The notes beneath the pieces were generated by a model. That model was not told the DNA's origin. It did no database searches and saw nothing but the letters and a program-made list of their open reading frames with translations. Below are positions 1 to 64,000 of a stretch of 64,000 nucleotides of DNA, in pieces. How positions within the stretch are numbered: the first letter of the stretch is position 1; each line of letters opens with the position of its first letter. The position numbers and the translations under genes are program-made. The DNA is from Macrostomum lignano (taxonomy: Eukaryota), in NCBI GenBank assembly GCA_002269645.1, contig NIVC01002656.1, positions 1 to 64,000 of the forward strand, read 5' to 3'.

Positions 1-187
1 AAGAGAGATGCAGAAGCGGTTTCAATTGCTATTCGATTCTGAAGGTGCCGTTAGGTCTGCATGCTGACGTCTTCGAAAACTACCAGCTTCACTTCTTGAC
101 TGACTGGCAGCAAGTGACAGATGTCAGACAAATTTTGGCAAACCTTTTGTATTGCGTGCCAGCGAAACCTCTAATTCGTTCTAGGAT

Positions 188-725
188 GGGTCATCAATGA
201 CCCTAGGTCATCAATGACCCTAGGTAATCAATGACTAGATAATCAGTGACCCTAGGTAATCAATGACCCTAGGTCATCAATGACCCTAGTAATCAATGAC
301 CCTAGATAATCAGTGACCCTAGTAATCAGTGACCCTAGGTAATCAGTGACCCTAGATAATCAGTGACCCTAGGTAATCAATGACCCTAGTAATCAATGAC
401 CCTAGGTAATCAATGACCCTAGGTAATCAATGACCCTGGTAATCAGTGACCCTAGGTAATCAATGACCCTAAGTCATCAATTACCCTAATTCATCAATGA
501 TCCTAATTAATAAATGAGCCTAACTCATCAATGACCCTAGTTCATCATGAATTTCTCATGACCCTAAATCGTTAAAACCCTACGTCATCAATGACCCTAA
601 GTCTTCATGACCCTAACTCATCAGTGACCCTAAGTCTTCATGACCCTAACTCATTAATGACCCTAAATCATTAATGACCCTAAATCGTTAATGACCCTAG
701 GTCATCAATGACCCTGGCCTAAGTC
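188..725. repeat. 17-bp minisatellite (tcatcaatgaccctagg)n, probably in a TTC8 intron
   Basis: Tandem units visible directly; degenerate toward the 3' end. Confidence 0.9.
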
Positions 726-790
726 TCCAATGACTCATTTCTAATGACCCATTATTTCATGAGCCATGCTTAAAAAAAATACTATTCCAG

Positions 791-3044
791 ACGGCTGCTT
801 CAGCTGGGCCTCGCCTCTGCCGAGCTCTACACCAACTTGGCCCTGTGCTGCTTCTACGCTCAGCAGTACGACATGTGCCTGACCTGCTTTGACCGCGCCA
901 TCACCGTGGCTAAGAGGAGGAGCTGGCTGATGTGTGGTAACACCTGGGTCACGTGGCATTGGTGAGACAGTCTGGGAGTTCAAAGCTGCTTAAATTAAAT
1001 AGTGTATATGATTCAGGGCAAAGGTAGAAAACAGTGAGTATTGAGTAGATCACAGTGAGTAGAGAGTAGATTAAAGTGAGTAGAGAGTAGGTTTCAGTGA
1101 GTAGAGAGTAGGTTACAGTGAGTAGAGAGTAGATAACAGTGAGTAGAGAGTAGATTACAGTGAATAGAGTAGATTACAGTGAATAGAGTAGATTACAGTG
1201 AGTAGAGAGTAGATTACAGTGAATAGAGTAGATTACAGTGAGTACAGAGTATAATACAGTGAGTAGAGAGTAGATTACAGTTAATAGAGTAGATTACAGT
1301 GAGCAGAGAGTAGATTACAGTGAGTAGAGAGTAGATTACAGTGAGTAGAGAGCAGATTACAGTGAGTAGAGAGTAGATTACAGTGAATACAGTACGAGTA
1401 GATTACAGTGAGTAGAGAGAAGGCTATAACTTACAGAAGAAAGTGTAGAGGTGAGACAAAACTTCGCCCTTCAAATGTACCCCTAGCCCCACCTTTTCAA
1501 GGTGAGACGCAGATTTCCTTTCAAAGCAGCGTGACCTAGCCGCTAGCTGTGCTGCTTAACCTGAAAATTCACTCAGAAGAACAGCTGCTTAATTCTTGTT
1601 ATCCAAAGATAACCCAAGGAAAAATAAACTTGGGATGTTATGTACTTTTACAGTTACTTGCTTGCTTGTATGACATATTCCCAGATAGAAAGAGTAGGAT
1701 ATGATTGGTGAAATCTGAGAGAGTTTGAGATCAAAATTGACGAGACAGAAAGGGTTTTAGATGAAGGGATGGGCATGAAGAGATGGACAGGAAGGAACGT
1801 GAGATGAAGGGATGGACAGGAAAGGATGCGAGATGAAGGGATGAACAGGAAAGGATGCGAGATGAAGGGATAAACATGAAGTGATAAGCATGAAGGGATA
1901 AACATGAAGTGATAAACATGAAGGGATAAACATAAAGGGATAAACATGAAGGGATGCACATGAAAGGATGGACAGAAAGGGATGTGAGATGAAGGGATGG
2001 AAAGGAAATGATGTGAGATAAGGAGATAGACTGGAAGGGATATGAGATAAAGGGGTGTGAGATGAAGGGGTGCGAGATAAAGGGATGGACAAGAAGGGGT
2101 GTGAGATGAAGGGGTGTGAGATGAAGAGGTGTGAGATAAAGGGATGGACAAGAAGGGGTGTGAGATGAAGGGGTGTGAGATAAAGGGATGGAAAAGAAGG
2201 GGTGTGAGATGAAGGGGTGTGAGATGAAGGGGTGTGAGATGAAGGGGTGTGAGATAAAGGGATGAATAAGAAGGGATGTGAAATGAAGGGGTGTGAGATG
2301 AAGGGGTGTGAGATGAAGGGGTGTGAGATGAAGGGGTGTGAGATGAAGGGGTGTGAGATAAAGGGATGGACAAGAAGGGATGTGAGATGAAGGGGTGTGA
2401 GATGAAGGGGTGTGAGACAAAGGGATGGACAAGAAGGGATGTGAGATGAAGGGGTGTGAGATGAAGGGGTGTGAGATGAAGGGGTGTGAGATGAAGGGGT
2501 GTGAGATGAAGGGGTGTGAGATGAAGGGGTGTGAGATAAAGGGATGAATAAGAAGGGATGTGAGATGAAGGGGTGTGAGATGAAGGGTTGTGAGATAAAG
2601 GGATGAATAAGAAGGGATGTGAGATCAAGCAAGGACAGAAAAGTACACAGTTACACATGGAGACTTCCGCTCTGATTCAAGCCACTTTCCTGACGGCACC
2701 AATCCGACTGCCTTCCGCAGGCGGTGGGAGACCTCAGCCTCTCCTACCAGGCGTTCCGCTTGGCCCTATCCTACAACAACGATCACGCGGAGGCCTACAA
2801 CAACTTGGGAGTGCTGGAACTGCGCCGCAACAATCTGGAGATGGCGCGCTCGTTTTTTCAAGCCGCCAGCACCCTCAGCCCGTCGATGTTCGAGCCGCAC
2901 TACAATGTGGCAATCATGGCTGAGCGCATGGGTGACCTTCAATCAGCCTACCAGTCGGTCAATCGGGCCCAGCAGTTTTTCCCCAACCATTCCGACTCCA
3001 AGGATATGCTGAATGCGCTTAAAGTACATTTCTCTGAGATTTAA
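791..3044 (+). CDS. TTC8: TTC8/BBS8 BBSome TPR subunit, last two coding exons (791-961, 2721-3044); the first has a 1-nt frameshift and an in-frame TAA as assembled
   Basis: Exon 791-961 reads RLLQLGLASAELYTNLALCCFYAQQYDMCLTCFDRA then, in a shifted frame, EELADVW*HLGHVAL. Exon 2721-3044 reads AVGDLSLSYQAFRLALSYNNDHAEAYNNLGVLE...FPNHSDSKDMLNALKVHFSEI. Both match the known BBS8 C-terminal TPRs (CCFYAQQYDM, HAEAYNNL, FPDH). Splice sites: ccag|791, 961|gtgag, cgcag|2721, phase 0. Confidence 0.9.
1030..1415. repeat. 21-bp minisatellite (agtagattacagtgagtagag)n in the TTC8 intron
   Basis: Tandem units visible; most contain CA-GTGAGT on the sense strand. Confidence 0.9.
1745..2625. repeat. 15-bp purine-rich minisatellite (tgagatgaaggggtg)n in the TTC8 intron
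   Basis: Tandem units visible; the long ORFs here are repeat artefacts. Confidence 0.9.
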
Positions 3045-3281
3045 ACACAATTGATGCTCGAGTAAGCATCATGGAGACAGACTTCAATATTGCACTGACG
3101 ACATCTGCAATTTTACATTAAAATATCTGGTAAAAAATAAAATTCTAATAAAATTGCACCTGTGATATAGGCTTTTTAAGTGGTATATTACTGCGAGAAC
3201 AGTTAAAGCCAATCTCTGCTTTCACTGTTTTCACTTATTAAAGAATGGAAATTTCTTAATGTCTACTTAAAATTATTTTTG

Positions 3282-4323
<1,042 letters not shown>

Positions 4324-4733
4324 ACTTTATTTGGATATGTTGTGTCCCCATTCGATGAGCTTTGACAGTTAATTAACACAGTGGCAGCCCTACAACCTGT
4401 GGTTATACGACCTACAATTCTTGTCTCAGTGCTGCGTGATTAGGAGCCGTATTTGTCCCCGGGCTGCAGCAGGGAGCGAGTTGTTTTTATTGGAGAGCTG
4501 CACAGATGAGAATTGAGGAGTATGTGGGAAGCTATCTATGTATTCATCTATCTCTTATCTAAGTAAGATAAGTAAGTCTCATTGAGTGACGTCAAGTGCT
4601 TTATTTCAAGGGTAAATGAACGAAGAAATTGAGAAGAAAACTCATAGTTATGCAACACTTTCCGCATATATTTAATGATATTTGCTCTCATAGTTGGCTT
4701 TTTCGAATTCAAGGGTGTCAATTGCTCTTGGAC

Positions 4734-5255
4734 TTAGTTCCGGTCGGAATCTCCTGCGCTCAAGCCGCGCTTCCAGAACGGAGCTCGCTTCCAGAACGGA
4801 GCCCGCTTCCAGAATGGGGCGCGCTTCCAGAACGGAGCCCGCTTCCAAAACGGAGCTCGCTTCCAGAACGGAGCCCGCTTCCAGAATGGGGCGCGCTTCC
4901 AGAACGGAGCCCGCTTCCAAAACGGAGCTCGCTTCCAGAACGGAGCCCGCTTCCAGAACGGAGCTCGCTTCCAGAACGGAGCGCGCTTCCAGAACGGAGC
5001 CCGCTTCCAGAACGGAGCCCGCTTCCAAAACGGAGCTCGCTTCCAGAACGGAGCCCGCTTATTTTCGCCATGCAGTCCAGCAGTCCACCGAGCGATGATT
5101 TTCTTTGTCACATCCTCATTCAGGATACTACCGGTACTGCGCATCTCCCGTGTCAGGTGCCTGCTGGTGCTTTCCAAAGCGGAGGAGGCGTCATCCACTG
5201 CAACAACCGCTAGAAGGACCGATGCGAACAACAATGTCAGCGACAACCTTGGCAT
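4734..5255 (-). CDS. Neuropeptide precursor: signal peptide plus 16 x APFW flanked by dibasic KR sites
   Basis: ATG at 5255; hydrophobic signal MPRLSLTLLFASVLLAVVAV; (KRAPFW)16 then KRGLSAGDSDRN*. Variation among the 18-nt units is synonymous. AATAAA on the minus strand at 4600-4605 and 4486-4491. Confidence 0.9.
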   Translation of the reverse strand: MPRLSLTLLFASVLLAVVAVDDASSALESTSRHLTREMRSTGSILNEDVTKKIIARWTAGLHGENKRAPFWKRAPFWKRAPFWKRAPFWKRAPFWKRAPFWKRAPFWKRAPFWKRAPFWKRAPFWKRAPFWKRAPFWKRAPFWKRAPFWKRAPFWKRAPFWKRGLSAGDSDRN

Positions 5256-5606
5256 TGTAGCGCAGGTTTCACTGCAACATAGATTGAAAAATTCAAACGT
5301 ACCTGGTATATTACGAGCGTAAAAGTCTATACGATGACATCTGAACGTGAATGCATCAAAGACATGTTTACCTTAAAGGCTTTCGATACAGTCAATAATT
5401 CACAAAATATTTTGCCGCTAATCCGCCTTGTTGACTCAGAGTGGGGCGAGCGGAGCGACCGTGAATTACCGACTTTATAAGATGCTGGTGGATTGTCAGC
5501 CTTTGCCGATTTGCTGGAAGTCTGTGAGCTCTGGTTGGCTCGATGAATACGGATCTTTTGAGGGCTCGTGTCTTCGTTGTCTGCTTCCTGTCTTCTGAAA
5601 TTTTTT

Positions 5607-6292
5607 CTAGTGTCTGGCTTAGTGCACTAGTGACTTAGTGCACTTAGTGTCTTAGTGTCTGGCTTAGTGCACTAGTGACTTAGTGCACTTAGTGTCTTAG
5701 TGTCTGGCTTAGTGCACTAGTGACTTAGTGCACTTAGTGTCTTAGTGTCTGGCTTAGTGCACTAGTGACTTAGTGCACTTAGTGTCTTAGTGTCTGGCTT
5801 AGTGCACTAGTGACTTAGTGCACTTAGTGTCTTAGTGTCTGGCTTAGTGCACTAGTGACTTAAGTGCACTTAGTGTCTTAGTGTCTGGCTTAGTGCACTA
5901 GTGACTTAGTGCACTTAGTGTCTTAGTGTCTGGCTTAGTGCACTAGTGACTTAGTGCACCTAGTGTCTTAGTGTCTGGCTTAGTGCACTAGTGACTTAGT
6001 GCACTTAGTGTCTTAGTGTCTGGCTTAGTGCACTAGTGACTTAGTGCACTTAGTGTCTTAGTGTCTGGCTTAGTGCACTAGTGACTTAGTGCACCTAGTG
6101 TCTTAGTGTCTGGCTTAGTGCACTAGTGACTTAGTGCACTTAGTGTCTTAGTGTCTGGCTTAGTGCACTAGTGACTTAGTGCACTAGTGTCTTAGTGTCT
6201 GGCTTAGTGCACTAGTGACTTAGTGCACTTAGTGTCTTAGTGTCTGGCTTAGTGCACTAGTGACTTAAGTGCACTTAGTGTCTTAGTGTCTG
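5607..6292. repeat. 45-bp higher-order repeat built from (c)ttagtg subunits
   Basis: Unit approximately ttagtgtctggcttagtgcactagtgacttagtgcacttagtgtc. Confidence 0.9.
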
Positions 6293-6455
6293 CGTACAAT
6301 ATTAAAACTAGTGCGGGATACGCCAAAGGCTGCTTCAACTGATCTAGCCCGTCCAACCAAGGCTCTTTGATGGCACCAGAAGGCGATGCTCACTAGTTGA
6401 GTCCAGCATCTTTACAAAATCTCACTAAAAATCAAAATAACAGGCAACTACAGCC

Positions 6456-6975
6456 ATGGTGCAGCTTCATTCAGTAGACAAGCAGCGAATTACATGTAGC
6501 ATCAAGCGGCGAATCGAATTGTCTCTCACAGTGGGTGGAGCAGTGGGCAATTTTTGTTCATTTACTCTCGTTTGGTCTGCTACTGGACTTCACCGGATCT
6601 TTACAAGATGTCGGCCGAGTCTGCAGCACAAGATTTCAAGGTGACACCGACGATCCAGTTGAAATCAAAGACGCATTCGTTCCTGAGTTCATCTGCGAGG
6701 AGTTTGATTTGCCGACTACCGACGACCCTGATGTACAACGACTTCTCTTGGAGTTCAAAGACTTCAGTAGAGAAAAAGCCGGGGCTAACTCGATCAGCCA
6801 GGACAGTGAGAGCTTTTGGCTATGGTTTAGATGTGGAGGTCCTGCAGTTAAACCTGTGGTCCAGGCTTTGCGAGTGAGGTCCAGGCATTGGACTTGCTTG
6901 CTTCTCCATGAAAATTTCCTTTCCATAGAGGGTACGAGGGGCTTCGTGGTCCAGAGTAGTCTAGTTTGTTGGTAG
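6456..6975 (+). CDS. Putative small secreted protein with a divergent CUB-like domain; join(6456-6473,6532-6975), 153 aa
   Basis: gccATGg at 6456; 58-nt GT-AG phase-0 intron; signal-like WAIFVHLLSFGLLL. CUB-like pattern: C...C...QRLLLEFKDFS...FRCG...LLLHENFLSIEGTRGFVVQ, compared with CUB RIxLxFxDFxLE...RxCG...LxVxFxSD..GRGFxAxY. Pattern recognition only. Confidence 0.5.
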
Positions 6976-9900
6976 TGTAGTGAAACTACAAGAAAACTTA
7001 AGAGTTGAATGGAAATATATTTTATGAGTTTAACGATGTAAGGATTGGGGCGAGAAACTTAGCTGCGAGAAAGAACTGTAAAAGGAAATTAGTCTATGGC
7101 AAATTATAACAACTGAGTCGCAAATAAAAAGTACAACAAAATACCCATACGACTCCCCCCTCCAATTGCGGAGCTCGGAGAAAACAGACTGTAACCGAAG
7201 TCTTAAATGGTTGAATAGCTTATATGATCAAAACGAAGCGGGTAGGACAGTTGAAATAAATTCTACATGAGAAATCGAACATTAAAAAAAGAGAGAATAT
7301 TGAGAAAAACTGTCAGAAGACGTTATACGTTACAAAGGTTAATAATAAATGTAATCATTTTGGCGAAAAATAACAAAGAACTTGTCGGTTCGCTGTTTCA
7401 CGCGATACGGCCCTGAGTACGGCCCTCGAGCGGCGACCGCACACGATCGACCCGAACCCAGACGAATTCAGCCATTTTCAGGTCCTTGGGTACGTAGCTC
7501 CGTGGTTCGTGCGTCGTCGCATGTGGACTCGGTAGCTATGTCAGCAGTTCCTGCAGCCGCGTCCGAATATCCGTTGGGGCGAGTGGTTCGGAAGTCAGAA
7601 CGCGCGGAACCATCGGAAGCTCGCCGGTAACTCTGGTGAACGGTGATACTCCTTGATCGTCAGGTGCAACGTGCATCGCGAGAAGAGCCACAGGTAGGTC
7701 TGTCAGCCAATCATTGCCTCGAGGACGTAGCATCGTCTTCAGGGTGCGATGGGCTCGCTTGAACTTGCCATTGGTTTGAGGGTGGTACGTCGTTGTGCGT
7801 AATCGATGAAAACCAATTGATGACGAGACCGAGTGAAAGAATTCTGATTCGAACTGGCGCCCGCGATCAGTGATTACATACAGTGGCACTCCGTAGCGCG
7901 AGACCCAGGACGAGACGAATGCATGGGCGACTACTTCCGCGGTTATTGATTCCAGTGGTGTAGCTTCTAGCCAGCCAGTCGAGCGGTCGACCATCGTGAG
8001 AAGGTAGCGGGCAGACTGGTGGCCGAAGTGGTGGCATTAGCTGGTGGGAGTGGTCCTACAATATCGATGTGTACCACCTCAAAGCGATTTGATGGTAGTG
8101 CAAAGGCCTGTTGCGGGGAGACAGTGTGACGAGTTACTTTACTCCGTTGGCAGTCCTGGCAGTTCCAGCAGTAGGTCTTGATGGACTTGCACATTCCGGG
8201 CCAAAAGTAACGTTCTGTGATCAGTTTTGCTGTTTTACGGTAGCCGAAATGACCAAGTCGATGGAAGGAAGCAATCACGGCGTCGCGGAGAGACGGCGGA
8301 ATGATCGGGCGAGGATACAGCGTTGACGTCTCACACCAAACGACGACGTCTTTGTCCAGAGAATACAATCGAATATTTCGTGCCGGTGAGAACGACTCCG
8401 GTCGTTGTCCTTCAGCGATACTGGGCAGATCAACAGGGAATTGGCTTGATGGGGCAGCGACTACAGCGTCTGTTGCGATGTTGGACACGTGATTATTCAC
8501 TGGGAAGTCAGGCAGTCGAGAAAGGGCATCTGCTATTACGTTGTCTGCACCGCGAATGTACTGGAAATCTGCCACGTACTCGGAAAAAAACGGTCAAGTA
8601 GTCCTGATTGCGATCTGACGTAGTGGTGCGATTGGCGTGGAAGGCCTGAGCTAGTGGTTTATGATCGGTGAACAAGGTCACGATCCGTCCTTCAATGAGG
8701 CTGCGGAAGTGCAACACTGCCAGGTACGCTCGTACGCCGCGAGTAGTTCTCGGTCGAACGTGATGTACGTCCTTTGGGATGACGACAACTTCTTGCTGAA
8801 CATGCCGAGAGGTGACGTTCCGGTTGAAGAGGTTTGATGAAGAACGGCACCAACACAGTCGGCTGAGGCATCAGTGTACAGGTATCTCCCGCAGTACAGT
8901 TTGGGTCCGGATGATGCAGAAATAGTCTCTCTGAGAGAACTTGTTTGATGTTTTCGAAAGATTTCTGATGCTGCTCTGTCCATTGTAAGTTTCCTGCTGA
9001 CTGTAGTCTTGCAGCGGATAGATGCAGTCAGCGAAATTTGGAACGAATCGGTGGTAGAACCCGACGACGCCGAGGAAGCGCCGAAGTGCGTTCGAATCCG
9101 TGGGTGTCGGTCAGTCAGTGATTATTTGGATCTTCTTCTGGAGAGGTCTTATTCCTTCAGGAGTCACGCGGTGGCCAAGTAAATCTACCTCGGACTGAAA
9201 GAATTCACATTTCTTCAAGTGAACCTGCAGTCCGTGTGTTCTTAGGCGGTCTAAAACTTGTTCTAAATGCGAGTAGTGGTCCTCTCGAGTCTTCGAGAAT
9301 GTCAGGACATCAACGATGTAAGAGATAACGAATGACAGTCCGTGAAAAACAGAGTCGATGAAATGTTTAAATGTTTGTGCTGCATTCCTCAGGCCGAAGG
9401 GCATGCATGTGTACTCGAACAATCTAAACGATGTGGTGATAGCGGTTTTTCAGATATCCTCTTCTGCGATTAGAATTTGATGAAAGGCGCGAACAAGGTC
9501 TAACTTTGAAAACACAGTGCTTCCGTGTAGGTACCGAGTGAAGGTTTGAATATGTGGAACCGGATAGTTGTCCGGCTTTGTTGGTTTGTTCAGTTCACGA
9601 TAGTCACCGCACGGACGCCAGCCAGCTCCCTTGGTGCCATGTGGAGGGGTGACGCCCAAGCGCTTGAGGATGGTCTGAGGTAGCCGGCATCGATTAGCTG
9701 CTGAAACTCCTGCTTTACAGCCTGCAGTTTTGCAGGGTGCAGTTGCCGGGGTCGCAAGTGAACCGGTTGTCCACTACCAGTGTCTAGCCGGTGAACAGTG
9801 TCGTGCTTGACCTCTGAAGCTGGCGGAAGGGCTCCGCCTTCAACGAAAGAAAAACAATCTGCAAACTTTGTAAACAGCGTACTCGTCCGAGAATCCAGGT

Positions 9901-11520
9901 TGAGTGGCAGTTCTACCGACACAGTGAATGGGCCAGAATGAACATTTGAAATTGACAAGGTAACAGTGGACAGTCCTGTTTCTGAGTCTCGAACGTGTTT
10001 GCGCTGGCAATCGACAACTGGCAAATCGACAATCTGGCAATCGACAACTAACCCATGGTGAGCCAAGAAGTCGTAACCAATGATGGGTTTTACCACTGAG
10101 GCGACGAGAAAGGTCCACTGGAAGCGCGTCGCAAACGGTGGATTGAGACATCCAGTAGGACCGACCCGCAAACTGGTATGGCGGCTCCGGTAGCAGTAAT
10201 TAAACGAACGTTTGTATCTTGAACGAGTACGTTAACGAGGTGAGGTGGAACAATGGAAACCGAAGCTCCGGTATCCACAAGAAACTTGCTGTATGTATTG
10301 TTGATTTTAACATCTAACTCCAAACAGGTGGTCGATGGTATCTTGGCACTGCGCACCGCGACCTCGGTCGCAGTGCGACTTAGCTTTTTGGCTGTCGAGA
10401 AGGTGATGGTGAACGCGACTGAGATGGCGTTTTTTCATTAGGATGCGGCACTCGGATCGGAAGCGAGCTGTCCTTGGGAAACTGGCACCAGGGGCGACAC
10501 GACTATGGCGGCCATAGTAGAGGTGTGAGCGGCAAACGACGGGGCGTTGGCCAGGCTTAAATGGGTCTGTTCCAGTGGGCTTACCAGGTGCATGTCGTTG
10601 TGGAGCTTGCTCAGAACGCTGTTAGGGTGTCCGGTCTGCACCGGTCTGCTGAATTGGGCAAACCGTCGCTGGTGATGGAGAGCTAAGGCCTCTAACGATC
10701 AACATTGAGTCAGCAATCTCGGAAATTTGCTGGGATGACTGCTGTTGGAATCCCAAAAGTGCGATACGAAGGTCCTGGGGTAGACAGCGCATCAGCGTGG
10801 CGTTGAGGAGTTCCTCGTCGGGCTGTATCCGGCACTGCTCCATCTTGCTCCGGAGCTTGCGCATGAAAATTGATGGCTTGTCTCCTCCGAGGTCCGAGAC
10901 TTGCAATACTTCCGAAACCTTCTCCTGCTGGGACTTCTGCTGAGTTGATGTTATCGTTGTCTTCAATTGTTCGTACTGTTTTGGGAGTCTGAGCGGACAA
11001 ATGCAGGGCCGCGATATCTTCCGGTAGATGAGAAACTAGGTGGTAAAATTTGGCGGTCTCGTTGGTCACCCTGTTGAGCATAAATTGGGCCTCCAGCGTG
11101 AGGAACCATGCTTCCGGGTTGTTGCGATAGAAGATTGGCAGCTTCAGGTGGGCCAGGGAGACTATAGCGGTGTCGGCGGCGTTTCCTAATGCAGGTGTAA
11201 CCACTGGTGCGGCCGAACTTGGTGCGGCTTGCGTGGTTGTAGGTGGTGTAGGAGCGGAACTGTTGCTGGCACTGTCCGTCATTGGATTCGTCTTATGTGA
11301 GTACTGAGTATGCGGGTAATATCTTTCGCCGCCTCACCAGACCAATTTGTAGTAAAACTATAAGAAAACTTAAGAGTTGAATTGCAAATATATTTTATGA
11401 GTTAACGATGTAAGGATTGGGGCGAGAAACTTAACTGCGAGAAAGAACTGTAAAAAGAAAATTAGTCTGGCAAATTATGACAACTGAGTCGCAAATAAAA
11501 AGTATAACAAAATACCCATA
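6976..11520 (-). mobile_element. Ty3/Gypsy LTR retrotransposon (CsRn1-like), full length but decayed
   Basis: Direct LTRs at 6976-7149 and 11348-11520, with roughly ten differences by eye. PPT (plus-strand ctcccccctcc) at about 7153-7163. Gag KLPIFYRNNPEAWFLTLEAQF; protease FLVDTGASVS; RT WASPLHM, FSKLDL, MPFGLRNAAQTF, YIVDVL; RNase H TDASADCVGAVL, FDRELLA, FTDHKPL; integrase HHCC (H..GH, CQDCQ) and core (TDRGRQFES, YHPQTNG). Many frameshifts and stops. Candidate TSD GTAG (6972-6975 / 11521-11524). Confidence 0.95.
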
Positions 11521-12587
11521 GTAGGTAGACATGACCGCTGTGGTTTTCGACTCTGAGAGTCTGAGACCAAGTCTGAGACCAGACACTCTCTGGACAGGTG
11601 CAATTTCTGAGCAAGGTGAGTGTGGGTAGCCCTGGACTCTAAGCTCTCTGCCAAAGGCCTCGAAGAGGACATTTGTCGAAGGCCCCCTGAATGTTCAGGA
11701 AAAGCAATCAGTTCAAGACTTGATAGACGACACAGGCTAAACAGTCGAGATGTAAGTGTTTGGTATTTAAATTAAGCCGTATGTAATAATAATCGGAATT
11801 GATTCTTCAGATGGGATCCTGGGGCATTTTTCTTGACGCAATAATAATTTGGCGGTACCAGTAAATATAACCAAGAGAAGTAACACAACAGCTAATTGAC
11901 TCCTATAGTAACTAGTAGCGAGTAACTTCTAGTGTTCTTTGTGCGGACCTGGAGGAAATGGATGAAGCAACAAGTTAGTGAAACACATCTACCGATGAAA
12001 ATACCTCGTATTGGCTATCTCATGAAATGCCTGCATCGTTAAGGACAAAACAGAGCTAGACTAGCTAGAGCAACGCGTAACTCAATACGCGCAGCCTCAT
12101 CAAGGATGCGGTGGATCAGCTGATAGTGAGAGCTAGCAAAAACAATTAGATAGCTAAGTGAGTCGAAATTTAGTCATGTTAAAAATAATTTTTACAATTT
12201 TATCTGCAGAAACAGTTTTACATGCCCAGCTGAAAGAACTCACTCAGCTACAAAATTATAGTTGATTTTTTCAACTCGTGAATTTTACATGTATTTAGGT
12301 AAAGCACTCTTTTGAGAATCAAAAAAATGTTTGTTGTCATTTGTATGCATAGATAATCAATTCAAGAATTCCATTCGACAAATTGAATGCTCTGGTAGAT
12401 TAATGTTTGAATTAAGATAAAATTTTTCACAGAAAGGAATGTCAGTTTTTGTTTAAATTAAAATTCCATTGTAGCTACTGAAATTCAATAAAAACGACTT
12501 TAAAAAGCAAGAACCATTTTAATATTATGTGAGAAAAACATTTTACCGGCTATAATTAATTTTCTTGATTAAACAGACAAACAAGCG

Positions 12588-14376
12588 ATGCAGATGTCCT
12601 TAGCCACAAGCACTGCTGTCTTGCTGATAAGCGCTGCCATTTTGGCCAACTTCTTTACACACGTGGAGTCCCGTAAGTTGACAACTCAAGATGTTTTCTT
12701 GTGTGTTGCTTTTACTGCCGAATTTCAGATGATGTCAATCCTACATTGAATTAATTATCTGTCATAAGTCCACCTAGGAAAAAACATACAAGTTAAGTAA
12801 CTATTTTGTTAAATTTAGCTTAAAATTCTTTAGCGAGGAATTGGGGGTCCGTAGGGAATAGCTGAGATGTCAAGACTCAGAGTATGATTGCTGAAATGCT
12901 GTGGCTCAAGACTCCTGGAAGAATCGCTTCAATTCCAAAGCCCAAAAGGGGGTGCTGTCATGCTGATATCAACTAACAATAGTAACTGTAAAAGGTCAAA
13001 AGCCGCATGTTCTAGTTTATTCAAAAAATTGATTCCTTACCTTTTGCTTCCCCCAATGAGGGGCGAAGATTGCTAGTCCTATATACTAAATATAGTCCTT
13101 ATGTATATCCTTAATGTATCTTCTCCAACGGGTTTTTCTTGACCAAACCTTATGCAGCGCACTATCAAAAATGAAATATTTGCGAAATCTGCTTCATTAC
13201 TCTTCATTTAGTCTTCTTTTCAATTTTGTCGTCATTGGAAATAAGCATCGAAAAGCACACATTTGGTTTGTTTTCAAAATAACAAAAACTATCTGGGAAT
13301 TCAAAATGCATAAATCTCGAGGATTAATTGCTCAAAAGTTGAGAAAGTTCCACCTCGAGAATGCATTTTGAACCGAAACTGGTTTTCAGTGAAAGTTTCT
13401 TGTGCGAGTGTAGCACATTTCTAATTGTGCAGTTCGATATTTCTCCTATCGCTGTCAGAGTGCTACATATTTTACCTATAATGCGTTTACTTTAACAACA
13501 TATCACCATCTATCAATACACCCAGTTCGCAAAAAAAATTGTCAAAACAATTTCAGTCATGATCAGCAAAAAATGTAAGTCTTTTCTTCTTTAAAATTAT
13601 TCTGCAAATACGTGCACTCGTGGTATAGGCGTTGCTGCATTTGCAAGCCGCGCAATATCCCCCATTCTGACAATAAAGTTTTTGCCATAGACTACGATGC
13701 GGAGGGGCAAAGGAGCTCAACGTTGAACGCGTCTGACTCCTTCGCCACGAACGTGGAGGAAGGAATAGAATGGAGTGCTAATCTGTGCCAGTTATTTTTG
13801 TCTCGCTCGATCGACCTTCACTTTTTTAGCATCCCTTTCCTCCCGTTCCTTCCTATTGGCTACATTTATACATTTCAGAGGTAAATGTATGTCCCACAAC
13901 GGCAACGTCTGCACAGAAAATGAGTGCTTATATTATTTAATTGCTTTACCTAATTGCTCTGATGTGACTTTAGACTGAGACCTACTCACATTGCCGGTAG
14001 AGAGTAGTGGGCAACGCAGCGTGTTGGCACTTTTAACTGTATTATTTTCAGTCGTCTCATGCATTTTTCAGACGAGTACCAAGGTTGCTTCGTACATGCC
14101 CGAGAAGCACAAGCAATACCGTTAGGGCACAAAGTGGACAACTCGTCCAAAATGACTGCGGACGTCTGCGCTGAGGACTGCAGCTGGAATGACTACGCTT
14201 ACTTCGGGCTAAAGTCCGGTTCAGAGTGCTGGTGCGGCAACCGAATTAACTCAATCAAAATTTCATTCAACTTTTGCAACAGGATTTGCAATGGCAACTT
14301 CCAAGAAACATGCGGCGGGAGCAGTCATGTGCAAATTTACAAGGGAGTCAGTCTTGCCAGCTTGAAGAAAAAGTAA
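12588..14376 (+). CDS. Small secreted WSC-domain protein; join(12588-12672,14072-14376), 129 aa if it ends at the TAA
   Basis: Signal exon MQMSLATSTAVLLISAAILANFFTHVES with a phase-1 gtaagt donor. A phase-1 acceptor (tttttcag|14072) opens YQGCF...MTADVCAEDC...YAYFGLKSGSECWCGN...CNRICNGNFQETCGG, a complete WSC cysteine pattern. A gtaagt at 14373 could indicate a further exon. Confidence 0.8.
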
Positions 14377-14391
14377 GTCGCGTGCCATTGT

Positions 14392-14995
14392 TGAAACACC
14401 TCTCTACTACAGCACTCCACTACAGCAACTCTCCACTACAGCACTCCACTACAGCATTACTCCACTACAGCACTCCACTACAGCACCTCTCCACTACAGC
14501 ACTCCACTACAGCACCTCTCCACTACAGCACTCCACTACAGCATTACTCCACTAGAGCACTCCACTACAGCACTCCACTACAGCATTACTCCGCTACAGC
14601 ATTACTCCACTACAGCATTACTCCACTACAGCATTCCACTACAGCACTCCACTACAGCATTACTCCACTACAGCATTCCACTAAAGCTTTACTCCACTAC
14701 AGCATTCCACTACAGCACTCCACTACAGCATTACTCCACTACAGCATTCCACTACAGCACTCCACTACAGCATTACTCCCCTACAGCATTTCACTACAGC
14801 ACTCCACTACAGCATTCCACTACAGCACTCCACTACAGCATTACTCCCCTACAGCATTTCACTACAGCACTCCACTACAGCATTCCACTACAGCACTCCA
14901 CTACAGCACTCCACTACAGCATTACTCCACTACAGCATTACTCCAATACAGCATTACTCCACTACAGCATTTCACTACAGCACAACTCCACTCCA
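14392..14995. repeat. 13-16-bp minisatellite (ctccactacagca[tta])n
   Basis: Directly visible. Confidence 0.9.
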
Positions 14996-15357
14996 CCACT
15001 CCACTAGTCAAGGACGGCTCCAACAAGATCCTACTGGACCAGGCTGCCAATAATGCGGCCGTACATAAGAGATTGTGGGCCAGTAGCTGCAACAACCAAT
15101 GTTCATCTAACTTTTTCAGACTGCATATTAATGACACAAAATGTTTCGGAATGCTCGTGTTTGAAATATTGCTCTCTGATCAATCTAATAACCCAAAGCT
15201 GCATTCATGATGTGAGAGCCGATAAAGCCACAAATAAACTGATTTCGTGCAATCTCAGCCTTTCCTTTTTCCGTTAAAATTTCTTTGACAAACTCTCGGC
15301 TGATGCTGAGACAGCATGTCATTACTGTGTATTGAATTGCTCGCATTTAGGAGCTAA

Positions 15358-15520
15358 ATACAGATGAATAACATATCTAACAGCTGAATAGCATATCTAA
15401 CAGATGAATAACATATCTAACAGCTGAATAGCATATCTAACAGATGAATAACATATCTAACAGATGAATAGCATCTCTAACAGCTGAATAACAGATCTAA
15501 CAACAGAATAACATATCAAA
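15358..15520. repeat. 20-bp minisatellite (aacagatgaataacatatct)n
   Basis: About 7-8 units visible. Confidence 0.85.
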
Positions 15521-15689
15521 TAAAAATACGCTCGTACGCATCAAAATCAAAACAGAAGAAGAACAATAAGTAATATTGTGGGTTTTTATTGGATTAATAG
15601 AAAAAAGTGGATGAAGGCCAGATTTTGCGGTTTTTACATCTGTTCATTAGGGCAGGTGTAATCAATTATTGTTATTATTTACATTGATA

Positions 15690-16713
15690 TAGTGCCTTAG
15701 TGTACTAGTGCCTTAGTGTACTAGTGCCTTAGTGTACTAATGCCTTAGTGTACTAGTGCCTTAGTGTACTAGTGCCTTAGTGTACTAGTGCCTTAGTGTA
15801 CTAGTGCCTTAGTGTACTAGTGCCTTAGTGTAATAGTGCCTTAGTGTACTAGTGCCTTAGTGTACTAGTGCCTTAGTGTACTAGTGCCTTAGTGTACTAG
15901 TGCCTTAGTGTACTAGTGCCTTAGTGTACTAGTGCCTTAGTGTACTAGTGCCTTAGTGTACTAGTGCCTTAGTGTACTAGTGCCTTAGTGTACTAGTGCC
16001 TTAGTGTAATAGTGCCTTAGTGTACTAGTGCCTTAGTGTACTAGTGCCTTAGTGTACTAGTGCCTTAGTGTACTAGTGCCTTAGTGTACTAGTGCCTTAG
16101 TGTACTAGTGCCTTAGTGTACTAGTGCCTTAGTGTACTAGTGCCTTAGTGTACTAGTGCCTTAGTGTACTAGTGCCTTAGTGTACTAGTGCCTTAGTGTA
16201 ATAGTGCCTTAGTGTACTAGTGCCTTAGTGTACTAGTGCCTTAGTGTACTAGTGCCTTAGTGTACTAGTGCCTTAGTGTACTAGTGCCTTAGTGTACTAG
16301 TGCCTTAATGTACTAGTGCCTTAGTGTAATAGTGCCTTAGTGTACTAGTGCCTTAGTGTACTAGTGCCTTAGTGTAATAGTGCCTTAGTGTACTAGTGCC
16401 TTAGTGTACTAGTGCCTTAGTGTACTAGTGCCTTAGTGTACTAGTGCCTTAGTGTACTAGTGCCTTAGTGTACTAGTGCCTTAGTGTACTAGTGCCTTAG
16501 TGTACTAGTGCCTTAGTGTACTAGTGCCTTAGTGTACTAGTGCCTTAGTGTAATAGTGCCTTAGTGTACTAGTGCCTTAGTGTACTAGTGCCTTAGTGTA
16601 CTAGTGCCTTAGTGTACTAGTGCCTTAGTGTACTAGTGCCTTAGTGTACTAGTGCCTTCGTGTACTAGTGCCTTAGTGTACTAGTGCCTTAGTGTACTAG
16701 TAGTGCCTTAGTG
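15690..16713. repeat. 16-bp minisatellite (tagtgccttagtgtac)n, highly homogeneous
   Basis: About 60 near-identical units. Confidence 0.95.
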
Positions 16714-17270
16714 CTTTACTGATAAGTCGTACACGCTGACAGACCCGCTCGAACAGCAAGCTGACGTGGGAGCGCACTGGCCTACTGCTACCTTCAAGAT
16801 AATCGCCGATCGATTCACTATCGCGGCACTGCAACGCCGCCCTGGCCTTGGTCCAACCAAACGACCTGTTGCACCGTCAGGAACTCCAGCTGGAAGCACG
16901 CATCATCCGCTCTGAGTCTGCCCTTACCAGAGTTCGACCACCCGCTGATTCAACAATGCCTGTAGCGGCCAATTTTTTCCGAACATTCGAAAAAGTTGTT
17001 CAGTAGTGACTACTTACAGTAACTTGCTCGCGTGCATACAATTTTATTGAGAAAAATTCAATCAAAACAGATGGAACGCGCGCTCTTCAAGTGTTACAGA
17101 AACTCCAGGCAAAAACGGAAAATTTGTGGCGTTGATTTTATTTTTATTTTACAAATTCGCGAAACTTTCAGCGCCGACTGGAGACACGTACGAGTTCCGT
17201 TAGTTTTTTTTGAAGAGAAAAAAAAAACTATTTTTAAATGGTGTTTGAATGTTCCAAACGCAACGGTTTT

Positions 17271-17684
17271 TCATTCGATCTCGTTGACATTTTTCACGAT
17301 CCAGTCTACCAGTCGCTGTTTGATGCTATCGTAGCTCATGTTCTCAAAGTTCAGGTCGAGTCGCAGCGGCTCGTACTCAAAACCGGACGGTGCCCACATC
17401 TGCACGTAGGGCACGGTGACTACGTCCTTCACCTCGGGTATGTTTGGCCGCTGACATTTTGACGTGTCAAGTGCAGACATTCGGATGGCCAGCTTGGCGT
17501 TAACCAGGCCCTTGGACTTCCACTGGCCTAATGACCATCTGCTCAGATCGTCGAAAATCGGTATGAGCTTACTCTGACAGATCTGGCAGGTCTGGGCGCT
17601 GTAGAGCAGCACCTCGACTCGCTGGCTTCTGTACTTGTAGCGCACAATCTCCTCTGCGCTGATCCAGGCTAGCGAGGCAGCCAT
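17271..17684 (-). CDS. Thioredoxin-fold protein with a CQIC motif, 137 aa
   Basis: gtcATGg start. VEVLLYSAQTCQICQSKLIPIFDDLS parallels Trx/PDI VxFYApWCxxCk.l.P.f; a VTVPYV cis-Pro-like segment follows. Confidence 0.65.
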   Translation of the reverse strand: MAASLAWISAEEIVRYKYRSQRVEVLLYSAQTCQICQSKLIPIFDDLSRWSLGQWKSKGLVNAKLAIRMSALDTSKCQRPNIPEVKDVVTVPYVQMWAPSGFEYEPLRLDLNFENMSYDSIKQRLVDWIVKNVNEIE

Positions 17685-18709
17685 GACTGCTGGCCGGCTT
17701 CCTTGACAAATCGGTCAATTGATAACTCTTGCTTAGCGCATGACTGGATGGATTATAATTAAATGCTTACTAGTAGCTCCTACTAGAACTGGCCATAGAC
17801 TATACACGAGTTCGAGTTGAAGGCGAGATGGGTTAAGTGCCAGGGGCTATTTTTAGAACCCGCTTAGCAACTAAAACAATAGGGGGAATATGCTATACGA
17901 GTAATAGAATTAGAGTTGAGTTGAATATTCGGCGAGTCGGGTTGTTGGATACAAAAGCGGGCCTTCTCTATTGACTATTGTCTCTCCTCTATTTGCTCAT
18001 ATATTGCGACATTCATATTGATAGTTTATACAGTATCAATTATTCAATTAATAAAGAAACTCAGAAAAATGGTTTAACTTGTATACATTGTATGAAATTA
18101 TCGTTGAAAAAAAACTTTTTTTTCAGTACAAATTGCTTCGAGCGGTATCTCAGTTTTAATCAGTCTAATATTTCACAGCTACGCTACACACGGTGGGAAG
18201 ACGACAGACACAAGGGAAGAAGCGCGTGAGCCTCCGGACAGTTGCAGCAAATAAGTTAAGCCCAGCTTTCTTATCTATACGTTGGATTTAATTCCTGCAA
18301 ACGCTTTTGCTGTCCATGAATAACAGATAAAAGCTGCTGTTTAAAGGAATGGAGGGGGTATATTGCAGTGTGGACGCTTAACTCTATATTTGCAAACAAA
18401 TTACACTATGGTTAATATCTCTGTGTCCCATGTATATCCTGCCCTGATAAGGATAAACGCGAATTTCTGGGCTGCCTAATGTAATGAGTAGGGAAGAGGA
18501 GTTGTTTAGATAATAACTGAAGTCTCCATGAAATCTCCTGAAATAACCCAGATATGATCGAGAGGTTTGGTAGTTTGAGTTGAGGGAGAAATTTACACAA
18601 GTTTCTGTTCGGTGTTGAGCCTCTGGGATTCATAAAGGTTTCATGGAAAAAATATTTTCAATTTGAACTCAAAGCTTGATCTTTTTTAACTCGGTTCATA
18701 AATATTGTA

Positions 18710-19100
18710 TCTTCGCGTATTGGTGTATTAGATTACGAGCGTATTAGTGTCTTTGTTTATTTGTGTATTAGTGTGTTAGCGTATTGGTGTATTAGATTAC
18801 GAGCGTATTAGTGTCTTTGTTTATTAGTGTATTAGTGTGTTAGCGTATTGGTTATTAGATTATTAGTGTCTTAGTTTATTAGTTTATTAGTGTGTTAGTG
18901 TAATTAATTCATTTGTGTATTAGTATATTAGTACATTAGCGTATTAGTATATAAGTATATAAGTATATTATTGTTTTAGTTGATTAGTATATTAGTGTAC
19001 TAGTGTATTAGTGTACTAGTGTATTAGTGTACTAGTGTATTAGTGTATTAGTGTATTAGTGTAGTACTGTATTAGTATATTAGTGTATGTTAGTGCAATT
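18710..19100. repeat. Degenerate (tattagtg)-type low-complexity array
   Basis: Directly visible. Confidence 0.8.
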
Positions 19101-19293
19101 AGCTCAATTAAGTGTATAATTTATTTAGGCTTCTAAAATGAGACCCGACAAAGTTTTTGTAGATACAAAACAAGCCTTGCAAATCTAAAGCGCGCAAAAC
19201 TGAAAAACAGCTCGAAGTACTTGGATTCGCTGAGGATACGAAGTTTTGCACTCTTAGCACACACGCTCACACAGTAGTGCATTAGTGGGGTCG

Positions 19294-19866
19294 CCATCAT
19301 AAACCCGAAATATCATAACACCGATAACCGAAATAGTGTCATGGACATTGCTAGAACTTTCTGAGTTATAATATTTCGGGTTTAGGATATTTCGGTTTGT
19401 GATATTTCGGGTTTATGATATTTCGGGTGTATGATATTTCGGGTTTTTGATACTTCGGGTTTATGATATTTCGGGTTTATGATATTTCGGGTGTATGATA
19501 TTTCGGGTTTTTGATACTTCGGGTTTATGATATTTTGGGTTTATGATATTTCGGTTTATTATATTTCGGGTTTATGATATTTCGGTTTATTATATTTCGA
19601 GTTTATGATATTTCGGGTGTATGATATTTCGGGTGTATGATATTTCGGGTTTATGATATTTCGGGTTTATGATATTTCGGGTTTATGATATTTCGGGTTT
19701 ATGATATTTCGGGTGTATGATATTTCGGGTTTTTGATATTTCGGGTTTATGATATTTTGGGTTTATGATATTTCGGTTGATTATATTTCGGGTTTATGAT
19801 ATTTCGTGTTTATGATATTTCGGGTGTATGATGTTTCGGGTGTATGATATTTCGGGTTTATGATGG
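19294..19866. mobile_element. Foldback/MITE-like element made of 16-bp repeats (gatatttcgggtttat) with inverted ends
   Basis: The left end ccatcataaacccgaaatatcata is the reverse complement of the right end tatgatatttcgggtttatgatgg. The right arm is expanded to about 30 units. No TSD recognised. Confidence 0.55.
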
Positions 19867-20574
19867 AAAGCGCTTTTCGGGATTGTGATGCCCCCCCCCC
19901 TCCCTGAAATGGGGTTGGCCCTCTGGGATGAGAATTTCCCAAAATGAAATGTGACCACGCGCGCGGAATGGAACCAGGGGACAACGTAATTGTTCACCTT
20001 TGAGCTGCCGATGTTTTCCACTTTTAGCTGGTCTTTACCAAAGTTGGCATAGTAATGTGTGCAAGACTCCCAGTGCTTGCAGAAATTTTTCCACTTGACT
20101 GACCAGCTGACCACTTTGACCTTCTCTAGTCAACCTTCTCTGCTGCCCAAAACAAACTATGCAGGCCTACCGTGGCTTAAGTGAAAGAGGAACCTAAATA
20201 TAGCCAAGATAAACGTTTTTTCTTTTGCAGAAAGTATACTGTGTTGAGCTTTCGTGAGCTAATATAATTACTAAGTATAGCTTAAATAAAGATATGGACA
20301 ATGCAGGAAACTTTTAAGGACTACGAGTGTACAGGAAATCTTACATCATGTATTGCAAATACTTTAACAAAAAATATAAAGTACAGATGGCAGTTGTCAA
20401 GGATGGTCAATGCTTTAAATAGTACGTTTTTAACTTTGCTTTGAGGAACCGGATGAAAAACCTGAACGATACTATGAAATACAAAATGGCAAAATTGTGT
20501 ATTGCTGGAGCCAAACTACATTAACAAACATTAACAAAATATCTGGAATGGCACGTTCAAGATCCGGATTTGCT

Positions 20575-20790
20575 CATTCACGATCCGATCCTAAATTGCC
20601 ATTCACGATCCTAGATTGCCATTCACGATCCTAGATTTCCATTCACGATCCTAGATTTCCATTCACGATCCTAAATTGCCATTCACGATCCTAGATTGCC
20701 ATTCACGATCCTAGATTTCCATTCACGATCCTAAATTGCTCATTCACAATCCTAAAATTTCATTCACGATCCTAGATTGCCATTCACGAT
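20575..20790. repeat. 20-bp minisatellite (ttcacgatcctagattgcca)n
   Basis: Directly visible. Confidence 0.9.
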
Positions 20791-20839
20791 TAAGTCTTTC
20801 AATACAAATAATTTTCTAACGCGCATAAAAAATGAGGCA

Positions 20840-23800
20840 TCACTGCTGCTGCGACTCCAAAAAAGTGTTTCCAATTCCATCAGTCAGCCAGTCGCCGTCG
20901 CCGCACGTTTCACCGACGGCAAGGACGCACGGCGTCCAAAGCGTCGCTCGGACGCGACGACCACGACGTCGACGCAAGCGCCGCTGGCGTTGAGCATTTG
21001 AGTGCTGTTGCTGCTGCTGCTGCTGCCTCTCCTCTTGCTGCTGATGAAGCAGAAACTCGTCCATGAGAGCGTCCGCGGCGCCGCGTCCTCCACCATCCAG
21101 TAGTTGCTGTTCGACGTCCTCAGCCTCGTCCTCGTCGGTGTCCACGGTGGGGCACCGGATTCGACACTCCGGATCGAGCGCCTGCCGCTCGTCTCGCCAG
21201 GCCAGGGAGTGGCCCCACACCTGCAGGCCGGGACTCTGGGCTGCCGCAGATTCAGCCGCCCAGCAGGGGCTGGCGAGGACACGGGTTCGAATCTCCGATT
21301 GAGGCGTCGAGGTTGCGTCGAGCGAACCGGCTGAGGCTGTATCGGAATGACAGAATGAGATTCTGAATGAATGAGAGCGAGTCACTCTTTAACAGCTATT
21401 CGTATCACTTTCCGCTCGCTCATCCACCCTCTCACCTTCTCCCCATCTCACACTCTCCCCATCTCACCCTCTCCCCATCTCACCCTCTCCCCATCTCACC
21501 CCTCCCCATCTCACCCTCTCCCCATCTCACCCTCTCCCCATCTCACCCCTCCCCATCTCACCCTCTCCCCATCTCACCCCCTCCCCATCTCACCCTCTCC
21601 CCATCTCACCCCCTCCCCATCTCACACTCTCCCCATCTCACCCCCTCCCCATCTCACCATCTCCCCATCTCACCCCCTCCCCATCTCACCCCCTCCCCAT
21701 CTCACCCTCTCCCCATCTCACCCCCTCCCCATCTCACCCCTCCCCATCTCACCCTCTCCCCATCTCACCCCCTCCCCATCTCACCCTCTCCCCATCTCAC
21801 CCCCTCCCCATCTCACCCTCTCCCCATCTCACCCCCTCCCCATCTCACCATCTCCCCATCTCACCCCCTCCCCATCTCACCCTCTCCCTATCTCACCCCC
21901 TCCCCATCTCACCATCTCCCCATCTCACCCCCTCCCCATCTCACCCCTCCCCATCTCACCATCTCCCCATCTCACCCCCTCCCCATCTCACCCTCTCCCC
22001 ATCTCACCATCTCCCCATCTCACCATCTCACACTCTCCCCATCTCACCCTCTCCCCATCTCACCCCCTCCCCATCTCACACTCTCCCCATCTCACTATCT
22101 CCCCATCTCACCATCTCACACTCTCCCCATCTCACACTCTCCCCATCTCACACTCTCCCCATCTCCCCATCTCACACTCTCCCCATCTCACACTCTCCCC
22201 ATCTCCCCATCTCACACTCTCCCCATCTCCCCATCTCACACTCTCCCCATCTCCCCATCTCACACTCTCCCCATCTCCCCATCTCACACTCTCCCCATCT
22301 CACACTCTCCCCATCTCACACTCTCCCCATCTCCCCATCTCACCATCTCCCCATCTCACCCTCTCCCCATCTCACACTCTCCCCATCTCCCCATCTCCCC
22401 ATCTCCCCATCTCACCATCTCCCCATCTCACCATCTCCCCATCTCACCCCCTCCCCATCTCACCATCTCACACTCTCCCCATCTCACCCTCTCCCCATCT
22501 CACCCCCTCCCCATCTCACACTCTCCCCATCTCACCATCTCCCCATCTCACCATCTCACACTCTCCCCATCTCACACTCTCCCCATCTCACACTCTCCCC
22601 ATCTCACACTCTCCCCATCTCACACTCTCCCCATCTCCCCATCTCACACTCTCCCCATCTCACACTCTCCCCATCTCACACTCTCCCCATCTCACACTCT
22701 CCCCATCTCACACTCTCCCCATCTCACACTCTCCCCATCTCCCCATCTCACCCCCTCCCCATCTCACCCTCTCCCCATCTCACACTCTCCCCATCTCCCC
22801 ATCTCACCATCTCCCCATCTCACCATCTCCCCATCTCACCCTCTCCCCATCTCACCCTCTCCCCATCTCACCCTCTCCCCATCTCCCCATCTCACCATCT
22901 CCCCATCTCACCATCTCCCCATCTCACCCTCTCCCCATCTCCCCATCTCACCATCTCCCCATCTCACCCTCTCCCCATCTCACCCTCTCCCCATCTCACC
23001 CTCTCCCCATCTCACACTCTCCCTATCTCACTCTCTCACCGTCGCACCCTCTCTCACTCTGTCATAACCTCTAATCTATTCTTCAATCAATCATATTTTC
23101 CTATAAAACCCAACAAATACGGTTTTATAGATAGCCCTTGAAACTATTAATGTAGGGACCCGAGCCGATTTTAAGACACCTAAAAATTTATATATCCACA
23201 CGAAGAATCACGGAGCTCTTAGGAGGGAGGCCCAGTCAATCATGCTGAGAGATAATTACTAATGTTCAATTTACACCCCTATATATAGAGAATAGCCTAT
23301 ATATGAGTCAACACAGTTATAACAATCTCACCAAGAAAGACTTAAGAGTTAAAATCCTCATCAATAAACACCCTATACTCAAAGCTGCACATCCTTTAAA
23401 TATTTTAGAGTCCGAATTTCGAATAATAAGTGCCTGTGTCTATTAGCTGACTTCCTAAAATCCTTTAATCTAACCAAGACTCAAGCTTAGCTCAACACAC
23501 ACGCAGTTCTGCAGCTTGAATTTAATCTGTGTCTGAAACTCTGAAGGTTTCTCTACATACTCGTATAGATTTATACAAGTGAATTATTTGATTTTGGGCA
23601 CAGAGACAGGCGGCTGAATCTATTTATTCATTTATGGCTACTCATGCTGGACTGCTTGGCGCCTTATTTGACTCATCCTGCTTGGCGCCTCATTTGACTC
23701 ATCCTGCATGCTTGGCGCCTCATTTGACTCATCCTGCATGCTTGGCGCCTCATTTGACTCATCCTGCATGCTTGGCGCCTCATTTGACTCATCCTGCTTG

Positions 23801-26800
23801 GCGCCTCATTTGACTCATCCTGCTTGGCGCCTCATTTGACTCATCCTGCTTGGCGCCTCATTTGACTCATCCTGCTTGCTTGGCGCCTCATTTGACTCAT
23901 CCTGCTTGGCGCCTCATTTGACTCATCCTGCTTGGCGCCTCATTTGACTCATCCTGCTTGGCGCCTCATTTGACTCATCCTGCTTGGCGCCTCATTTGAC
24001 TCATCCTGCTTGGCGCCTCATTTGACTCATCCTGCTTGGCGCCTGATGCATGACCAACCTGACCAAAGCTACAGTTGAAATCAAGCTTAGCAGCTTCTTT
24101 TCAGTAAAATACGCAGGCAAAATGCCTTATAACAACTCAAAACTCACAGTTGCCGCTGCTGTCGTTGCACTGCAGCTGCTGAAGTCCTTCATCATCTCCT
24201 GGTACAGCCGCACTATGACAGAGCAGTATCACTTTAGCCGGCTTCCGACTATTCAAGTGCGGGTTGGCTCGAGCTTCGCTGGCCTCGAGTTCGCGCAGCA
24301 CCTCCGCCAGATTCTTTATGTACTGGATGGCGTATTTCAGCGTCTCCACTTTGGACAGCTTCCGATCCTCCTTCTGCTCGATCGGCAGTCGGCGTCGGAG
24401 ACCGTCGAACGCGGCATTTATTGAGCGCATTCGTTTGCGCTCGCGCTGATTGGCCGCTCGGCGTTGGTGCATCCGACGGGAGCGGGCGTCCGTCATCTGC
24501 CTGCGATGCGGCCGCTGCTGCTGATGCTCCTGCGGCGCAGCTGCCTTGATACACTTTGCGCTATCCTTGATTGATGCCTGCCACTCGATCGGCTGATCCA
24601 GATCGATGCTTGGATAGACAGCTTGATGCTGAGCCATCGGATGCTGGGAAATGTACTCAACAAACTGATGCTGATTCTGGTCGGTAAAGTTTGAGAACTG
24701 CTCAATAGGATAGCCACAGGATTGATGATGCTGATTGACAGGCATTTGAAACTCTGTTGGGTAGTATGGGGCCTCACGGTTGGGCTGGAATAAGATTTCG
24801 GGGTAAAAAAATGCCCAATAAAACGACCACTGCAGTGTGATAGAGGAACACCTCAGCTGCTAGGGGAATATTTTCCTAAAATGAAATCGGTTTGTCCTGA
24901 CCAGTTATGCCTAATTATGTTAATTAGCTAGCATAATTAATTTATGTACTCGAAATTAGCCGCTTCCTTCATGTGAAATCGCCTAAAAACTGCTTTTATG
25001 AGCTGTGTTCGCATTAAAATCTGTAGCTATTTAATATCAATATATATTAGTATTAGTTATAGAAAGTGAGCACTTTGTAGTTCATATTATTAGTACTCAA
25101 AAATTAAAGAAAAAAATAGAAATATCCAGCGTTTCAGAGAAAGGGTCTCTTCAAAACTGAGCAGCAGGTTGGACATTTGGATAGCACCTATTAAAATTTA
25201 TATCAATAAAATTAAATATATGATATAATTATAATATAACTTATATAGCAATTCATGATCAGTTTATGTTTTAGCATGCAGGTACTACGAGATACATGTC
25301 ACAGATAAAGAAGAGAATATTGCTAATCTGAGCAGAAAAGTCTGGGTCAAAAGTTTTTTTAGATATTGAATATTTCTTTTGAATTACTTCCATTGCCAAT
25401 AGAATCAATATTCAAACTTTTGGATGTTGAACTTTTAGATAGATCCCTTCACAAATTGTCATGGAAGTATTGCTCCTATTATACTGTTTTTCTTCATCCA
25501 TGTAGTAGTGCTGGTAACAACAGCATGCAGCAAAGTAGGCTGCACAACACGACAGTAAATTTAGTCAAATGAAAAGCCATCACCGCATTAAATATGTCAC
25601 TGCATTAGATATGCCAGCTGTTATACGCCACTGTTGCCTGCAGCAGCCTATTGCCGAACTGTGGGTGATCGGCTGGCAGCCTGTAGCGCTGCCAAGTCCG
25701 CTGGAAATCCGAGTGTGCGCTCTCTACTGCCTGTTCGCTACAAGTTCCAAGTGCACGACCAGTGCGATGGCAGAAGTCGCTCACGTGGCAAAGGAGAACA
25801 TGCACTTTGGGCGTGACAGTCAATCCCAGTGCCAGGTATGCAGCTCCAAAATTTTCGATTCGCTCACCAAAATCCGGGACCAATTCCTGGCCAAATGCTC
25901 CATTAACAACGCTGTTGAAGCAAATCAAGCACTGGGCGAAGGGCTGTAGTTCATGAGGAACGTCTTCAAGAAGAACCTCAGCCATCAGCAGCAATTTGCG
26001 ACAAGCGTTGCCTTCCATTGTGCCGCCGCGGTACCCCGCTCGCACGATGCCGTGAGATTGTAGCCATGCAAATCCGCGGTCTTCGCCCCAAGCTTCGTTC
26101 AAAGAATCAAGCAATTTGTTACTGATTCCGAGCAGAAGATGCAGTTCAGGAGGGGGCAGCAGCATCAGCACTTCCTCGTCATCATCACCAGCCAGCAGCG
26201 GCAGATTGACACAGTTCATGAACTGCTTCGCTCTGCTCCAAACTCGTCCAGCAGAATTGAACTCCTGCACTTTCTGCCGAATTCTACCGAGGGTTCGTGG
26301 CCTGCCGCTTGTCGTCAGTGGTGCAGTAGACTCGCAGTACGGACATGGGTGAGCACACGAGTGAGGCTGGAGTCCGCAGAGAATGTTTGCTAGCTTCATG
26401 TCTGTGACAGTCACAGCAGACAGCTCTACCACAGAAACAGCCTGTAGCAGTGTTTTTACATTTTTGTACGTTTCTGAGATGTCGTTGACGATTGCGAGAA
26501 CTATAATTTTTTTCACTCCGGCGTCATTGAACTGTGAGTGGCGTCGCACACTTTCGTGAACTGCAGCAGCACCGCCGTGCACCTGATGGTCAGACGTGGA
26601 CGCAACGACAGACACGCAAATCTTAAAAAAACCTCCGCCACCATCAAGCCCCAGCCGGCATTCGAAGTTAGAGGCTCCTCGCTGTTGGACAATAAATTCA
26701 ATGAGGCGCGAAGCATCAGTGCAGAGGACAGCAGCACGATCACCAATGGCAGAAGATGACAGCTCGAATTGAAGTGTCTTAAGTTTAAAAAAGTCTTCCA

Positions 26801-28296
26801 ATACACGATTCTGAGTCACTAATGAATCTTTCAGCCTAGATTCAACTGCTCGCGAAGAGCTTGCACCAGCTCTCAGTACCTGCGCGACCTGCAGCGTCTG
26901 ATTGTTGCTAAGATTCAGCACACCTTTCAGTGTCTTCATTGTGCTGATAGAAGTTGCAGGGAAGCTGGTTGCTCCATTGCCCACACTAGCACCAACAGTC
27001 ACGCGCATTGGGCGACCACCTTCCATCCGTGACAAGGAAACACAGCTGGAGCCACTTGCTGCAGCCTTTGTTGATATGCAGCTGCTGGCCAGCATGTCCT
27101 GCGTATCAGGACTGACACCCTGCTGCAGATTAGTCAGTCGCGTTGCTCTTGAGCAGTTGTGTTTCTTGCCACGGCCAATTTCTGATCGACAAAACGAGCA
27201 AATGAACTGTGGTTGTGCTGCATCAGCTGCCGACAATGGATGTTTTCGAGGTCGTCCTGGACGAGATGCAGCAGCGCCAGTACTGTAAGAGCTGACAGAA
27301 GTTGTCAACTTGCTGCTGTTCTTCGATCTGGCAAGCTCGCACAGTTCGCAAGAGCAATGCGGATTATTTCTTGTGGACGGAGGCAGACTCTGCAGGTCGG
27401 CAACCATCTGCTCATAGTTTAGCCTTGGTGGCAACTCACGAGGCGCTGGACCAGATAGAGATGAAATGATGCGTCGACACCCGTCACACAAGCCGGTCGG
27501 CAGAATGTGCTGTACAGAGGCGAAATTCGGCACCAAATCCTCAGCAGAAAAATTGGCTACCGACCAAATTGAGCGCGAGGCTTTCCGCAAACAGAGCAAA
27601 CACAGACTCTCTCTGCACTCCTCATGTGATTTTTTTGCATTCGGCATATTCTGAAATTCTGAAATTGATCGCTGGCCACTGATGCAAGAGACAAATGTTT
27701 TGAATTTGGCCTTGACTTGAGTATTGGTTGTGATATTTATTTGAGTGCTGATATGAGTTGGCTATGAAAGTTGCAATAATCAATGTACATCTGACAGTCC
27801 GACGCATATGAAATAGAACAGTACGAACGTACGTACGTTCATGTGCTAATTTCGATATTGAGCAAAGAGAGTGCGTGAGACCTAGAGCACAACAGTTCAT
27901 ATTGAAGCTAGAGCAGAGCATTGGCTGCTGCATACATTCTGATTAGCAACTGCTCATCCAGTATAATAGCAGTTTATATCATAAAAACATAAAAGCAGAC
28001 CAGGCCATAAAAGCAGTTTTTAGGCGATTTCACACGAAGGAAGCGGCTAATTTCGAGTACATAAATTAATTATGCTAGCTAATTAACATAATTAGGCATA
28101 ACTGGTCAGGACAAACCGATTTCATTTTAGGAAAATATTCCCCTAGCAGCTGAGATGTTCCTCTATCACACTGCAGTGGTCGTTTTATTGGGCATTTTTT
28201 TACCCCGAAATCTTATTCCAGCCCAACCGTGGCCTCTGTGTGGAATAGCGATTCGCCCACTGCGCTCCATTGCTGCTGCTGGTTGTGAAGTTCCAT
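20840..28296 (-). CDS. PTF1A: PTF1A bHLH transcription factor; join(28296-28232, 24770-24148, 21336-20840), exon 1 interrupted by a Chapaev transposon
   Basis: bHLH QRRAANQRERKRMRSINAAFDGLRRRLP...LSKVETLKYAIQYIKNL. PTF1A-specific AKVILLCH motif, and the C1 motif GHSLAWRDERQ in exon 2. Phase-1 donor (24148|gtgagt) matches a phase-1 acceptor (atacag|21336). Removing the transposon and one TSD copy gives a 1185-nt ORF starting MELHNQQQQW (394 aa). Confidence 0.9.
21420..23055. repeat. C/T-rich minisatellite (ctccccatctcacc variants) in the PTF1A intron
   Basis: Directly visible; the ORFs here are artefacts. Confidence 0.95.
23650..24045. repeat. 26-bp minisatellite (cttggcgcctcatttgactcatcctg)n in the PTF1A intron
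   Basis: About 14 units. Confidence 0.95.
24775..28231 (-). mobile_element. Chapaev-type DNA transposon, apparently intact and autonomous (3457 bp)
   Basis: 226-bp TIRs (24775-25000, 28006-28231; 2 mismatches seen), CAC...GTG termini, 4-bp TSD GCCT (24771-24774, 28232-28235), and one uninterrupted 680-aa transposase ORF. Confidence 0.92.
25605..27647 (-). CDS. Chapaev transposase (RAG1/Transib-related DDE), 680 aa
   Basis: N-terminal Chapa Zn finger H-x7-C-x2-C...LP-x3-C-x2-C, followed by CxCxxC and CxxC-x8-HxC. Catalytic-core motifs LGLDGGG (D), VTDMKLANILCGL (D), CPYC, PELHLLLGI, EGNACRKLL, TPKVHVLLCHV and SEQAVESAH (E). Confidence 0.9.
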   Translation of the reverse strand: MPNAKKSHEECRESLCLLCLRKASRSIWSVANFSAEDLVPNFASVQHILPTGLCDGCRRIISSLSGPAPRELPPRLNYEQMVADLQSLPPSTRNNPHCSCELCELARSKNSSKLTTSVSSYSTGAAASRPGRPRKHPLSAADAAQPQFICSFCRSEIGRGKKHNCSRATRLTNLQQGVSPDTQDMLASSCISTKAAASGSSCVSLSRMEGGRPMRVTVGASVGNGATSFPATSISTMKTLKGVLNLSNNQTLQVAQVLRAGASSSRAVESRLKDSLVTQNRVLEDFFKLKTLQFELSSSAIGDRAAVLCTDASRLIEFIVQQRGASNFECRLGLDGGGGFFKICVSVVASTSDHQVHGGAAAVHESVRRHSQFNDAGVKKIIVLAIVNDISETYKNVKTLLQAVSVVELSAVTVTDMKLANILCGLQPHSCAHPCPYCESTAPLTTSGRPRTLGRIRQKVQEFNSAGRVWSRAKQFMNCVNLPLLAGDDDEEVLMLLPPPELHLLLGISNKLLDSLNEAWGEDRGFAWLQSHGIVRAGYRGGTMEGNACRKLLLMAEVLLEDVPHELQPFAQCLICFNSVVNGAFGQELVPDFGERIENFGAAYLALGLTVTPKVHVLLCHVSDFCHRTGRALGTCSEQAVESAHSDFQRTWQRYRLPADHPQFGNRLLQATVAYNSWHI

Positions 28297-28780
28297 GCTA
28301 TAGCAGGGCTTCGGCTCGGCTCTGGTTCTCGGACAAGTTCCCGTTTGGTTGAGTAAGTTCATTTAAATCGAGCGCGTGAGAAGGGGCTGGTCTGAACGGT
28401 CATTGGCGGAGGCGATGCGGCGGGCACTAGCTAATTGGTTGAGAGATTGAGTAGTCGGGAGGGAGGGGATGCTCGTGTATTTGTTAAATTCCACTACTGC
28501 GAGCTAAAAAGGATAACCTATCTTCATTCTCATTAATCAATTCTATATACTAAGACTGACACACTGACTGAAGGATAAAGTAGCGCGGTTGATAACGTCT
28601 AAGGATAACGTAGTCTAAGCTTGTGTTTTTTCAATAACAAAATTTTTTTCTTTTTTTAACAAACATTAAATTTAAAAACGTATGTATAGAAAACTGTAAT
28701 TTTACGTTAACTTAACTAACTGTGGCACTTCAAACAGTTACATGTACCTGTTCTTAATGATCAGGGATACAGGAGGCAAT

Positions 28781-29395
28781 ACAGAGGACAGAGGACAGAG
28801 GACAGAGGACAGAGGACAGAGGAAAAAGGACAAAGGACAGAGGACAGAAGACATAGGACAGAGGACAGAGGACAGAGGAAAAAGGACAAAGGACAGAGGA
28901 CAGAAGACATAGGACAGAGGACAGAGGACAGAGGACAGAGGACAGAGGACAGAGGACAGAGGACAGAGGACAGAGGACAGAGGACAGAGGACAGAGGACA
29001 GAGGACAGAGGACAGAGGACAAGAGGACACAGAGGACAGAGGACAGAGGACAGAGGACAGAGGACAGAGGACAGAGGACAGAGGACAGAGGACAGAGGAC
29101 AAGAGGACACAGAGGACAGAGGACAGAGGACAGAGGACAGAGGACAGAGGACAGAGGACAGAGGACAGAGGACAGAGGACAGAGGACAGAGGACAGAGGA
29201 CAGAGGACAGAGGACAGAATACAGAAGACAGAAGACAGAGGACAGAGGACAGAGGACAGAGGACAGAGGACAGAGGACAGAGGACAGAGGACAGAGGACA
29301 GAGGACAGAGGACAGAGGACAGAGGACAGAGGACAGAGGACAGAAGACAGAAGACAGAAGACAGAGGACAGAGGACAGAGGACAGAGGACAGAGG
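28781..29395. repeat. (gaggaca)n heptamer array
   Basis: Directly visible. Confidence 0.95.
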
Positions 29396-30069
29396 TTGAA
29401 CACAAAGTTTCTCAGAATGAGTTAAAATTTCAATCTTGAATTCCTTCTGTTAAATATGAGCTCAGTAAATTCAAACATCATTATAAATCACTAGAATAGA
29501 AAGAGAATATCCAGGACACGCTCCATCAACCGGTTCCCTTATCCCAGTCGCCAGCCAAGTGCCACCTGCAAGAATCGATCAACCGCGTCCTGAGCTCAGA
29601 AATCAACGGTTTTGAAGTCTCTGCTGTGAACTATATGAAAGCAACTTTGATGGCATTTTGAAATTTTTGATGCAGTCTTACCTAGCTACACAGTCAGTGC
29701 AACAGTCTGAAATTGAGATAAGAATTGTATATACTATGGAGAGGATGAACTGTGGAATACAGACTCTTACACATCCTTAACAGATAAAGCTATTTATTGT
29801 GGGACTTGCATGGACGGTGCGGTGCGTGCGTGCGGTTCAATGTTTAATCATGCGCATAGGGGGGGTGCTCTTTCTGTTTTAATAGCGCTGCCCACGTGCG
29901 CCAATCAGTTCGGCCCCGTGTGCCAGGCTCGCGAGAGTCTCGGTGAGAATTCTGTAAAGATCTTATAGTCCTGATTCTCCTTCAGGCTGCGCCCCTCACC
30001 CCATCCCTCAAGGTTTACGCAGGTAACCAAGCCTGCGTGTTGGCAGGAGGAGCTCAACTTATGCTTGAG

Positions 30070-31485
30070 ATTGGCGCCCAACAAGAGACAGTGAGAGAGT
30101 GGCGCCCAACAAGAGACAGTGAGAGAGTGGCGCCCAACAAGAGACAGTGAGAGAGTGGCGCCCAACAAGAGACAGTGAGACAGTGGCGCCCAACAAGAGA
30201 CAGTGAGACAGTGGCGCCCAACAAGAGACAGTGAGACAGTGGCGCCCAACAAGAGACAGTGAGAGAGTGGCGCCCAACAAGAGACAGTGAGAGAGTGGCG
30301 CCCAACAAGAGACAGTGAGACAGTGGCGCCCAACAAGAGACAGTGAGACAGTGGCGCCCAACAAGAGACAGTGAGAGAGTGGCGCCCAACAAGAGACAGT
30401 GAGAGAGTGGCGCCCAACAAGAGACAGTGAGAGAGTGGCGCCCAACAAGAGACAGTGAGAGAGTGGCGCCCAACAAAAGACAGTGAGAGAGTGGCGCCCA
30501 ACAAGAGACAGTGAGAGAGTGGCGCCCAACAAAAGACAGTGAGAGAGTGGCGCCCAACAAGAGACAGTGAGACAGTGGCGCCCAACAAGAGACAGTGAGA
30601 GAGTGGCGCCCAACAAGAGACAGTGAGAGAGTGGCGCCCAACAAGAGACAGTGAGAGAGTGGCGCCCAACAAGAGACAGTGAGAGAGTGGCGCCCAACAA
30701 GAGACAGTGAGAGAGTGGCGCCCAACAAGAGACAGTGAGAGAGTGGCGCCCAACAGCAACAAGAGACAGTGAGACAGTGGCGCCCAACAAGAGACAGTGA
30801 GAGAGTGGCGCCCAACAAAAGACAGGTGAGACAGTGGCGCCCAACAAGAGACAGTGAGACAGTGGCGCCCAACAAAAGACAGTGAGAGAGTGGCGCCCAA
30901 CAAGAGACAGTGAGAGAGTGGCGCCCAACAAGAGACAGTGAGAGAGTGGCGCCCAACAGCAACAAGAGACAGTGAGACAGTGGCGCCCAACAAGAGACAG
31001 GGAGAGAGTGGCGCCCAACAAGAGACAGGTGAGAGAGTGGCGCCCAACAAGAGACAGTGAGAGAGTGGCACCCAACAAGAGACAGGGAGAGAGTGGCGAC
31101 CAACAGCAACAAGAGACAGTGAGACAGTGGCGCCCAACAAGAGACAGGTGAGAGAGTGGCGCCCAACAAGAGACAGTGAGAGAGTGGCGCCCAACAAGAG
31201 ACAGTGAGAGAGTGGCGCCCAACAAGAGACAGTGAGAGAGTGGCGCCCAACAAGAGACAGTGAGAGAGTGGCGCCCAACAAGAGACAGTGAGAGAGTGGC
31301 GACCAACAGCAACAAGAGACAGTGAGACAGTGGCGCCCAACAAGAGACAGTGAGAGAGTGGCGCCCAACAAGAGACAGGTGAGACAGTGGCGCCCAACAA
31401 GAGACAGGGAGAGAGTGGCGCCCAACAAGAGACAGGTGAGAGAGTGGCGCCCAACAAGAGACAGGTGAGACAGTGGCGCCTAACA
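30070..31485. repeat. 28-bp minisatellite (gtggcgcccaacaagagacagtgagaga)n
   Basis: About 48 units; no unique spacers, so not CRISPR. Confidence 0.95.
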
Positions 31486-31625
31486 AGAGGGGGTCAGGAC
31501 CCAGAAGAGGGGGTCAGGACCCAGAAGAGGGGGGCAGGACCCAGAAGAGGGGGTCAGGACCCAAAAGAGGGGGGCAGGACCCAGAAGAGGGGGTCAGGAC
31601 CCAGAAGAGGGGGGCAGGATCCTGA
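31486..31625. repeat. 20-bp minisatellite (gggggtcaggacccagaaga)n
   Basis: About 7 units abutting the 28-bp array. Confidence 0.9.
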
Positions 31626-32042
31626 GGAATGCGTTGCTGAGCTGTATAAATTTTGAGCTTTTAAAGGTATTTATTTAGCATTTCTGACTGTGGTACTTCC
31701 AGTAGTAAATAGGCACACCTAAATTTGTGTGATCGTTTCCAATTTCCCTATAGGTCCATATACTATACGTAAAGATCTTTAAACTTCCAGCTGATAGTAA
31801 GAAAAGAAATAACTTTTCAAATAAAGACAAGGATTATAAATTTCTACGCAGAATAAGTAAATTGCCAGTGCATTATCAACCGGCAGTGCTTCGCCCATAG
31901 AACACGGAGAAGGACTCAGAAAGTACTTAGATTCTATAGCGCTGCATACAGCCTATTCATACTCAAAAGACTCTCGACAAAATAGTAATTAAATATAGCT
32001 GATCAGCAAAAAAATCCTAAACTCGTTCAGCTTAAGTAACAT

Positions 32043-32202
32043 ATGCACGAGGATTCGAACATGGCTAGCAACTATCAGAAGCTCGAACACGTGCGGGCTC
32101 GCTACTCCAGGCTTCAGCACCAGCGCCAGCACGTCGAGGAGCAGCAAACGCATGCTCAACAGCAGAAGCAGCAAAAACAGCAGCAGCAGCAGCAACAACA
32201 GC

Positions 32203-32233
<31 letters not shown>

Positions 32234-33371
32234 TCAGCAGCAACACCAGCAACTCAGTCGCAGTCGCGATCGCCGGTACCTTCTGCCTCCGCCACCGATC
32301 CGCAATCCTCTACTGGCTTCTCAGGACGTTGATCATTCTTTGCGACGCTTGCAAAGGCAGCAGCACCAGTTCCAAGGCGCACATCTGCAGCAGAAGGAGC
32401 CGCAGCAGCCTCAGAATGAAGCTCAGCAGCCTGAGAGAGAACCTCAGCAGCCTCAAAAGGCAGCTCAGCAGCCTCAGACTCAGAAAGAGCCGCAGCAGCC
32501 CCAGAGTTCAGAGATGTTGCAGCGGTTTCTCGCCAGTCTCCCGTCGACGCCGCCGCCGCCTCTCAGACGGTCGCGCTCGCCGGCGCCCTGGTCGCAACGC
32601 CATCTCGCAACAAAGCTCGTCTCGCTGTCGCGGGCATCCCTCCTGGCTTTCCCTCCGACCACCAACACGGAGGCGGCGGCGCCCCCAGCCGACCAGGCCG
32701 CCTCACCCGACGTGGCGACGGATGCCGAGGCCAACTCGAGCAGCCTTGTGAGCTCCTCGTTCGACGCCGTGACCACGCTCGACGAGCCGACCGCGACCCG
32801 GCTAACGCCAGCTTCGCCTCCTGACCCGTCGCCGTCGCCTCGGCAGCACCGCCAGCAGCAGCCGTCGCTACGCCGGTCTCGTCACACCGCGCGGATTCGC
32901 AGCTCCTCGCTGGAGATCCGCTCGATGCCGAGCTCGCCGTGGCGGGAGCAGCAGCGCCAGCCGCAGCTCAGAGACAACCTCACAGCGCCGCCGGTGCCGA
33001 AGCCGAGGTCGCGAAACCACGCAGCCGACGGGCCGAGTCATCGCGGCCGGTCCAACTCGAACAGCCGGCAGCCGGTCGAGCAGCAGACTCCAGTCTGCCA
33101 GGTGTTCCGCGTGACAGACGCGTCTGACGTTTTCAGCTCTCTCGTGACCAGGGAGGATCGCCGGCTGTTGAAAGTCCTCAGCCACTTCAGCTGCCAGGCC
33201 GAGGTTCTGGAGACGCTGAAGCTGCCTCGGCGGTGTCGCGGGGCAATCGTCAGCATCAGCGGGCCAGACTGGCGGCGGCTGAGCTGGTGCGTTGACAGAC
33301 TTCAGAGCCTCTTTCCCGAGTGGGAGCTCAAGTTTCAAATGCGCAGCTGCTGCAGAACCCGGCTTTGTTGA
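32043..33371 (+). CDS. Intronless Q/P-rich protein with a C-terminal degenerate KH-like domain, 442 aa
   Basis: Long GC-rich ORF with polyQ and PRS-rich disorder. The last ~90 aa follow beta-alpha-alpha-beta-beta-alpha KH topology (VFRV, FSSLVTREDRRLLKVLSHF, CQAEVL, IVSISGP, RLSWCVDRLQSLFP) but lack GxxG. Confidence 0.65.
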
Positions 33372-34344
33372 AATGATCAGCTGGTTGGGATTTCAGTGAT
33401 GCATCAGAGCACATCTGAGCAGGCCCCAAGCCCATCAGGCGCTGCAGACTCGCACCTTTCATTGTACACCGCAGGACAGATCGAGACACGCGGGTTTCCA
33501 GTGAACTTTAATTCCGATCAAATAAGATTGCGTCAGTCAATCTTAATCTTAACTGTTTAATTGGTTGTTACTTTTCGCATTAACTAAGGCAAGTGCCGCT
33601 AGCTAATATTTTATGCAGCTTGTTATTCAGTTGTGATAGGTAGCAAAAAGGGAATTGTACAATTTTAGAATCTCAAGTTATTCAGCTTTCTGTTGCGCAG
33701 ATGTAGACACACACTACTGCCAAGTAGTAAAGAATTGTTTTAATAATTGTTTTGTCAGCAAGAGGTTCGTTTGCGATGCCTAGAAGCCAGTGTATTATGA
33801 TGTGCTGTGTTTTTGGTTTCCTGCCCATTTGCGCAATTAACTGTATAGATATTAATAGGATGAGCTGTAGTTTCTATTGATGACAGACAGTCAAATGACA
33901 GTCAAAGGACTCGCTGTACACCCCGTGCCAGCGTGTGTACGAGTTGCGTGTCTGTGTACAGTATTTTGGCGCGCTTGTGTCTGCAACTGGGATTTAGTAA
34001 CTGAGACTATATGATGAAGATCATCCAAAAAATGGAAATCTCCATGAAGAAAAGTGGCCTACTAGGCTAAAGAGAGCACACTGAAAAAAGACGAAAGGTA
34101 GTAGATAAGGTACCGCGGGATGATTTCCGGGATTCCGGGATTCTTGCTGCGCGCCAGCTGAGATAGAAATTGGGAATAGATTGGACAGAAGAGGAAAGAG
34201 GAGATGAGAGATGAGATGAGATGAGAGAGAAGATAAGAGGAGAGATGAGAAGAGAGGAGAGGAGATGAGAGGAGATGGGGAGAGGAGAGAAAGAGAGAAG
34301 AGAGGAGACAAACCCTTAACGAGCAGTTTAAAGGACCCCAACAG

Positions 34345-34405
34345 GGCCGGATAGAGAGGCTTCAGGGCCGCATGTGGCCCGCGGGCCGGAGATTGCCGAC
34401 CCCTG
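34345..34405 (-). mobile_element. hAT (Charlie-type) terminal remnant
   Basis: The reverse complement reads CAGGGGTCGGCAATCTCCGGCCCGCGGGCCACATGCGGCCC, a typical hAT-Charlie TIR/subterminal sequence. The partner end was not found. Confidence 0.6.
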
Positions 34406-34681
34406 TGACGTAAAGGATCTTTGTTCTCGCAGTCCTCATTGTTTTGTAGGCCATAGAGTTTATGGTCTGCTAATCTAAATTTTGACAGGTGCTGCGCTTA
34501 AATTCTGGACTGGAACTTTCCGGAACAAACTTTTCGGTCTCCAGTTGTCTTGTAAATTTCAGTTTAAGACTAGCTTTATGTGTTCTTTGATTGCTTTCGC
34601 AACGCCAAAACCTCACTATAAACTGGGTCCCATGATGTCTCGTGATGATGGAGTCTGGAGACAATCATGTATTGGCATGAT

Positions 34682-34914
34682 TGCAGCCTAGTGGTCAGAG
34701 CGTCGGACTCACGACTTGAAGGTCGGGGGTTCGATTCTTGACTCACTCGGAACAATTTGTGTCCTTGAGCAAGACCCTTAACTCTGCATTGCTTCAGTTC
34801 ACCCAGCTGTAAAATGGGTGCCAGCATTAGCTGGGGTAATTGAGGGTGTGTGGCGACCCCCCAGTCGATACTTGGACTGAACAGCCGTACGCAGCAGGTG
34901 TAATCAATTATTAT
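34682..34914 (+). mobile_element. tRNA-derived CORE-SINE
   Basis: A box (cctagtggtcagagcg) and B box (ggttcgattc); CORE-like ccttgagcaagacccttaactc...cagctgtaaaatggg; (tta)n tail; 12-bp TSD tattggcatgat at 34670-34681 and 34915-34926. Confidence 0.85.
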
Positions 34915-35540
34915 TATTGGCATGATGAAATAGAAGCATCAGAAATAGTTTGACATCAGCAAATAAACTTCGACAGCAGTAACCATACCAACAGAAGTGA
35001 ATGAAAAGAACACGATTTTCACTACAATATTTTTCAACAAATTTAAAAAACGCGATATAAAATCTTTTTCGATTTCGATACCGGCTTTATTATATAATGA
35101 AACAATAGCAATTTAAATCTAATTTAATATCCGAGCAAAGGCCAATGCAGATCACAGCTGCCTTAGGCTTTCATAGATACAAACGGAGGACTTCAGAACT
35201 GGAATATTTTCAAATTGGAAGATGATTAACAAACCAATCAGCAATCTACGATAACATTTGTTAGAACGCTACTAACAGTAAGCTGTTGGAATATTCGCGG
35301 ATAATTTTAGTTTTCAATAAGTCAACATAATAAAAATCAACTACAAATAATAAATAAACAATTCATAATCTCTAATAGGAATGCCTTATTGAGAAATGTG
35401 ACCTGCACAAATATGTATGTGAACTGTAACTAAATAGCTGATCACAGATATTCTTGACAATACACATTACCGCACATTGTCTGAGCTGTTAAAAAGAAGC
35501 AATCCTTATGCTTGGAAGCTTCTGAATGATGCGGACTCTG

Positions 35541-38500
35541 CTACTGCTGGCTCGTGCCCCGCTTGTCATCTGAAATTTATTTAGCAAACCAATTCATTTT
35601 TCAGATATCAAACCATCATTACAGAATGATAGCTAATAGGAATCTGCACATTATCCACCCAAATCTGCACATTACCCAACACAATCTGCACATTACCCAG
35701 CACAATCTGCACGTTACCCAATCCATTCTGCACATTACCCAACACAATCTGCACATTACCCACCGCAATCTGCACATTACCCACCCAATCTGCACATTAT
35801 CCACCCCAATCTGCACATTACCCACCCAATCTGCACATCACCCAGCACAATCTGCACATTACCCAATCCATTCTGCACATTACCCAACACAATCTGCACA
35901 TTAACCACCGCAATCTGCACATTACCCACTCCATTCTGCACATTACCCACCGCAATCTGCACATTACCCACCGCAATCTGCACATTACCCAATCCATTCT
36001 GCACATTACCCAACACAATCTGCACACTACCCAACACAATCTGCACATTACCCACCGCAATCTGCACATTACCAACCACAATCTGCACATTAACCACCAT
36101 AATCTGCACATTACCCCGTCGCTCACCCAAGCCGCGCAGCAGCCTCCGGCTAGTCGGGCTCAACGCGCGATCGGCTTCGCAGCCACCTGCGGTGCCCCGC
36201 CTCCTCCCTTGCAGTCGGTTGTCGCCGGCTTTGCCTTTGATCTGGCCGTCGGCATCGGCGTCGCCGTTACCTTCCCCGGCGCTATCGCCGACTTCGTCGT
36301 CGCCAACGGCCTCCTTGTCAGCCGGCCGGCGGCCCAGCAGGCTCTGGATGTCGGCCAGGGCGGCGCGGATGTCGTCGGCGCCGGCGCCGCCGTTGGATTT
36401 GCCTTCGTCGACAGGTGGCGGCTTTCGGCGAGGCTGCGGCGGCGCCTGCGGCTGTTGCTGGGGCAGCTGCTGGCGAAGCACCTGCTGGCAAGCCGCCAGC
36501 TGCGCACGGAGTCGGCGATTCGCAGCCTCGGCCTGCGTCGGTTTTTTTGAATATTTTAAACAAAGAATCCTCAGATCCCAATCTAGATCCTCAGATCCCA
36601 ATCTATAATCCTCAGATCCGAATCTAAAATCCTCAGATCATAATCTAAAATCCTCAGATCCCAATCTAAAATCCTCAGATCCCAATCTATAATCCTCAGA
36701 TCCGAATCTAAAATCCTCAGATCATAATCTAAAATCCTCAGATCCCAATCTAAATTCCTCAGATCCGAATCTAAAATCCTCAGATCCCAATCTAGATCCT
36801 CAGATCCCAATCTATAATCCTCAGATCCGAATCTAAATCCTCAGATCATAATCTAAAATCCTCAGATCCCAATCTATAATCCTCAGATCCGAATCTAAAA
36901 TCCTCCGATCAGAATCTAAAATCCTCAGATCCCAATCTAAATCCTCCGATCAGAATCTAAAATCCTCAGATCCCAATCTAAAATCCTCAGATCCCAATCT
37001 AAATCCTCCGATCAGAATCTAAAATCCTCAGATCCCAACTTCAAATCCCTGATCAAATGGGATTTGATTTGAGGTTGGGATCATGGAATTTGAGATTGGG
37101 ATCAAATGGGATTTGATTTTAAATCAAATGGGATTTGATTTCAAACTTCAAATCCCCTAATCTAAATCTTAAATCCCATGATTCCAATCTTAAATTTTTA
37201 GATCCCTATTTCAAATCCTTAGATCCCAATCTAAAATCCCCAGATTTTGCACCTGTCGAGCCGAGTTCGTGGCCTCCTTGCACTGCCTCGCCCAGGTGTC
37301 CAGCTCGGCCACCAGCCTCTCGTTGTCAGCCTCCAGAGCCATCAGCCGGCGCTCCTGCAGCTGTTGCTGCCGGCGTTGCTGCTTTTTGGCCGCGGCAGAG
37401 GCGGCCGAGGCGGACGGGGCTGCCTGGTGACGGCGGGCAGCTGCTGCCGTGGCCTCCTCCGCCTCCTCCTTTGCTTTGAGCGCGTCCCTGGATGGGGAGG
37501 ACAATTAGCGACGGGTTTGTGCGGGAGTTCAAACTGGGATTCGAGGTTGGGATCATAGGATTTGAGATTGGGATCATAGGATTTGAGATTGGGATCATAG
37601 GATTTGAGATTGGGATCATAGGATTTGAGATTGGGATCATAGGATTGGAGATTGGGATCATAAGATTTGAGGTTGGGACCATAGGATTTGAGATTGGGAT
37701 CATATGATTTGAGATTGGGATCATATGATTTGAGATTGGGATCATAGGATTTGAGATTGGGATCATAGGATTTGAGATTGGGATCATAGGATTTGAGATT
37801 GGGATCATAGGATTTGAGATTGGGATCATAGGATTTGAGATTGGGATCATAGGATTTGAGGTTGGGACCATAGGATTTGAGATTGGGATCATAAGATTTG
37901 AGGTTGGGATCATAGGATTTGAGATTGGGATCATATGATTTGAGATTGGGATCATATGATTTGAGATTGGGATCATAGGATTTGAGATTGGGATCATAGG
38001 ATTTGAGATTGGGATCATAGGATTTGAGATTGGGATCATAGGATTTGAGATTGGGATCATAGGATTTGAGATTGGGATCATAGGATTGGAGATTGGGATC
38101 ATAAGATTTGAGGTTGGGACCATAGGATTTGAGATTGGGATCATATGATTTGAGATTGGGATCATATGATTTGAGATTGGGATCATAGGATTTGAGATTG
38201 GGATCATAGGATTTGAGATTGGGATCATATGATTTGAGATTGGGATCATAGGATTTGAGATTGGGATCATAGGATTTGAGATTGGGATCATAGGATTTGA
38301 GGTTGGGACCATAGGATTTGAGATTGGGATCATAAGATTTGAGATTGGGATCATAGGATTGGAGATTGGGATCATAAGATTTGAGGTTGGGACCATAGGA
38401 TTTGAGATTGGGATCATATGATTTGAGATTGGGATCATATGATTTGAGATTGGGATCATAGGATTTGAGATTGGGACCATAGGATTTGAGATTGGGATCA

Positions 38501-41500
38501 TAGGATTTGAGATTGGGATCATAGGATTTGAGATTGGGATCATAGGATTTGAGGTTGGGACCATAGGATTTGAGGTTGGGACCATAGGATTTGAGATTGG
38601 GATCATAAGATTTGAGGTTGGGATCATAGGATTTGAGATTGGGATCATATGATTTGAGATTGGGATCATATGATTTGAGATTGGGATCATAGGATTTGAG
38701 ATTGGGATCATAGGATTTGAGATTGGGATCATAGGATTTGAGATTGGGATCATAGGATTTGAGATTGGGATCATAGGATTTGAGATTGGGATCATAGGAT
38801 TGGAGATTGGGATCATAAGATTTGAGGTTGGGACCATAGGATTTGAGATTGGGATCATATGATTTGAGATTGGGATCATATGATTTGAGATTGGGATCAT
38901 AGGATTTGAGATTGGGATCATAGGATTTGAGATTGGGATCATATGATTTGAGATTGGGATCATAGGATTTGAGATTGGGATCATAGGATTTGAGATTGGG
39001 ATCATAGGATTTGAGGTTGGGACCATAGGATTTGAGATTGGGATCATAAGATTTGAGATTGGGATCATAGGATTTGAGATTGGGATCATATGATTTGAGA
39101 TTGGGATCATATGATTTGAGATTGGGATCATAGGATTTGAGATTGGGATCATAGGATTTGAGATTGGGATCATAGGATTTGAGGTTGGGACCATAGGATT
39201 TGAGATTGGGATCATATGATTTGAGATTGGGATCATAGGATTTGAGATTGGGATCATAGGATTTGAGGTTGGGACCATAGGATTTGAGATTGGGATCATA
39301 TGATTTGAGATTGGGTTCATAGGATTTGAGATTGGGATCATAGGATTTGAGATTGAGATCATAGGATTTGAGATTGGGATCATAGGATTTGAGATTGGGA
39401 TCATAGGATTTGAGATTGGGATCATAGGATTTGAGATTGGGATCATATGATTTGAGATTGGGATCATATGATTTGAGGTTGGGACCATAGGATTTGAGAT
39501 TGGGATCATATGATTTGAGATTGGGATCATAGGATTTGAGATTGGGATCATAGGATTTAAGAAAGGGATCATGGGACTTGAGATTGGGATCATATGATTT
39601 GAGATTGGGATCATAGGATTTGAGATTGGGATCATAGGATTTAAGAAAGGGATCATGGGACTTGAGATTGGGATCCAATGGGATTTGATACTGCGATAAT
39701 GGGATTCGAGGTTGGGATCATGGTATTCGAGGTTGGGATCATGGGATTTGAGATAGGGATAATGGGATTGGAGGTTGGGATCATGGGATTCGAGGTAAGG
39801 ACCATGGGATTTGATATTGGGATCACGAGATTCGAGATAGGGATCATGGGATTTGAGATTGGGATCAACTGGGATTTCAGACCTAGCCAGAGCCAGCTCC
39901 GCCCGGGTGTCCTTCAGTCTGGCGGCGAGTTCGGCCGCCCGCTTGCGCAGCGCCTCGGCCTCCCGGCCGCTGGCCACCCGAGCAGCTTCAGAGTCGGCCC
40001 GCAGCGCGGCCACCTCCAGCCGCGAGTCCTTGAGCTCCAAGTACAGCGAGTCGCGTTCAGCGGCGGCTCGCTCGAGCTCGGCAACGCCAAGGCGACCGCG
40101 AGACTCCAAAGCCGCCAGCTGGCCGCTGCGGTCCTCGAACAGGCTGACGAGGTGCCTGCGGATGCAAATGGATCGTCGGCTATTGAAGTTTGCCATTGTG
40201 TTGAAAACTTTGCAGTGTAAACTGCTGTCTCTGCTACAGCTCCAGCTCCCGAATTTTCACCCAGACAGTCAGCCGCGTTCAAAGCCGGTTCTATGCACCG
40301 GAAATCCACCCCGAGGCCCCCTACAAAATCTCAAGAAAATCCGCCCCCAAACCCGCCAGAAAATCCGCCTCTAAACGCTCCAGAGAATCCGCCCCTAAAC
40401 CCTCCAGAGAATCTGCCCCTAAACCCTCCAGAAAATCCGCCCCTAAACCCTCCAGAGAATCCGCCCCCAAACCCGCCAGAAAATCTGCCCCTAAACCCTT
40501 CAGAGAATCCGCCCCTAAATCCGCCAGAAAATCCGCCCCTAAACCCTCCAGAGAATCCGCCCCTAAACCCTCCAGAAAACCCGCCCCTAAACCCTCCAGA
40601 GAATCCGCCCCTAAACCCTCCAGAGAATCCGCCCCTAAAGCCGCCAGAAAATCCCCGCTAAACCCTCCAGAGAATCCGCCCCTAAACCCTCCAGAGAATC
40701 TGCCCCTAAACCCTCCAGAGAATCCGTCCCTAAACCCTCCAGAGAATCTGCCCCTAAACCCTCCAGAGAATCCGCCCCTAAACCCTCCAGAGAATCTGCC
40801 CCTAAACCCTCCAGAGAATCCGTCCCTAAACCCGGCAGAAAACCCGCCCCTAAACCCTCCAAAGAATCCACCCCTAAACCCGCCAGAAAATCTGCCCCTA
40901 AACCCGCCAGAAAATCCGCCCCTAAACCCTCCAAAGAATCCACCCCTAAACCCTCCAGAGAATCTGCCCCTAAACCCTCCAGAGAATCCGCCCCTAAACC
41001 CTCCAGAGAATCCGCCCCTAAACCCGGCAGAAAACCCGCCCCTAAACCCTCCAGAGAATCTGCCCCTAAACCCTCCAGAGAATCCGCCCCTAAAGCTGCC
41101 AGAAAACCCGCCCCTAAACCCTCCAAAGAATCCACCCTAAACCCGCCAGAAAATCTGCCCCTAAACCCTCCAGAGAATCCGCCCCTAAACCCTCCAGAGA
41201 ATCCGCCCCTAAACCCGGCAGAAAACCCGCCCCTAAACCCTCCAGAGAATCCGCCCCTAAACCCTCCAGAGAATCCGCCCCTAAACCCGGCAGAAAACCC
41301 GCCCCTAAACCCTCCAGAGAATCTGCCCCTAAACCCTCCAGAGAATCCGCCCCTAAAGCTGCCAGAAAACCCGCCCCTAAACCCTCCAAAGAATCCACCC
41401 CTAAACCCGCCAGAAAATCTGCCCCTAAACCCTCCAGAGAATCCGCCCCTAAACCCTCCAGAGAATCCGCCCCTAAACCCGGCAGAAAACCCGCCCCTAA

Positions 41501-44500
41501 ACCCTCCAGAGAATCCGCCCCTAAACCCTCCAGAGAATCCGCCCCTAAACCCGGCAGAAAACCCGCCCCTAAACCCTCCAGAGAATCTGCCCCTAAACCC
41601 TCCAGAGAATCCGCCCCTAAAGCTGCCAGAAAACCCGCCCCTAAACCCTCCAAAGAATCCACCCCTAAACCCGCCAGAAAATCTGCCCCTAAACCCTCCA
41701 GAGAATCCGCCCCTAAACCCTCCAGAGAATCCGCCCCTAAACCCGGCAGAAAACCCGCCCCTAAACCCTCCAGAGAATCCGCCCCTAAACCCTCCAGAGA
41801 ATCCGCCCCTAAACCCTCCAAAGAATCCACCCCTAAACCCGCCAGAAAATCCGCCCCTAAACCCTCCAAAGAATCCACCCCTAAACCCTCCAGAGAATCT
41901 GCCCCTAAACCCTCCAGAGAATCCGCCCCTAAACCCTCCAGAGAATCCGCCCCTAAACCCGGCAGAAAACCCGCCCCTAAACCCTCCAGAGAATCCGCCC
42001 CTAAACCCTCCAGAGAATCCGCCCCTAAAGCTGCCAGAAAACCCGCCCCTAAACCCTCCAAAGAATCCACCCCTAAACCCGCCAGAAAATCCGCCCCTAA
42101 ACCCGCCAGAAAATCCGCCCCTAAACCCGCCAGAAAATCTGCCCCTAAACCCGCCAGAAAATCCGCCCCTAAACCCTCCAGAGAATCCGCCCCTAAACCC
42201 TCCAGAGAATCCGCCCCTAAACCCGCCAGAGAATCCGCCCCTAAACCCGCCAGAAAATCCTCCCCTAAACCCGGCAGAAAACCCGCCCCCAGCTGCACCT
42301 GTAGTCCTCCAGCACGCTGGCCAGCTGCTGTGCCCGCCCAGCCTCCTGCTCATACTGCCTGTCCCGCTCAGCCGCCAGTCTCGCCACCTCCTCGTCCCGC
42401 TGCCGCAGCCGCTCAGTCAGGTGTCGGAGCTCCTCGTTGGAGGCGGACAGACGCTCCTCAATCTCCAGCCGCTCCTCCGACTGATCGGCGAGGCGGCGCT
42501 CCAGAGCGGCCACGTCGGCTTTAACCGCCTGCAGCTCCTTGGCTTGCAGTTCGCAGCGCTCAGTCTCTGCCGCGAGCTGAGTTGCCAGGCTGCGGGACTG
42601 CGCCTGCGTGTACTGCTGCTCCTCCGCCAGGGCTTTGGTCACCTGATGGGGGCGGGCCGCGATTTCAATGCGTGACGAAGTTGCTTAAATTCTGGAAATC
42701 TCACCCTGAGGTCTCTTACTGATGATTCAGAAATCTCACCCTGAGATCTATCCACGATGATTCAGAAATCTCACCCTGAGATCTCTTACTGATGATTCAG
42801 AAATCTCACCCTGAGATCTCTTACTGTTGATTCAGAAATCTCACCCTGAGATCTCTTACTGATGATTCAGAAATCTCACCCTGAGATCTCTTACTGTTGA
42901 TTCAGAAATCTCACCCTGAGATCTCTTACTGATGATTCAGAAATCTCACCCTGAGATCTCTTACTGATGATTCAGAAATCTCACCCTGGTCGAGATCTCT
43001 TACTGTTGATTCAGAAATCTCACCCTGAGATCTCTTTTAATGATGGTTCAGAAATCTCACCCTGAGATCTCTTACTGATGATTCAGAAATCTCACTCTGA
43101 GATCTCTTACTGATGATTCAGAAATCTCACCCTGAGATCTCTTACTGATGATTCAGAAATCTCACCCTGAGATCTCTTACTGATGATTCAGAAATCTCAC
43201 TCTGAGATCTCTTACTGATGATTCAGAAATCTCACCCTGAGATCTCTTTTAATGATGGTTCAGAAATCTCACCCTGAGATCTCTTTTAATGATGGTTCAG
43301 AAATCTCACCCTGAGATCTCTTACTGATGATTCAGAAATCTCACCCTGAGATCTCTTACTGTTGATTCAGAAATCTCACCCTGAGATCTCTTACTGATGA
43401 TTCAGAAATCTCACCCTGGTCGAGATCTCTTACTGTTGATTCAGAAATCTCACCCTGGTCGAGATCTCTTACTGTTGATTCAGAAATCTCACCCTGAGAT
43501 CTCTTACTGATGATTCAGAAATCTCACCCTGGTCGAGATCTCTTACTGTTGATTCAGAAATCTCACCCTGGTCGAGATCTCTTACTGTTGATTCAGAAAT
43601 CTCACCCTGAGATCTCTTTTAATGATGGTTCAGAAATCTCACCCTGAGATCTCTTACTGATGATTCAGAAATCTCACCCTGAGATCTCTTACTGATGATT
43701 CAGAAATCTCACCCTGAGATCTCTTTTAATGATGGTTCAGAAATCTCACCCTGAGATCTCTTTTAATGATGGTTCAGAAATCTCACCCTGAGATCTCTTA
43801 CTGATGATTCAGAAATCTCACCCTGAGATCTCTTTTAATGATGATTCAGAAATCTCACTCTGAGATCTCTTACTGATAATTCAGAAATCTCACCCTGAGA
43901 TCTCTTTTAATGATGGTTCAGAAATCTCACCCTGAGATCTCTTTTAATGATGGTTCAGAAATCTCACCCTGAGATCTCTTACTGATGATTCAGAAATCTC
44001 ACCCTGAGATCTCTTACTGTTGATTCAGAAATCTCACCCTGAGATCTCTTACTGATGATTCAGAAATCTCACCCTGATATCTCTTACTGATAATTCAGAA
44101 ATCTCACCCTGAGACCCGCCTGTCTCACCTGCTCCTTAGTAAGCGAGTCGGACTCCTCTTTCAGCGCCTCAATCAGGGCCCTGAGTTCGGCCACTTCAGT
44201 AGACTTGGCAGTCAGTTTAGCCTTGACCTCGTGCAGCTCGGTCTCAGCGGAGTCTCTGGCCTCGGAGAGCTCGTCCCGTTCCGCCTTCAACTCTTCAACC
44301 TCAGCCTCGGCGGACTTGAGCCTCGGCTCGATCAGCGCCGACTCTTTGATTGCCTCCTCTCTGAGTCTCTTGGACTCCGCCAGCTCAGTCTGAGTCGAGT
44401 CCAGGCCCGACTCGAGAGCCGATCGCTTCGATTCCCAGGCTTTCCTGTCTCGGTCGTAGTCGTCAATTAGGCGGGACAAGGTGGACTCGAGTTCGGCCAC

Positions 44501-47500
44501 TCGGCTGGACCGGGAGTCCGCCTTCGAGCGCAGCTGCTCGGCCTCTCGACGGGCGTCTTCGGCTACGAGCTCCAGTCTGCAGTGGCGGAGGGGACGTTGA
44601 GGAGGGGATTGTTTGATACTAATAGTAGTGGGTTGCTTTTGAGGTGACAGGGTGAGAGGGTGAGAGGGTGACAGGGTGAGAGGGTGACCGGGTGAGAGGG
44701 TGAGAGGGTGACCGGGTGAGAGGGTGAGAGGGTGACCGGGTGAGAGGGTGAGAGGGTGACCGGGTGAGAGGGTGAGAGGGTGACCGGGTGAGAGGGTGAC
44801 CGGGTGAGAGGGTGAGAGGGTGACAGGGTGAGAGGGTGAGAGGGTGAGAGGGTGAGAGGGTGACCGGGTGAGAGGGTGACCGGGTGAGAGGGTGAGAGGG
44901 TGACAGGGTGAGAGGGTGAGAGGGTGACCGGGTGAGAGGGTGAGAGGGTGACCGGGTGAGAGGGTGAGAGGGTGACCGGGTGAGAGGGTGACCGGGTGAG
45001 AGGGTGAGAGGGTGACAGGGTGAGAGGGTGACCGGGTGAGAGGGTGACCGGGTGAGAGGGTGAGAGGGTGACAGGGTGAGAGGGTGACCGGGTGAGAGGG
45101 TGACCGGGTGAGAGGGGGAGAGGGTGACAGGGTGAGAGGGGGAGAGGGTGACAGGGTGAGATGGTGACAAGGGGACAGGGTGAGAGGGTGAGAGGGTGAC
45201 AAGGGGACAGGGTGAGAGGGTGAGAGGGTGACAGGGTGAGAGGGGGAGAGGGTGACAGGGTGAGATGGTGACAAGGGGACAGGGTGAGAGGGTGAGAGGG
45301 TGACAAGGGGACAGGGTGAGAGGGTGACAAGGGGACAGGGTGAGAGGGTGACAAGGGGACAGGGTGAGAGGGTGACAAGGGGACAGGGTGAGAGGATGAG
45401 AGGGTGACAAGGGGACAGGGTGAGAGGGTGAGAGGGTGACAAGGGGACAGGGTGAGAGGGTGAGAGGGTGACAAGGGGACAGGGTGAGAGGGTGAGAGGG
45501 TGACAAGGGGACAGGGTGAGAGGGTGAGAGGGTGACAAGGGGACAAAATGACAGTTAAGACGGGCGATGGAGGCGAGAGGAGAGGTGGGGCAGCAAAGTT
45601 GAGATGCTCAATACAGAATTTGTCAAATTTGACCTTCTCTGTTCCTCGGCCGATCTGTCCCGCAGTTTCCTGAGCTCGGCCTCGTACTGGTCAGCTGACT
45701 CGCTGCACCGGCGTTGCCAGGCGGCCTCCAGCTCGGACTTCTCGGCCAGGAAGGAGCGGCGCGACTCGGACAGTTCGTGCTCCAAAGATCCGATGTCGCG
45801 CAGCCGGTCCTCGATCTCAGCTGAGAACTCTTGCAGGCATCTGGGCGGGGAGGAGAGAGCGCGAATCGTTGAATGGGGATTTTTATAGTAAGAAATGTTT
45901 TGATTTTTTATAAACCCAATGAAAAAAATCCTAGGATTTATAAAAACATCTGATCATTTTGATTGGGAAAATTTCAGACAACCTAAAATTGTGTGGATTC
46001 CAAGCAGGGAGAACTCAAAACAGGGGGAATCCCAAGCATAGGGAATCCAAACATGGGAAACCCCAAACAGGGGAAACCCCAAAAAGTGAAAACCCCAAAC
46101 AGGGAAATTTCAAGCTTGGGGAACTCCAAGGAGGTGGAATCTCAAGAATGTGGGAAGCTGGAGCATGGGGGAATACCAGTCATCTAGGAATTTCATGCAG
46201 GGGGAATCCCAAGCATGCGGAAATTCCAAGCAGGGGGAAGCCCAAATAGGGGAATTCTAATCATGGGGAATTCCAAGCATGGGAACCCCAAGAATGAGGG
46301 AATGTAGAGTATTATACCTCCCAAGAAACGTCATACAAATTGTTAACATACTACTTATACATTTTTATTCAGTAGTATACTAAGTAGCATGTATAAAATT
46401 AAGTACTGAATCACAGATATATTTTAATCAACCAATCACAAGAGAGTAAAGTCGAAAATGTTACTTTTTGCAACCGACAAATCACGTGTGACCTACAATT
46501 GTCAGTTCAAACCCCATCTGCGATTCATCATTCGGCATGCACCCTGATGAACCAATCAAAGGTAACCAATCACGCGCGCTTACACTAGACTAGTGGCTTC
46601 ACTTTCTACCCTGTCATGCTTGACAGCAACCAAAGCGTGACCCTTTGACATTTACGAAAATGTGATGGACGACCTCACGAGGGGTCCGTTTGCCTATAAA
46701 TACAAGTGGTCAGAAGCGAACCCGGAGCCAACAACCGAACCTCCAGAAGGAGGAGCTCCGAAGAGGAAGCCTCAGGAGGACTTCCTGCAGACCGAGTCAA
46801 TCGAGACTCGGCTGAGTTCTTGCGGCAAGCCTTACTCATTTGCGCCCGTTGTTTGAGTCGACTCATTATTGTTGTTGAGTTTGAGTCTGTTGAGACTCCA
46901 TTGGTTGTAGTCTCCAGAAGGACTACCCTGATAGATCTTAGAGGACTATCAGTGATTACCGGAGCTATACCTAGAGTGCGTTAAGGCACTGCTAGAACGA
47001 GAAGGCTTAATTTGAAACCGCAGTTCGGCGCAGGGATCCCATTGTTAATTCGAAGCTTCTGATTGGTCCGAACGACAGATTCCGGCCGGAAACGACTTCA
47101 TTGGAAGTAAAGAGGAACCTGGACCAGGACAACTAAATCTAGACGTCTAAACTGATTGAAACCGAGAACTACGCAAAGAAGAGCTCTCCAAAACAGGACT
47201 CAAGGTAATAAATACCTTCATTTGAATACTGGGTTGCCTAGCAGTAGCTAGAAGTGATTGTTCTTTGATTACTGAGAAAGGTCTTAGTAATAGAGAACAT
47301 ATCAGGAATTCCAAGCAGGGGGAATCCCAAGCAGGGAAATCCCAAGCAGGGGGAATCCTAAGTACTGGGAAAGTGGAATTCCAAGAACGCCTACCTCTCC
47401 AGTGTGGTCGCCAGCACGGCGTCCTCCTGTTGCGACACAGGCTCGCCCTCGACGAACGGCCGTCCACCTCGACGCCGCGTCTCCACGTCGGCCAGCACGC

Positions 47501-49766
47501 CGCGAACGTCGGCGAGGGCCGCCTCCAGACCGAACTGGCGCCTCTTGGCCGTGTCCAGCCTCCGGTTGGTCTCCAGGAGGGCCGCCTCCTGCTCCCTGTT
47601 AGCCGCCTGCAGCGCCTCAACCGAAGCCTGCAGCCGACCAATCAGGTCGTCCTGCGCGGCCGCCTCCCTCGCTCGCTGATTGGCCAGCGACTCTCGCTGC
47701 CCGTTGGCCTCCATCAGGCGAGCCCGCAGGCCGTCCAGCTGCGCCCGGAGCTCCGCCTTCTCCCTCAGCTGGCGGTCGTGAGCGGAGCGCAGCTCACGGC
47801 GCAGATGCTCCGCTTGTTCGCGAGACTCGCGCAGCTCGCGCTCGGCTGAAGCTGGCGGCAGGAGAACCTCGGTGCGGGACAGTCGGGCTGACTGCTGCTG
47901 CTGATGGGGCTGGTAGTAGCCGGAGTGATGAAGCGGAGAGGCTGAGCTGGTGTAGTGCAGTCGCTGCTGAAGATTTGTAGCCGCCGCGGCTTGAGCGTCC
48001 AGTTTGCTGCTGCAGTGGAAAAGCAGTTCGACGCCCAGGCTCGATTCCAAGTGCAGTCACATTAATTTGAGCCTAAATTGGAATCTCGGCTTGTCTCTGC
48101 CCTCGTGCAATTAACACCTTTGAGGGCCGACCCCCTATCGATAAATAAAGTTAGGGCCGCTGTACACTCCTATGTGAGGGTGTGCCTGTGAGTACGTATC
48201 CGCTCAGGGGAATCGGTGAAATGGGCAGCAATGCCTCTCGCCGGTTATGTGACAATGTCGCTTAAATTTCTACAGGGTCCCTACACCCCGCGCCTCCAGC
48301 TAAAAAAAGTTTGAGAAGTTTCTCACCTCATCGTGTCCAACTCGTGCTGCTCTGCGCTGCTGTCAGCCAGATGATGGTAGTTTGAGGGCTGCAAGCAAAA
48401 CAAAAGCGAATTTTGTCGCTTTTTCAAAAACTTCCCGATATGTATCGTAGCAAATATTTCGAAGCGTGAAGTATTCGAGAAAATCGCTCACCCGACTGCC
48501 AGCACCGCCAGGTCCGGCAAGAATTGCGTCGACCGACGAACTGCGTTGGTTTCCCCTGAAGGGACTGCGGCTCTGATCTGCAATGCCGCGTGAGCTCTTC
48601 ATCATTTTCATCCATGGAAAATGCACAAGAAGCCAACTCTCTGATCCAATGTGAAGGGAAATGTCAGATAACAGAGGGAAATGTCAGATAACAGAGGGAA
48701 ATGTCAGATAACAGAGGGAAATGTCAGATAAACAGTGGGAAATGTCAGATACACACAAAGAAAAATGTCAGATACAGACAAAGAGAAATGTCAGATACAA
48801 ACAAAGAGAAATGTCAGATACCAACAAAGGGAAATGTCAGATACCAACAAAGAGAAATGTCAGATACCAACAAAGGGAAATGTCAGATACCAACAAAGAG
48901 AAATGTCAGATACCAACAAAGAGAAATGTCAGATACCAACAAAGAGAAATGTCAGATCTCAATATGGGACAAAACTGGTTATCCCAAACCGATTAGAAAG
49001 CTGACCTCGACTCCTGCCGGCGCGGCTGTGAGGTCGCGATGAAGAATCATAAAACGTTGGCGTATCTGGCGGAGGCGGCGGCTGCGGCGGCCTTTGGGTT
49101 ACTGCGGGCAAAGTTTATTTTTGTTTATAGTTTTAAGTGCAAAGTTTGTTGGATGTCGTGGTCAACTGTGAAGGAGGTTTTGCAAGTGTAAGTATAGAAA
49201 AGGAGCAGAAAAAGTGCTTAGAAAAAGAGCAGAGATAGATATAGAGCACTATTTGTGTAAGTTTCACAGTAGTAAATTACCTGAGTCTGTTTGGCTCCTA
49301 TCTGAAAACTCTGAGGATGCAATTAATGAGTTGGAAATTAATAGTCGTAGCGATAAGACCAATAATATATAGGACGAACGAAAACAATGACTTTGATGAT
49401 GCAATAACAATTAAATAAAACAAAACAATGCGGATAACACCTCACACGGGGTGTACAGCGGCCCTTGACTTTCTAATCGTCGAAACCAACGTATGAGTAG
49501 ATCTCAGTAAGAATTGGAGATTTTTTTACTTTAGTTACTCAAAAATTGAGAGGAGAGAAGAGAGAGAACAGTCAAATATAGGCAATCAAGTTGATATTCA
49601 GTGAACTCCTACAAATACCCTTTCGGCCCTTGCACTCACCATCGGACAGAATTTCATCAACCTGCGACCTCAAAATCGAGCCCTCCAATTCCAGTTGGCG
49701 AATCTGGTCGTCAAGCGATGCCCCATCGTGAGCAGCTGGCAGACCGGCCGACATGTAGGAAGCCAT
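35541..49766 (-). CDS. CCDC158: CCDC158-like long coiled-coil protein, 12 exons, 975 aa
   Basis: Exons 49766-49640, 49101-49006, 48577-48492, 48388-48327, 48009-47395, 45840-45634, 44576-44129, 42642-42299, 40155-39883, 37487-37253, 36532-36127, 35569-35541. All are GT-AG with matching phases; total 2928 nt. Segments [10 protein letters not shown]...[23 protein letters not shown] and [19 protein letters not shown] resemble human CCDC158 as recalled. The four 5' exons are less certain. Confidence 0.75.
35640..36117. repeat. 21-bp minisatellite (cacaatctgcacattacccaa)n, last CCDC158 intron
   Basis: Directly visible. Confidence 0.92.
36565..37040. repeat. 21-bp minisatellite (gatcccaatctaaaatcctca)n
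   Basis: About 22 units; degenerate copies continue to about 37250, with a short inverted block at about 37055-37140. Confidence 0.92.
37535..39880. repeat. 21-bp minisatellite (gggatcataggatttgagatt)n
   Basis: About 110 units filling one intron. Confidence 0.95.
40320..42290. repeat. 24-bp minisatellite (ccctaaaccctccagagaatccgc)n
   Basis: About 80 units filling one intron. Confidence 0.95.
42690..44113. repeat. 35-bp minisatellite (gattcagaaatctcaccctgagatctcttactgat)n
   Basis: About 40 units filling one intron. Confidence 0.95.
44643..45545. repeat. 7/8-mer compound array (agggtgag/agggtgac/aaggggac)
   Basis: Directly visible. Confidence 0.92.
45995..46303. repeat. Degenerate (ggggaattccaagca)-type array, resuming at 47305-47385 after the solo LTR
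   Basis: The same motif lies on both sides of the insertion. Confidence 0.75.
46304..47304 (+). mobile_element. Solo LTR (1001 bp) in a CCDC158 intron, antisense to the host gene
   Basis: TG...CA termini; 4-bp TSD GGAA (46300-46303, 47305-47308). Removing the insert restores the repeat unit ggggaattccaagc. CCAAT at 46432, 46552 and 46566; TATAAA at 46695; AATAAA at 47207. Confidence 0.7.
48655..48960. repeat. 20-23-bp minisatellite (gaaatgtcagataccaacaaaga)n
   Basis: Directly visible. Confidence 0.9.
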
Positions 49767-49897
49767 GCGGGAGCCTCAGACTCAAGCTAAGCGCTTTTCA
49801 ATAATCTGCTACGGTTTTTTTCTTGCTGAAATTTAATGCGTTTGGTCAAGGTGGCAGTCTGCATGTCCATTTCGCTGAACCACCGAGGCATGCACGC

Positions 49898-50653
49898 TCA
49901 CACAGGGTGTACAGCTGCCCCTGTAGCTTTCTTATCATCAGGCATGCACACTTTCTGTACGACCCCCCCCCCCAGGGTGCACAGCTGCCCCTGTAGCTTT
50001 CTTATAATCAGGGCATGCACACTTTCTGTACGACCCCCCCCCCCCAGGGTGCACAGCTGCCCCTGTAGCTTTCTTATAATCAGGGCATGCACACTTTCTG
50101 TACGACCCCCCCCCAGAGTGCACAGCTGCCCCTGTAGCTTTCTTATCATCAGGCATGCACACTTTCTGTACGACCCCCCCCCAGGGTGCACAGCTGCCCC
50201 TGTAGCTTTCTTATAATCAGGGCATGCACACTTTCTGTACGACCCCCCCCCCCCCCAGAGTGCACAGCTGCCCCTGTAGCTTTCTTATCATCAGGCATGC
50301 ACACTTTCTGTACGACCCCCCCCAGAGTGCACAGCTGCCCCTGTAGCTTTCTTATAATCAGGGCATGCACACTTTCTGTACGACCCCCCCCCCAGAGTGC
50401 ACAGCTGCCCCTGTAGCTTTCTTATCATCAGGCATGCACACTTTCTGTACGACCCCCCCAGGGTGCACAGCTGCCCCTGTAGCTTTCTTATAATCAGGGC
50501 ATGCACACTTTCTGTACGACCCCCCCCCCCAGGGTGTACAGCTGCCCCTGTAGCTTTCTTATCATCAGGCATGTACACTTTCTGTACGACCCCCCCCCCC
50601 TGGTGTACAGCTGCCCTTGTAGCTTTCTTATCATCAGGCATGTACACTTTCTG
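49898..50653. repeat. ~68-bp minisatellite with a variable poly-C tract, upstream of CCDC158
   Basis: About 11 units of agggtgcacagctgcccctgtagctttcttatcatcaggcatgcacactttctgtacgacccccc. Confidence 0.92.
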
Positions 50654-50681
50654 GCAAAGTGGCTCGCTTAATAAAGATAAG

Positions 50682-50850
50682 ATAAATAAAAGTATGAATC
50701 AACATAAATTGTATTTATTTAGTTTTATTGCCGATGCATTTCGTCCATAAGATAATTTGCATTTGCATTTGCATTTCGTGCAAATGGACGAAATGCATCG
50801 GCAATAAAACTAAATAAATACAATTTATGTTGATTCTTACTTTTATTTAT
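50682..50850. repeat. Near-perfect 67-bp inverted repeat with a 35-nt loop
   Basis: Arms at 50682-50748 and 50784-50850; 1 mismatch. Confidence 0.95.
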
Positions 50851-51459
50851 GTACACTTTCTGTACGAAGCCCCCCCATCCCTAAATTAACGTCGTGGCCG
50901 CACACTTACTACACTTCCTAATTGCTTTACTTAATTATTTTAATGAGAAACTTTCTCACACAGCGTCCATTTCAAATAAATCTAATTACCCTGCAAAACT
51001 GTTTTTCTTTTCAAAGACTAGATTAAGAAGACAGGTTTCTCACAGCACCACCGAGTCAAAGTATGAGTATAGCTCAGCACAGGGGGGGGGGTTCTATTTG
51101 TCTAAATAGATGGAGCTAAACAGCGTGTGCAGCACGAGTTTGAACAATGCCAGAATAGAAATTGAGTATACTACACACAGCAGACACACAGACCCTCAGC
51201 ATTCGGTACTCGCTTGAGCAGCCTGCCTGGCATTTTGGAATGTTTTCATGGTCAGCTTAAAAACTTTGCGAGCTAAATAGATAAAATAGGTGGCCTTTAC
51301 ATAGAGCGGAGCACTCAAAGTTAAGGTTTGCTAAATGTTAGCTTAAATGGCGACATTAATAAACAATACTTGGTCTTTCTGTCCATCTATCAGGGGCGTG
51401 GCGTGGACATGAGGGGCATCGCGGCCTTCAATAATGACATGGTGCAGAAGCCCCTTTTA

Positions 51460-51895
51460 ATGAAATGGCACCCCCTCAATAATGAAATGGCGCCCCTCAA
51501 TAATGAAATGGCGCCCTCATTCAATAATTAAATGGCGACCCTCAATAATGAAATGGCGCCCCCCCTCAATAATGAAATGGCGCCCTCATTCAATAATTAA
51601 ATGGCGACCCTCAATAATGAAATGGCGCCCCCCCTCAATAATGAAATGGCGCCCCCCCCTCAATAATGAAATGGCGCCCGCCTCAATAATGAAATGGCGC
51701 CCTCATTCAATAATGAAATGGCGCCCCTCAATAATGAAATGGTGCTCCCACTCAATAATGAAATGGCGCTCCCACTCAATAATGAAATGGCGCCACCACT
51801 CAATAATGAAATGGCGCCCATCAATAATGAAATGGCGCCCTTTTCCCTCTATAATGAAATGGCAGCCGCACTCAATAATGAAATGGCGCCCTCTC
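51460..51895. repeat. ~21-24-bp minisatellite (caataatgaaatggcgcccct)n
   Basis: Directly visible. Confidence 0.9.
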
Positions 51896-52616
51896 TAACA
51901 TTCTTATGAAGGTATCTTCACCTCACAGTCACAATTTCTCCCCTTATTTAGTTGTACCCATATTTTTGCCAAATCAATTTGTTACCAATTAAATGAAAGT
52001 TAAATTGATTATTAAAAAGTTTCAATAAAAAAATTTAAATAAAACGAAAAATGACATTTGGATAGTAGTTACTTCACTAGCTTTTTAAATATAACAAAAA
52101 CTCATATTTAAAAATAAATATCTAAATAAAGCATTTAGATTATTACATTATATACCACATGAGTTACAATTTATAACTTGAAACTAGACTTAAATTATTT
52201 TTTTAACCATGAGAATATATTTAAAGGCATGCTTTTCATGCCTTTTAAATAGGTAAATAAGTAAAAAATATAATAAAAAATAATGTATAAGCTATTATAT
52301 TTATTTTGTATTAGCAACAAATATTCTTTCTAACTGAATAAGAGACATAGTAGAGGGAACTTTAAAAGATTTTTTTTATAAAATAGAAAGAGAAGCAGCT
52401 CATTGAATCTATACTGTAGAGCAAAGAAATGTTATATTTAATTAATATTATCTACAATAGTCCCACATCAATATTTAAAGGCTTTGCCTAATAATTTTAC
52501 ATAACTGCCATACAACTCTGAAATTGCAAGTGACATAAGTTTCATAAACTTAAAAAAATTATTATCTTGCACAAATATCTTTTAAACAAAAACAGCATTT
52601 TAAGAATTAATAAGTA

Positions 52617-53588
52617 CTTCGGGTGTGTCATAAGTAATGTCACTGCAGGCTTCTGTCTAAAATATGTAGGCACATGGACTTGTGGGTAGCGTAGCTGCAA
52701 AGTATACTTAGTGAAGCAATACCAGTGCATTTGAGACGTGCATAGGTTGTTTATGGCCCAAGCTATCGCAAGAATACGCCAAGCAGATTTAGCAAGTGCA
52801 ACGCGATGAAAAATCGTCTATGCAGCGAACAAAAATCACCATGAATCTCGACAAGACGCCTGCATCAAGCAGATCCGCAAGGTGTTCAGCAGGCGGGGCT
52901 TGAATGACATCCTAAACTGCCTGGTTGCTGAGGATGAAAGCTGGCTCCACCTGGATGGCAAGGGCAGCAAGGCAGACAATCGCTGCTGGCTGGGAGCTGG
53001 GGACTCCAGGGCGACTGTGACCAGGAAGTCCATCTCGGACAAGAAGACCATGCTGCTGGTAGCCTTCACGCCAAACAAACGAGTCTCCATCTGCACAACT
53101 CCACCGAACACCAAGGTCGATGGCCAGTATTTTATCGACTTTGTCCGGCACACTGGAGACCTCTGGCGCAATCTCCGGTCAAATCCATGTCACCTGGACG
53201 AGGTTCTGTGGCAGATGGACACCGCACGGCTGCACACCTGTAAGGCTTTTTCGAATTTTCTGCCTGCATGGCGAGTGAATCTGCTCTAACACAGTCCCTA
53301 CAGCCCGGACTTCAACTTGTGCAAGAGATTCCTGTTCAAATGGCTGAAGGCTGAATTTTCCAAGAAGAGTTTCGCAAACCATGAAGAGGTAAAACAGGTC
53401 GCGTTGCACTGGTTACGGCAGTTGGAGGAAAAACACCTGTAGGCTGAGGTGGACAAGCTGTATGAGCACTGCCAGAGGGTGATTGATATTGGGGGACTCT
53501 ATGTTGTTGAGTGGTACAGTTTTGTTCATCTGCGATTGCAAGTTCGTCCGTTTTCACATCAGTGACATTACTTATGACACACCCGAAG
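52617..53588 (+). mobile_element. Mariner (DD34D-type) deletion derivative, non-autonomous
   Basis: Identical 29-bp TIRs (cttcgggtgtgtcataagtaatgtcactg) and TA TSD (52615-16, 53589-90). The transposase remnant reads AEDESW, WQMDTARLH, *HSPYSPDFNLCK: internal stops, third D replaced, N-terminal HTH missing. Confidence 0.92.
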
Positions 53589-55362
53589 TACATACAAAAT
53601 ATGTCGAAAAAACGAAATTGAATTAAGGTAGCAATCAAAAGGTTTATACATAATTCCGAATTAGATTATTATTACCCAGTCTGAAAAAATGGAATGGAAA
53701 ACAAACGTAAACAAACATATTACGAAATGAATGATTTTCTCTGGTGCTCCGTCAAATTTCACGAAATAAGTGTCATTTTCGAAATGATGAGATCATTTGG
53801 TTTGGTTATAGTAGTAAGACAATCAGCGAAACTTTTCTGTTAATATTAAACACTAAAAATCCTAAAGATATAGTTTTATCATCGCCACATATCATCAGCA
53901 CTAGCAATCAGCAATGTCAGCATCACAACGTGAAGAAACAGAATACGAACAACACGAAATGTTTCGAAAAAATTGACGTCCATTTGCATGTTGAAAAACT
54001 GAAGTAGCGCAAAATTAATAAACAATATAATTTCAAACAGAACCAGATTATTATTTTATGAGCTTTTGCTATAGTTTCCTGAAAGCAGCTCAGTCTAGTA
54101 AGCCCTTAGTTCTTTTTAAAGCGATACTATTTGTTAAAATATGAAATTTTACATTTTGTAATAAAATTATATCGCTTTTATAGCACTGGAGTTGGGAGTA
54201 GAATTTTCTTATCACATCCTCATCTGATACTTTTAACAACTCAGCCGTCTGTAGTACTAAATTAAAAAAATATATAGGCGAAAGGGCTTATAGGTCCCTG
54301 TTTATGCACTGTCTACACACGCGATCGTACCTTATTTACGTGCGGATCCATGCATGAGTACGCGCTTAAAGTTATCTCATCAAGATCGATTATACATTCG
54401 AAACGTTTAAACCATCCAAAACTTAACATTTAATTGTACGATATTATACTATAAGATGCATTAAGTAACACAATTCGATCGCATTATATCTCATGCAGTT
54501 AATCAAAAAAAACGTTTGTTGAAGACTAGCTTATATTACATGCACTGCGCTGTACAGCGCTGTACACTAAATGCACATGCTATATCTCGTATATTCATGC
54601 CCGTTTGAGAAACAACAGTTGGGTTGTAAGTAGCGGTACATCATGTACTTGTACAATTTTACCAACCTGTGTATGTATAGCTTTTGCAAATAAACCTTTA
54701 CAATACATATGTATGTCATTCTCTACGGATTGCAATTTTGAAAGCGCGGGGACGATTTTCAACGCGAGGACGAACGGCTGGGCGCAGCACTTTACATACG
54801 TATTTACTCCCTGCCTTGTGTTTAGAGACTTGTAATTCACATATTTTCATGCGTGCAGTTTTTGAGAATATTGAGACATATAGAGAGCGAGTATTATATT
54901 TATGTATCATAAAAGTATAATAATTACTGTCAGAAACACTTTTTCGTCCCCTAGCTTTCTTCGTTAATCTTTAATTTTATCTTCGTGCAGTATACTCTAC
55001 GATATCATATGCATGCACGAGCCGTACGAGTGGCGACGGACCATTCTGGCCCATCCGGCCATACTAAGCCGTCACATGTACAGAGCTAGAGTGCCTCCTT
55101 TGTTGGTGTTTCGTTTGTCACGAGCGAGGATGTACACTCACGCACTGCAATATAGAGTCACTTTCGCATACTGGTGAAACGTTTATACGGGCTCAAATTA
55201 ATTCTTCACTGGCTCATAGAAAAAAAATTCTATTTCACCAGCTATATAAGTATTTTGATAAAAAAAGTATTTTACTAGCTATAATCTGTTTATCAAAGTG
55301 TGTTAAATTTTATAGAAAAAAACAACGCACGCCACGATTTTGTACTCTAAAAGTCGGGTGCA

Positions 55363-55686
55363 CAACAATTGACTTGCCAAAATTTGACTGCCGACAATTT
55401 GACTGCGGACAAATGACCGCAGTCGGTCATTCTGCGGACAAATGACTGCCGACATAGGCAGTCAAACTGTTGGCCTTCAAATTGTCGGCAGTCAAATTGT
55501 CGGATTGTCGGCAGTCAAATTGTCGGCAGTCAAATTGTCGGCAGTCAAATTGTCGGCAGTCACATTGTCGGCAGTCGAATTGTCGGCAGTCACATTGTCG
55601 GCAGTCGAATTGTCGGCAGTCAAATTGTCGGCAGTCAAATTGTGGCAGTCAATTGTCGGCAGTCAAATTGTGGCAGTCAATTGTCG
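55363..55686. mobile_element. Foldback/MITE-like element of 15-bp repeats (ggcagtcaaattgtc) with inverted arms
   Basis: The left arm (acaacaattgac...aatttgactgccgacaatttgactgc) is the reverse complement of the expanded right arm, which ends gtcaattgtcgt. Confidence 0.55.
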
Positions 55687-57728
55687 TAGAATCTTAAAAG
55701 TCCCTACCAGCACGAACAGCTTATAACTGATACGACAGACAGAACTTAATTTCTATTCTAATGTACATGTACAGTGGACCAACATCCAGCTCCTGCATTC
55801 CGGCCTCTATTTTAGGGGAGTAGCAAAGTCATAAAACTGTCGATCTGTAAGCGTCTGCCTAGCCTAGTCCATAGCCATACAATTTACTCAGCTAAAGCTG
55901 TCGGAGAATTGGCAGTTCAAGAGAATGGCCCAAGCGAATAGCCAAGCACAGAACCGAGAAAAGCGAGCTACGACAGGGGGGAGAGAGAGGACAGATGAGC
56001 AAGCATAAACCCTCTGGAGTCCCCCGTGTTCTTTCCGTCTGTTAGTCTGTCTATTAAGGCTATTGGCTGGGTAACGGTAGTCGCAGTCCTCACTCGTATC
56101 CCTTGCCCCGATGTACACTCGTATACAGTGAGATGGACTGAATGAACTCGATGTAGTGGCCACAGCAACCTCAGAAAACGGCATACGCTGCGCCTCTACT
56201 AATGTCCAATTGTAAATACATAGCTTTAGTTGAATTCATTTTAACCAAAGGAAGGTCAAAGATTTGCATTTATTGTAGAATTGTTTTGAAGCTTGCCTTG
56301 ATCTATATTACGAGACCTTGATTTGCTTTGATTATTAACAAATTAAACGCGGCGGAGGTAAGTAAATTTGGTATTCTTTATTCTTGACGCTGAGTAATGC
56401 CATTTGTGATAGGGGCTCTACGCTCGTAAAATTCCAGGTGTGTCAGGGATCAGGGGGTGTCAGGACGCTAAAATATGCCAGCAGCAGGAGGTATCAGGGT
56501 GCAGGCCCATTGCTGATCTGCACCCGGGGCTAGATGGGAGGTGGCCCTTAGAGTGAACTTAGGAGTTACATGTAGAAGTGAGTTAGAGAGCATGAAGAGT
56601 ACTCTCTAGGAGCCCTGCTGGGTTTCAGACCTAGCTCCTAAACACTGCTATATCAATAAAGAGTTGGATATTGGAAATACATATTTCAGGTCTGGATGAC
56701 CATGCAGTTGTTATATCAAATATGGATGCTGCTTCCTCGTACAGATGGCCCTAGATACCAAAGCTCAGATACTCTTATCCATATCTGTGTACAATAGAAG
56801 TACGTCACACCGAATCCTTTCTAACAAGAGGCTTAATGAAATCGCTATTTCCAATTGCTAAAACTTCCTGTTGTAATTGATTTATCAATGTCAATATTGG
56901 TGACAGTAACAGTATTTCTTTCATCATTGATTTAGCTCAAAAATATTTGCTGAGAATTAAGTACAGTGATTGTTACTTCAATTGTAAAAAACTTTGTGGC
57001 TTGCTGCATGCCCTGTACTTTATAGGTTTTTCCGGTCAAATAGCCCCAACTCAAGTGCTCATGTGAATTACTCAGTTCAATTATGGAATTTTCAAGTCAA
57101 GTGACAACATGCCAAATTAAATTGCAAATGGTCAATTGTTTCAGTATGTGTTCTCTTCTGCTCAAGGTAATTTGCGCGTGACTTGGCTATATTGACAGAT
57201 AAACTGAATTTTATGCATCTGAGATGGCTATAGCAATCCCGTAACAGCAATGTCGGTGATATGAAAAAGTACATATTTGTCATCGACGTCGTTATATGTA
57301 GTAGTCGGAAAGTAGTCGTCGTTAGCTGCCGTCGTCAGATTGCTGTAGGGGTATGTTAAATTTGAGTTGTATATCATGGGCTACTTGACCGGGAAATCCT
57401 ATAATAGCATGCTGCCCCTCTAAAAATATTGCGCAATATGCACTCATGCCTTCTTCTATAGATACACTCCCTCACTCTCAGGACAGACTTGAGGTCCCAG
57501 TCAAGGCTCGTTCAAATTGGCCGTCAAATATGGCGATCACACGTACTGAAGTACATCAATTTTCATTCCTTTGTACGTTGGTTGAGTGATCTGATGGCAG
57601 TGTGAATTGGGCAGCTTTACGCATCGAATTCCACAACAATTTCAGCCGGCACCACACATGAGACCAGTTTGTGAGCTAGAACTGGATCCTATGCTATTAT
57701 AGCTACAGTCATCACAACAGCGATCACA

Positions 57729-58508
57729 ATGCGATTCCAGAAGAAGACCCTAATATTCTTCACCATCATGCTACCGACGATCATATTATGCATTATTCTG
57801 TTCCTCATTGCCTACTCCGGGCCGAAGCCGTCGCCCTACTGGCAGACAACGGGCGAGGAAGACACGTCAGACTTGCACCGTGGCCGACTCAACACCTGGG
57901 GCGAGTGCTCGGCCAGCCCGACTCTGCAAGCCGTTGTAGCTGTTGAGTCTGGCCAATCGGACGCGTCCGGCAGGGCGTTGCTTCGTCGATCGTGGCCTTG
58001 GCCAACTGAGCAACCTGCTGAAGCGCAGTTAATTTTCTTTATTCGCTATTCCGTTAACGCTAGCTGGGAGGATATTGTGCAGGAGTTCTATGCTCACAAC
58101 GATATGGTGCTGGACTCTGAGCAGCATCATAAGCAATTGTCGGAGTCTACACCTGACCGGAATGCAACTCAAATCGGTGAGTCAGAGCTGCTAACTGCGG
58201 CGACAGCCTGGATGCAGAATTACTGTCCGTCAGTTCGCTACCTTCTGTACGCCGATATTGCCACCACTCTGCAGCCGAAACTGTTGCCATGGTTACTAGA
58301 CTATCTGACTAACAAGACAGTGCCGCCTAATAGGAAGTCACCTCCGTTGCTAGGGCGGTGTCTCCTTATTGCTGACGGTCACAGGACCATTGTGACAAAT
58401 ATTAACAGGGATAACAATTTGAAAATAAGAAACAATAATGACAGAAATGCGTCTTGGTCACAGAATGAAAGTTATGGGTTATTAAATTATGAACAATTAT
58501 GCCTATAA
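57729..58508 (+). CDS. GT31 (beta-1,3-galactosyltransferase/fringe-like) type II membrane protein, degenerate or truncated
   Basis: N-terminal TM LIFFTIMLPTIILCIILFLIAY. GT31-like motifs AVVAVES...RALLRRSW, LIFFI, IVQEFYAHNDMV, WMQNYCPSVRYLLYAD. Similarity is lost after LLGRCL; possible donor at 58378. Confidence 0.7.
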   Translation: MRFQKKTLIFFTIMLPTIILCIILFLIAYSGPKPSPYWQTTGEEDTSDLHRGRLNTWGECSASPTLQAVVAVESGQSDASGRALLRRSWPWPTEQPAEAQLIFFIRYSVNASWEDIVQEFYAHNDMVLDSEQHHKQLSESTPDRNATQIGESELLTAATAWMQNYCPSVRYLLYADIATTLQPKLLPWLLDYLTNKTVPPNRKSPPLLGRCLLIADGHRTIVTNINRDNNLKIRNNNDRNASWSQNESYGLLNYEQLCL

Positions 58509-58794
58509 TAAGCTTCATTATTTCAAAGTTAAAGTTTTTTTAAATTCCGTAATCTTAATTTGTTTCGACTGCGATCAGAAAAATCAAAAGAAATAAAACT
58601 TTTTTTTGCAATTTTGAGGAACTGCTTTTGCTAAAATTTGAAGCGACTGTGTAATTTTCTTCTATTATTTTCAATATATATTTTGTCGTGGAACTAACAC
58701 AAAGTATTGAAATTTAGTAAATTTCATAATTTTTTCAATAGCCTTTGAAATTTTAAGTATTGAGTATGGATCTATGAAATAGTTCTTCGAAATT

Positions 58795-59800
58795 CCTCCC
58801 TGAGAATCTACCCCATAAATCTCTCCCTGAGAATCTACCCCATACATTAGATCTCTCCTTGAGAATCTACCCCATAGATCTCTCCCTGAGAATCTACCCC
58901 ATACATTAGATCTCTCCTTGAGAATCTACCCCATAGATCTCTCCATGAGAATCTACCCCATAGATCTCTCCATGAGAATCTACCCCATAGATCTCTCCCT
59001 GAGAATCTACCCCATAGATCTCTCCCTGAGAATCTACCCCATAAATCTCTCCCTGAGAATCTTCCCCATACATTAGAACTCTCCTTGAGAATCTACCCCA
59101 TAGATCTCTCCCTGATAATCTACCCCATACATTGGATCTCTCCTTGAGAATCTACCCCATAGATCTCTCCCTGATAATCTACCCCATACATTAGATCTCT
59201 CCTTGAGAATCTACCCCATAGATCTCTCCATGAGAATCTACCCCATAGATCTCTCCCTGAGAATCTACCCCATAGATCTCTCCCTGAGAATCTACCCCAT
59301 AAATCTCTCCCTGAGAATCTTCCCCATACATTAGATCTCTCCTTGAGAATCTACCCCATAGATCTCTCCCTGATAATCTACCCCATACATTGGATCTCTC
59401 CTTGAGAATCTACCCCATAGATCTCTCCCTGATAATCTACCCCATACATTAGATCTCTCCTTGAGAATCTACCCCATAGATCTCTCCCTAAGAATCTACC
59501 CCATAGATCTCTCCCTGATAATCTACCCCATACATTAGATCTCTCCTTGATAATCTACCCCATAGATCTCTCCCTGATAATCTACCCCATACATTAGATC
59601 TCTCCTTGAGAATCTACCCCATAGATCTCTCCATGAGAATCTACCCCATAGATCTCTCCCTGAGAATCTACCCCATAGATCTCTCCCTGAGAATCTACCC
59701 CATAGATCTCTACCTGAGAATCTACCCCATAGATCTCTCCCTGAGAATCTAACCCATAGATCTCTCCCCGAGAATCTAACCCATAAATCTAACCCTGAGA
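58795..59800. repeat. 27-bp minisatellite (gagaatctaccccatagatctctccct)n with 33-bp variants
   Basis: Directly visible. Confidence 0.93.
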
Positions 59801-60781
59801 ATCCAACAAGGAAATCGTCTTGCCCCGAAATCTTTCTTTTAGACAATCTACCACAGAATATCTCACCATGAGAATTCCACAAAAATAAAAATGAGTTGTC
59901 AGTAACTTCTCATCTCTGCAATGTGTTTCCAAGAATTCGCCACTTTCGACTCTGGCCACTCCCGGATCCGACAGAGTTGAGGCATCGTGCTAGTTATAAC
60001 AAAATTATCAAAATATGGTAAATAAGATATTATAACATTTTCACATTCAAAATGTCTTACATATTCTCTGTTACTAATTTAACAATGTCCAATTATAGTC
60101 ATTTCATTGCTATACATATGCATAAGTATTAATGCAGTGCAGCTAGCTAGTATTTGCTGATCAGCCTATTATTCAAGCGTTTATAAATTAAGGTGTTTAT
60201 TTATGATAGAAATTTCAGCAACGAGAAACTGAATTCGGACTGAATTTCAGCATTCAGTCCGATTACCCTTTGAATGGCTTTTCCCATATTGAATGACCAA
60301 AGTTATAGTCTATGGCCAAGCCTCCCTCAGTAGACTTTGCTAAACTGCTAAAGTCCATGACTAGGGTGAGACCTGTGGCCTGGCTTGAATGTCTATGGCG
60401 TCCCGTTTTAATTGTCCAAATTAGATCGTCAAAAGCGATATTAAACTTGAATATATATTTGAAACTCGTATCGTCAGTGCATAAAGTATGATCTAAAGAA
60501 TGTATAGCGCTGGATAGGATTTATCCGATTTTTTATATTCTATGCTCATTTCTAAAAAATGAGAGTCTTTCAGCTACTTCGGCTGTCCATGCATCTACAT
60601 GTATATGTACATACACCGAGTACGCACATACAGTAAAAATATGACCCACAAATGGGGGTTTGCAATTGCAAAGCAAAAAAAAACAGGAATCTATCATAAA
60701 AAACAGCTAGTCAAAGTGAAAGCAGGCAAAATGTAAGATACACATGTACATGCACTACTGTTTGGGTAGTTTGGGTAACTG

Positions 60782-63770
60782 TCAGTTGATCCTATTCACC
60801 ATCTCAAAAGTTGTGAAACTTCGCTGGACCCAAGGTGAGGAGCCGTTAACTTTGATATTACTTGCTTCTTTAAATAATGTGGACGATGCTAAGCCTTTCT
60901 TTTGAACTGCGGGAAGCTTCAGTCGAGTTGTCGAAGGTGTCGACTGGTTCGACAAAACGCAGCCTCCGCCGTGCAGCTTGTCGAATCTGCCGGAGGAATT
61001 GATCTGCAGCCGGCGCACCGTCGCCAACACTTCGCCGCGTCGCCAACGCTTCCAGTCGGTCTGGCCCTGACAGGCCCGGCGAAGACGCTTATCCGACGGC
61101 TGTTGGACGGCGGCGACAGTGGCAGCTGCTGTTGCGGCGTCGGGAGTCAGGACCGACATCAGGGTGGCTCGGGAGACGGCCAACACGTGGCAGCCACGGC
61201 TCACCAAGCGGAAAGCGCGAGTGGCGTCTGGACCGGCGGCCAGGCCCTAAACAGAATTGAACAGATTTGTAATTACAGTTTGATTGAGACTTAGCGTTAC
61301 AGTGAAAGTTTAGCTCCATGCAGAGTGTACAAAAGCCGCAGTGCAAACAAAACTATATGAAATTTTATAGCCACAAGTATATATCAACTCAAGCTTTGAA
61401 ACCGAAGCGAGGGACTCGGTGTGGCATAAAGTTGCATTTCTCTAGTTGACTTGGTCGGACTTCGGGCGTCTTTCCAGTGCCACATCCCCTTTTGATGAAC
61501 TCATAGAATTTAAACTTTTCAAAGCATCTTACGATCATGCAACTCACAAAAGCATTGCCGGGCACCAGACGGCCAACTTTAGCCATGAGGCAGTCGGGCT
61601 CGTTTAGCAGTCTGTAGCAGTCGGCTGAACCGGACATTAGAATCCAGACGCAGTCGGTTCGACGCGAGTCCGACACAATCTGACAGCCGTCCAGATAGTC
61701 CAGCTGAACGCAACTGCTGGCAAGGCTGTTGATCTTAGCCTCAGCCGGTTCGGGCTCGACAGACTGCGGTTCTGACTCCGTCTCGGTGCGAGATCCGTCT
61801 TCACTGACAGCTGGCTGACGTCTAGCTGGTGACGCGAGGCTTGACAGTAGTGGCACACGTCTGAAGATTGTTGGACGTTTTTCTAGGATAAACGATTGTT
61901 GATTCTCATTATCTGAAATAAAACTATTGATCAAACGGTACCTATCGTGCAAAAAAGCCTGACGATGGACGCAACCCTGAGCCCGATCAAAATCTGATAA
62001 CTTGTAAACGTAGTTTTAAAAGCTTTTGCGTCTAACATCAATCAGTTCGGTTGTAAAAAAAATTTACGACATTTTCCGTGAATACTCATTGGATTTAGTT
62101 TCAATCAATTCATGGAATATTGCTATAAATACCTTAAAAATTGAGCAGTCTGCTCAACTCTAGCCCTAAAGTACGCAGCCAGACCAGACTCAGTGAAGCA
62201 CTCATCGTAGATGATTAGCAACTCCGTCAGCTGCGTCTCCGTAGTGACGGTGGCATTTCGATTTGTCTCCAAAAGCAACGCTCTCTCGCCGAATGCGTCG
62301 CCTTTGCGCAGGCGAACGGACTCTGAGCCGGCGTCCGTGCTGGCCGCCGTTCTGACCACGACACCGCCCGAGAAGATCATGTAAAATGAGTAGCCGATGT
62401 GGCCCTCGCGAAGTACGTCGCGGCCCTTCTCTAGCCTGGGGAGGCAGAATTGTTTTATTTAAAATCTATCACATGTAATTGATGGTAAAATAGTATTATC
62501 TTACCACGTAAGCAAACCGTCGCTAGCAAATGGGTACATAATTTAATTACACCGATTGATATTCACCCGACGTACATGTATATCATCGTCAGCTGTAAAA
62601 ATAGCTAAAAATAGCCATTTGCCAGTGACGACCTTTGACATTAGCAATGTCGGGTACGTCGATAGACATTGGAATGTTGCACGGGTTAGTGTGACTAGTG
62701 GAAGAATAAGAACAAACGAAGGACTCCGAATAATGTGTCAATTTTATTGACTCTATTTTTTTACGTTAAATTCATTACAGAGATCATTACATCGAACCGT
62801 TTTGGCGGTTAAATCTCGATTGTGTTTCTATAACTATTTTTAATTTTAAGAATGTCTATAAGCTTCCGAATCAATTCATAGACCTTAATTGACTGAGAAT
62901 CATTCATTACGAGTATTATCTAATTGAATTTTACACGTTCGTAAGTCACGGAACAACTTAAGTCTAAGTAGTTTAAGTCTAACGACGCTACACCTACAAA
63001 ATGTGCAAATTTCACCTGAGGCAAATTTCATCGCTAAACGCAGTGAGAAAGAAGCTTTTAGTTAGCACTAAACTGACCATATCTCATATTTTCAAGACTT
63101 CTGCATTGCAAATAAAACAAGTGTTACAAGTTCTATTTCAGCCCGTACATGTAGTTATTACAAGCTATAAATACTATGCCTACTATGTACATGTATGTTC
63201 GTGAAGCTGTATCCTTCGAAGTTTTTTCAGTGTTGACTATATAGATAATTTATATCTGACCAACCTCATGTAGAAGGCCTGCTCAGACAGTAGTTGCAGC
63301 ACCTGCTCCGGCAGTCGTCTGCAAAACTTCAACTGTCGCATCAGCGTCCTGATACAGTCGACATCATCGCTTGTTCGATGCTGCGGCAGGCGCAGCACGG
63401 GCCCGATTGCGTACCTGGGCCAGCGGTACTCATCGCCGGTACTAAATCGATACTCGGCAGCGTCGAATTCCAGGTAGCCATCGGATTCTGAGTAGAACCT
63501 GGCCAGACTTGGCTGCTGCTGCGCCACTGTGGCAGCCGCTGTCGATAGGGGCGCGTGGACGCCGGCTTCGCGGGCGCACTGGGAGAAAGCCAGACTGACT
63601 CGGCAGAGCACCCGAACAACGGTGGCTTTACGACGGAGCAGGCCCTGCAGCTCATGCCGGTGCTTTCAACTCGGTTGTTGATCGTCAAGCTTCTGCTGCA
63701 ACTGCGTCTGGTTTTGTGGCACTCCGGCTCGCTGCTGTTCAACATCACTTTGCTGCTTTTGTTGTTGTAC
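60782..63770 (-). CDS. CNBD2: CNBD2-like protein with two cNMP-binding domains; exons 63770-63265, 62435-62133, 61860-61548, 61246-60782; the 5' end may lie beyond the window
   Basis: LRLPQHRTSDDVD...RRLPEQVLQLLSEQAFYMR|LEKGRDVLREGHIGYSFYMIFSGGV...KGDAFGERALL...RNATV...FLR|RVPLLSSL...WILMSGSA...GNAF|GL...LVSRGC. Splice phases match (2,2,0); total 1587 nt. One in-frame TGA at 63668-63666. Confidence 0.75.
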
Positions 63771-64000
63771 CTACAGTTTTAAAATATTGAAACGTAGAAC
63801 GTAGCATGCCATATAAGCGTAGAGCAAATAAAGAATTATGCGCTAATTATAGCTATAAATTCCTGTCGCTTCTAATGAGATTCGAGTCGAAGTTTTTCTA
63901 CTGCGCAATGTTTTTTGGTCAGCCTTTTTCTGCCAAAATTCTTAGAAACTTCTCTTCGTCTTAAGCCTCTTAAGCTTTGTGTCGTACGTTGACCCAGCTA

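Follow-up and report, generated by a model that had tools for sequence, protein, structure and literature searches.

The stretch of Macrostomum lignano DNA analyzed here (64 kb in all, hereafter called the window) contains an open reading frame (ORF) that spells Lys-Arg-Ala-Pro-Phe-Trp 16 times in succession, and the question it raises is whether such a frame is a gene and, if it is, what kind of product would be made from it. Tandem repeats account for ~22 kb of the window (~35%) and form more than 30 arrays, many of which carry long spurious ORFs. As a consequence, the openness of the APFW frame is worthless by itself, because many of the arrays in the window are open in some frame. Judged from the sequence, this array is set apart from chance by the combination of a nonrepeat N terminus, repeats that are free of Gly and Cys, a conserved paralogue, and a family of similar precursors in other species, and we conclude that the APFW gene is almost certainly real and coding, with the layout of a prohormone.

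A preliminary description of this DNA, made without database searches, had proposed that the ORF combines a signal-like N terminus and a spacer with (KR-APFW)16. Translation and hydropathy confirmed this layout, which lies on the minus strand (Table 1). The ATG stands in the context ACAATGC, with an A at −3. The N terminus, MPRLSLTLLFASVLLAVVAVDDASSALESTSRHLTREMRSTGSILNEDVTKKIIARWTAGLHGEN (MPRLSLTLLFASVLLAVVAVDDASS...LHGEN), is followed by exactly 16 copies of KRAPFW and then by the C terminus, KRGLSAGDSDRN, and a TAA stop codon. The predicted signal peptide has a basic n-region (MPR), its 12-residue hydrophobic maximum reaches a Kyte-Doolittle value of 2.97 at residues 9 to 20, and the residues around the proposed cleavage site after A19 (VVA/VD) are small and obey the −3/−1 rule. 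With this N terminus and a length of 173 residues, the precursor agrees with the FW-OH family described below, which is characterized by small precursors (about 100 to 200 aa) with a signal peptide.

Within the window, the KRAPFW unit pattern was matched 15 times, against an expectation of 0, and Tandem Repeats Finder (TRF) delimited the array at 4763-5060, with a period of 18, 16.5 copies, and 0% indels. There are 17 KR sites, which flank the repeated short peptides, and no Cys over the 173 residues; Gly is absent both within and before the repeats. The preliminary description had also predicted that the released tetrapeptide would be nonamidated, and the sequence supports this prediction: G[KR]R motifs number zero in the window protein and zero in all 12 of the relatives described below.

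Table 1. The APFW gene and its candidate flanking signals, in window coordinates and in the direction of the gene
Feature	Position	Strand	Details	Basis
Candidate TATA box	5474..5479	(-)	TATAAA, ~220 nt upstream of ATG; kept in paralogue; putative function	Sequence reading
Candidate 5'UTR intron	5272..5371	(-)	100 nt, AAG/GTAAAC ... TGTTGCAG/TG	Sequence reading
Candidate trans-splice acceptor (alternative to the intron)	5273-5272	(-)	AG, 16 nt before ATG	Sequence reading
APFW prepropeptide CDS	4734..5255	(-)	173 codons + TAA stop, intronless	ORF list and translation
Predicted signal peptide	5199..5255	(-)	Residues 1-19 (MPRLSLTLLFASVLLAVVA / VDD)	Hydropathy and −3/−1 site
Pro-region/spacer	5061..5198	(-)	Residues 20-65, 46 aa, 0 Cys, one extra KK (residues 51-52)	Translation
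Tandem 18-nt units	4773..5060	(-)	16 units, AAG CGN GCY CCR TTY TGG = Lys-Arg-Ala-Pro-Phe-Trp	
Last KR site, C-terminal peptide, and stop	4734..4772	(-)	GLSAGDSDRN	Translation
Candidate polyadenylation signal	4600..4605	(-)	AATAAA, 128 nt after stop	Sequence reading

The variation among the repeat units bears directly on whether the frame is coding. The array contains 15 variant sites of five kinds, and all 15 are synonymous and confined to third codon positions (Arg CGG/CGA/CGC, Ala GCT/GCC, Pro CCG/CCA, and Phe TTC/TTT). Of the 54 single-base changes that the consensus unit can undergo, only 12 are synonymous, from which we calculated a probability of ~5e-4 per frame that all five kinds would be silent in the KRAPFW frame. 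For comparison, the 6 to 8 other minisatellites in the window that we scored showed only ~7 to 45% “synonymous” variation in any frame. The preliminary description had relied on this silent-only variation to set the array apart from the minisatellites around it, and that distinction stood, but the variation is not specific to a strand and the sites are not independent. Read in the antisense direction, the array encodes a QNGARF frame whose third positions coincide with those of the sense frame, so that the same variants are equally silent in it; silent-only variation therefore cannot pick the strand, and we rejected it as proof of the sense direction. No start codon precedes the array in the QNGARF frame. 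The strand of the gene was assigned instead from its ATG and signal peptide, its stop codon, its relatives, and the gene call at its paralogue. Furthermore, units 8 to 11 are repeated as units 12 to 15 in a 72-nt higher-order duplication, so the 15 variants do not represent independent events.

The paralogue lies at a second M. lignano locus. A 137-aa thioredoxin-like ORF in the window (17271-17684) is an NCBI protein (90%-cluster representative PAA85626.1, BOX15_Mlig018679g3 [Macrostomum lignano]), and the sequence around its gene, NIVC01002656.1:7271-27684, matches window 7271-27684 at 100% identity, so that the window makes up the first 64 kb of contig NIVC01002656.1. The ORF has a near-identical counterpart on contig NIVC01000312.1; the locus that surrounds this counterpart (L036) and the window are collinear, with an identity of 85 to 94%. 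L036 is without a 4.9-kb retroelement remnant (window 6976-11832) and without a 680-aa transposon; the corresponding ORF in the window (25605-27647) matches five copies in assembly GCA_002269645.1 without a difference, in its flanking sequences as well as in the ORF itself, and it is therefore a transposon. At the position expected from the collinearity, a gene has been called on NIVC01000312.1; its 197-aa product begins at the same ATG as that of the APFW gene. L036 covers 158 codons of this gene, and the homeologous contig NIVC01002477.1 ends short of it; if the tail outside L036 matches that of the window copy, the paralogue would have about 20 units. This paralogue alone has been called as a gene, and none of the annotated gene products of the collection equals the 173-aa protein encoded by the window copy.

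Over the 195 nt that encode the N terminus and pro-region, the two copies are 97% identical, and their 6 differences comprise 4 nonsynonymous and 2 synonymous changes. The 300 bp upstream of the gene is ~95% identical, with the TATAAA and both splice-like sites intact, the latter despite 7-nt indels between them. Both values exceed the identity of most of the surrounding collinear blocks between the window and L036, which is 85 to 92% in most of them and 93.9% in one gene-containing block. In the 158 codons of the paralogue that lie within L036, synonymous variants are common in the array, and the three nonsynonymous ones (APFS, SPFW, and TPFW) occur once each, a pattern that purifying selection together with concerted evolution would be expected to produce.

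The preliminary description had not recognized APFW as a named family. A word-indexed protein search with the APFW protein alone returned a single relative, P0001, and the wider family came to light only through exhaustive searching with HMMER and through two profile searches. P0001 is a 104-aa ORF on a 660-bp metagenome contig (30% GC) that has a TATAAA and an AATAAA of its own. Its product consists of a signal peptide, the peptides QFW, APFW, DPFW, EAFW, APFW, EAFW, EPFW, and EAFW, with KR after each of them, and the tail DGN-stop. The F-W-K-R part is invariant over all 8 units despite changes of codon (TTC/TTT, AAA/AAG, and AGA/CGT/AGG/CGA), whereas variation is seen in the two leading residues. 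The FW-KR part is therefore under selection, which bears out the earlier suggestion that selection acts on the peptide.

An exhaustive phmmer search of 1.84 billion representatives gave 133 matches, most of them to unrelated repeat proteins. Among these matches, at least four FW[KR][KR] motifs were present only in small signal-peptide proteins, namely KAL7063363.1 (Spirometra), VDK82978.1 (Dibothriocephalus latus), P0102 (a Logan contig), and P0001. The two profile searches added P0141 from D. latus, P0142 and P0143 from Schistocephalus solidus, a taeniid Logan contig, TsM_000200800 from Taenia solium, TcWFU_000704 (P0146) from Taenia crassiceps, and ECG_00934 from Echinococcus granulosus. P0102, in which the taeniid pro-region motif EKLL-E--PPE-L-EY is also present, probably represents another cestode. 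ECG_00934 bears the UniRef name “Neuropeptide,” which shows that its nature had already been recognized by someone, and with tapeworm members already present in NCBI and UniRef, APFW does have a recognizable family. No family member had a match in Pfam. Relatives of the APFW precursor also occur among environmental eukaryote sequences, and a separate subgroup (P0148-P0150) has longer peptides that end in ...[SA]FW together with a conserved C-terminal domain ending in RPEFNPTGW. A scan of metagenome DNA for FWKRxxFWKRxxFWKR produced 27 loci that we set aside as noise rather than counting them as relatives, since almost all of them are short frames of 18-bp minisatellites without a Met or a signal peptide.

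We defined a flatworm FW-OH propeptide family from the tapeworm proteins P0074, P0141-P0147, and P0102. Their precursors consist of a signal peptide, an acidic spacer, and 3 to 6 KR-separated peptides of 4 to 7 residues that end in FW (SPHFW, HPAFW, SPAFW, SAFW, ASFW, SDFW, YGNQAFW, and RENFW), and the relatives of the APFW precursor are 102 to 143 aa long, with similar N termini. The tapeworm precursors share with the APFW precursor a signal peptide, a spacer that lacks structural Cys, FW peptides that are clustered toward the C terminus and flanked by Lys-Arg, the lack of a Gly amide donor, and the phylum of the host. At least three FW peptides, each before Lys-Arg or a stop codon, are present in the APFW precursor as well, in the form of 16 x APFW-KR. 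The tapeworm precursors differ in carrying 3 to 6 different peptides, whereas Macrostomum carries 16 to 20 copies of one tetrapeptide, and in stopping immediately at the last FW (...FW-stop), whereas the APFW precursor goes on to KR and a 10-aa tail (KR-GLSAGDSDRN) and P0001 to KR-DGN.

In a comparison with the family alignment (A4), the APFW repeats gave an hhalign E value of 2.8e-12 (probability, 97.6%), and residues 1 to 65 showed no detectable similarity to it (E value, 0.046; probability, 1%). Because the similarity is confined to the FWKR repeats, we infer common descent with the tapeworm precursors from motif, architecture, and phylum only, and the two may have converged. Lack of similarity in the pro-region is common among the precursors of neuropeptides and other short peptides. 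On the sequence, the APFW gene is best filed as a copy-number-expanded member of the flatworm FW-OH precursor family. FW peptides were not found in planarian supplements, in a paper on Schistosoma cercariae and its supplements, or in one review of helminth neuropeptides; with no members in the planarian supplements or the Schistosoma neuropeptide data, the distribution of the family is patchy. The open full-text literature yielded no relevant paper on APFW or related FW-KR peptide strings and no functional study of the tapeworm FW genes.

Nonamidated peptides bounded by KR are known from other flatworm genes. The npp set of T. crassiceps comprises 30 genes, derived from Koziol et al. 2016, and includes npp-29 (KR-MLYW-KR), npp-43 (...ATLAYF / ASLAYF), and npp-26 as genes of this kind (PMC11196405 supplement). 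P0146, the T. crassiceps FW gene, is missing from this list of 30, which suggests that the FW family lies outside the npp numbering. The products of npp-29 and npp-43 resemble the APFW precursor in being secretory precursors of KR-bounded peptides with aromatic, free-carboxyl ends. They differ from it in having one or two peptide copies, and in npp-29 the peptide adjoins the signal peptide and is followed by a long C-terminal domain.

For the APFW precursor we propose the following course, modeled on the processing of known prohormones. The signal peptide would direct it to the secretory pathway and would be removed at about A19/V20, a kexin-type prohormone convertase would cleave on the C-terminal side of all 17 Lys-Arg pairs, and an enzyme of the carboxypeptidase E/D type would trim Lys and Arg from the peptides. 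The expected products are 16 identical tetrapeptides, Ala-Pro-Phe-Trp, whose carboxyl end would be free, amidation not being expected because no Gly precedes KR, along with the N-terminal pro-fragment and GLSAGDSDRN as side products. M. lignano has a pc2 homologue in its nervous system, the knockdown of which is lethal (Arbore et al. 2015, PMC4490696).

All of the family's predicted products end in Phe-Trp, and this conserved C-terminal pair is therefore likely to be the pharmacophore, or receptor determinant. An N-terminal X-Pro or X-Ala, which is of the kind that resists general aminopeptidases, probably protects the other end. The Macrostomum array would have been amplified by unequal crossing-over, giving 16 identical copies in the window and ~20 at the second locus. 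Taken as a whole, the reading that we consider probable is that of a secreted prepropeptide of the flatworm FW-OH family that is cut to 16 APFW-OH and that most likely has the role of a neuropeptide or hormone. By analogy, APFW would most likely act as a neuropeptide or peptide hormone, expressed in neuronal or endocrine cells and signaling through a receptor. For a ligand of a G protein-coupled receptor (GPCR), a length of four residues is very short, although APGWamide, FMRFamide, and achatin are precedents.

The strongest competing explanation accepts that the product is secreted and places it outside the nervous system, in gland, epidermal, prostate, or adhesive cells. In one form, the peptides would be released as pheromones, seminal-fluid peptides, or defense peptides; in the other, the precursor would remain an uncleaved, polycationic, Trp/Arg-rich polymer (net charge, ~+33) with an antimicrobial or adhesive function. 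The composition of the precursor, in which 42 Lys and Arg residues face 9 Asp and Glu residues and Trp occurs 17 times in 173 aa, speaks for this explanation; furin-type cleavage at KR takes place in nonneuronal secretory cells too, and antimicrobial activity is frequent among Trp/Arg-rich peptides. The charge, however, is not kept in the relatives: P0001 contains EAFW, EPFW, and DPFW units, and the spacers of the tapeworm precursors are acidic. What is conserved is X-FW bounded by KR, and this, together with the ...FW-stop ends of the tapeworm precursors, argues for cleaved peptides over a polymer. The “Neuropeptide” label of the E. granulosus member also speaks for the neuropeptide or hormone role, and we regard a nonneuronal secreted product as unlikely.

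A different origin had been suggested in the preliminary description, according to which APFW looks like a deamidated, Phe-substituted relative of APGWamide and RGWamide; the gene would then be a derived, deamidated orthologue of the spiralian APGWamide/RGWamide precursor. Like the APFW precursor, those of APGWamide (molluscs) and RGWamide (annelids, nemerteans, and brachiopods) give rise to multicopy, KR-flanked, very short peptides that end in Trp, and APGW and APFW are both tetrapeptides of the form A-P-x-W. The APGWamide precursor of Tritonia (P0069) was, moreover, a weak phmmer match (E value, 4e-6), but the match is driven by the repeats and is accounted for by the repeated KRAPxW string. 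APGWamide/RGWamide precursors are characterized by GW followed by an amidation Gly and basic residues and by two C-terminal Cys residues 20 to 30 aa apart, and the stretch that separates these two residues is interrupted by a phase-0 intron (Thiel et al., preprint 10.1101/2021.03.03.433790). None of these features is present in the APFW precursor, in which the units read APFW-KR with no Gly before KR, Cys is lacking, the tail is only 10 aa long, and the CDS runs without a break from ATG to stop. In addition, the element kept across the relatives is FW and not P-x-W, since AFW, SFW, NFW, and HFW all occur. The proposed homology thus did not hold up, and we consider such an orthologue very improbable.

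Similar architectures also occur in less related systems. Achatin-like precursors of molluscs and annelids contain multiple copies of a nonamidated tetrapeptide of the GFAD/GFFD type between dibasic sites. Their peptides follow the motif G-[FY]-x-[DN] and need L-to-D isomerization of residue 2 for bioactivity; A-P-F-W does not fit this motif, which has no sequence relation to X-X-F-W. In fungi, Kex2-processed precursors such as UstA (16 x YAIG) consist of a signal peptide and then ~16 KR-separated tetrapeptides. These are RiPP precursors that need clustered DUF3328 or tyrosinase enzymes, and we rejected this reading for the APFW gene, since the host, M. lignano, belongs to the animals and the related genes are those of flatworms.

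Finally, the idea that the ORF is merely a noncoding 18-bp minisatellite, open by accident in a region that is about one-third tandem repeat, draws on the more than 30 arrays of the window with their many long spurious ORFs and on the 27 metagenome loci, almost all of which are accidental minisatellite frames, but it is barely credible in view of the unique 65-aa N terminus with its signal peptide profile, the third-position-only variation, unlike that of each other array tested, a paralogue that is a called gene conserved above background, and the same architecture in annotated proteins of six tapeworm species.

Taken together, these results identify an expanded FW-OH member as what is new here; multicopy prohormones of the neuropeptide type were already known, and the mechanism proposed is conventional. 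The locus is a clean case of a minisatellite that codes for protein, with selection keeping it in frame and its variation silent, amid the many noncoding minisatellites of the genome. The analysis links an unannotated M. lignano gene with proteins of Echinococcus, Taenia, Spirometra, and diphyllobothriids that are on record as hypothetical or as “Neuropeptide” and points to a simple conserved pharmacophore, for which we propose X-Phe-Trp with a free carboxyl end. It is possible, if somewhat doubtful at present, that Phe-Trp-OH peptides make up a previously undescribed, flatworm-wide signaling family that extends from the early-branching Macrostomum to Echinococcus and Taenia and includes environmental animals, and that was amplified in Macrostomum to 16 to 20 copies per gene at at least two loci. 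As pure speculation, the receptor might belong to the protostome expansion of aromatic (RFamide/Wamide, GPR139/142-related) GPCRs discussed by Thiel et al. Candidate targets for drugs against parasitic flatworms include neuropeptide systems, but most flatworm precursors are uncharacterized and their receptors orphan. M. lignano is free-living, is amenable to RNAi and transgenesis, and carries the peptide in very high copy number, so that both its function and its receptor are directly testable. If the FW-OH family is what we propose, M. lignano would serve as a genetically tractable model of peptide signaling that it has in common with medically important tapeworms.

Much of the DNA around the APFW gene is repetitive. 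The window corresponds to positions 1-64000 of M. lignano contig NIVC01002656.1. We found that tandem repeats make up ~22 kb (35%) of these 64 kb, spread over >30 arrays whose unit lengths range from 4 to 69 bp, and many of the arrays give rise to spurious long ORFs. Two minisatellites (21430-23053 and 23640-24044, with 16-bp and 26-bp periods) fill the intron(s) of a bHLH transcription factor gene, the called product of which is 364 aa long. Very long minisatellites (periods of 21, 24, 35, and 24/32 bp) separate a series of coiled-coil ORF fragments, and several of the arrays in this region are open in frame and are joined to coiled-coil exons in the ORF list; the repeats may or may not be coding.

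Other features of the window
Feature	Position	Strand	Basis
Degraded retrotransposon	6976-11832	- (ORFs 7536-8575, 9590-11282)	Domain matches
bHLH transcription factor gene	20840-24745	-	HLH domain, E 4e-17
680-aa intronless ORF	25605-27647	-	Five copies in assembly
Coiled-coil ORF fragments	~35700-48100	-	CCDC158-like, E 3e-10

Two further elements of the window are missing from L036, the collinear paralogous locus on NIVC01000312.1. The first is the retrotransposon remnant, which lies 1.7 kb from the APFW gene, on its upstream side; a frameshift splits its integrase zinc-binding domain and rve core, and a DUF7041 gag-like ORF is also found within it. The second is the 680-aa ORF, for which Pfam returned no match. 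The protein encoded is identical in all of its copies in the assembly, each of which is also matched exactly by a 51-nt probe taken from the upstream flank. This ORF is probably a DNA transposon with recent activity, or else a domesticated element.

Among the tapeworm members of the FW family, the Dibothriocephalus latus protein VDK82978.1 (P0138) runs from the ...KRAPFW end of one copy into a new Met and signal peptide, followed by a second, degenerate copy. The database entry seems to join two tandem FW precursor genes by mistake into one protein, and the FW genes of D. latus may therefore be tandemly duplicated. In UniRef, the FW precursors of Schistocephalus solidus (P0142 and P0143) were automatically named "RxLR effector protein," almost certainly in error.

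Three proteins from Logan/ENA (P0148, P0149, and P0150, from loci L038 to L040) represent another type of FW precursor, in which five or six longer peptides ending in [SA]FW are separated by KR sites. After these peptides comes a C-terminal domain that is conserved among the three (...YE[LV]IDENTN...KEE-RR-D...PEFNPTGW-stop) and has no match in Pfam. Logan contigs also yielded a 571-aa precursor (P0011/P0140) whose N-terminal domain is rich in Cys and which contains 25 non-amidated, KR-flanked peptides that end in Phe-Tyr, including APFY, AAFY, ALFY, GLSAFY, and SPDDLSSFY. This precursor, which terminates in ...SSFY-stop, has the appearance of an FY equivalent to the FW family. The string KRGLSA occurs both in it and in the tail of the window protein.

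Follow-up and report, generated by a model that had tools for sequence, protein, structure and literature searches.

The window analysed here (64,000 nt, the whole stretch of DNA examined) is the start of Macrostomum lignano contig NIVC01002656.1 and carries a 3,457-bp DNA transposon at 24775-28231, a precise insertion that duplicated 4 bp of target and lies 30 bp ahead of the annotated start codon of ptf1a/Fer1. The transposase gene and ptf1a lie in the same orientation. Features are listed below with window coordinates, strand and supporting evidence.

24775 to 28231, minus strand: complete autonomous DNA transposon of 3,457 bp, classified as Chapaev-type (terminal inverted repeats (TIRs), target site duplication (TSD), ORF, further copies, absence from the homeologous contig)
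28001 to 28231, minus strand: 5' TIR, 231 nt, beginning 5'-CACGGTTGGGCTGG
24775 to 25005, minus strand: 3' TIR, 231 nt, terminating ...CCAGCCCAACCGTG-3'
25605 to 27647, minus strand: transposase ORF, 680 aa plus stop, without internal stops (ORF, conserved columns, homology to Garfield_BM, AF2 model)
28232 to 28235, no strand: upstream copy of the TSD, GCCT on plus and AGGC on minus (empty homeologous site with a single AAGC)
24771 to 24774, no strand: downstream copy of the TSD, GCCT on plus and AGGC on minus (empty homeologous site with a single AAGC)
24148 to 24774, minus strand: remainder of ptf1a exon 1, with the annotated ATG at 24745-24743 and the bHLH domain (annotated protein maps exactly; Pfam HLH 5.6e-17)
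20840 to 21336, minus strand: ptf1a exon 2, containing the stop codon and two C-terminal motifs, GHSLAWRDERQ and ATLWTP (exon joining, motif comparison)
28232 to 28296, minus strand: detached 5' part of ptf1a exon 1, with a candidate ATG at 28296-28294 and codons MELHNQQQQWSAVGESLFHTE plus 2 nt (contiguous in the homeolog; start context)
28361 to 28438, minus strand: putative core promoter, with CCAAT at 28438-28434 and 28406-28402 and a TATA-like TTTAAAT at 28367-28361 (motif matches only)

The two TIR arms (24775-25005 and 28001-28231, 231 nt each) were 98% complementary, and the element ends read 5'-CACGG...CCGTG-3'. The terminal 29-mer occurred exactly twice in the window against 0 occurrences expected by chance, and inspection for subterminal repeats inside the TIR returned none of note. 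On their own, the window flanks (GGGGCCT-CACGG...CCGTG-GCCTCT, hyphens marking the junctions) were compatible with duplication of 4 bp (GCCT) or of 6 bp (GGCCTC). Six further full-length copies were identified (five at 99.8-100% identity, one at 98.6%), and their flanks were unrelated, which marks them as transpositions rather than polyploid duplicates; the resulting full-length copy number of at least seven is a lower bound. The TSDs of these six copies (ATCT, TTGC, AACC, TATA/AATA, CTCG and GGCA) ruled out a 6-bp TSD with ACGG termini and fixed the duplication at 4 bp with CACGG termini. A 4-bp TSD was present in 7/7 copies (six perfect, one with a single mismatch); all seven began CACGGTTGGGCT and finished ...AAC(C/T)GTG, giving overall termini of CACGG...C(C/T)GTG. 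The original prediction that the DNA transposon is intact and has a TSD of 4 bp was thus borne out by the TIRs, the uninterrupted 680-aa ORF and the TSDs of the other copies. Its further claim of a recent insertion stands on different grounds from those first given: the window copy showed 0 differences over 3,457 bp from the consensus and from one other copy, which argues for a recent event, whereas similarity between TIR arms does not date an insertion, and most mismatches between the arms were common to most copies. Annotated products at least 90% identical to that of the element corresponded to about ten loci, several of them under one gene identifier (Mlig012838g2, g5 and g7). A scan for bacterial-type promoters and terminators was empty; this type of scan is irrelevant for a eukaryote.

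The transposase begins with a Cys-rich zinc-finger region (C16xxC19...C54xxC57 and further Cys clusters) that was conserved among its relatives, 6/13 of which scored as zf-AD. D335, D416 and E638 are candidate catalytic residues, and further motifs were found at C435xxC438, L502-H503 and H616x4H621. In a 13-sequence alignment, both Asp residues and these three motifs were invariant, and E638 was conserved in at least 90%. A Pfam search with the transposase returned no family at E<=1, the matches of its relatives in Pfam were confined to partial zf-AD and DUF1280, and a PDB sequence search returned nothing at E<=10. The published Chapaev3 transposase Garfield_BM was matched by BLASTP at 7e-15 and by hhalign at 98.1% (E 1.2e-13, 347 columns), with D, D, CxxC, LH, Hx4H and E aligned. 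The AF2 model had an RNase-H-like strand order, and its closest folds were the RAG1 core (E 5e-12) and HzTransib (E 2e-7).

Hallmark criteria for Chapaev (termini, TSD and motifs) were taken from PMC4079192, in which TIR termini are invariably 5'-CAC ... GTG-3' and TSDs are 3-4 bp. The element had CAC...GTG termini, a 4-bp TSD, a homologous transposase with DDE together with C(2)C, LH and H(4)H, and a Cys-rich N-terminus; judged by these characters, it is a Chapaev-type transposon. A further character of Chapaev transposases is an N-terminal zinc-finger domain named 'Chapa'; at this end of the protein the comparison covered the Cys clusters and the zf-AD scores. It departs from Chapaev in its very long TIRs (231 nt) and in an N-terminal finger that is zf-AD-like in its relatives, and from Chapaev3, which duplicates TWA, in having no target consensus. 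The transposase was only 24% identical to the single published Chapaev3 protein compared, with ~350 residues of Garfield_BM alignable (Bombyx mori Chapaev3; PMC4079192 suppl. Fig. S1), including both Asp, CxxC, LH, Hx4H and Glu. Garfield_BM makes a 3-bp TWA duplication between A and T, whereas the 4-bp duplications of the element lay at varied sequences. Chapaev, a part of the CMC group (Chapaev-Mirage-CACTA), is the sister of Transib/RAG1, and the CxxC and Hx4H spacing of the transposase resembles the RAG1 zinc module. Kapitonov and Koonin 2015 (PMC4411706) assigned Chapaev to the Transib superfamily, so resemblance of the predicted fold to the RAG1 core (~570 aligned columns, TM 0.40-0.57) and HzTransib (~500-520 aligned columns, TM 0.25-0.54) was expected. 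CAC-type ends are shared with RAG1/Transib as well. Membership of Transib/RAG1 itself was rejected: that group has a 5-bp TSD and a heptamer CACAGTG plus nonamer, whereas the element has a 4-bp TSD and CACGGTT ends, and the fold alone is similar. Unlike RAG1, the element had no RAG2-like partner gene, and the PDB chains gave no detectable sequence match.

In the host gene, exon 1 is followed immediately by a GT donor at 24147, and exons 1 and 2 joined gave the annotated protein BOX15_Mlig020777g1 exactly. Pfam HLH was scored at 5.6e-17 at residues 124-176 of the extended protein. A profile search with the host protein returned Fer1 [Bugula] and PTF1A-like [Watersipora] at 1.3e-56, and TCF15, achaete-scute and HLH-3 at 1e-13 or weaker; the names Fer1 and PTF1A-like are automatic annotations, and these relatives are nearest by search score. 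The C-terminal motifs GHSLAW and ATLWTP aligned with HALSW/HSLSW/HTLSW and RLWIP/KLWIP/KIWTP of the relatives and have the family forms HSL(S/A)W and (L/I)WTP; the corresponding human PTF1A motifs are HSLSWTDEKQ and KVWTPEDPR. The closest known factors are PTF1A of vertebrates and Fer1 of Drosophila; with proteins named Fer1 or PTF1A-like, the host protein shares the bHLH, a KVI(L)LCH stretch behind it and two C-terminal Trp motifs. Its two Trp motifs are ~90 residues apart, unlike those of the relatives (~20 residues apart), and its N-terminus was not alignable with other species. Going by the bHLH domain, the nearest named relatives and the Trp motifs, the host is a PTF1A/Fer1 orthologue, in keeping with its earlier identification as a bHLH gene of this type. 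The conserved Trp of the PTF1A C-terminal motifs is required for RBPJ binding (PMC6054649), and at the level of sequence the host Trp peptides match the RBPJ/Su(H)-binding peptides of the family. A literature search on Mlig020777 and Macrostomum ptf1a found nothing useful.

The M. lignano strain has three homeologous subgenomes (PMC10733133). Exact look-up of the 137-aa downstream neighbour protein led to the homeologous contig NIVC01002477.1, with the gene also present on a third contig; exact look-up of the 202-aa exon-1 ORF gave no record, and that of the 442-aa upstream neighbour gave NIVC01002656.1 only. NIVC01002477.1 contains the exact empty site with one target copy, its junction reading CACAGAAGCCCCATAC with a single AAGC. 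Both insertion flanks were collinear with this contig, its exon 1 was open through MELHNQ...APYYPTEFQM, and both of its exons were intact. The insertion site is therefore internal to an open frame that runs unbroken in the homeolog lacking the transposon. Excision of 24775-28231 and one GCCT from the window gave the in-frame peptide MELHNQQQQWSAVGESLFHTEAPYYPTEFQMPVNQ...; this fusion, claimed by the original prediction, was confirmed by computation and also exists as real DNA in NIVC01002477.1, where the insertion-free copy has MELHNQ in frame, the point whose absence from any empty allele or orthologue had been named as counting against the earlier reading. The two copies are distinguished by SNPs at 28270 (A/C), 24773 (G/A), 24716 (T/C) and 24620 (T/A). 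Exon 1 differed by 2.5% substitutions plus the 3.5-kb insertion. Paralogous blocks of M. lignano have mainly indel differences and are ~98% identical at small scale (PMC10733133), and the locus resembles other homeolog presence/absence differences in combining low substitution with a transposon indel; unlike generic homeolog indels, it hits a gene for a developmental transcription factor, at the 5' end. With a second ptf1a copy transposon-free and intact, the event is an ordinary insertion for a genome that is rich in repeats and became polyploid recently, and the effect of the insertion, assessed earlier without reference to the three subgenomes, is probably buffered.

Whether the 22 codons upstream of the element are coding bears on what was interrupted. 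ATG 28296 had been named the true start on the strength of the in-frame fusion. That step was not established: upstream of Met31, each of the three frames stays open over 31-52 codons, which gives an open frame little weight, and ORF openness was dropped as coding evidence. An additional in-frame ATG occurs at 28362. The sole annotated gene model starts at Met31 (24745), a choice that the element forces. On balance, the 22 codons would be a translated coding exon rather than 5' leader, a preference held with modest confidence. The start context is strong at 28296 (agcATGg) and weak at 24745 (caaATGc), and homeolog substitutions fell at third codon positions in 2/2 cases within the 90-nt extension, compared with 13/15 in the known coding part. 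Since the 444 nt upstream of ATG 28296 (28297-28740) were identical between homeologs, gene conversion, and not constraint on coding, may account for how little the copies diverge near the start. On the minus strand, the CCAAT and TATA-like motifs occur as originally described, and the element does separate them and ATG 28296 from the bHLH part.

The strongest competing explanation, less probable than the coding exon and still to be taken seriously, places the insertion in a 5' untranslated leader or outron, with Met 24745 as the real start and the upstream ATGs occurring by chance or outside the mRNA. Such a position might allow the element to be tolerated, for instance through processing of the transcript at an acceptor between element and ATG. 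CAG/AG occurs there at 24756-24754, and SL trans-splicing affects 30%-39% of genes in M. lignano; however, the candidate acceptor at 24754 (CAACAG) was considered and fits the reported [T/C]TNCAG motif poorly, and the ATG with which the spliced leader ends at its 3' side would not be in the ptf1a frame. The start of BOX15_Mlig020777g1 at 24745 and the three open frames agree with a leader, as does the result that no protein in a collection of 5.8 billion clusters carries the MELHNQ N-terminus. Against it stand the two start contexts, the third-position substitutions of the extension, and the CCAAT/TATA-like motifs, which would put ATG 28296 in the mRNA.

Taken together, the evidence makes it likely that an autonomous Chapaev-type cut-and-paste transposon recently inserted at the 5' end of one homeologous ptf1a/Fer1 copy. 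The transposase, with a predicted DDE RNase-H fold and a RAG1-like CxxC/Hx4H zinc module, would bind the 231-nt TIRs, cut at the CAC ends and integrate with a 4-bp stagger. The ancestral mRNA would have started near the TATA-like box at ~28365 and used ATG 28296, and the element would split codon 22 and cut the promoter and 22 codons from the bHLH part; as a combined proposition, this is held to be somewhat favoured. The element-bearing copy would then be null or hypomorphic, unless protein from Met31 arises by read-through or from a promoter carried by the element, and the intact homeolog(s) would probably supply ptf1a function.

It is unlikely that the element-bearing copy is still expressed, by read-out from the element or a start in its 3' end, as a protein from Met31. 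Such a protein would lack only 30 poorly conserved N-terminal residues, making the insertion close to neutral; the element leaves the bHLH and the C-terminal motifs untouched, the orientation is shared, the frame running out of the TIR and into exon 1 is free of stops for 38 codons, and the 830 nt on the 3' side of the element contain only one weak ATTAAA signal. A read-through mRNA would, however, carry the 680-codon transposase ORF and many AUGs before Met31, and the 3' TIR gave no promoter evidence. The gene model at the locus is transcript-based (PMC5730564), but RNA-seq reads map to several homeologs and 93% of genomic-library read pairs map to multiple loci (PMC10733133), so that the model need not reflect the element-bearing copy. 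An assembly artefact, in which a repeat was misjoined into the contig, is very improbable: 36% of the assembly length is in chimeric scaffolds (PMC10733133), but the element is complete, both flanks continue collinearly with the homeolog, and a misjoin would not create the perfect 4-bp duplication of a sequence that is single at the homeologous empty site.

The preferred interpretation, a recent Chapaev-type insertion, leaves one ptf1a/Fer1 copy cut off from its promoter, and probably from its first 22 codons, with another copy intact, and adds a further example of homeologs of a young polyploid diverging by transposon insertion. The Chapaev transposon itself, complete, very young and present in at least seven full-length copies, is the more useful by-product. 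Identical copies at different sites, the intact 680-aa ORF, homeolog-private insertions and several loci under one identifier raise the possibility, advanced tentatively, that the family is still mobile in the laboratory DV1 line and is a naturally active Chapaev-type, RAG1-related element. No Chapaev transposase is known to have been characterised at the biochemical level, which would make an active example interesting, and it could be a tractable enzyme with which to examine how the Chapaev/Transib/RAG1 lineage carries out its chemistry. Mobility could also make the element a native vector for transgenesis or insertional mutagenesis in flatworms; M. lignano can be injected and made transgenic, and foreign transposon vectors performed poorly in it (PMC5730564). 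For annotation, the deposited ptf1a model probably lacks the ancestral N-terminus. Corrections are also due for the intact ptf1a homeolog on NIVC01002477.1, which is unannotated, and for the element, in which a 126-aa antisense ORF (located by exact-protein look-up on NIVC01002656.1 only) was called instead of the transposase.

One ptf1a/Fer1 copy is interrupted at its 5' end by a complete 3,457-bp Chapaev-type transposon (24775-28231). Read 5' to 3' on the minus strand, the locus is ordered as follows.

Minus strand, start of region: putative promoter, then ATG 28296, then 21 codons and 2 nt
Minus strand, after the codons of ATG 28296 and before the left end of the element: duplicated target AGGC
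Minus strand: left end of the element, CACGGTTGGG..., then a 584-nt leader
27647..25605, minus strand: 680-codon ORF
Minus strand: AT-rich tail of 830 nt, then right end of the element, ...CCCAACCGTG
Minus strand: second AGGC, then CCCATACTACCCAACAGAGTTTCAA, then ATG 24745 and the remainder of the bHLH exon

The inverted arms (24775-25005 and 28001-28231; 231 nt each) were mismatched at 4 positions, and the terminal 29-mer occurred twice in the window, both times at arm ends, against a chance expectation of none. By itself, the locus fits either a 4-bp (GCCT) or a 6-bp (GGCCTC) duplication. Opposite the transposase, on the plus strand (25569-25949), an antisense ORF of 126 aa is annotated as a gene instead of the 680-aa ORF and is probably an annotation artefact.

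A 137-aa neighbour gene (17271-17684, minus strand) was present on three contigs, as many as DV1 has homeologous subgenomes (PMC10733133). One homeologous contig, NIVC01002477.1, was collinear with the window and passed directly from window position 28231 to 24775, reading CACAGAAGCCCCATAC at the junction with a single AAGC, versus AGGC-element-AGGC in the window. The element therefore truly inserted with a 4-bp duplication, as the original prediction held, and did so after the homeologs diverged. Exon 1 of this contig was a single open frame (MNLLNQTGTCPRTRAEPKPCYSMELHNQQQHWSAVGESLFHTEAPYYPTEFQMPVNQ...) and exon 2 was intact at 98% identity; the worm thus keeps at least one undisrupted ptf1a copy. 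These open exons (positions 2226-6821 of NIVC01002477.1:869-21282, reversed) are intact, yet carry no annotated gene; only the element-bearing copy is called in the deposited annotation. Divergence between homeologs was mosaic, with no substitution across 444 nt preceding ATG 28296 (28297-28740), 2.5% in exon 1 (24148-24745), 3.6% in the proximal intron (23950-24146) and 0.7% across an 8.7-kb stretch farther downstream (7271-15942), and could reflect gene conversion or chimeric assembly.

The annotated host product, BOX15_Mlig020777g1 (364 aa), comprises exon 1 (24745..24148) and exon 2 (21336..20840) and contains a bHLH domain. The named proteins that scored best by profile search were Fer1 of Bugula and PTF1A-like of Watersipora (both 1.3e-56); TCF15, achaete-scute and HLH-3 were far weaker. 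Relatives carry KKVVLKC after the bHLH and the Trp motifs H(A/S/T)LSW and (R/K)(L/I)W(I/F/T)P, with KVILLCH, GHSLAWRDERQ and ATLWTP as counterparts here. RBPJ binding by PTF1A depends on a conserved C-terminal Trp (PMC6054649). Because of the bHLH, the nearest named proteins and the common Trp motifs, the ptf1a/Fer1 name is justified, in line with the PTF1A type first proposed.

Exact matches to the 680-aa product were found on five further contigs of M. lignano assembly GCA_002269645.1, in which the window corresponds, coordinate for coordinate, to NIVC01002656.1. Each of the five holds the element in full (3,457 bp, 99.8-100% identity), and copy number seven was 98.6% identical. The 2-kb flanks of the copies were mutually unrelated, so the copies are products of transposition rather than of polyploid duplication. 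Target duplications were ATCT, TTGC, AACC, TATA/AATA, CTCG, GGCA and AGGC, and this variety therefore defines a 4-bp duplication and CACGG termini without a target consensus; the 6-bp reading (GGCCTC) was dropped, since the duplications of other copies fix 4 bp. The window copy showed 0 differences from the six-copy consensus and was identical to another full-length copy (L002). Most arm-to-arm mismatches were common to most copies and hence belong to the element, not to decay after insertion. Recency, originally argued from the similarity of the terminal repeats, is thus supported by between-copy identity and not on that first basis. Four more M. lignano gene products in the annotation, with identities of 90% or above (Mlig006248g1, Mlig012838g2, g5 and g7), raise the family to about ten loci. 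On other M. lignano contigs (proteins P0003, P0010 and P0018), a second transposase family, 56% identical, was seen (Mlig012066g1), along with annotated chimeras of the present transposase with peptidase M16 and ubiquitin-conjugating enzyme domains, likely insertions merged into gene models.

No match to the transposase was found in Pfam or in PDB sequence searches. It was aligned with 12 relatives (28-57% identity), in which D335 (DGGGGF), D416 (TDxKxxN), C435xxC438, PP-x-LHL (L502-H503) and K614xH616x4H621 were invariant and S637-E638-Q639..E642..H645 was kept in at least 90%. As published hallmarks, Chapaev elements duplicate 3-4 bp of target, end in CAC...GTG and encode a DDE transposase that bears C(2)C, LH and H(4)H motifs (PMC4079192). 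Against Garfield_BM, a Bombyx Chapaev3 transposase transcribed from the supplement of that paper, BLASTP gave E 7e-15 and the profile 98.1% probability over 347 columns, with D, D, C(2)C, LH, H(4)H and E motifs all paired. The AlphaFold model (mean pLDDT 77) showed RNase-H strand order, with D335 ending strand 1 and D416 following strand 4. Closest PDB structures were the RAG1 core (E down to 5e-12, ~570 columns) and, second, HzTransib; Hermes gave no significant match in this comparison. The modelled fold fits a classification in which Chapaev and Chapaev3 are clades within the Transib superfamily (PMC4411706). Because of the hallmarks, the Garfield_BM homology and the RAG1/Transib-like fold, the element is a new Chapaev family. 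By analogy, a RAG1-like DDE enzyme would cleave at its CAC ends, and integration would proceed with a 4-bp stagger. With a cut-off of E ≤ 1e-3 the profile matched 9,325 representative clusters, the majority unnamed, despite which the catalytic core is without any Pfam model. In one relative (P0009), the region immediately preceding and surrounding the first catalytic Asp (residues 192-326) exceeded the gathering score of DUF1280, a Pfam family from C. elegans whose function is unknown; Chapaev-like transposases may thus be the origin of DUF1280 proteins.

The insertion site is read, with a modest preference, as coding from ATG 28296, the start originally proposed. Its context is strong (agcATGg) and that of ATG 24745 weak (caaATGc), and a TATA-like box overlaps the farther upstream ATG 28362, so that the first AUG in the mRNA would be ATG 28296. 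Homeolog substitutions fell at third positions in 13 of 15 cases where exon 1 is known to be coding and in both cases in the 90-nt extension. A site in the 5' leader is somewhat less probable. Three points speak for it and against coding: in each of the three frames this stretch stays open for 31-52 codons, the N-terminal extension was carried by 0 proteins on record in a protein collection search, and low divergence need not mean coding constraint, because the 444 nt upstream of ATG 28296 are themselves identical between homeologs. A candidate acceptor at 24754 is a poor match to the trans-splice motif, and the ATG of the spliced leader would be out of frame. Coding or leader alike, the bHLH-coding part is cut off by the element from the promoter region upstream, as predicted. 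The frameshift expected from a 4-bp excision footprint stands on condition that the site is coding.

Most likely the copy with the element is a null or hypomorph for which the intact homeolog(s) compensate; a less likely but conceivable alternative is that read-through transcripts express a protein beginning at Met31. Homeologs in M. lignano as a rule differ by large insertions (PMC10733133), which makes the ptf1a insertion an ordinary case, except that the Chapaev element is so young and complete.

Degraded, frame-shifted pieces of an LTR-retrotransposon pol region (7539-11333, minus strand) matched rve, Integrase_H2C2, RVT_1, aspartyl protease and DUF7041, and were also on the homeologous contig at 99.3% identity. 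Minisatellite arrays (periods 8, 12, 21, 28 nt and others) were very numerous and gave long spurious ORFs in all frames; one occupies much of the ptf1a intron and another lies just upstream of the ptf1a promoter.

Minisatellite arrays up to 29.4 kb: 1.7-2.7, 3.1-4.4, 14.4-15.2, 21.4-23.1 and 28.74-29.4 kb
Minisatellite arrays from 29.9 kb onward: 29.9-31.5, 35.5-36.6, 37.4-39.7, 40.2-42.7 and 44.1-45.7 kb

Neighbouring genes were a single-exon, Gln-rich gene of 442 aa without Pfam matches (32043-33371, plus strand) and a CCDC158-like coiled-coil gene (~35.5-43.4 kb, minus strand) whose range spans several of these arrays. A near-perfect palindrome at 50673-50859 (76-nt arms, 93% complementary, 35-nt spacer) is possibly a miniature inverted-repeat element, or else a hairpin.
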